From: Candidatus Saccharimonadota bacterium
GTDB lineage: Bacteria > Pseudomonadota > Alphaproteobacteria > CAJXXZ01 > 1604HC
Assembly: GCF_008189405.1 (NCBI RefSeq)
Contig: NZ_CP043316.1
Coordinates: 480,001-512,000, forward strand
DNA: 32,000 nt
Direction: 5' to 3'
In this document: positions 1-32,000 of the stretch, one piece after another
Numbering within the stretch: the first letter of the stretch is position 1
Layout of the letters: each line of letters starts with the position of its first letter
Translations under genes and position numbers: made by a program
Notes under the pieces: model-generated
What the model saw: the letters and a program-made list of their open reading frames with translations, nothing else
Databases searched by the model: none
Told to the model about the DNA's origin: nothing

Positions 1-130
1 ACAAATTTATAATAAAAACTGTTTTCCATATAAGTAAGAACTAAAATTATATTGATGAATTTAATAGATTTCTTAATTCATTACAATGCTTATGAATCAT
101 ATGACTTATTTTAATTAATCATAATGCTAC

Positions 131-391
131 CTATTTTTGTGAAAAATACTTCATCCATAAGCTACTGGTGAGTGGAATAGTAATGAATGAAATAAACAGG
201 AGAATAATATTCATAAAATGCAGATCTGATAAAAGATAAAACCAAAAAGCGACCCAACCAAATGTTCCTGCATGCAACAATTTGCGTCCATTCCATTTAA
301 CCATGGTATATAATAAAAATAACACATTTATATAACTCAAACTGAGAAAAACTTTTGACAACATGCTATATTTTGACAGGTTTAAATACAA
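131..391 (-). CDS. Hypothetical small membrane protein (86 aa), possibly a remnant
   Basis: Open frame with 2-3 hydrophobic segments. It sits in a locally GC-richer patch (around 240-300) inside an otherwise very AT-rich spacer. I recognise no family. Confidence 0.3.
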   Translation of the reverse strand: MYLNLSKYSMLSKVFLSLSYINVLFLLYTMVKWNGRKLLHAGTFGWVAFWFYLLSDLHFMNIILLFISFITIPLTSSLWMKYFSQK

Positions 392-921
392 TTTACAAAT
401 TGCAATTGATTAAACGCATATATTAATCTCAAATCAAATCCAAATCTCAGTTGAAGTTTATATTTAAAAAACCACGTCTTAATCGTAAATTATAATACAT
501 ATATAAATATGGTGAAATATATAATTCCAAAAAATGCTATAAAGAAACAGTATCTAATGATAAACAACCTATATTATATACTTTAATGACCTATATTGTA
601 TATTATTGCATATACTAGAAATATATTTGTAAAGTAATTCATAAATATTATATATCAACCTGTGAATCATCATATATAAACAAATAATATATATAAGCTA
701 ATAAGTATATTTGCTTTCTAAGATCATAAACCGTCAATACTACACCAATATTATGCATATTAATAAGTTGCCTATATATCATTTTTCTATATAAAACCAA
801 ATGCTTCTGGGGAAATTTAATAAATAAATATAATTTTATTGTAAATTTTAATTGAACTGCAGAAAATACATGGTTTTCAGAATTACCTATAAACCATTTG
901 AATATTTAAATCATTTAAGCA

Positions 922-3240
922 TTATTTAATAGAAATATTATCTAAGTAATTTAAATGTCCGAATTTTCCAATTGTGGCTTTAATAAAATCACCAACTTGT
1001 ATATCTGACTTATTATCCCACGAAACATTTTTTTCTTTTCCGTCGAATGTCAAAATACGTAATTTATCTTTATGAATATGGATTATTTTAACAAATGCAA
1101 CTTTGTTCTTACCTTTCATAATTTCAAATACACGAATCAAAGCTTGGTTGATATTACTTTTTTCACCTTGAATCAGAATAGTATTATCTTTTTTATCAAT
1201 ATCAATACGAACGTTTAATGATTCAATATCATTGATTACAGCACCTTTTCTTCCAATAAGAGATGGAATCATATCAGGCTCAATCGATAATTTTACTTGG
1301 CCTTCATTGCCATATTGAGCTCCACTATCTTTCTCTTTAATCATATCATGTTCTGCATTTGGTGAGCTTTTTGATTTCTTCACCTTAATATCTTGATCAT
1401 TTTGTGTCTTATTACGACTCTTTCTATCAGATTGTGGTTTGCTTTCAATTTTATTGCTTTGATTTTCAGCTTTATTATTCTGACCTTCAACTTTATTGCT
1501 TTGTTTATCAATTTTATTATGCTGTCTTTTTACATTTTCATCAGAATATTCAGCTTTAGTGTATTTTTTGGCATTTTCATCATTTGTAGCATTTTCATCA
1601 CTCATTACACTAGTAGGTGCATTTCGTTTTCTTGCATGATCAGGTTTTGCCTGCTTTTCTACATTATCATTAAATTTACTCTGCTTCTTTACATCTTCGT
1701 CAGATTTACTAATGAATTTTGCAGGATACATATTAATAATATTTTTCACACCTTGCATACCAAATTGCATTGCTTCATCAAAAACATTCATAGGAATCCA
1801 AGGTACTTTAATATCCATCTGGATAGATGTAATTCCATTTTGGGTACCAGAAATCTTGAAATCCATATCTCCCCAAGCATCTTCCTGCGCATTAATATCC
1901 ATTAATAAATAATGTCTATATCCTTCTAAAATCAAACCAACAGATATACCAGCAACTGGCTCAATTTTCATGTCAGCATCACGCATAGCCAAGTATGAGG
2001 CACATACACTAGCCATTGATGAAGATCCATCAGAGCTCATTACATCAGCAACAACTCTAAGCATTCTCTTATTATCTAGTAAAGGCTTAATAGACCTTTT
2101 CGCTAAATTACCATGACCTATATCTCGCCTAGCCACAGCAATTTTTCTAATATCACCACATGAATATGGATCAAATATATAATGGAATATAAATTTATCT
2201 TTATAAGTTCCATCTAATGTTTCAACAATTTGAGAATCTTCAGGATTACCGAATGTTACAGATGATAATACTTGAGTCTTTTCCTTAGAATATAAACCAC
2301 TTCCATTTGCAGAATTTAAAATTCCTGAATCAAATTTCATGGATCTTAAATCAGATAGTGATCTACCATCAAAACGATTTCCAGACCAAACAATAGCATT
2401 TCTAGCAACTGCACGTACGATTTGATTCCATTTATTATGCCCTTCATCCTTATTACTCCATTGTGATAAGAAATCATTTTTCAAATCAGAAATATCATTG
2501 TTTTTCTGCAATCTTTCTAAAATCAATTGTGTATCAACAGAGATATTTTGACTATCCACTACAGGTGAAGCTTTTATTTCATTTCGCCTGTCATATACAA
2601 ATGAATTAGCAAGCTCTAAAATTGAATTTGTTTCTTCAATTGAAGAATTAATACCTTCAGATACTGCTATACGTTTAATTGGATCCCCATAAGAATCAAC
2701 CATTACTAATCCTTGTGATGTTCTAGCAAAAGTAATAGTATGCTTCCTATCTTTAGTTGTTCCAAAATTCCACTTCTCACCATTAAAGCTCATTTTATAT
2801 GCACACATTGGAACACAAGGCACACCTGCCATTTGTAAAGCAATGGAACTTCCTATTATAGATAACATGTCATTGTAATACTGATTATCATAATCTAAGA
2901 CTGTACAAATTACCTGCACATTATATTTATATGATTGATTAATTGAAGGTCTTAAAGCTCTATCTATCATTCTAGAAATCAAAGCTTCTTTATCTTTTTT
3001 TCCTTCACGCTTCAAAAATCCACCAGGAATTTTACCAGCAGCATAAGCTCTTTCTTGATATATAACCTGTAATGGCAAATAAGATTTGTTCTCCCAATCT
3101 CCTATACATACTGTACATAAAATTGATGTGTTTCCATGCTTAATCAAGACAGATGCATCACAATTAGCAGTAATAATATCATCTCTTAATGATATTTCTG
3201 CTCCACCTATAATACACTTCTTTAAATTTTTTTTTGACAT
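922..3240 (-). CDS. pnp: Polynucleotide phosphorylase (PNPase) with a large low-complexity insertion before the KH domain
   Basis: Two RNase PH-like domains are present (FLKREGKKDKEALISRMIDRALRP; GSSSMASVCASYLAMRDA). The KH GxxG motif is LIGRKGAVIN, followed by a short divergent S1-like C-terminus. The gene lies directly downstream of rpsO, as in the canonical operon. Confidence 0.95.
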   Translation of the reverse strand: MSKKNLKKCIIGGAEISLRDDIITANCDASVLIKHGNTSILCTVCIGDWENKSYLPLQVIYQERAYAAGKIPGGFLKREGKKDKEALISRMIDRALRPSINQSYKYNVQVICTVLDYDNQYYNDMLSIIGSSIALQMAGVPCVPMCAYKMSFNGEKWNFGTTKDRKHTITFARTSQGLVMVDSYGDPIKRIAVSEGINSSIEETNSILELANSFVYDRRNEIKASPVVDSQNISVDTQLILERLQKNNDISDLKNDFLSQWSNKDEGHNKWNQIVRAVARNAIVWSGNRFDGRSLSDLRSMKFDSGILNSANGSGLYSKEKTQVLSSVTFGNPEDSQIVETLDGTYKDKFIFHYIFDPYSCGDIRKIAVARRDIGHGNLAKRSIKPLLDNKRMLRVVADVMSSDGSSSMASVCASYLAMRDADMKIEPVAGISVGLILEGYRHYLLMDINAQEDAWGDMDFKISGTQNGITSIQMDIKVPWIPMNVFDEAMQFGMQGVKNIINMYPAKFISKSDEDVKKQSKFNDNVEKQAKPDHARKRNAPTSVMSDENATNDENAKKYTKAEYSDENVKRQHNKIDKQSNKVEGQNNKAENQSNKIESKPQSDRKSRNKTQNDQDIKVKKSKSSPNAEHDMIKEKDSGAQYGNEGQVKLSIEPDMIPSLIGRKGAVINDIESLNVRIDIDKKDNTILIQGEKSNINQALIRVFEIMKGKNKVAFVKIIHIHKDKLRILTFDGKEKNVSWDNKSDIQVGDFIKATIGKFGHLNYLDNISIK

Positions 3241-3243
3241 ATA

Positions 3244-3513
3244 TTAGTTACGTAACCCAAGCTTTTTGTTCAATTCAATCAATTGATCCGCATCTTGAGA
3301 TTTCAAATATTTTTGTAATTTTTTTCTTCTCTCAACAAGCATTTTCAATCTTCTTTGAACTGGAACATCTTTTTTGTGTGTTTGAAGATGATCACTCATC
3401 TCTTCTATTCTTAATGTTAAAAGCGCAATTTGTACAGAAGTAGATCCGGGATTTTTCCCACCATTACCAAAATTCTCTAATACGTCTTGCTTACTTCCTA
3501 AATTTTTATTCAA
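3244..3513 (-). CDS. rpsO: 30S ribosomal protein S15
   Basis: GSTSVQIALLT...HKKD...RRKKLQKYL...LGLRN matches S15. The maximal ORF starts at a GTG at 3537 with no SD. The TTG at 3513 has AAGGAG 6 nt upstream and gives the canonical 89 aa, so I prefer it. Confidence 0.9.
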   Translation of the reverse strand: MNKNLGSKQDVLENFGNGGKNPGSTSVQIALLTLRIEEMSDHLQTHKKDVPVQRRLKMLVERRKKLQKYLKSQDADQLIELNKKLGLRN

Positions 3514-3529
3514 GTTCTTCTCCTTAAAA

Positions 3530-4468
3530 TCAACCACATTTTAACATACGTTTCACTGAAAGTATACCCTCTGTAATATCAAATATTCCCATTACTTTAC
3601 CATTATATAAACCAATGAAAACACCATTATTACTATTTATTACGACTGATCTTCCATGTTTTAAATAATCATATTGATCTGCAGTAATATTGATCATATT
3701 ATCCCATTTTATACTTTCCAATTTGATTAGATCATTTTCTGATATATCATTTATGCTATTTAGGCTTTTAGAATCAATATTCATGCTACTTTCAGAATCA
3801 ATATTTATTCCCTTAGTTTTATTTTTGATTTTTTGAAAATCAATGCTTATATGCTTAGAGTCAGCAATGTCAAATTTCCAGTATTTGACCCTAGTTAATT
3901 TAGTGACGTAGCATATACTATTTACATATTCAGCAATATCTACAGCAAGAGATCTTATATAAGTGCCAGAACTACATTTTGCTCTAAATGTTACAAATGG
4001 TGCATCATATTTTTCCAAACTCAATGCATATATATGTCGTTTTTTAGCTTGCAATTCGAAATCAATATTGTCTCTAGCTAAATCATATGCTCTTTTTCCA
4101 CCCACTTTACATGCAGAGAATTTAGGTGGAACTTGCAGAATTTCACCAGTAAATTTTGGAATTGCACTCAGCAAATCTTTTTTAGATGGCATGTATTCAT
4201 TAGTTTCTATTATTTCACCTGCTTGATCATACGAATCAGTTTTCTTGCCAAACTCTACTGTAAATTCATATTCTTTATATTGATCGTGTAAGATTGGAAC
4301 AAATTTTGTCGCTTCTCCAACTAATATAGGAATAACTCCATCTGCCATTGGATCCAATGTGCCAGCATGACCAACTTTTTTAATATTAAACCTTCGCTTT
4401 ATTTTTCTGATCACATCCATAGATGTTAGGTTGATCGGTTTGTTTATAATAAAAATACCAGATTCCAT
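3530..4468 (-). CDS. truB: tRNA pseudouridine-55 synthase
   Basis: N-terminal GIFIINKP...TSMDV and the catalytic-Asp motif GHAGTLDPMADGV are present. A C-terminal PUA-like region follows. The gene lies upstream of rpsO-pnp. Confidence 0.93.
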   Translation of the reverse strand: MESGIFIINKPINLTSMDVIRKIKRRFNIKKVGHAGTLDPMADGVIPILVGEATKFVPILHDQYKEYEFTVEFGKKTDSYDQAGEIIETNEYMPSKKDLLSAIPKFTGEILQVPPKFSACKVGGKRAYDLARDNIDFELQAKKRHIYALSLEKYDAPFVTFRAKCSSGTYIRSLAVDIAEYVNSICYVTKLTRVKYWKFDIADSKHISIDFQKIKNKTKGINIDSESSMNIDSKSLNSINDISENDLIKLESIKWDNMINITADQYDYLKHGRSVVINSNNGVFIGLYNGKVMGIFDITEGILSVKRMLKCG

Positions 4469-4550
4469 ATTAATTTATGACCTTTAAAATTACTCTGCAA
4501 ATCACTTAATTATCCTATTAAGCACAGACCAATTACATTTTTTGTTATTA

Positions 4551-5816
4551 TCAATCATATTTCTTAAATAATAATGATGTATTTGTTCCACCAAATCCAA
4601 AAGAATTTGATATAGCATAATCAAATGTATGGCTTTGGAATTCTGGCACAAAGTTTATGTTCGCTATTTCTGGAATAGGGTTATTCACATTAATTGTGGG
4701 GGGTAAGGTTTGATTGCGTAATGCCATCAGCGTATATATAGCCTCCACTCCTCCTGCAGCACCTAATAAATGACCTGTATAAGATTTAGTAGAGGATACA
4801 GCGAATTTATCAGAATATACATGCTCTCCAAAAACAGATTTAATTGCATCAATTTCACATTTATCTCCAACTGGAGTAGAAGTTGCATGAGCATTAACAT
4901 ATCCTATATCAGAAGGATTTAACCCAGCTTCCTTGATTGCAAAAGACATTGCTCGTGCTGATTGTTCTCCACTTGGAGTTGTAATATGACTAGCGTCACA
5001 TGTCATTCCATATGATGCCAATTCTCCATATATTATAGCATTTCTAGAAATAGCAGATTCCAAAGATTCCAAAACTAAGATACCAGCACCTTCAGCAATT
5101 ACAAATCCATCATGATCATTGTCAAAAGGGCGAGATGCAACTTCTGGATTATTATTGTAATTAGTCGAAAGAGCTCTCAACGCAGCAAATCCAGCCACGC
5201 CTAATGGACAGATAGAAGCTTCAGCTCCACCTGCAATCATAATATCAGCATGACCTGACTTGATAAGCATTGCAGCATCAGCAATCGCATTAGAAGCTGA
5301 TGCACAAGCACTAGAAGCTCCATAGTTTGGTCCTTTGCATTCAAATTTAATAGCAACGTATCCTGGCGCAAGGTTAGTCAAAACAGATGGAATAAAAAAT
5401 GGACTAATCTTACGAGATCCAAACTCTTCTTTTTGCTTCTCAAATGCATTGCATGTTTCACAAATTTCTGGCAAACCACCAATTCCTGAAGCAACACAAA
5501 CACCAATTCTGGTTCGATCTTCAATATCACCTAGTTTTGCCATTTTATTTGCTTCTGCTGCAGCTGCAACTGCATATGATATAAACTTACCATTCCTACG
5601 CTGCTCAGATTTGCTCATAAAATCATCTATATTAAATTCACCAGCATTTGTTCCTCTTGGAACTAACCCAGCAATTTGAGAAGGTATTTTATCGTATTCA
5701 TCGCCTAATTTAGATATTCCACTTTTTTTAGATTTTATTCTATTCCAATTATGGTCTACACCAACCCCAAGAGGAGAAACAATTCCTAATCCTGTAATAA
5801 CTACTCTATCCTTCAT
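4551..5816 (-). CDS. fabF: 3-oxoacyl-ACP synthase II
   Basis: The protein starts MKDRVVITGLGIVSPLG. The active-site Cys context is ACASASNAI, and the His motifs are HATSTPVGD and GHLLGAAG. The C-terminus is NSFGFGGTN. The start at 5816 has AAGGAG 7 nt upstream. The 13 extra ORF codons up to 5855 are unlikely to be translated. Confidence 0.95.
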   Translation of the reverse strand: MKDRVVITGLGIVSPLGVGVDHNWNRIKSKKSGISKLGDEYDKIPSQIAGLVPRGTNAGEFNIDDFMSKSEQRRNGKFISYAVAAAAEANKMAKLGDIEDRTRIGVCVASGIGGLPEICETCNAFEKQKEEFGSRKISPFFIPSVLTNLAPGYVAIKFECKGPNYGASSACASASNAIADAAMLIKSGHADIMIAGGAEASICPLGVAGFAALRALSTNYNNNPEVASRPFDNDHDGFVIAEGAGILVLESLESAISRNAIIYGELASYGMTCDASHITTPSGEQSARAMSFAIKEAGLNPSDIGYVNAHATSTPVGDKCEIDAIKSVFGEHVYSDKFAVSSTKSYTGHLLGAAGGVEAIYTLMALRNQTLPPTINVNNPIPEIANINFVPEFQSHTFDYAISNSFGFGGTNTSLLFKKYD

Positions 5817-5913
5817 AAATAATCTCCTTATGATTTTGAAATATTGCCTATGCACTATTCCATATTAAGCTTTATAAAACGATTTATAAAACATTCATTT
5901 ATTAGCAATATGC

Positions 5914-6147
5914 TTATTTTGCATTAGTAATAAAATTAACTATTTCACCAATAGTTTTAAATTCTGCAGCTGCATCATCACTAATTTGAATTGAAAACTC
6001 ACTTTCAACTTCCATTACCATCTCAACTGTATCCAAACTATCTAATCCTAAGTCCTTCAATTCAGTTCCATCATCAAATGCAACATCTTCTTTTTTGCTA
6101 AAATTCTTTAAAATCTTAATAACTCTTTCTTTTATACTTTGATTCAT
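5914..6147 (-). CDS. acpP: Acyl carrier protein
   Basis: 77 aa with the phosphopantetheine attachment motif LGLDSLDTVEMVMEVE. An AAGGGAG SD lies upstream. The gene is immediately upstream of fabF. Confidence 0.93.
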   Translation of the reverse strand: MNQSIKERVIKILKNFSKKEDVAFDDGTELKDLGLDSLDTVEMVMEVESEFSIQISDDAAAEFKTIGEIVNFITNAK

Positions 6148-6363
6148 ATTTAATTCACTCCCTTAAAAAACATTTTTTACCATATAAACAATCAAAAATC
6201 TATAGAAACGAAATTTTATCAACATCTTACCGACATAAACACTACTGTATTGTAGATATAAAACCCATAGAATGTATTTATCAAATAAATATCAATAGTT
6301 AGCGTATGAAGTATCAATTAATTATTATTATCAATATCAATCTGTTGTTTTAGCTGCCACTAC

Positions 6364-6387
6364 TTAATGTTTTAATGTTTTAATGTT
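6364..6387. repeat. 8-bp microsatellite (ttaatgtt) x3
   Basis: Perfect tandem triplication read directly in the spacer between the PurC-like gene and acpP. Confidence 0.8.
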
Positions 6388-6506
6388 TTTTATCAAATCA
6401 ACTCACTTCACAAAACAGTTAATTAAGTTAAGAAGCATTACAATTTATTACTTAATCAGTTTTTATGGGCTTTGATTGTTCAATATTATGTGATTATTGT
6501 ATAATT

Positions 6507-7163
6507 TTATGACTTTGCCATATTTTTCATCACACTATACACTTCGTCTTTTTGCATTTGTCCCATAACATCAACACTCCAGAAGTTACATGTTTCAGGA
6601 GAAATCTCATCAATTAATGCAATTTTATTATCAATCTTACCAAATTCAAGCGAAATATCTCCTAATCTCATTTTATGACAGTAAAAATATGCTTGTAATA
6701 TATCATTAGCTCTAGATGTAATGTATTGTATCTCTTCTATTTGGGTTTTTTCTAGCCAGTTAAAATGCTTAATATGCTCTAAAGATACTATAGGATCATT
6801 TAATTCTTTAGATTTAAAATGCCACTCTATAAGTGGTTTATCAAAATATGTGCCTTCTTCAATTCCAATTCTTTGATGCATTTCTCTTGGAACTATATTA
6901 TATATTTTAGCAAATACAGGATATGTTTCAGCTGCTTTGATTAATTGTTCACGTAAATTCAATTTTTGTATAAAATGATTTTTAATTCCCATTCCTGACA
7001 AATATTTCCATATCATTGATGAAGAATGATTTCTCCATACATCATTTTGTAATTTTTGTGGATAATGCATAATCAAAGTATCTTTGCCAGCTCCATATAT
7101 TTGCTTAGTAGTGCCAGAATATAGCAATTTTCTCTTACCTAAATTATTACTATCAACAAACAT
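6507..7163 (-). CDS. PurC-like (SAICAR synthetase family) protein, divergent
   Basis: LLYSGTTKQIY, RIGIEEG, DISLEFG and LIDEISPETCNFW align with conserved PurC blocks (LYxGKAKxxY, RLGIEEG, DFKLEFG, DEISPDxxRLW). The preferred start is the ATG at 7163, with GGAAG 5 nt upstream. The ORF extends to 7214. Confidence 0.72.
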   Translation of the reverse strand: MFVDSNNLGKRKLLYSGTTKQIYGAGKDTLIMHYPQKLQNDVWRNHSSSMIWKYLSGMGIKNHFIQKLNLREQLIKAAETYPVFAKIYNIVPREMHQRIGIEEGTYFDKPLIEWHFKSKELNDPIVSLEHIKHFNWLEKTQIEEIQYITSRANDILQAYFYCHKMRLGDISLEFGKIDNKIALIDEISPETCNFWSVDVMGQMQKDEVYSVMKNMAKS

Positions 7164-7761
7164 TCGAACTTCCAAATCGCATGCCATCAGATTCTTCAAT
7201 CTCTTGCAATACACTATCTATATTTTTCACACCTTCCCACTTTTTTACTAATAATATTGTAGGTAATGCTTCATGACCTAAAGAAGAACACATTTTTCTA
7301 GTTTCTTTCATCAAAACAGACACCTTTGAATACACTCTCTCTAAATCTATACTCTCCAATTTATTGCATATTTGAATCAAATTTTGCGCAGAAAGCATAA
7401 TATCTTCTTCATTAAGCCACATTTTTTGTGTTTTGAATATATGCTTTCTCATTTTATTCGGATTTTTTGCATGAAGAATTATTGAACTACCCATAGCATC
7501 AACTAAATTACTTGATATATCAACATTCTTTATATTAAGCTTTTTCTTATTTTGTAGTTTATCTATTTTTTCATAGAACTTCGCACAATATCTACAAGAT
7601 GGAGAAGAATATACAATTAAATTATTCTTATCACATTGAATGAATGGCATTTGATCTTGTATAGGATTAAAGCTTATACAAAACATTTCTGCAAATAATA
7701 GTGCAGTTACAGCTCCAGAGAAAAAACCTATAATGTGTGAAAAAGTCATATTTAATTTCAT
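7153..7761 (-). CDS. Membrane-anchored DsbA-like thiol:disulfide oxidoreductase
   Basis: An N-terminal TM helix is followed by a thioredoxin-fold CxxC (SSPSCRYCAKF). A cis-Pro-type loop (EALPTILLV) lies near the C-terminus. Confidence 0.7.
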   Translation of the reverse strand: MKLNMTFSHIIGFFSGAVTALLFAEMFCISFNPIQDQMPFIQCDKNNLIVYSSPSCRYCAKFYEKIDKLQNKKKLNIKNVDISSNLVDAMGSSIILHAKNPNKMRKHIFKTQKMWLNEEDIMLSAQNLIQICNKLESIDLERVYSKVSVLMKETRKMCSSLGHEALPTILLVKKWEGVKNIDSVLQEIEESDGMRFGSSNVC

Positions 7762-7929
7762 TATCCGCTATTATGTTGCATCACAATAAATTAATCTAGA
7801 TTATATTGCAAGAAACTATGATAAATCTACTATTATTAATAAAGAACCCATAAAGTAAAAAGAGAATAATTTGCATTGCACAATTTTAAATCAATTTTCT
7901 TTCATTTAACATGATTATTGCTTCAATTA

Positions 7930-8814
7930 TCAACCAAAATTACTATATTCAAAAATCAAAATTTCTGGATGACCAGATTTATGCCATTTATAATGAGTTT
8001 TAAAACACTCTTCATATGATTGCATTAAATATTTTGGAACTTCGCATAAAAAAACACCATTTTCCGCAAGTGGTAATTTATTTGTAATGCGTGTTGGTTC
8101 ATCATGGAAAACAGCAACAATTGGGTCAAATTTAGTTGCATAATCTATTTCTGTATTTACATAAGGAGGATTTGAAACTATCAAATCGAAAGTACGTCCT
8201 GCTAACACGTTATTTTCATACGCTGCAAAATAGTGATTACTACCATCTATATAATTATCACTTATACTGTTCATACTTACTTCTTCAGACTCTCCAAATC
8301 TCTGCAAAACAAAATCACAATTTGAGATTTTAAGATTTTCTGCATTTTGCTTCGCAGTATCTAAAACAAAAGTAGAAATATCAACACCGATACCATACGC
8401 ATCTTTATGTTCTTTCAATAAACTAAGCAATATACACCCTGTGCCAGTACCAATATCTAATATGGTTTTTGGCTTAAATACAGTTTCTGATTTATAGTTC
8501 ATAGAAATTTCAATGATTGCTTCTGTTTCTGGTCGTGGTTCCAATGTATATGGAGATACAAAAAATTCATCTTTCCAAAAAAACCTCTTTTTCATAATAC
8601 GATGCAATGGAATTTTATACTTTAATTTATCTAACAAATTCAAACATTTTTCTAACTCATATCTTGGCAATGGTTTGTCTTTATTAATCCAAGCATCAGT
8701 ATGGTTTTTACCTAAAAAGCTGACTATTACATACCAAGACTTCTGCCTTGCATCTTCATCAAAATAATTGATAGCCATATCCCAAATATCACTTAATGAA
8801 TATTCTTCACACAT
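7930..8814 (-). CDS. prmC: Peptide chain release factor N5-glutamine methyltransferase
   Basis: FVSPYTLEPRPETE, the SAM-binding motif ILDIGTGTGCILLSL and the catalytic IVSNPPY are present. The start at the ATG at 8814 gives 294 aa. The 51 upstream ORF codons have no PrmC counterpart and would overlap the divergent permease. Confidence 0.85.
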   Translation of the reverse strand: MCEEYSLSDIWDMAINYFDEDARQKSWYVIVSFLGKNHTDAWINKDKPLPRYELEKCLNLLDKLKYKIPLHRIMKKRFFWKDEFFVSPYTLEPRPETEAIIEISMNYKSETVFKPKTILDIGTGTGCILLSLLKEHKDAYGIGVDISTFVLDTAKQNAENLKISNCDFVLQRFGESEEVSMNSISDNYIDGSNHYFAAYENNVLAGRTFDLIVSNPPYVNTEIDYATKFDPIVAVFHDEPTRITNKLPLAENGVFLCEVPKYLMQSYEECFKTHYKWHKSGHPEILIFEYSNFG

Positions 8815-8952
8815 AATAAAACGATATAATAATTGTGAAAAAAAATTAAGACTTATAGAAAAGATAATGTTAAAATCGTCAATATTTATGTATAGCTTTG
8901 TTTGTCTTTTCGTGTATTTTGTAATATTATCTGTACTTAGGAGATTGAATAA

Positions 8953-10230
8953 ATGAGTAAAACACAAGATTCAATTAGATCGGTTGGATTAATAGGGGCT
9001 ACTTCCGTCGTTGTCGGAAGCATGATTGGAAGTGGAATTTTAATTGTATCTTCAAAAGTTTCTTATTTTGGCAGCTTTGGATTACTCGCATGGGTATTAT
9101 CATCATTATGCGCTATGTCATTAGCTTTTAGCTTTTCTTTTATGAGCAGAAAATTTAAAGATAAATCTGGAATACCATACTATGTTTACAATGCATTTAA
9201 TAGTCATTTCCTAGGGTTTCAAACATCTTGGGCACATTGGCTAGGAATGACAATTGGATGTTGCACAGTTTCTATTGCATTTGCTGATTATTTATTTTTT
9301 ATGTTGCCAGCAAACATTGCATTTTTAAAACCATTTTGTTCTATAGCAATAGTATGGATTTTAACCTTAATTAATATTAGAAGTGCTGTATTTTCCGTAG
9401 GATTAATCACTTTGATCACATTCTTGAAGGTTGGATTATTACTTGTTTTAGTTGCCTCAGCGTTAAAATACTTTTCTATCAGCAGCTTATGCATTGCAAG
9501 TAAAAACCCATCATTCACATTATCAATATTAAAAGCTATGCCTTTAGCACTATTCGCATTTTTAGGATTAGAGTCTGCCACAGCATCTGGAGATTCAATT
9601 AAAAACCCAGAAAGAACACTGCCAATAGCAACCCTGTTAGGAACGTTCATTGCATCTCTAATGTTTATCGCTGTACATATGTCTGTAATGTCTGTACTTC
9701 CATTAGAAACTCAAATTATGAGCCAGGCTCCAGTTGCAGATGTTGCAAACATTACAATGGGTGGGTTTGCAGTTTTTTTGGTTTCATTCATGGCATGTTT
9801 TGGATTAATTGGAAGTATTAATGGACTTATTTTTGTATCATCCTATATACTTTCTAACGCATCATCTATGGGATGGATGCCAAAAAGATTTAGCACTTTA
9901 AGCAAAACATCTAAATTCCCTACTATTTCTGGATTATATTCTGCAGGATTAATTACAATCACTATACTACTACACAGTATGAATATGATTAATATGCAAA
10001 TGTTGGTATATATCGATGCATTTTTGTTAATATGCATATATTTCTTGGGAACATTGGCGTATAAAATACATGGTGGAAATAATGCTATATTTGCCATTAA
10101 CATTTCTGCTTGCTTAGTACTTATGTATGGATGTGGATTGTATCAGGCATTAATTGCGCTTACTCTAATCGCATCTGGAAATATCATATACTATTGCAGA
10201 AGAAGTAAATTCATCAATACAAGTCAATAA
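8953..10230 (+). CDS. APC-superfamily amino acid/polyamine permease
   Basis: 425 aa with about 12 predicted TM helices. The N-terminal GLIGATSVVVGSMIGSGI signature is typical of amino-acid/polyamine/organocation transporters. Confidence 0.85.
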   Translation: MSKTQDSIRSVGLIGATSVVVGSMIGSGILIVSSKVSYFGSFGLLAWVLSSLCAMSLAFSFSFMSRKFKDKSGIPYYVYNAFNSHFLGFQTSWAHWLGMTIGCCTVSIAFADYLFFMLPANIAFLKPFCSIAIVWILTLINIRSAVFSVGLITLITFLKVGLLLVLVASALKYFSISSLCIASKNPSFTLSILKAMPLALFAFLGLESATASGDSIKNPERTLPIATLLGTFIASLMFIAVHMSVMSVLPLETQIMSQAPVADVANITMGGFAVFLVSFMACFGLIGSINGLIFVSSYILSNASSMGWMPKRFSTLSKTSKFPTISGLYSAGLITITILLHSMNMINMQMLVYIDAFLLICIYFLGTLAYKIHGGNNAIFAINISACLVLMYGCGLYQALIALTLIASGNIIYYCRRSKFINTSQ

Positions 10231-10812
10231 AATTCTGTAATGTTCTAGATTAATTAATCGTTAGAATTGCTAATGGATATTATTACAGCCAGAAAGATTA
10301 TATTTGACCTGTTTATCGGAAATGATACTTATGAGAGTTGAGAAATGGAGCTTATGAAGATACAGATAGCATGAACACTTATGCTATACGTAATGGCATA
10401 ATTCGTAATGTAACCAACGCATTGTCTCACCAGTATAACATTATGAGAGTGCAACTCCAGATTCAGAGCATTATAAAGTGGTAAAAATCGAACTACACAG
10501 GAAATAAATTCACGTAATAGTGAATATACGATCACCTTTCTAATCATTCTAATACATAAATTAACATATAAGTTATAGTGAATTTTCAATTCTGCTTATC
10601 TTTTTTCTTATTCTAATTTTTCATGCAACACTTATTATGCTAATTAATTAAACAACGCTAACAGCATTTACTAAACGATATTTTAATAGTTATTTTATTT
10701 TAATAAACTTAACAAACAGTAATTTCTTATAAATTTTCTGTAATATTTGAGTAAATTCCAATAAATTATCATGTTCCCTCCCTATTGAACTGACTTTATT
10801 TGCTAGGATTAA

Positions 10813-12639
10813 TTGACTTCATTTGCTAGGTTTATTAGAATATTTATAGTGTTTGGTAAAAATAAAAATATAATTCTATGGTTTATGTTAGTGATTCTTG
10901 CAATCGGGATGGCTAATGTATTTAAAAATTCTGATCAGCATGATATTCAAAATATAGCTTTTTCTGATTTCGCTTCTGATACTAATAAAGGTTTAATATC
11001 TTCTGTTGTCATAAGAGGCCCTAATGTTAAGGGATTTTTCAAAAATGGACAGAAATTTTCTACAACTGTTCCATACTCCGATAAGAATCTAGTAAAAAGG
11101 CTTTTGGATAATAAGGTACATATACAAGCTTCCTATTCTCAAGAAACTTCTTTGGTGAATTGGGTAGGTTTGATTTTATCTTGGTTGCCATCATTATTAA
11201 TTGTTGGAATGATGTTTTATTCCATGCGTAATATTCAGGGTAGTGCTGGGAAAACAATGGGATTGTTCGGAAAACTAAAAGCTCGCCTAGCAACGGGAGA
11301 AAATAATAATATCACTTTCGCAGATGTTGCTGGAGCTAAAGAAGCTAAAGAAGGTTTGAAAGAAATTGTAGACTTTTTAAAAAATAAACAAAAATTTGCT
11401 TCTTTGGGAGCTAGAATACCTAAAGGTGTACTGCTCTCAGGCCCTCCTGGAACAGGAAAAACTTTACTAGCAAAAAGTGTGGCTGGTGAGGCTGGAGTCC
11501 CATTTTTCTCTACATCTGGTTCTGATTTTATCGAAATGTTTGCTGGAGTTGGAGCAAGTAGAATTAGAGATATGTTCGAACAGGGCAAAAAACATGCGCC
11601 ATGCATTGTGTTTATTGATGAGATTGATGCTATTGGAGCTAAAAGAGGCGGGGGCATGGGCAGTGGATGTGAAGAAAGAGAACAAACACTGAACCAACTT
11701 CTTGTAGAAATGGATGGATTCACCCCTAATGAAGGAGTAATAATTCTTGCTTCTACTAACCGAGCTGGCGTATTGGATCCAGCTTTATTGCGTGCAGGTA
11801 GATTTGACAGACAAGTGACATTTTCATTACCTAATTTGGAAGAAAGAAAAGAAATATTACGATTACATATGAAAAAAATCAAAACTGATGATAGCATAAT
11901 GATCGATACTATTGCACAAGGAACACCTGGATTCTCTGGAGCTGATTTAAGTAATTTGATTAATGAAGCTGCTATATTCGCTGCTCGATATGAAAAGAAC
12001 ATGGTTAACATGTCTGATTTCGAAGAAGCGAAAGATAAAATATTAATGGGATCAAAGAAGAGCTCACTTATCATAAGCGATGAAGATAAAAAGCTTACAG
12101 CATATCACGAAGCTGGTCATGCATTAGTTGCGCTTAAAAGTAAAAATTCTGACCCTATTCACAAAGCAACTATTATTGCACGTGGGCATGCACTTGGAAT
12201 GGTCGTACGCCTTCCTGAAAAAGATCAAGTTTCTGTTTCAAAAGCTAAGTTACTAGATGATTTGGTAGTTGCGATGGGTGGGTTAGCTGCAGAAAAAATG
12301 ATTTTTGGTGATGATAAAGTTACAACAGGAGCATCATCAGACATCAAAATGGCTACAAATATAGCTAGAAATATGGTTACAAAATGGGGAATGGGTGATG
12401 CTGGTTACGTACACTATAACTATAATGATCAATATGATAATTCCACATCCCAGAGTATGTATGAAGTGATTGATAAACAAGTAAAAAAGATTGTTGATAA
12501 TGCATTTGATGTTGCATCTCAGATCCTTAAAAAATACGAAGAAAATTTACATACACTAGCCCAAAACTTAATCGAAAAAGAAGAGTTAACTGGCAAAGAA
12601 ATCAATGCATTACTTAGTAAACACACTACATTTAGGTAA
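10813..12639 (+). CDS. ftsH: ATP-dependent zinc metalloprotease FtsH
   Basis: Walker A GPPGTGKT, Walker B FIDEIDA, SRH TNRAGVLDPALLRAGRFDR and the zinc site HEAGHA are present, with two N-terminal TM segments. The start is uncertain: TTG at 10813 or GTG at 10849 (MFGKNKN...). Confidence 0.95.
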   Translation: MTSFARFIRIFIVFGKNKNIILWFMLVILAIGMANVFKNSDQHDIQNIAFSDFASDTNKGLISSVVIRGPNVKGFFKNGQKFSTTVPYSDKNLVKRLLDNKVHIQASYSQETSLVNWVGLILSWLPSLLIVGMMFYSMRNIQGSAGKTMGLFGKLKARLATGENNNITFADVAGAKEAKEGLKEIVDFLKNKQKFASLGARIPKGVLLSGPPGTGKTLLAKSVAGEAGVPFFSTSGSDFIEMFAGVGASRIRDMFEQGKKHAPCIVFIDEIDAIGAKRGGGMGSGCEEREQTLNQLLVEMDGFTPNEGVIILASTNRAGVLDPALLRAGRFDRQVTFSLPNLEERKEILRLHMKKIKTDDSIMIDTIAQGTPGFSGADLSNLINEAAIFAARYEKNMVNMSDFEEAKDKILMGSKKSSLIISDEDKKLTAYHEAGHALVALKSKNSDPIHKATIIARGHALGMVVRLPEKDQVSVSKAKLLDDLVVAMGGLAAEKMIFGDDKVTTGASSDIKMATNIARNMVTKWGMGDAGYVHYNYNDQYDNSTSQSMYEVIDKQVKKIVDNAFDVASQILKKYEENLHTLAQNLIEKEELTGKEINALLSKHTTFR

Positions 12640-15252
12640 TTTAGACTTTAATAATTTCTGAACGTTCTCACTATCTTTAATGGGATTATTCCATAAATTC
12701 AACTTAGTAAGATTTGTTAGCTTATCTAATCCTGGCAATTCACTAAATTTATTATTACTCAAACTCAGCTCAATTAGATTTGTTAGATTATCCAGTCCTG
12801 GCAATTCACTTAACTGATTATCATATAAATACAACTCAATAAGATTCGTTAGCTTATCTAATCCTGGCAATTCGCTGAACTGATTAGAATTTATATTTAA
12901 TTTAGTTAAATTTGTTAGCTTATCCAACCCTGGCAATTCACTAAATTTATTCTTATATAAATACAACTGAGTTAGATTTGTTAGCTTATCCAATCCTGGC
13001 AATTCGCTGAACTGATTACTACCCAAATACAACTCAGTTAGATTCGTTAGTTTATCCAATCCTGGCAATTCGCTGAACTGATTATTACCCAAATACAACC
13101 CAGTTAGATTTGTTAGCTTATCTAATCCTGGCAATTCACTAAATTTATTATTATATAAATATAACTCAGTTAAATTTATTAGTTTATCCAATCCTGGCAA
13201 TTCACTGAATTGATTATTATATAAATTCAACTCAGTTAGATTTGTTAGTTTATCCAATCCTGGCAATTCACTGAACTTATTATAATTTAGATTCAATTTA
13301 GTTAGATTCGTTAGTTTATCTAATTCTGGCAATTCGCTGAACTGATTATTACGCAAATACAACCCAGTTAGATTTGTTAGCTTATCTAACTCTTGTAATT
13401 CACTTAACTGATTCCAACTTAAATCCAATTCAATTAGATTTGTTAGCTTATCCAATCTTAGCAATTCGCTGAACTGATTATTACTCAAACTCAGATCAAT
13501 TAGATTTGTTAGCTTATCCAATCCTGGCAATTCGCTGAACTGATTATTATGCAAATATAATTTAGTTAAATTTATTAGTTTATCCAATCCTGGCAATTCA
13601 CTTAACTGATTATTCATTAAATTCAACTTAGTTAAATTTGTTAGCTTATCCAACCCTGGCAATTCGCTGAACTGATTATTATGTAAATTCAACTCAGTTA
13701 GATTCTTGAAATTAGATAATCCATCTAATTTATTTAACTTCTTATCTTGTAGATCTAACTTAGTAATTTTATTGCGCCATGCACATAATTTTATTGCTCT
13801 CCCTAGCCTATCTAATAGTTCTTTATGTGTTGCGCCATATGGTGAAATAATGGATCTGCTTAATACTACCAATTCCTTATTTATGCTCAATGATGTAGTA
13901 ATAGATGCATCAAACCCCGTATGTATAGAATATAGTGTTTCGAGAGTATTTAATTCTACTAATTGATCACTATTTAGATTCAATGATGTAAGATTAGGCA
14001 ATTTGTCCAATGCTGGTAATGCGCTAAATTGGCTATCACTGAAATCTAATTCGGTCAAATTTGTAAGATTACCCAATTCTGGAAGTAAACTGCAATCGCT
14101 AAACCTCATATTTAATATAGTTAAATTCACTAATTTGTCTAACCCTGGGTATGCTATAAATTTATTCAATCCTAAATTCAATTCTTTCAAATTGATTAGT
14201 TTATCCAATCCTGGTAATTCACTGAACTGATTAGAATTTATATTTAATTTAGTTAAATTAATTAGCTTATCCAAATTAGGCAACTCTATTAAATTATTAT
14301 TTCCTAAATCTAGTAATGTAAGATTTTGCAAATTAGCCAAATCAATTTCTTCTAACTTATTATGCTTTAAATTCAATTTAGATACTTTTGGCAAATCAGT
14401 AAAATCAGGTAATTCGCTAAACTTATTGTAGCTTAAATCTACTGTCTCTAAACTCACACACTGCTCAAAACCCTGTAATTCTTCTAACTCATTACAATGC
14501 AAATCCATATGCTCTAAGCGAATACATTTATCCAATCCCTCTAACCGCTTTAATTTATTATTTGATAAATCTAATTCTATTAAATTTATGCATCTATTTA
14601 ATGGACAAAATGTAGTCAACTTATTATTTGCTAAATCTAATTTTCTTAAAAATATCGATCTACCTAAATCAGGAGGCGATTCGATTCTATTATTATTTGC
14701 ACATATTTCAAATGCATTATGTATATGCCCAGGCAATGTTGTCAAACAGTTTTCTTGTAACCTCAAACAGCTTATGTTTATTCCCATTGGATTGTAAATA
14801 TTCTGCATTATATGTGTAGGGAATTCTTTTAGCTTTGACCCTTCCATATATAATGTGCCTATTTCAACCTTTGTAATCATCTCTGGTAGTTCTTCTAAAC
14901 CACTTATATTTAAAGATAAAGCTAAATATGTTTGCATAGAGTATTTATATATTTCGATTAAACTTTTTATATATGGACTATCATTTTCTCTAATAATCTC
15001 CTTTAGAGTTTCAGGATTTTTAGCATATCGCTCATAATTCTCATCAATATTTTCAGTAATACTTTGTGGCAACCAAGCATATTTATCCCCATTTTCCGTC
15101 AAAAAACTAGCGCGTTTATCAGATTTATACAGATCTATCATTAAACCCAAACGCTCTTCAATTCCCTTTTCAATATCGGTTACAGTATTCGTACCACATA
15201 TCATTAACGCATACAAATAGAAATTTAATATTTTCATGCCACCATTATACAT
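12610..15252 (-). CDS. Large leucine-rich-repeat protein (880 aa) with a 22-residue internalin-like repeat
   Basis: A non-repeat N-terminal region of about 190 aa is followed by about 11 divergent LRRs and a non-LRR linker of about 60 aa. Sixteen very regular units then follow (LPGLDKLTNLTxLxLxxNQFSE). The 3' end overlaps the ftsH 3' end by 30 nt. Confidence 0.9.
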   Translation of the reverse strand: MYNGGMKILNFYLYALMICGTNTVTDIEKGIEERLGLMIDLYKSDKRASFLTENGDKYAWLPQSITENIDENYERYAKNPETLKEIIRENDSPYIKSLIEIYKYSMQTYLALSLNISGLEELPEMITKVEIGTLYMEGSKLKEFPTHIMQNIYNPMGINISCLRLQENCLTTLPGHIHNAFEICANNNRIESPPDLGRSIFLRKLDLANNKLTTFCPLNRCINLIELDLSNNKLKRLEGLDKCIRLEHMDLHCNELEELQGFEQCVSLETVDLSYNKFSELPDFTDLPKVSKLNLKHNKLEEIDLANLQNLTLLDLGNNNLIELPNLDKLINLTKLNINSNQFSELPGLDKLINLKELNLGLNKFIAYPGLDKLVNLTILNMRFSDCSLLPELGNLTNLTELDFSDSQFSALPALDKLPNLTSLNLNSDQLVELNTLETLYSIHTGFDASITTSLSINKELVVLSRSIISPYGATHKELLDRLGRAIKLCAWRNKITKLDLQDKKLNKLDGLSNFKNLTELNLHNNQFSELPGLDKLTNLTKLNLMNNQLSELPGLDKLINLTKLYLHNNQFSELPGLDKLTNLIDLSLSNNQFSELLRLDKLTNLIELDLSWNQLSELQELDKLTNLTGLYLRNNQFSELPELDKLTNLTKLNLNYNKFSELPGLDKLTNLTELNLYNNQFSELPGLDKLINLTELYLYNNKFSELPGLDKLTNLTGLYLGNNQFSELPGLDKLTNLTELYLGSNQFSELPGLDKLTNLTQLYLYKNKFSELPGLDKLTNLTKLNINSNQFSELPGLDKLTNLIELYLYDNQLSELPGLDNLTNLIELSLSNNKFSELPGLDKLTNLTKLNLWNNPIKDSENVQKLLKSKLPKCSVFTK
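12670..13735. repeat. Tandem 66-bp coding repeats (about 16 units) inside the 880-aa LRR gene
   Basis: The motif cctggcaattc recurs at 12731, 12797, 12863, 12929 ... 13655, an exact 66-nt register over 14 intervals. Many stretches of about 40 nt are identical between units. Confidence 0.92.
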
Positions 15253-15452
15253 ATAATTCTTGCAATATCAACTACATATTAGATATGTTTAAGTGATTCT
15301 CAAATATTGATAAAATAGCTTAAATATCATCTAAATTTAAATGATATTTCTGCATTTAATACAAATTAATAATTTGTACTGAGAATACCATATCAAACTG
15401 ATGCTAAACAATGACAATCATGATTTCTTATAGTCAGATACAGCATTAAAAT

Positions 15453-16838
15453 TTATGCTCTATCCAAATCGTAAAATTTAGTCATAGCATCTTCAAATCC
15501 GATTTGCATATTTTTAATTGGACCATGCCTTTGTTTTGCAATCATAATCTCAGCTAAATTATGTATTTTTTCCATTTTAGCTTGCCATACTTCCATTTTA
15601 TCTGAACCCTCAGATGGTTTTTTTCTCGCTTCATAATAGGCTTCACGGAAAATAAACATTACAACATCAGCATCTTGCTCAATAGTACCAGATTCACGTA
15701 AGTCAGATAATTGAGGTCGCTTATCATCTCTTTGTTCAACTGCACGTGATAACTGTGATAATGCAACCACTGGTACTGATAATTCTTTTGCCAATGATTT
15801 TAATGATCTTGTAATAAATGATAATTCTTGCACCCTATTATCTTGATTCATACCAGAATGCATTAATTGTAAATAATCTAAAATAATTAAATCTAAATTC
15901 TCTTGCCTATGCAATCTCCTTGCTCGTGTTCGCAATCCAGATACACTCAATGCAGGTGTATCATCAATAAACAAAGGAATATCAAACAATTTCTGTGAAG
16001 TTTTTGTTAATTTATGCATTTCATGTTCTTGAATAGCTCCTCTTCTGATCTTATCAGATGGAATATTGGTCTCAGAACCTAGGATACGTAAAGCAAGTTG
16101 CTCTGAAGACATTTCAAGAGAGAAAAATGCTACTTTTTTCTTTTTTGAAGCAGCCTGAAATGCAATATTAGTTGCTAATGCAGTTTTACCCATAGATGGT
16201 CTTGCAGCTAAAATAATCAAATCAGATTTATGGAACCCACCTAAAGCTCTATCTAATTCATATAATCCTGTAGATATACCAACTACATGATCAGTACTCC
16301 TAAAAGCAACTTCTGCTTGTTTCACTGCTGCTGTCAATGCATTTCCAAAATTTATATCATTCTTTTGAGTACCTAACGTAGCTAAAGAAAATAAATTATG
16401 CTCTGCTTTTTCAATTTGCTCTAATGCGCTATGTTGTAATTGCATATCATAGGCTTCGCCTTTTATTTTATCTCCTATAAGTATTAATTGCCTTCTAACA
16501 TAACGGTCAAAGATTTGCTTACCATAGTCTTCTGTATGAGATAAAGAAATAATGTAAGATTCAAGATTTTTTAAATACTCTTCCCCACCATATTCTTTAA
16601 TTAATTCATCTTGTAGGAAAAATGGCCAAATTGTAATTGGATTAGCAAGCTGACCCTTTCCAATAGTATAAGATATATGCTGGAATATTTTTTTATGTAA
16701 TGGGTCAAAGAAATGCTCAGGTAATAAAAATTCTGCTATATTCTCGAAAAGTAAATTTTCATGCAAAACAGCTCCTAGAAGCGCTTTTTCTGCTTCTAAA
16801 GCATTAGGTAATATCTTTACTTCTTGAATATCATTCAT
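15453..16838 (-). CDS. dnaB: Replicative DNA helicase DnaB
   Basis: N-terminal PNALEAEKALLGAVL, Walker A AARPSMGKTALA, Walker B IILDYLQLM, and the SQLSR and RESGTIEQDADVV motifs are present. The gene starts 14 nt downstream of rplI. Confidence 0.95.
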   Translation of the reverse strand: MNDIQEVKILPNALEAEKALLGAVLHENLLFENIAEFLLPEHFFDPLHKKIFQHISYTIGKGQLANPITIWPFFLQDELIKEYGGEEYLKNLESYIISLSHTEDYGKQIFDRYVRRQLILIGDKIKGEAYDMQLQHSALEQIEKAEHNLFSLATLGTQKNDINFGNALTAAVKQAEVAFRSTDHVVGISTGLYELDRALGGFHKSDLIILAARPSMGKTALATNIAFQAASKKKKVAFFSLEMSSEQLALRILGSETNIPSDKIRRGAIQEHEMHKLTKTSQKLFDIPLFIDDTPALSVSGLRTRARRLHRQENLDLIILDYLQLMHSGMNQDNRVQELSFITRSLKSLAKELSVPVVALSQLSRAVEQRDDKRPQLSDLRESGTIEQDADVVMFIFREAYYEARKKPSEGSDKMEVWQAKMEKIHNLAEIMIAKQRHGPIKNMQIGFEDAMTKFYDLDRA

Positions 16839-16852
16839 ACTTTACGAATATA

Positions 16853-17323
16853 TTATTCTATAACTTCTGGAGATTTTACATTAATTGTAATGTTAGATTG
16901 ATTTCCATAAGTGTGTATTTGTGCAGTAAATGATCCAATCTCTTTAATAGGTTTCATAACAATATCTTCTTTTTTAATTGCAAAACCTTTATCAGCAAGC
17001 TGCATAATAATTTCTTTACTAGAAATAGAACCATAAAGTCTGAATCCATCAACAGTATTATGTTCAATATCTATTGTGATTTTATCAATTTGATCTTTAA
17101 TTGCCTTACCTTCTGCTTTTCTCTTTTCATCTATAGATAACCAATCGTTTCTTTTTTGTTCAAGCATTTCTAGATTTGGTTTAGTAGCCATAACAGCTCT
17201 TCCTTCAGGAATCAGAAAATTCAAAGCATATCCTCTTTTAACTGATACTACGTCACCAGGAAGACCTCTGCCTCTTAATCTTTCTTTCAATACTACAGAT
17301 ATTAAATGTGATGTTTTTTTCAT
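16853..17323 (-). CDS. rplI: 50S ribosomal protein L9
   Basis: VVLKERLRGRGLPGDVVSVKRGYALNFLIPEGRAV matches the L9 N-domain. The ATG at 17323 is preferred. The ORF extension to a TTG at 17416 is low-complexity with no L9 counterpart. Confidence 0.9.
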   Translation of the reverse strand: MKKTSHLISVVLKERLRGRGLPGDVVSVKRGYALNFLIPEGRAVMATKPNLEMLEQKRNDWLSIDEKRKAEGKAIKDQIDKITIDIEHNTVDGFRLYGSISSKEIIMQLADKGFAIKKEDIVMKPIKEIGSFTAQIHTYGNQSNITINVKSPEVIE

Positions 17324-17449
17324 AATATATACATTATTCTCCTCAAAAATGCTATTAAAATCAATAGCAAAAAATGTATTAGTAAATGTATTGGAAAATA
17401 ACAAGAATCCAGTCAAGAAAAATAATGAAAATTCTGCTAAAATTAATCT

Positions 17450-17647
17450 ATGTTTTTAAACATATCAATCGTATCAATATTAATTATATCAATATCCAAA
17501 AAGAGTTGGAGCAAATTTATAATTATAGATAGTATACTTCCTATTATATGTATCATATGGCTCAAACATGGCGTATCTTCTGAATATATATTTTTCTTCT
17601 TGATAAGTTCTTATTTATTACCTAAAATTCTAAAGGCGGTTTCATGA
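17450..17647 (+). CDS. Hypothetical small membrane protein (65 aa)
   Basis: ATG-initiated ORF with two hydrophobic segments. Its stop overlaps the next ORF's start (ATGA, 4-nt overlap). It could be a chance ORF in AT-rich DNA. Confidence 0.3.
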   Translation: MFLNISIVSILIISISKKSWSKFIIIDSILPIICIIWLKHGVSSEYIFFFLISSYLLPKILKAVS

Positions 17648-18138
17648 ATTCATTACTTAATTTTCATAACAAAATTACAAATTATTTCCATAACAAATCC
17701 ATGTGTATTATGTGTATGTTTTGGATAATACCATTTTTTATAAGTTTAACTATAGCATGGGTAGTACTACTAATAATTTTCTTTTTACTAGCAATGTTTG
17801 TCCCTATTTTTATACCTATTTTTGTATTACTTTCACTTGGAATAGCATTGATCAATATTATAATGCATATGCCATTATTAAGCATTTTATTTATAGGAGC
17901 ACTATGGGTACTGAGAGACCAAATCGATACAATATGGCATCAATTTTTCTTAAAAAAGAGTTATTCAATTCAAAAACCAATATTATCAAACTCTGCTCCT
18001 TTGATTTTATCTATATTTATAGTTCATGGATTATTCTATGTGCTTCCATTACCAAATATCTTAAAATTTGCAATCTTGTCATTAATTTCTGTTTATATGT
18101 TTAAAAACTCTAAGCATAACCATAAATGTTGTAATTAA
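17644..18138 (+). CDS. Hypothetical polytopic membrane protein (164 aa)
   Basis: About 4-5 predicted TM helices separated by a basic loop (RDQIDTIWHQFFLKKSYSIQK). It is on the same strand as, and 91 nt upstream of, the first SIGNL-type LRR gene. I recognise no family. Confidence 0.5.
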   Translation: MNSLLNFHNKITNYFHNKSMCIMCMFWIIPFFISLTIAWVVLLIIFFLLAMFVPIFIPIFVLLSLGIALINIIMHMPLLSILFIGALWVLRDQIDTIWHQFFLKKSYSIQKPILSNSAPLILSIFIVHGLFYVLPLPNILKFAILSLISVYMFKNSKHNHKCCN

Positions 18139-18229
18139 TATAACAATAAAAATAAAACTTATTAAATAAGAGATAGATTTTATAAAGTATATAATTTACA
18201 AAAAAATCATCTTACGATAATATAAAAAT

Positions 18230-19570
18230 ATGAAGAATTTTATGGTGTATGGTGCCGCATTGGCATTATATAATACTGCTCACTCTATAGGGTATTATGA
18301 AGAAGCAATTAGAAAATATGATAATCATTTGTACTTATGCTTGGAGAAAGTCAACAAATCCAATAAAACATTTCCATTAGATGCATTTGATCTTATTATT
18401 TCGTATGTTTACAGAAAAGATAGCATGGGTGATATTATTAACTGCGTTGGATTACGTTGTAGTGCACAAAGTGGTTTGGATAAACTATATCTAAATCATG
18501 TAGTCGGAGTCATGCAATTAATATCAAGCTGTTATAATTATGAAAGTTTATATTTGGATAATGCAAACTTAAGCGAAGTAAATCCTCATATATGCACAAT
18601 GGGTGCCAGATTGGAAAAATTAGTATTAAGTCATAATCAAATAAAATTATCATACCCAGCAAACAGCAAACCAATTCCTAATGTAGGTGATCTAACTAAG
18701 CTAGCAGAATTAGATTTAGGATCAAACAATATCACATCACTACCTGAATATGTATATAAATTAGAGAACTTATGGAGATTAGATTTGAGTTCTAATGACT
18801 TAGAATCTCTTGATCCTGTATTAGCTCCTATAGCTCCTATAGTCATCACTAAGAAGGTTAAAGAGTCATTTTTTAGCAGATTATTTAAGAAAAACAAAAA
18901 GGTAGAAGCAAAACCATTAGTTGATTCTCCTAGAAGATCATATGATTTGAGCGATTTGAAAAATATGGAAATGTTGAATTTAAATAACAATCAACTTACT
19001 GAATTGCCACAGTCAATTGGACGCTTAAAAGAATTACGAGAGTTAAGTGCTGATGCAAATCAACTTACTGAATTGCCTGATTTAAGTAACTCAAATAAAT
19101 TAGAGAGGTTATGTATAAAATTCAATAACATAACAGTGTTCCCTACTTTAAGTTTCAGTATTAGAATATTAAATTTAGCATTCAATCAAATTGAACTGCT
19201 ACCTAATATCAATCATTTAGTAAATGCGGAAGAAATCTACCTAAATAACAACTGCATCAAACTACTACCTAATATAAATAATTTATCTAATCTAAAAGTA
19301 CTACATTTGCATGTCAATAAACTGACTAAATCACCTAACGTAGATGGGTTAACCGAATTAAAAGTATTAAGATTGGAAAGAAATCCAATTGTACAAGATA
19401 GCCAATCTTCTGCAGCACAAAGTGAATGTGATAATCAAAATTCCACAAAAGATTCCCAAGAAGATGAGAGTCATGGAAATTCATTAAGAGAAGAAGCATA
19501 CAGCAGACCAGATTCCGTAGGAAGTGAATGGGTATTACCAGAATCCCCATTATCTCAACCTTCTGATTAA
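18230..19570 (+). CDS. Leucine-rich-repeat protein (446 aa) with a 23-residue LTELPxSIG-type repeat
   Basis: The N-terminus is signal-like (MKNFMVYGAALALYNTAHS). Two LRR blocks follow (e.g. LNLNNNQLTELPQSIGRLKELRELSADANQLTELP), split by a basic insert. The 59-aa C-terminal tail is acidic and Ser/Gln-rich. Confidence 0.87.
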   Translation: MKNFMVYGAALALYNTAHSIGYYEEAIRKYDNHLYLCLEKVNKSNKTFPLDAFDLIISYVYRKDSMGDIINCVGLRCSAQSGLDKLYLNHVVGVMQLISSCYNYESLYLDNANLSEVNPHICTMGARLEKLVLSHNQIKLSYPANSKPIPNVGDLTKLAELDLGSNNITSLPEYVYKLENLWRLDLSSNDLESLDPVLAPIAPIVITKKVKESFFSRLFKKNKKVEAKPLVDSPRRSYDLSDLKNMEMLNLNNNQLTELPQSIGRLKELRELSADANQLTELPDLSNSNKLERLCIKFNNITVFPTLSFSIRILNLAFNQIELLPNINHLVNAEEIYLNNNCIKLLPNINNLSNLKVLHLHVNKLTKSPNVDGLTELKVLRLERNPIVQDSQSSAAQSECDNQNSTKDSQEDESHGNSLREEAYSRPDSVGSEWVLPESPLSQPSD

Positions 19571-19698
19571 ATTTTTTAATTATTAAAATCTAGATTTGAA
19601 ATATATCATTTAGACACATCATTGAAACAAAATCATCAATTTGAATTAACTAAAAACACTGGATTGCCAAATCATTATACATCAACTACAATGCACCA

Positions 19699-21801
19699 AT
19701 GAATTATACAAAGAGAATAAATTTACTATGTTTCCTAGCATCATGTAGTATAAATGCAAGTTATATTGATGAAGTGTGCCATGAAGTATCTTATGAATAT
19801 ATTGGGCAATGTCGTAAATCAATACAATTTGATCAATGCAAATTTTTGCAGGAATTCCTGTTCAGAAAAACAAAAAAAAATCTACCAAGAGGCGCATATG
19901 ATTCTGTAATGTCATTTATGCACATAGATGATCATTATTTTATGCATTTAAGTGACCATATGCTCAATATTTTTTGTGAAAAGCATATAGCAAGCGATGA
20001 TCATATGAAAGAATATATACTAAAATTATCTTTTAATATAATAGAGCCTCATATAATACAAAGGACAAAAAGGTTGCGTGAACCTTTATTAGAATTAGAT
20101 AATACCCCAAACTATATAAGCAAACTAACTGAATTAACGGAATTATGTTTACACTACAGTGACTTAGAGGTATTGCCTTCATTTGTAGCCAACCTCACCA
20201 AATTAACTAATTTAAGCTTTGGCCAAAAACAATTAAAAGTATTACCAGAATTCATTGGAAACTTACGTGAGTTAATATATTTGCACTTATCTTGCCCTCA
20301 ATTAGAAACACTACCAGATTCTATTGGGAATTTAAATAAATTGACAGAGCTTAATTTATACAGTGAGTGCGGTAATAAATTAGAAGCATTCCCAAATTCT
20401 ATAGGAAATTTAACAGAATTGACAATGTTTGATTTTGCACGTAGTCAAATCAAACTATTGCCAAATTCTATAGGGAATTTAAATAAATTAGTCTATATTT
20501 ACTTAGAAGATAATCAATTAGAAGTATTACCAGATTCTATAGGGAATTTAATAAGCTTGAAAAGATTAGAATTAGCACGTAATAAACTAAACGTATTGCC
20601 ACAATCTATAGGAAATTTGATGGAATTGAGAGTTCTGATTCTGTCACATAATAAATTAGAAGTATTGCCAAATTCTATAGGAAATTTAAATAAGTTGAAA
20701 TATTTAATATTAATTGATAATCAACTAAAAATGCTACCAGATTCTATCGGAAATTTAACTAGCTTGCAGGAATTACCCCTGTCAAATAATCGATTAAAGG
20801 TATTACCAGAATCTATTGGAAATTTAATTAGCTTGAAAGATTTACACCTGGATTGTAATCAACTAAGAACACTTCCAGAATCTATAGGAAATTTAACTAA
20901 TTTGATAGATATGCCATTACATAATAATCAATTAGAAGAACTCCCAAAGTCCATAGGAAATTTAAATAAATTAAAATACTTTCGTATAGAAAATAATCAA
21001 TTAAAAGTATTACCAGAATCTATTGGTAAATTAATTTTATTAGTATGGTTAAACTTAGCACATAACCAATTAGAAGAATTACCAGAATCTATAGGCAATC
21101 TAAATAAATTAGAAAAATTAGAACTATCACATAATCGACTCAAAGTATTGCCACAATCTATACAGGCATTAAAAAACTTGGAAAAATTATTTATGTCATA
21201 TAATCTACTCAAAGTATTGCCACAATCTATACAGGTATTAAAAAACTTGGAAAAATTATTTATGACACATAATCAATTAGAAACACTTCCAGAGTCGATA
21301 CAAAATTGCACAAAATTAAGATTATTAGATTTAGAACATAATCAATTAAAAGCACTGCCAAGATATATGAAAGACTCTATCACAACACTAATAAGACTTG
21401 ATTTATCATATAATCAATTAGAGACACTTCCACAGCTTACACAAGATTTAGTAGGATTAGGATCGCTATCCTTATCACTAGCACATAATCCATTAAAAAT
21501 ATTGCCAGAACAGTATATAGAATATGCTATAAGCTTAGAATCATTATATGTATCGTATGATCAATTAGAAGAATTGTCAAAATATATTATTAGTTTAAAT
21601 GAATTCACACATAAGCTACAAGGAAATACTGTGCTACTAAACAGTATTTTCGTATTAGATATGGATAAAAAAAATACGGCAGACACTACAACAATTAGGT
21701 ATCATATAAAATTGGGTGGGAAAATTGCAATGACGGATTATCCTAAATGTATTATATCAAAATGGTGGACTACAAAAGCAAGAGTAATTGGATTAGAATA
21801 A
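19699..21801 (+). CDS. Leucine-rich-repeat protein (700 aa), about 20 LPxSIGNLxxLxxLxLxxNxL repeats, putative lipoprotein
   Basis: The N-terminus MNYTKRINLLCFLASC fits a lipobox (L-A-S-C). A non-repeat domain of about 140 aa is followed by about 20 highly regular 23-residue repeats and a non-repeat C-terminal domain of about 90 aa. Confidence 0.9.
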   Translation: MNYTKRINLLCFLASCSINASYIDEVCHEVSYEYIGQCRKSIQFDQCKFLQEFLFRKTKKNLPRGAYDSVMSFMHIDDHYFMHLSDHMLNIFCEKHIASDDHMKEYILKLSFNIIEPHIIQRTKRLREPLLELDNTPNYISKLTELTELCLHYSDLEVLPSFVANLTKLTNLSFGQKQLKVLPEFIGNLRELIYLHLSCPQLETLPDSIGNLNKLTELNLYSECGNKLEAFPNSIGNLTELTMFDFARSQIKLLPNSIGNLNKLVYIYLEDNQLEVLPDSIGNLISLKRLELARNKLNVLPQSIGNLMELRVLILSHNKLEVLPNSIGNLNKLKYLILIDNQLKMLPDSIGNLTSLQELPLSNNRLKVLPESIGNLISLKDLHLDCNQLRTLPESIGNLTNLIDMPLHNNQLEELPKSIGNLNKLKYFRIENNQLKVLPESIGKLILLVWLNLAHNQLEELPESIGNLNKLEKLELSHNRLKVLPQSIQALKNLEKLFMSYNLLKVLPQSIQVLKNLEKLFMTHNQLETLPESIQNCTKLRLLDLEHNQLKALPRYMKDSITTLIRLDLSYNQLETLPQLTQDLVGLGSLSLSLAHNPLKILPEQYIEYAISLESLYVSYDQLEELSKYIISLNEFTHKLQGNTVLLNSIFVLDMDKKNTADTTTIRYHIKLGGKIAMTDYPKCIISKWWTTKARVIGLE
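21139..21264. repeat. Near-perfect 69-bp tandem duplication inside the 700-aa LRR gene
   Basis: ctcaaagtattgccacaatctatacagg[c/t]attaaaaaacttggaaaaattatttatg occurs at 21139-21195 and again at 21208-21264, with 56/57 nt identical. It encodes LKVLPQSIQ[A/V]LKNLEKLFM twice. Confidence 0.9.
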
Positions 21802-21809
21802 ATATAATT

Positions 21810-23663
21810 TCAAATCAAAATCTCCCTCTTACCAGATCGATCTGGTTTACTTACAACTCCCTGCTCTTCCATAGATTCAACAATACGTGCAGCCCTATTA
21901 TATCCAATTTGCAATTGACGCTGAATGTAACTAATTGATACTTTTTTATCTCGTAAAATAACTTGTACAGCCTGTACGTACATGGGATCATTATTTTCTT
22001 CCTCATCAAGATTATGTTCTTTAACTTCTAATTCTATATAAACAGGCTCTCTCTGCTCTTTTAAAAAATTTGTAATTTCCTGAACTTCATCATCAGATAC
22101 AAAAGGAGCTTGGATTCTTGTAGTAGGGTAACCAGGAGAAAGATAAAGCATATCTCCTTTTCCTAGCAACTGCTCTGCTCCACTATTATCTCCCATAATT
22201 GTTCTGCTATCAATTTTGGATGCTAATTGGAATGTTATTCGTACTGGGAAATTGGATTTAATTGTTCCTGTAATAACGTCTACTGATGGCCTTTGAGTAG
22301 CCATAATAATATGTATTCCGGCTGCACGAGCCATTTGAGCTAATCTCTGTACGGACACTTCAATTTCTTTTCCAGCTGTCATCATCAGGTCAGCCATTTC
22401 ATCTACTACTATAACCAAATATGGCATTTTCTCGTACTTTTTATCAGTTTTTGCTTTAAAAGATTCACGCTGTACTTTTTCATTGAAACTTGAAATATTT
22501 CTCACTTCAACTTCAGAAAGTAATTTATATCTCCTTTCCATTTCTTGTACTGCCCATTTCAAAACTTTTACAGCTTCTTGAGGGTTAGTGACAACTGGGG
22601 TAAGAAGATGTGGGATTCCATTGTAAACTGATAATTCTAATTGCTTAGGATCAACCAATATAAACTTACAGTCATCTGGATCTTTTGAATATAACAGAGA
22701 AAGCATCATACTATGCATCGAAACAGATTTACCTGAACCTGTAGTTCCTGACACAAGCAAATGAGGCATTTGATTTAAATCTACGATAATTGGTTTCCCA
22801 GTTATATCACAGCCTAATGCTAATGGTAAATTACAATTATTATTCTGGAAAACACTAGAATCTAGCACATCACGCAAGTTAATCAAATTCCTAACTTTAT
22901 TTGGCAATTCAATTCCTAGTAGATTCTTACCTGGAATAGTTGAAATACGGGCAGAAAGAGACTCAGTAGAACGTGCAATATCATCAGATAAGTTTATGAT
23001 TTTTGATGCTTTTACCCCTGGCGCAGGTTCAAATTCAAACATCGTAACAACTGGCCCATTATGCTGGTTTAGTAGCTTTCCTTCCACTTTATATTCATTC
23101 AATATTTTTTGTAATAATTCTTTCGAAATGCTTTCTGATCTTTTTGATTTAGATGAAGACAGAAATGAAACTTTAGGCAGCATAAAAGAAGATTTAATCG
23201 TTTTGGCTTTTTTATTTATACTTTTAACAGATTTCACTTTATTTGTTTCTGGAGATTTTGTACGATTTCCAAATATGTGATTTCCTAATATACCACTCTT
23301 AAATATACGTTTGTAACCATAGTAATATAAATATAAGAATAGTATTGGCACATAAATGTAAGCAGAAATAGCAGAAATGAACTGCTTATTGATCATTCCG
23401 AACATTCCACCTAATTGCATATTATTCGTAAATTTAAAAGTTCTTACAATTCCAAATTTATCTAAATCACCCAAAATAATACTAGATATTACAGCAAGCA
23501 GTATCGAATGTAGTTTCAAAAAAGGAATAAAAGGCGCAATCAGAATTGTTAATCCAAAAAAATCATATAATGCAGTTAAGGTATGGTATGAATTCCACCC
23601 AGAATTAAAAAAACAATACATATACATAATTGATATAGCTGAATATAAATATTTAATAATCAT
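21810..23663 (-). CDS. ftsK: DNA translocase FtsK (short form)
   Basis: N-terminal TM helices are followed by a motor domain with Walker A VSGTTGSGKS and Walker B LVIVVDEMADLM. The C-terminal winged-helix gamma domain is SISYIQRQLQIGYNRAARIVESMEEQGVV. Confidence 0.93.
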   Translation of the reverse strand: MIIKYLYSAISIMYMYCFFNSGWNSYHTLTALYDFFGLTILIAPFIPFLKLHSILLAVISSIILGDLDKFGIVRTFKFTNNMQLGGMFGMINKQFISAISAYIYVPILFLYLYYYGYKRIFKSGILGNHIFGNRTKSPETNKVKSVKSINKKAKTIKSSFMLPKVSFLSSSKSKRSESISKELLQKILNEYKVEGKLLNQHNGPVVTMFEFEPAPGVKASKIINLSDDIARSTESLSARISTIPGKNLLGIELPNKVRNLINLRDVLDSSVFQNNNCNLPLALGCDITGKPIIVDLNQMPHLLVSGTTGSGKSVSMHSMMLSLLYSKDPDDCKFILVDPKQLELSVYNGIPHLLTPVVTNPQEAVKVLKWAVQEMERRYKLLSEVEVRNISSFNEKVQRESFKAKTDKKYEKMPYLVIVVDEMADLMMTAGKEIEVSVQRLAQMARAAGIHIIMATQRPSVDVITGTIKSNFPVRITFQLASKIDSRTIMGDNSGAEQLLGKGDMLYLSPGYPTTRIQAPFVSDDEVQEITNFLKEQREPVYIELEVKEHNLDEEENNDPMYVQAVQVILRDKKVSISYIQRQLQIGYNRAARIVESMEEQGVVSKPDRSGKREILI

Positions 23664-23712
23664 TATAATATTCCATTCTTTCTATACAATTTTCTATACA
23701 ATCTAAAATTTC

Positions 23713-24399
23713 CTACGATATCCTATAGTGAATACTTAGCCCAGCTCTGCTAACTTTTGGCTTAAATCGGAAGAATCTTGAATCAAATGGAGAAATTGAA
23801 TTGAGTCCAAATGATTTGCTTTCTAGCCTATTAAAACTTGTCACTGCCCATATATATGATATATCAAAGCTTAATTTTGATGATATCTCAAAATACATTC
23901 CACTTTTCACACCAAAAAATGGGACAAAAATACTTTTCTCATCAAATTCTATTTTATTATTATTTGATGGATCGAATATACCAGATGACATATCTATAAA
24001 TGATGCTTCTGGTTTAAATCTTGTTGCACAAATTCCAGGACCAGTATATATTTTCATTTTTCTTGAACCAATCCCAATTTTAGCAAAAAGCTCTAAATTT
24101 AGGTTGTCATTTTTAATCTTTAGATCTAATTCATCACTTGTATAAGTAATAGTTTTATTTACTATACCTATATTAACACTGCCCCCAATATGTACAATTC
24201 TATTGATATTATTCCAATGATCAAATGATAATCCAAAACTAAAATTTTTACTTGTTTTCATCTTTTTACCATTTAAATCATTGTCTGATTTAATTACAGG
24301 TTGCTTAAAATCCTTAGATCCTAATGCAATACCTATTCCAGTATTCGCATACAAATGAGCAGCAAACATACAACTGATTAGAGCACTTCTAATAAACAT
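23713..24399 (-). CDS. Putative small outer-membrane beta-barrel protein
   Basis: A signal peptide (MFIRSALISCMFAAHLYA) is followed by about 8 amphipathic alternating-hydrophobic strands (FSFGLSFDH, LELFAKIGIG, FGVKSGMYFEIS, LSFDISYIWAV, AGLSIHYRI). The C-terminus lacks the usual terminal Phe. The ORF extends to 24417. Confidence 0.6.
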   Translation of the reverse strand: MFIRSALISCMFAAHLYANTGIGIALGSKDFKQPVIKSDNDLNGKKMKTSKNFSFGLSFDHWNNINRIVHIGGSVNIGIVNKTITYTSDELDLKIKNDNLNLELFAKIGIGSRKMKIYTGPGICATRFKPEASFIDMSSGIFDPSNNNKIEFDEKSIFVPFFGVKSGMYFEISSKLSFDISYIWAVTSFNRLESKSFGLNSISPFDSRFFRFKPKVSRAGLSIHYRIS

Positions 24400-24494
24400 A
24401 CACCAATTATAAAGCATATCTACATATAAATTAAGGTACTAAAACAATATAAAAATAAGATGCTAAAATGGTATGAAAATGCTAGAATAGTGAC

Positions 24495-24884
24495 ATGTCA
24501 AACAAACCATACAAACGTAACGAACGATTAGCTTGCCAACTGTTAGATATGATCACAAAAGAAGCATGGATGCTACACGGCAGTATATGTAGCTTTACAT
24601 ACGTTAAATTAAGCAAAGATTTCAAGTATGCAGATGTATATTTACAAACTGATGATGAGAAAAGTCTAGAAATACTACAAGAGTCTGAGCGTGATATTAT
24701 CAAAAAAATCAAAACACAGTGGCATGCAAAATATTTACCAACATTACGATTCCACCTTGATAAAGAGGCAATACGCTTAGATAAATTACAACAAATTTAC
24801 CGAAGTGAAGAATTTAAAACCTATAAAGAAAATGATCAACATAGTAATGACAAAGAAGATGATCACCATAATAGTGACAAATAG
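24495..24884 (+). CDS. rbfA: Ribosome-binding factor A
   Basis: RNERLACQLLDMITKE...SFTYVKLSKDFKYADVYL...PTLRFHLD matches the RbfA KH-like fold pattern. A low-complexity acidic/His C-terminal tail follows. Confidence 0.85.
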   Translation: MSNKPYKRNERLACQLLDMITKEAWMLHGSICSFTYVKLSKDFKYADVYLQTDDEKSLEILQESERDIIKKIKTQWHAKYLPTLRFHLDKEAIRLDKLQQIYRSEEFKTYKENDQHSNDKEDDHHNSDK

Positions 24885-25056
24885 TATAAATTAGCATAGC
24901 AATGATAAAGAATGAAATCATAAAGAAATTATAAAACAAATAATACAAAAGTAATAAATAGAATTATAAAACAATTAAACAAAACAAATAAGTGTATAAA
25001 AACATAAACAAAGATTACATAATATTTATATAATATAAATAATAAATAAAAATGAA

Positions 25057-25130
25057 CACGCTCTATAGGATTCGAACCTATGACCTGTAGCTTAGAAGGC
25101 TATTGCTCTGTCCAGCTGAGCTAAGAGCGC
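25057..25130 (-). tRNA. tRNA-Arg (anticodon UCU)
   Basis: The reverse complement folds as a cloverleaf. The acceptor is GCGCTCT/AGAGCGT. The D arm is GCTC-AGCTGGACA-GAGC, with A20 present. The anticodon arm is ATAGC-CTTCTAA-GCTAC. The variable loop is AGGTC, the T arm is ATAGG-TTCGAAT-CCTAT, and the discriminator is G. No CCA is encoded. Confidence 0.9.
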
Positions 25131-25622
25131 ATACACATTTTATCTCACAAATTAAAATTTATAGCAATAATATGTGCATAATTTTTATAAAACACGATAT
25201 AAAATATACGATATATAGATAAAATATTTTATCTAAGTTCTAAATATTCTTAATCACAATGCAAAAATATCACTATGCAATATATAAATAGTAAGAACGT
25301 ACGAAAGAGTGCATAAGAAATATAACAGATTACAAAAGCAATCTAGTAGATTAAGCATGCATTATAATATTTATATATAATTCCCTCACATCAACCCTTC
25401 TGCATAAGCACCTTAATATCCATTCTACTAACTGACACCTAATACAGTTCTTCATATAAATAGAGCAACAAACCTATGAAGGAAGTTTAAGTAAGTAGGA
25501 TGAATCAGAATAAATAAACAGATTACATAATATTAATTTCATAGCCATATAAAATAATGTGATTTAATGTGAAATACATAATTATTATCTAAAATCGATA
25601 AAAATTACAGTTTTGATTAATT

Positions 25623-26120
25623 TTAAGCTCTTTTAGCTTTTGGTTTTCTTGAATATCCCAAACCTGAGTCAACAGCAAGTTTTTGTCTTACTTTTGAATA
25701 GTTAGGAGCTACAACAGGATAGTCTGCTGGCAAATTCCATCGTTCTTTATATGCATCCAAAGACATGTGATATCTATTTTGCAAATATCTCTTCAAAACT
25801 TTAAGTTTCTTTCCATCTTCTAAACAGACCAAGTAATCTTCATGTATTGATTCTTCTACTGGCACAGCAGGCTTTAATGGCTTGCCTGGAGATCTAAATA
25901 CTTCTTTTACTTGACTCTTCATTGAATAAAGTAATTCTTTGATTTGATCTACCGAAATTGGCTCATGAGAATTATTCATGTATGACGCAAATACTTGAAT
26001 AGTTGCATCTATGATAATATCTGATTCTGAGTCATATTCGTTATTAAAAAGACTTTCTTCATCTAACATAGAATCATCATCTATGTTCAAATCGTCTTCC
26101 ATATGCTTATGTTCATTCAT
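25623..26120 (-). CDS. mucR: Ros/MucR-family transcriptional regulator with a degenerate zinc site
   Basis: The C-terminal LVCLEDGKKLKVLKRYLQNRYHMSLDAYKERWNLPADYPVVAPNYSKVRQKLAVDSGLG aligns with the Ros/MucR DNA-binding domain. The N-terminal IDATIQVFASYMNN aligns with the oligomerisation region. The start at 26120 lies downstream of AGAGGGAGGG. The ORF extends to 26147. Confidence 0.87.
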   Translation of the reverse strand: MNEHKHMEDDLNIDDDSMLDEESLFNNEYDSESDIIIDATIQVFASYMNNSHEPISVDQIKELLYSMKSQVKEVFRSPGKPLKPAVPVEESIHEDYLVCLEDGKKLKVLKRYLQNRYHMSLDAYKERWNLPADYPVVAPNYSKVRQKLAVDSGLGYSRKPKAKRA

Positions 26121-26249
26121 GGTATTATATACCCTCCCTCTAAACATTAAATCTAATTAACTTATAGACAGCTAGATTGATAAATTATACATAATTTACT
26201 TATGAAATCAAGAGTAGATTGCTGAAAAATTATTTGGTATTCTAGTAGT

Positions 26250-26774
26250 GTGTATAGTTTTCCCAATTTTAAGAATCATAAATCTCAAAAAGGTTCATTT
26301 CTTGCGGCATCTCCATTTATAACAAATAAAACATTACAAAATGCTGTTATAGTAATATTAGAGTGTAATGAATCTATTGTTTCTGCTGTAAAAATAAACC
26401 AAACCAAATTAAAGCAAGAAGAATATTGCTCTTACCCAATGTATGATGGTGGTTTATCTGATCATAAAAAAATATTACTTTTGCATAGTGGTGATAAAAA
26501 ATTAGCAAATACTAATCAGCTTACTGAAGATATATTTGTAACAGATATGGATGAAACAACTCAATTTTATCCAAAAAAATATTATGCAGTGCCTGGATGT
26601 ATGAGTTGGATGTATGAAGACTTCATGAAAGAAGTGAAGAATAGTGAATGGATTCCTGTAATGGGATCTAGCAAGCTAGTATTTGATACGCCAATAATTA
26701 AAAGATGGCATGAAGCATATAGATCATGTGGAATACGACCAGAATTGATCCAACGTGAATATGCTATAAACTAA
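26250..26774 (+). CDS. YqgE/AlgH-family (UPF0301) protein
   Basis: GSFLAASPFI...LQNAVIVILECNE...AVKINQ, GGL...LLLHS, GCMSWMYEDFMKEV...WIPV and LVFDTPIIKRWHEAYRSCGI follow the YqgE/AlgH pattern. The start codon is GTG. Confidence 0.8.
   Translation: MYSFPNFKNHKSQKGSFLAASPFITNKTLQNAVIVILECNESIVSAVKINQTKLKQEEYCSYPMYDGGLSDHKKILLLHSGDKKLANTNQLTEDIFVTDMDETTQFYPKKYYAVPGCMSWMYEDFMKEVKNSEWIPVMGSSKLVFDTPIIKRWHEAYRSCGIRPELIQREYAIN

Positions 26775-32000: not shown

Follow-up and report, generated by a model that had tools for sequence, protein, structure and literature searches.

What kind of protein is encoded between ftsH and dnaB in the 622-kb genome of Ca. Cytomitobacter primus, a Holosporaceae obligate endosymbiont of the diplonemid Diplonema japonicum, and could it take part in contact with the host? 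Diplonemids rank among the most abundant heterotrophic protists of the sea; their Holosporaceae endosymbionts live in close contact with the host mitochondrion, and Cytomitobacter cells have been reported wrapped by it. We analyzed a 32,000-nucleotide stretch of the genome (the window) that holds three LRR genes, here called A (between ftsH and dnaB), B, and C. We give an even chance to the reading that the product of gene A is functional, confined to its lineage, and made up of LRRs throughout, and that it most likely binds host proteins after export.

An earlier note on this DNA had proposed an 880-residue LRR gene at this site, and gene A is exactly that, an intact ATG-start ORF (Table 1) that is also called in record OX638200.1. 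Its upstream neighbor is dnaB (15453–16838, minus strand), and ftsH (10813–12639, plus strand) is convergent with it, the 3′ end of ftsH overlapping the stop codon and final 9 codons of gene A on the opposite strand (30 nt). The DNA of gene A is ~30% G+C, equal to the genome, and 880 codons open at that composition are far beyond chance. Met1 and Met6 are both possible starts; the −10 box of the best promoter match lies over codons 2–3, so the mRNA may begin at or near the Met6 ATG (15237). Promoter-like sites are no more numerous in this region than expected from shuffled sequence, and a search of the gene A region for a terminator-like site found none. The exact protein sequence was not found in the public protein collection searched, and protein A may thus have escaped annotation; a scan of a genome-contig collection with dnaB peptide patterns and an exact 30-mer of gene A gave zero matches.

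Table 1. Features of gene A and its putative promoter, in coordinates of the window.
Feature	Position	Strand	Basis or remark
Whole ORF, 880 aa	12610..15252	-	Stop codon 12610-12612; 875 aa if Met6 is the start
Best sigma-70-like promoter match of the region, TTGATA-16-TATAAT	15244..15271	-	Consensus match, 11/12 positions
Basic residue then hydrophobic segment, aa 6-19, MKILNFYLYALMIC	15196..15237	-	Read from sequence; putative Sec signal peptide or membrane anchor
Orphan acidic region, predicted helical, aa 20-105	14938..15195	-	No detectable homologue; helix prediction pLDDT <50
~4 irregular LRR units of 20-29 residues (LALSLNISGLEELP..., IGTLYMEGSKLKEFP..., ISCLRLQENCLTTLP..., AFEICANNNRIESPP...), aa 106-201	14650..14937	-	phmmer and register alignment; model low-confidence
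First solenoid, 11 divergent units of 21-22 residues, aa 202-443	13924..14649	-	35% mean pairwise identity; 11 strands, pLDDT mostly >90
Break between solenoids, ~52 aa, aa 444-495	13768..13923	-	Low-confidence stretch, then helix (aa ~476-491) capping second solenoid
Second solenoid, aa 496-847	12712..13767	-	One divergent unit, then 15 near-uniform 22-residue units, LTxLxLxNNQFSELPGLDKLTN
C-terminal capping unit LTKLNLWNNPIKDSENVQKLLKSKL (helix) and short basic tail, aa 848-880	12613..12711	-	Unit parse, AlphaFold model

Protein A belongs to the LRR superfamily by every measure applied. Pfam returned LRR families only (LRR_4, 311 bits; LRR_8, 125 bits; LRR_1, 62 bits), Foldseek with the predicted model returned LRR structures only, and the LxxLxLxxN/C units each contribute one concave-side β-strand to a curved solenoid in the AlphaFold2 prediction. 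We parsed ~32 units, 25 of them spaced exactly 22 residues apart. AlphaFold2 predicts 11+17 regularly spaced strands with pLDDT mostly >90, the 17 of the second array comprising one divergent, 15 near-uniform, and one C-terminal capping unit. The two confident solenoids are joined by a low-confidence break (pLDDT <50 at residues 446–472, followed by a helix at 475–490; numbering in the model and in the PDB searches is protein numbering minus 1, query residues 2–880), and the pTM of 0.57 means that their relative orientation is not fixed by the prediction. The 15 units at aa 518–847 have 76% mean pairwise identity, and at 12694–13704 the DNA repeats every 66 nt according to Tandem Repeats Finder (15.3 copies, 81% matches, score 1182). 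Arrays 1 and 2 are 47% identical in register, and by this measure the solenoids share one common origin. Non-adjacent units are the most alike: those starting at residues 628 and 716 match at 95%, and unit 333–354 of array 1 is 91% identical in nucleotides to unit 782–803 of array 2.

The four-part architecture given in the earlier note is broadly right, with the bounds of the N-terminal part, first array, break, and second array revised here. A non-repeat N-terminus of ~190 aa proved too long, since the true non-LRR part is ~100–105 aa and LRR-like units set in from aa 105–160; the linker exists but measures ~52 rather than ~60 aa, and the near-uniform units number 15, not 16. In an exhaustive phmmer search of 1.84 billion representative proteins (query aa 1–199), aa 1–100 had no homologue and aa 103–196 matched LRR proteins only; aa 158–201 align in register with units of the second array. 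A protein-database search with aa 1–515 likewise gave only LRR matches, and a single-sequence AlphaFold2 model of aa 1–289 had a mean pLDDT of 34. Smith-Waterman alignment of the N-terminal region and the break with each other, with the N-termini of B and C, and with a 233-aa ORF of C. indipagum yielded nothing above chance (z≤1.4 against shuffles), so that the homology check which the note had proposed for the N-terminus and linker found, by phmmer and Smith-Waterman, no non-LRR homology. A “SPY+helix” cap motif spotted by eye was rejected by the same comparison, and where BLASTP aligns the C. indipagum ORF (E = 0.009), the alignment spans the first LRR units only, not the non-LRR part.

Which class of LRR is this? 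The SDS22-like class of the Kobe and Kajava classification has a 22-residue unit and variable-segment hydrophobics as in NxIxxIxxLxxLxx. Protein A has the 22-residue unit and the consensus NNQFSELPGLDKLTN, and its top solved relatives are InlA (the nearest by phmmer, bearing out the internalin-type unit first proposed), the C. tepidum Roco LRR, and SDS22, with aligned spans of the same length in query and chain. Gene C (19699–21801) lies within the same 10 kb and, like A, encodes an LRR solenoid whose N-terminus is hydrophobic, but differs in unit length, variable segment, nearest structures, and families. Its period is 69 nt (23 aa) rather than 66 nt (22 aa), with LPxSIGNL units as in SHOC2, Leptospira LIC11098, and Xanthomonas XopAE/XopAC/XopL; its best Pfam model is LRR_14 (194 bits) versus LRR_4; its nearest solved structures are LIC11098, MIK2, and SHOC2; and its NCBIfam matches are XopAE/XopAC/XopL versus internalin_A. 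Unit HMMs built here also separate the two. These five tests assign A to the SDS22-like/internalin class, and C to the SHOC2/Xop/Leptospira “typical” class. The difference in class thus stood up, and the three proteins do not form a single LRR family; a clean division of all three into two classes did not, because in gene B a single clear 23-residue unit of SIG type precedes units spaced at 22 residues.

The class difference had been taken to argue for at least two independent acquisitions or expansions. That the 22-residue and 23-residue genes entered as independent horizontal acquisitions, two classes of host-binding proteins, is in our judgment unlikely. A and C do differ by every test, and the best matches of A come from Bacteroidota and cyanobacteria, not from Alphaproteobacteria. 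However, the consensus-like LRRs of A are highly similar to many unrelated bacterial proteins, so the source of the gene is not readable from its matches, which share only such repeats at 40–48% identity and are silent on descent. Gene A has the G+C content of the genome, units of both lengths occur together in the single protein of gene B, and the protein-database searches reveal no donor-like full-length relative. Independent acquisition was accordingly not demonstrated, and the data favor the other half of the proposal, expansion in situ.

The distribution of gene A is narrow. No such gene lies within 10 kb of dnaB in C. indipagum, a second Cytomitobacter genome, or a related MAG; the ELPGLDKL motif is missing from the dnaB neighborhoods of these three relatives; and the protein-database searches gave no orthologue. 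The equivalent site in C. indipagum holds frameshifted LRR fragments and microsatellites. With its orphan N-terminus, protein A is, as judged from these searches, species-specific or lineage-specific and not a widespread housekeeping family.

The pattern of change among the repeats argues for a function. The most variable positions in the second solenoid are 3, 5, 7, and 8, rich in Tyr, Asn, Ser, and His, and the concave face they form would be a putative binding surface. When the 15 uniform units are compared, non-synonymous divergence is highest at five positions, and these are precisely the canonical variable positions 2, 3, 5, 7, and 8 of LxxLxLxxN, a coincidence expected by chance once in 26,334. 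At the canonical concave-face positions dN/dS is ~1.7–2.7, versus ~0.10 on the scaffold, values that compare paralogous units of one gene over few, non-independent sites and fall short of formally testing for positive selection; exposed positions under relaxed constraint would yield a similar picture. Scaffold dS between uniform units is ~0.58, and together with the low dN/dS this indicates that uniformity is kept by selection and is not merely recent. Change confined to concave-face positions on a conserved scaffold argues for a functional binding protein.

On our preferred reading, protein A would be exported, probably via Sec with its hydrophobic N-terminus, and would serve as a binding scaffold without enzymatic activity, on which either concave face would bind a protein ligand, most likely of the diplonemid host. 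The flexible break may allow the two sites to act as a bivalent tether or adaptor, and duplication of units together with gene conversion would have enlarged the uniform array and would still be reshuffling it in situ. The proteins of the three LRR genes in the window all start with a basic residue and a hydrophobic stretch. In protein A (MK-ILNFYLYALMI-CGT) this stretch is short and Tyr/Asn-rich, with a Kyte-Doolittle maximum of 1.89, similar to B, C, and an OMP-like protein and modestly above cytosolic proteins; LMIC is not a canonical lipobox, and the product of gene C has one (LASC).

A reading we regard as quite unlikely keeps protein A in the cytoplasm or envelope as an LRR adaptor for bacterial partners, like the LRR within bacterial Roco proteins, with no host contact. 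The signal-peptide evidence is weak, Pfam and gene-context checks found no secretion-system genes in the window, and the best database matches are the LRR domains of cytoplasmic bacterial Roco proteins; yet Roc, COR, and other partner domains are absent from A, variation is concentrated on the concave face, and a core bacterial function in a 622-kb genome would be expected to have orthologues in the closest relatives, where none was found. A long shot is that protein A is an evolvable, antibody-like bivalent binder, in which positive selection acting through gene conversion and the duplication of units within the gene has diversified the concave face of an invariant 22-residue scaffold, and whose two hinged solenoids tether the endosymbiont to a host structure; if so, gene A would be a determinant of host association in this 622-kb genome. 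The least probable account is a neutral or decaying repeat expansion, open by chance or recently expanded and without selected function, for which the fast turnover of LRR genes in the genus (as at the C. indipagum site) and the missing database entry might speak, but against which stand the 880-codon frame open in AT-rich DNA, a scaffold that tolerates synonymous changes while its amino acids are kept, and the confident prediction of both solenoids. As a putative exported binder, protein A is a candidate host-contact factor, with 880 aa of binding repeats encoded in a ~622-kb genome and absent from the locus in the nearest relatives.

Comparison with known systems delimits what protein A can be called. 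With the LRR of Listeria monocytogenes InlA (PDB 2omt, 2omz, 1o6s) it has in common the 22-residue unit LTNLTxLxLxxNQ(I/F)S(D/E)(I/L); phmmer scores 185 bits over 339 residues in both query and chain, equal spans that imply a gap-free register, and Foldseek superposes the two to 2.5–3 Å over ~386 columns at 35% identity. The likeness stops at the repeat. The NCBIfam internalin_A model gives 293 bits, below its cut-off of 1600, and matches only over its LRR (profile positions 83–383), the remaining NCBIfam internalin models score still lower, and Pfam finds neither Internalin_N nor LRR_adjacent. Protein A has no internalin N-terminal cap domain or Ig-like inter-repeat domain, and its C-terminus (...NPIKDSENVQKLLKSKLPKCSVFTK) has neither an LPXTG sortase signal nor GW modules as an anchor. 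Internalins have one solenoid and protein A two, and its bacterium, unlike Listeria, is a Gram-negative alphaproteobacterial endosymbiont. On these comparisons “internalin-like” applies to the repeat of A only.

The LRR of bacterial Roco proteins (Chlorobium tepidum; PDB 5il7, 6hlu, 8r4b) is of the same repeat class, and Roco proteins are the best large-database matches of A, via the LRR only (40–69% of the query); the C. tepidum LRR scores 180 bits by phmmer in the PDB and superposes to 3.5 Å on 5il7 by Foldseek. Pfam finds no Roc GTPase or COR domain in the 880 aa of A, and Roco proteins have no counterpart of its orphan N-terminus. The helix before the second solenoid may bear a weak, non-significant likeness to the Roco N-terminal cap: the motif T-x-x-ELL-x-x-I-x-x-A recurs at residue 1–2 of several Roco matches, with scores within the shuffle range. 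SDS22/PPP1R7, the eukaryotic PP1 regulatory subunit that gives the LRR class its name, also has the 22-residue unit (112 bits over aa 585–824); unlike A it consists of one short solenoid and is a housekeeping protein conserved in eukaryotes, and the present data contain no pointer to PP1 binding by A. Nor does A resemble type III LRR effectors (YopM; IpaH/SspH NEL ligases), as its unit is 22, not 20, residues long, YopM matches weakly (71–91 bits), and neither NEL nor SspH2 is among its NCBIfam or Pfam matches.

In C. primus itself, four LRR_4 and three LRR_8 proteins have been counted, and the LRR proteins were proposed to mediate interaction with the eukaryotic host (George et al., 2020, bioRxiv 10.1101/719211). 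That work stops at Pfam counts and describes neither this protein nor its two solenoids, class of repeat, and pattern of variation; no T6SS genes adjoin the gene A locus. LRR proteins are familiar in intracellular bacteria and already noted, as Pfam counts, for C. primus; protein A adds a member rather than a new kind of system.

The best-supported reading of gene A, the LRR gene between dnaB and ftsH, is that it encodes a functional, species-specific, non-enzymatic binding protein. Its coordinates in the earlier note were confirmed exactly (see the table). The 3′ ends of A and ftsH overlap by 30 nt (window 12610–12639), and since the C-terminus of FtsH is equally long in the window and in C. 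indipagum, it is the LRR ORF that runs into ftsH rather than the reverse. The exact protein is also encoded on OX638200.1 (GCA_951805245.1, 622,378 bp). Its organism, Candidatus Cytomitobacter primus, belongs to the Holosporaceae and lives as an endosymbiont in the diplonemid Diplonema japonicum (PMC13598402, Wellcome Open Research genome note). The genomes of this endosymbiont group were described by George et al. (bioRxiv 10.1101/719211), with LRR-domain proteins adjoining T6SS effectors as well as spread throughout the genomes, and with a supplementary-table tally of four LRR_4 and three LRR_8 proteins for C. primus. As that work gives LRR occurrence and Pfam counts, the LRR category is already known in C. 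primus, while protein A itself is undescribed there. The exact protein A was absent from a 15-billion-sequence collection, which of the three LRR proteins contained just that of gene B (QEK38704.1), and neither homology search matched a near-identical A from the earlier C. primus assembly. Elsewhere in the window, Pfam gave no match for the 164-aa and 316-aa ORFs; a 234-aa ORF adjoining ftsK (23713–24417, minus strand) has a signal-like N-terminus and weakly matches an OMP beta-barrel family, its 22 bits lying under the cut-off of 28.7.

Features of the gene A region (window coordinates) and of the AlphaFold2 model of protein A (aa in protein numbering, one higher than in the model)
Feature	Position	Strand	Remarks
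ftsH	10813–12639	+	convergent with A
gene A	12610–15252	-	LRR ORF, 880 aa, ATG start
sigma-70-like site, TTGATA-16-TATAAT	15244–15271	-	best of the region; 11/12 consensus match only; over A codons 2–3
dnaB	15453–16838	-	200 nt upstream of A, same strand
164-aa very hydrophobic ORF	17644–18138	+	between rplI and gene B
gene B	18230–19570		LRR gene
gene C	19699–21801		LRR gene
316-aa ORF	31044–31994	-	
first solenoid of A	aa ~202–443		11 strands
inter-solenoid stretch of A	aa ~447–473		pLDDT <50
helix of A	aa ~476–491		precedes first strand of second solenoid
second solenoid of A	aa ~497–852		17 strands
C-terminal cap helix of A	aa ~861–871		

Tandem Repeats Finder detected a 66-nt period in A (12694–13704; 15.3 copies, 81% matches, score 1182), and parsing of LxxLxLxxN segments gave an exact 22-residue unit spacing across most of the protein. 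In an AlphaFold2 model built with 40 homologues, A forms two solenoids, both confident (pLDDT >90 for most residues), with a pTM of 0.57, so that their mutual orientation is not fixed by the model. Two solenoids connected by a hinge would fit the model, which does not prove such an arrangement. The two arrays are homologous, sharing 47% identity over 285 residues with three gap positions when the halves are compared by BLASTP, and in this comparison aa 158–201 also align in register with second-array units. The N-terminal 200 residues were of low confidence in both the 40-homologue and the single-sequence AlphaFold2 runs. When aa 1–199 were searched exhaustively with phmmer against 1.84 billion representative proteins, seven were matched, all within aa 103–196 and all via LRR-like stretches, and none at aa 1–100. 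The non-repeat N-terminus, previously put at about 190 aa, therefore shrinks: judged from these alignments, the truly non-LRR part of A is an orphan segment of ~100–105 residues.

Read from Met6, A begins MK-ILNFYLYALMI-CGT, which resembles a signal peptide; it does so only from this start. A transcript from the promoter-like match over codons 2–3 would begin near the Met6 ATG (15237), and translation may in fact start at Met6, possibly without a leader on the mRNA. The corresponding N-termini are MK-NFMVYGAALALY-NTAHS in B and MNYTKR-INLLCFLAS-C in C. The latter carries a canonical lipobox, L-A-S-C (window 19735–19746, aa 13–16), after MNYTKR-INLLCF, and C consequently looks like a lipoprotein. 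Hydropathy maxima of A, B and C (1.7–1.9) lie near that of the window's OMP-like protein and above those of most cytosolic proteins, though not cleanly. As the N-terminal hydropathy is not clean and the promoter is only a consensus match, export of A is no more than plausible; a purely bacterial, cytoplasmic role for A is less likely.

Evidence of function comes from a codon comparison of the 15 near-uniform units of A (aa 518–847), computed by the Nei-Gojobori method over all unit pairs. Differences at scaffold codons are mostly synonymous (for example CTA/TTA/CTT/TTG/CTG for Leu, AGC/AGT for Ser and AAG/AAA for Lys), whereas unit positions 3, 5, 7 and 8 carry four to seven amino acids each, with codon differences that are nearly all non-synonymous. 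Accordingly, the 18 scaffold positions yield a dN of 0.060 and a dS of 0.58 (dN/dS 0.10), against 0.59 and 0.34 (1.7) for positions 3, 5, 7 and 8 and 0.51 and 0.19 (2.65) for positions 2, 3, 5, 7 and 8, ratios that compare paralogous units within one gene at few sites and whose raised dN at exposed positions relaxed constraint would likewise give. Ranked by pN, the top five positions coincide exactly with the canonical solvent-exposed set of LxxLxLxxN (2, 3, 5, 7 and 8), a match with a chance of 1 in C(22,5) = 26,334. Side chains at these positions line the concave, ligand-binding face in LRR structures, the InlA/E-cadherin complex being one example. The strands in the model of A cover unit positions 3–5, in agreement with this established geometry; Tyr, Asn, Ser and His are abundant at the variable positions. 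The codon comparison robustly points to purifying selection on the scaffold of the uniform units, which means that gene A is functional and that the uniformity of its array is held by selection rather than merely recent; a neutral, decaying expansion is the less likely account of A.

The highest nucleotide identities occur between non-adjacent units (628/716, 95%; 694/760, 91%; 584/826, 88%). Furthermore, the unit at aa 333–354 (14191–14256), in the divergent first array, shares 91% nucleotide identity and 21/22 amino acids with a second-array unit 449 residues distant, at aa 782–803 (12844–12909). Since the closest pairs are non-adjacent, the sequences indicate that units were duplicated or underwent gene conversion, both inside the arrays and from one to the other; the pair spanning the two points to gene conversion or to transfer of a unit.

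Five independent tests set A apart from C in repeat class. Gene C has a 69-nt period by Tandem Repeats Finder, so the contrast between 22- and 23-residue units is real at the DNA level. The best Pfam models are LRR_4 for A (311 bits) and LRR_14 for C (194 bits). Among solved sequences, A is nearest to InlA (185 bits, matched over 339 residues of query and chain alike), the C. tepidum Roco LRR (180 bits) and SDS22/PPP1R7 (112 bits), and C to Leptospira LIC11098, MIK2, SHOC2 and LRRD1. NCBIfam points to internalin_A for A and to XopAE, XopAC and XopL for C, all scores for both lying far under the curated cut-offs. Unit HMMs built here score each A unit at 40–52 bits (22-residue model) and each C unit at 37–45 bits (23-residue model), with cross-scores <15 bits for A units and <10 bits for C units. 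Foldseek, run on the model of A, superimposes InlA (2.5–3 Å, ~386 columns) and the CtRoco LRR (3.5 Å). Together, these results make A a member of the SDS22-like, internalin-type class, as the earlier note had it at the level of the repeat, and C a member of the "typical" LPxSIGxL class. The 23-residue LPxSIGNL units of C best match Xanthomonas XopAE/XopAC/XopL and SHOC2-type LRRs.

B fits neither class cleanly and mixes the two unit lengths: one clear 23-residue SIG-type unit (aa 247–267, 25 bits on the C model) is followed by 22-residue-spaced units that end in an LxLxxNPI cap like that of A. At the C-terminus of B, ~60 residues (aa ~385–446) form an acidic low-complexity tail rich in Ser and Gln. 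Composition lends no support to independent acquisition of the 22- and 23-residue genes, proposed earlier from the two classes, the G+C of A equaling that of the genome; the hybrid gene B weakens the proposal, and consensus-like repeat similarity cannot decide the matter.

Three relatives yielded dnaB orthologues: C. indipagum at 86% identity, a second Cytomitobacter genome at 85% and a related MAG at 81%. The last two have no LRR genes within 10 kb of dnaB. The dnaB-ftsH interval of C. indipagum contains nothing but long microsatellites with a 9-nt unit and short ORFs, some of them frameshifted, that carry a few LRR units of the LPKEI type; tblastn did not detect these as relatives of A. Back-translated ELPGLDKL is present in 12 copies at the C. 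primus locus and absent from the three relatives' loci. In the C. indipagum locus (L002, CP043315.1), the microsatellite runs, one frame of which reads (IIQ)n, (LFR)n and (GLF)n, lie directly downstream of dnaB (11381–11800) and give rise to spurious ORFs on both strands. Two short LRR genes, paralogous and in tandem (L002 12207–13434), lie in the interval that holds A in C. primus and share the C-terminal motif IC(N/S)LSL..F...G.G(G)(N/D)D..L(I/V)(A)NS....(V/I)KEW; one of them is interrupted, giving ORFs of 76 and 98 aa, and probably represents a frameshift or a pseudogene. Across the three Cytomitobacter genomes, ftsH, rplI-dnaB, algH-mucR and ftsK are arranged in different orders and orientations (window 10813–26774 versus L002 and the second genome's locus, L003). 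LRR genes occupy the junctions in C. primus and C. indipagum, and with gene order differing around them they appear to mark synteny breakpoints.

The binding protein we favor has two LRR solenoids of single origin, the uniform array having expanded and been reshuffled in situ; it is probably exported, and its variable concave faces probably bind host proteins. LRR proteins had been noted in C. primus before A, which is a new, apparently unannotated protein of a very well-known LRR kind; its significance would rise if it were a host-tethering factor under diversifying selection. In a 5.8-billion-cluster database, A is best matched by LRR-Roc-COR proteins and by proteins labeled "internalin A" by their sources, from Bacteroidota, cyanobacteria and metagenomes (40–48% identity, 40–69% of the query covered), a similarity that, on these alignments, is one of repeat consensus and not of orthology. 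Against NCBIfam internalin_A, A scores 293 bits (cut-off 1600), matching just profile positions 83–383, and Pfam finds only LRR families in A, without Internalin_N, LRR_adjacent, Roc or COR. Lacking the first two domains of internalins and the last two of Roco proteins, A resembles both known systems only through its LRR.

Follow-up and report, generated by a model that had tools for sequence, protein, structure and literature searches.

Results

The 32,000-nucleotide window, i.e. the whole stretch of DNA analysed here, belongs to the 622-kb genome of Candidatus Cytomitobacter primus, a member of the Holosporaceae that lives as an endosymbiont in the diplonemid Diplonema japonicum. As described in an earlier note on this DNA, it contains four consecutive plus-strand ORFs, comprising two genes for small membrane proteins, orf65 (17450-17647, 65 aa) and orf164 (17644-18138, 164 aa), which share the 4 nt of an ATGA stop/start overlap (17644-17647), and two genes for LRR proteins, Cp446 (18230-19570, 446 aa) and Cp700 (19699-21801, 700 aa). 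The block is bordered on one side by the divergent genes dnaB and rplI (15453-17416, minus strand; Pfam DnaB/DnaB_C and Ribosomal_L9) and on the other by the convergent gene ftsK (21810-23663, minus strand; Pfam FtsK_alpha, FtsK_SpoIIIE and FtsK_gamma), whose stop codon is separated from that of Cp700 by 8 nt. No mobile-element domains were detected, again in agreement with the note, and there are no flanking repeats. No compositional anomaly was found in the block (GC3 0.20-0.24, against 0.14-0.23 in core genes); its composition is like that of the rest of the genome and thus gives no indication of recent transfer. The two plus-strand spacers have the lengths reported before, 91 nt between orf164 and Cp446 (18139-18229) and 128 nt between Cp446 and Cp700 (19571-19698), and neither contains a terminator-like site. 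The former is AT-rich and includes one weak promoter-like match (18195-18223, 9/12), with such matches being no more frequent than in shuffled sequences; when folded in silico, it does not exceed shuffled controls in stability (z -0.32). The latter has a predicted fold with a z value of +0.49 and one promoter-like match (19664-19692, 10/12) that is not significant.

Hydropathy analysis bears out the assignment of the two small ORFs as membrane proteins, since both are strongly hydrophobic, with two to three hydrophobic segments in orf65 and about four membrane helices in orf164 (topology and signal peptides were called by eye and from hydropathy throughout). Both genes have homologues in C. 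indipagum as well as in a third lineage (L003), and the overlap is kept in all three lineages as a TCATGA/ACATGA junction, which suggests that orf65 and orf164 are translationally coupled. The orf65 orthologues (L003:3-197, 48% identity; L004:15201-15395, 52%) share residues D27, C34 and E45, and their codon-position differences follow the order 3>1>2. Those of orf164 (P0002, 57%; C. indipagum L004:14644-15204, 55%) have an invariant MCIxC motif where the first helix begins, as well as a conserved loop with the sequence RDQI...SIQKP and a C-terminal tail rich in His and Cys. With dN/dS values of 0.14-0.47 for orf65 and 0.09-0.21 for orf164, the pair consists of genuine coding genes that purifying selection maintains in at least three lineages. 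In the public gene calls listed for L001, L003 and L004, orf65 is missing, and orf164 probably starts at position 17644 rather than at the internal Met of the 140-aa NCBI product. Neither protein has a match in Pfam, NCBIfam, PHROG or PADLOC, and orf164 has none in the PDB; its AF2 model is all-helical and of low confidence (pLDDT 59). The pair matches no known family and has so far been seen only in Cytomitobacter.

The two LRR proteins differ in architecture. Cp700 (Pfam LRR_14, LRR_8 and LRR_4) begins with a signal-peptide or lipobox-like sequence (LASC) and consists of an orphan region of ~145 aa, ~18-19 LPxSIGNLxxL units and an orphan C-terminal region of ~90 aa. Its repeats follow a strict period of 23 residues (69 nt), with exact SIGNL sequences occurring 11 times, and the AF2 model gives pLDDT values of 55-80 for the LRR part and <35 for the termini. 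Its repeat class is huge and mixed, with 130,091 cluster representatives matching at E<=0.001, and the top matches among these are all limited to residues ~120-630. In Cp446 (Pfam LRR_4 and LRR_8), a signal-peptide-like N-terminus and an orphan region of ~125 aa are followed by three LRR units, a Lys-rich insert of ~45 aa, seven further LRR units and an acidic, Ser/Gln-rich tail. A search of 5.8 billion clustered proteins yielded no orthologue of Cp446; apart from Cp446 itself, the best match has 32% identity and covers the LRR part only. The earlier description of two paralogous SIGNL-type proteins with 23-residue units thus applies to Cp700 but not to Cp446, whose units are mostly 22 residues long and of the LPNINxLxN type, with LPQSIGRL present in a single unit. 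Their paralogy is not upheld, because the likeness is restricted to the repeats (30% identity, 78 bits) and Cp446 is slightly closer to another protein, Cp880 (34%, 87 bits); the N-termini of Cp446 and Cp700 show marginal similarity (z 2.9; 4/300 shuffles). Cp880 (12610-15252, minus strand, 880 aa) is the product of a third LRR gene, which went unnoticed in the earlier note. It is built of 22-aa units of the LPGLDKLTN type, among them 17 tandem 66-nt copies. Its gene lies outside the block, just past dnaB, so that the local LRR content is not limited to the four genes.

Comparison with related genomes reveals different fates for the two halves of the block. In C. indipagum (L004), the order is membrane pair, LRR395, LRR291, LRR109 and ftsK, with 47 nt separating the membrane gene from the first LRR gene. 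Pair and LRR genes thus follow each other on the same strand in both species, with spacers of 47-91 nt. However, the LRR genes at this site in C. indipagum are split or carry in-frame stops, whereas the pair is intact, and their N-termini, although paralogous to one another (z 18.5), have no significant similarity to those of C. primus. In the third lineage, no LRR gene separates the pair from the ftsK stop, which is 29 nt away, and purifying selection is still acting on the pair. A more distant relative, the MAG L008, has ankyrin-repeat genes in the slot, convergent to ftsK, and neither the pair nor LRR genes were found within 10 kb of ftsK in L005, L006, L007 and L008. Conversely, LRR genes occur elsewhere without the pair, as in the case of Cp880, an LRR remnant next to dnaB and another LRR gene at the far end of L004.

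Discussion

The reading that we favour, with moderate confidence, is that the block comprises two separate units whose adjacency was inherited, rather than one system. One unit would be the conserved bicistronic membrane pair formed by orf65 and orf164. The other, Cp446 and Cp700, may be part of a small, fast-evolving LRR repertoire of the endosymbiont and would fill a slot, located between the pair and the 3' end of ftsK, whose content varies with the lineage: C. indipagum has other LRR genes at this position, the third lineage has none, and the more distant relative has ankyrin-repeat genes. This idea of a variable slot draws on a small number of genomes, namely three that carry the pair and one that has ankyrin genes.

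Alternatively, all four genes could form one operon and module, with the membrane proteins exporting, anchoring or maturing the downstream LRR proteins. Their common strand, the short spacers and the lack of terminator-like hairpins are consistent with this notion and leave room for co-transcription and some functional link, as does the fact that the order of pair, LRR genes and ftsK is kept in C. indipagum and that no known family explains the pair. However, C. primus and C. indipagum have the whole local synteny in common, so that the linkage in these two species represents a single inherited arrangement and not independent co-occurrence. The related genomes do not support the dedicated pairing of membrane proteins with LRR paralogues proposed in the earlier note: co-occurrence is seen in C. 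indipagum, but the third lineage maintains the pair under selection without any LRR gene, the LRR genes of C. indipagum erode next to an intact pair, their N-termini are non-homologous between the species, and other LRR genes reside away from any pair, with 22 LRR_8 matches in C. indipagum as a whole (bioRxiv 10.1101/719211). Moreover, promoter-like hexamers precede each LRR gene, although these are statistically not meaningful. We therefore regard a single module as unlikely. It is also conceivable that the LRR genes are functionless leftovers on their way to being lost, leaving the membrane pair as the only relevant part of a block that has no role in host interaction. The disrupted LRR genes of C. 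indipagum, their absence from the third lineage and the lack of detectable orthologues of Cp446 and Cp700 would fit this scenario. Yet, both reading frames are uninterrupted over 446 and 700 codons in a genome of 30% G+C, where stops arise easily, the LRR scaffold positions are well preserved over ~18-19 units, and the strongly reduced genome retains ~3.4 kb of such sequence here and another 2.6 kb for Cp880, which makes this explanation quite improbable.

A further candidate identity, that of F-box-LRR mimics of eukaryotic ubiquitin-ligase adaptors, similar to the GALA effectors of Ralstonia, was effectively refuted at the sequence level. The motifs 'LPRGAYDSVMSFM' and 'FPLDAFDLIISYV' upstream of the repeats visually resemble the start of an F-box, and the marginal alignment of the two N-termini (z 2.9) extends across them. 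However, there was no Pfam F-box match even at E values up to 10, and against a profile of eight seed sequences, the N-termini scored -0.9 and -0.4 bits, like shuffled sequences (of which 100/400 and 82/400 reach or exceed these values); for the N-terminus of Cp700, the AF2 model (pLDDT <35) is unusable in this context. We consider such an identity extremely improbable.

For the membrane pair, a role as a small membrane complex in metal-ion or thiol handling is a tentative working guess, and a rather doubtful one. The two proteins would constitute a coupled pair of small inner-membrane proteins. By the positive-inside rule, the most likely topology of orf164 comprises four membrane helices and cytoplasmic N- and C-termini, so that its invariant N-terminal H..H..CxxC motif and the His/Cys-rich tail would face the same side, and the conserved Asp, Cys and Glu residues of orf65 are predicted to sit within its membrane segments. 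The small metal transporters MerC, MerT and MerF of the mer operon have two to four membrane helices, with a Cys pair or CxxC motif at the first helix and more Cys residues near the C-terminus. The pair resembles them in size, helix number and Cys placement. However, it has no Pfam Mer-family match (E up to 10) and no mer operon context, and it features additional His-rich motifs in orf164 as well as a 65-aa partner. The metal-handling idea finds no homology support among Pfam, NCBIfam and PDB entries, and the low-confidence model of orf164 cannot serve as support for it.

The earlier note considered the repeat class of the LRR proteins to be best known from eukaryotic scaffold proteins, which proved half right. 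Cp700 indeed falls into the same class as SHOC2, LRRD1 and RSU1, with 23-residue units and the LPxSIGxL motif (SHOC2, E 4e-70), although the likeness is confined to the repeats and Cp446 is mostly of the 22-residue type. By sequence, however, a bacterial LRR protein of Leptospira is just ahead of SHOC2. The L. interrogans proteins LIC11098, LIC10831 and LIC12759 (PDB 4u08, 4u06 and 4u09), which are made up nearly completely of 23-residue LPxxIGxLxNL-type units, are the best matches with solved structures (Cp700, E 3e-80, with LIC11098 as the nearest; Cp446, E 7e-35). Cp446 and Cp700 differ from them in their orphan N-termini, the orphan C-terminal region of Cp700, scores of 177 and 50 bits for NCBIfam LIC_11051 (cutoff 1000) and their origin from an obligate protist endosymbiont. 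The best partial NCBIfam matches of Cp700 are XopAE, XopL and XopAC, type III LRR effectors of host-associated Xanthomonas, but its scores of 246, 180 and 204 bits are well under the curated cutoffs of 600, 500 and 450, and neither a XopL-type E3 domain nor a XopAC Fic domain was found. Moreover, no type III secretion system was reported for Cytomitobacter (George et al., bioRxiv 10.1101/719211).

The organism itself, and in bulk the same genes, have been studied by George et al. (bioRxiv 10.1101/719211; Curr Biol 2020), who counted three LRR_8 and four LRR_4 Pfam matches in C. primus and 22 and four in C. indipagum. They found LRR genes scattered through these genomes, proposed that their products interact with the eukaryotic host and highlighted those adjoining type VI secretion genes; the present locus, the membrane pair and the slot next to ftsK are not described there. 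The same work reports 60 proteins with predicted signal peptides and a life in the cytoplasm, not enclosed by host vesicles (bioRxiv 10.1101/719211). With their putative Sec-signal-like starts, Cp446 and Cp700 would be exported as far as the envelope or the cell surface, or even further, and as the bacterium lies free in the host cytoplasm, they could bind proteins of the host in that compartment through their LRR solenoids. The host-interaction module suggested in the earlier note thus stands insofar as its LRR genes are plausible host-interaction genes in a reduced genome, in line with George et al. (bioRxiv 10.1101/719211). LRR proteins are already known from these genomes (bioRxiv 10.1101/719211), and rather than reading the four-gene block as a new dedicated system, we regard Cp446 and Cp700 as probable host-binding proteins of the kind already reported for this bacterium.

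Genomic organization of the block

Four consecutive plus-strand genes occupy positions 17450-21801 of the window in Candidatus Cytomitobacter primus. This bacterium belongs to the Holosporaceae and lives as an endosymbiont in the diplonemid Diplonema japonicum. The ORF listing places a pair of small membrane-protein genes, orf65 (17450-17647, 65 aa) and orf164 (17644-18138, 164 aa), upstream of the genes for two leucine-rich repeat (LRR) proteins, Cp446 (18230-19570, 446 aa) and Cp700 (19699-21801, 700 aa). These coordinates and lengths exactly match the earlier note, whose description of the layout is borne out as well: orf65 and orf164 share an ATGA overlap, the two remaining spacers measure 91 and 128 nt, and the block is flanked by the minus-strand genes rplI and dnaB on one side and by minus-strand ftsK on the other. 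The stop codons of the Cp700 gene and ftsK are separated by 8 nt. The note had also reported the absence of mobile-element genes, and indeed no transposase or integrase domains were detected in the block. We therefore rejected a mobile-element insertion, given the lack of such domains and of flanking direct or inverted repeats, together with a native base composition; GC3 is 0.20-0.24 in the four block genes versus 0.14-0.23 in core genes. The C. primus record OX638200.1 (GCA_951805245.1, Darwin Tree of Life; 622,378 bp) contains the exact 164-aa protein and DnaB sequences.

Promoter, terminator and RNA-fold scans of the block spacers carried little information in such AT-rich DNA; they returned no terminator-like hairpins and only non-significant promoter-like hexamers.

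Several neighboring features deserve mention. The rplI ORF (16853-17416, minus strand) is listed with a TTG start, and its L9 domain begins at residue 40. Translation probably begins instead at the ATG of residue 32 (MKKTSHL), in which case the divergent rplI/orf65 intergenic region would grow to about 126 nt. Directly upstream of ftsK lies a gene for a 234-aa protein (23713-24417, minus strand) whose match to a beta-barrel outer-membrane profile is weak (PF13505, E 2e-4); the protein is kept at this position in C. primus, C. indipagum (contig L004, 9367-9999) and the Cytomitobacter-like genome L005 (9378-10001) at 41-46% identity. A 5S rRNA gene is found at 27484-27599 (minus strand), with rpsI and rplM (28363-29410) as the next genes upstream on its strand; it appears to be unlinked from the 23S rRNA gene, because the whole 32-kb window contains no 23S rRNA match.

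The small membrane-protein genes orf65 and orf164

Both small ORFs represent genuine genes. When 5.8 billion proteins were searched by a word-indexed method, a single non-self homolog of the orf164 product emerged (P0002, 57% identical), encoded on a 1,029-bp Logan contig (L003) that derives from run SRR12358676 and represents a third lineage. On the same contig, a 64-aa ORF absent from the gene calls shares 48% identity with orf65 and overlaps the larger gene by an ATGA. C. indipagum likewise possesses both genes (L004 15201-15395, minus strand, for orf65 and 14644-15204 for orf164), again with the overlap preserved. Homologs of the membrane ORFs, whose absence would have spoken against the proposal of the earlier note, thus exist in two further lineages. 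Comparisons of the three lineage pairs gave dN/dS ratios of 0.14-0.47 for the small and 0.09-0.21 for the larger gene, with synonymous sites close to saturation; these values indicate purifying selection, and differences are most frequent at third codon positions, followed by first and then second positions.

The gene calls of all three contigs, as listed, lack the 64-65-aa ORF (window 17450-17647, plus strand; L003 3-197; L004 15201-15395, minus strand), so that orf65 probably represents a missed small gene. The NCBI product of the orf164 gene starts at an internal Met and comprises 140 aa. We favor the start at 17644, because the 24 additional upstream residues (17644-17715; HNKxTNYxH...MCIxC) are conserved in both orthologs. 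The annotation is corrected accordingly, with the 65-aa gene added and the 164-aa gene given its longer start. Scans of metagenome contigs with the three-sequence membrane-protein alignment yielded no match, and scans of genome contigs with DnaB and with a membrane-protein alignment recovered no relative in a collection where the Cytomitobacter genomes seem not to be reachable.

None of the six orf65 and orf164 orthologs matched a Pfam, NCBIfam, PHROG, PADLOC or PDB-derived profile (best Pfam E-value 0.4), and neither protein showed a significant match to the Mer transporter families. Anti-phage defense and a phage origin were rejected, in view of the lack of PADLOC matches and of meaningful PHROG matches. 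The orf164 product carries a conserved N-terminal H..H..MCIxC motif where its first hydrophobic helix begins, a conserved basic loop (RDQI...KSxSIQKP) and a His/Cys-rich C-terminal tail, which is expanded to HIHHHCCDSNHNNNC in C. indipagum. Positive charges of the protein are found at both the N-terminus and the tail as well as in the middle loop; given four membrane helices, this distribution would place both Cys/His motifs in the cytoplasm. In the orf65 product, an Asp, a Cys and a Glu residue are invariant within the hydrophobic segments. An AF2 model of the orf164 product, based on a two-sequence alignment, did not reach the quality needed to search for related folds (pLDDT 59, pTM 0.34). 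As a working guess, the pair could possibly form a small membrane complex that handles metal ions or thiols, a proposal we make tentatively.

Variability of the ftsK-adjacent site

The ftsK regions of five relatives, retrieved by a search with the FtsK protein of the window, place the block in a comparative context. In C. indipagum, the convergent side of ftsK carries the genes for LRR109, LRR291 and LRR395, followed by the pair, which corresponds to the C. primus order in an inverted block. The linkage of the pair with LRR genes is thus found in common synteny in C. primus and C. indipagum, and we consider it one inherited arrangement. It is missing from L003, where 29 nt separate the end of the pair from the ftsK stop codon and no LRR gene lies in between. 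The L003 membrane protein is closer to that of C. indipagum (69% identity versus 55-57% otherwise). Of the two relatives that carry the membrane genes, one shows them next to LRR genes, a co-occurrence that the earlier note suggested checking, and the other does not at this site. In two Cytomitobacter-like genomes (L005 and L006) and in N. abundans (L007), both the pair and LRR genes are absent within 10 kb of ftsK. A 558-kb alphaproteobacterial MAG (L008; CP060235.1), whose FtsK is 59% identical, lacks the pair and has three ankyrin-repeat genes at this site (554, 90 and 483 aa; 12593-16349, minus strand).

The LRR genes beside ftsK in C. indipagum (CP043315.1; L004 11825-14596, minus strand) show decay. 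LRR291 and LRR109 look like one gene split by a frameshift, and the LRR395 frame runs on as LRR-like sequence beyond two stop codons. The N-terminal regions of the C. indipagum proteins are mutually paralogous (z 18.5) and share no significant similarity with those of Cp446 and Cp700. In addition, a short LRR remnant is located in the C. indipagum ftsH-dnaB gap (L004 3720-3956, plus strand), at the position taken in C. primus by the intact gene for a third LRR protein, Cp880.

Between lineages, the LRR genes in the slot that separates the pair from the 3' end of ftsK have thus been replaced, eroded or deleted. The comparison shows that this site turns over quickly, containing different LRR genes, no genes or ankyrin-repeat genes.

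Leucine-rich repeat proteins of the locus

Cp446 and Cp700 belong to the leucine-rich repeat superfamily, with Pfam scores above the gathering cutoffs (Cp446: LRR_4 79 bits and LRR_8 76 bits, cutoff 27; Cp700: LRR_14 194 bits, LRR_8 152 and LRR_4 112). The earlier note had described them as two paralogous SIGNL-type proteins. For Cp700, the class assignment stands: its roughly 18-19 units follow a strict period of 23 residues (15 consecutive 23-residue spacings; 69 nt at the DNA level) and include 11 exact SIGNL and 14 LPxSI motifs, so that the protein falls into the SIGNL/SHOC2-like class. Cp446 lacks SIGNL altogether. It is composed of three units, a Lys-rich insert of ~45 residues, seven units and an acidic Ser/Gln-rich tail; one of its ~10 units reads LPQSIGRL, and the rest are 20-22 residues long (mostly 22) and of the LPNINxLxN type. 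The two proteins are 30% identical in the LRR part only, and the similarity of their N-termini is marginal (z 2.9). Because the Cp446 repeats differ and Cp446 is marginally closer to Cp880 (87 bits) than to Cp700 (78 bits), the data do not support a recent paralog pair of the SIGNL type. Cp880 (880 aa; 12610-15252, minus strand) is encoded between ftsH and dnaB and contains 22-residue LPGLDKLTN units. Its gene includes 17 tandem 66-nt copies with about 65-84% identity, suggesting a recent internal amplification, and its 3' end shares about 30 nt with that of the ftsH ORF (10813-12639), which is convergent with it.

By sequence, the best solved relatives of Cp700 are the Leptospira protein LIC11098 (4u08, E 3e-80), then a plant receptor kinase and, with E 4e-70, SHOC2. 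An exhaustive HMMER search at E<=0.001 matched 130,091 cluster representatives. Since the best 150 of these matches all lie within residues about 120-630, the first ~120 and the last 70-90 residues appear to be orphan, in the sense that they are absent from the top matches of a full-length query dominated by generic LRR proteins. A single-sequence AF2 model of Cp700, with pLDDT values under 35 at each terminus, was not of sufficient quality to look for similar folds. The protein database contained no ortholog of Cp446, whose best non-self match is 32% identical in the repeats only.

Pfam detected no non-LRR domains in Cp446 or Cp700, and curated effector and internalin models gave no assignment. 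Scores against the NCBIfam models of the Xanthomonas effectors XopAE, XopL and XopAC (246, 180 and 204 bits for Cp700; 43, 45 and 52 bits for Cp446) are well below the curated cutoffs (600, 500 and 450). The same is true for the Listeria internalins (internalin_A and others; Cp446 45 bits and Cp880 293 bits, cutoff 1600) and for IpaH/SspH NEL-type E3 effectors, where the SspH2 model gave 37 and 25 bits, over the LRR only, against a cutoff of 1243. Scores with the LIC_11051 model were also far below its cutoff. A suspected F-box upstream of the LRRs, as in FBXL or Ralstonia GALA proteins, was rejected: Pfam found none at E-values up to 10, and a custom F-box profile scored the N-termini of Cp446 and Cp700 no better than shuffled sequence.

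Judged by eye, each of the five LRR proteins encoded here in C. primus and C. indipagum has a basic residue at its start and then 9-12 residues of hydrophobic character. Cp446 begins with MKNFMVYGAALALYNTAHS and Cp700 with MNYTKRINLLCFLASC, in which LASC resembles a lipobox, and the C. indipagum proteins begin with MNKIILS. By eye and by hydropathy, these N-termini are consistent with Sec export. Most likely, the repeat proteins are exported and bind host proteins.

Discussion

Our results argue for two units rather than one. In each of the three lineages with the pair, it has remained intact and under constraint, independently of the changing LRR genes, and other LRR genes sit away from any membrane pair. 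We therefore consider it probable that the block represents a conserved bicistronic membrane unit that borders a site where genes for eukaryote-like repeat proteins vary by lineage. A functional module of all four genes would agree with the order shared by C. primus and C. indipagum; given the pair without LRR genes in L003, we regard it as unlikely. The apparent frameshift and the stop codons in C. indipagum would fit LRR genes that are functionless and decaying, a reading to which we assign a low probability; Cytomitobacter keeps repeat-protein genes despite a near-total loss of metabolism.

It is similarly improbable that orf65 and orf164 encode an undescribed two-subunit membrane device that was functionally tied to the downstream LRR genes before C. 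primus and C. indipagum diverged. Such a device would have its CxxC and His/Cys motifs in the cytoplasm and charged residues within the membrane, and it could, for instance, export or anchor surface LRR proteins or assist their maturation in a metal-dependent way. If so, the block would constitute a new type of host-interaction cassette in extremely reduced endosymbionts.

George et al. (bioRxiv 10.1101/719211) reported LRR-domain proteins both adjacent to type VI secretion genes and "throughout all diplonemid endosymbiont genomes"; their supplementary table counts 3 LRR_8 and 4 LRR_4 matches for C. primus, as opposed to 22 and 4 for C. indipagum. The presence of LRR genes was thus already documented, both in annotation and in print, and the repeat classes at the locus are common in bacteria and eukaryotes. 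New are the orphan and partly unannotated membrane gene pair, which no database explains, the grouping of three LRR genes near dnaB, rplI and ftsK in a genome with low Pfam LRR counts, and the turnover of the ftsK-adjacent slot.

The locus overturns no current view, but it supplies concrete candidates for localization and pull-down work. According to George et al. (bioRxiv 10.1101/719211), the cytoplasm of the host, and not its vesicles, is where Cytomitobacter lives. The repeat proteins are the best candidates for factors that manipulate the diplonemid host or attach to it, and their role could possibly include the reported association of Cytomitobacter with mitochondria.
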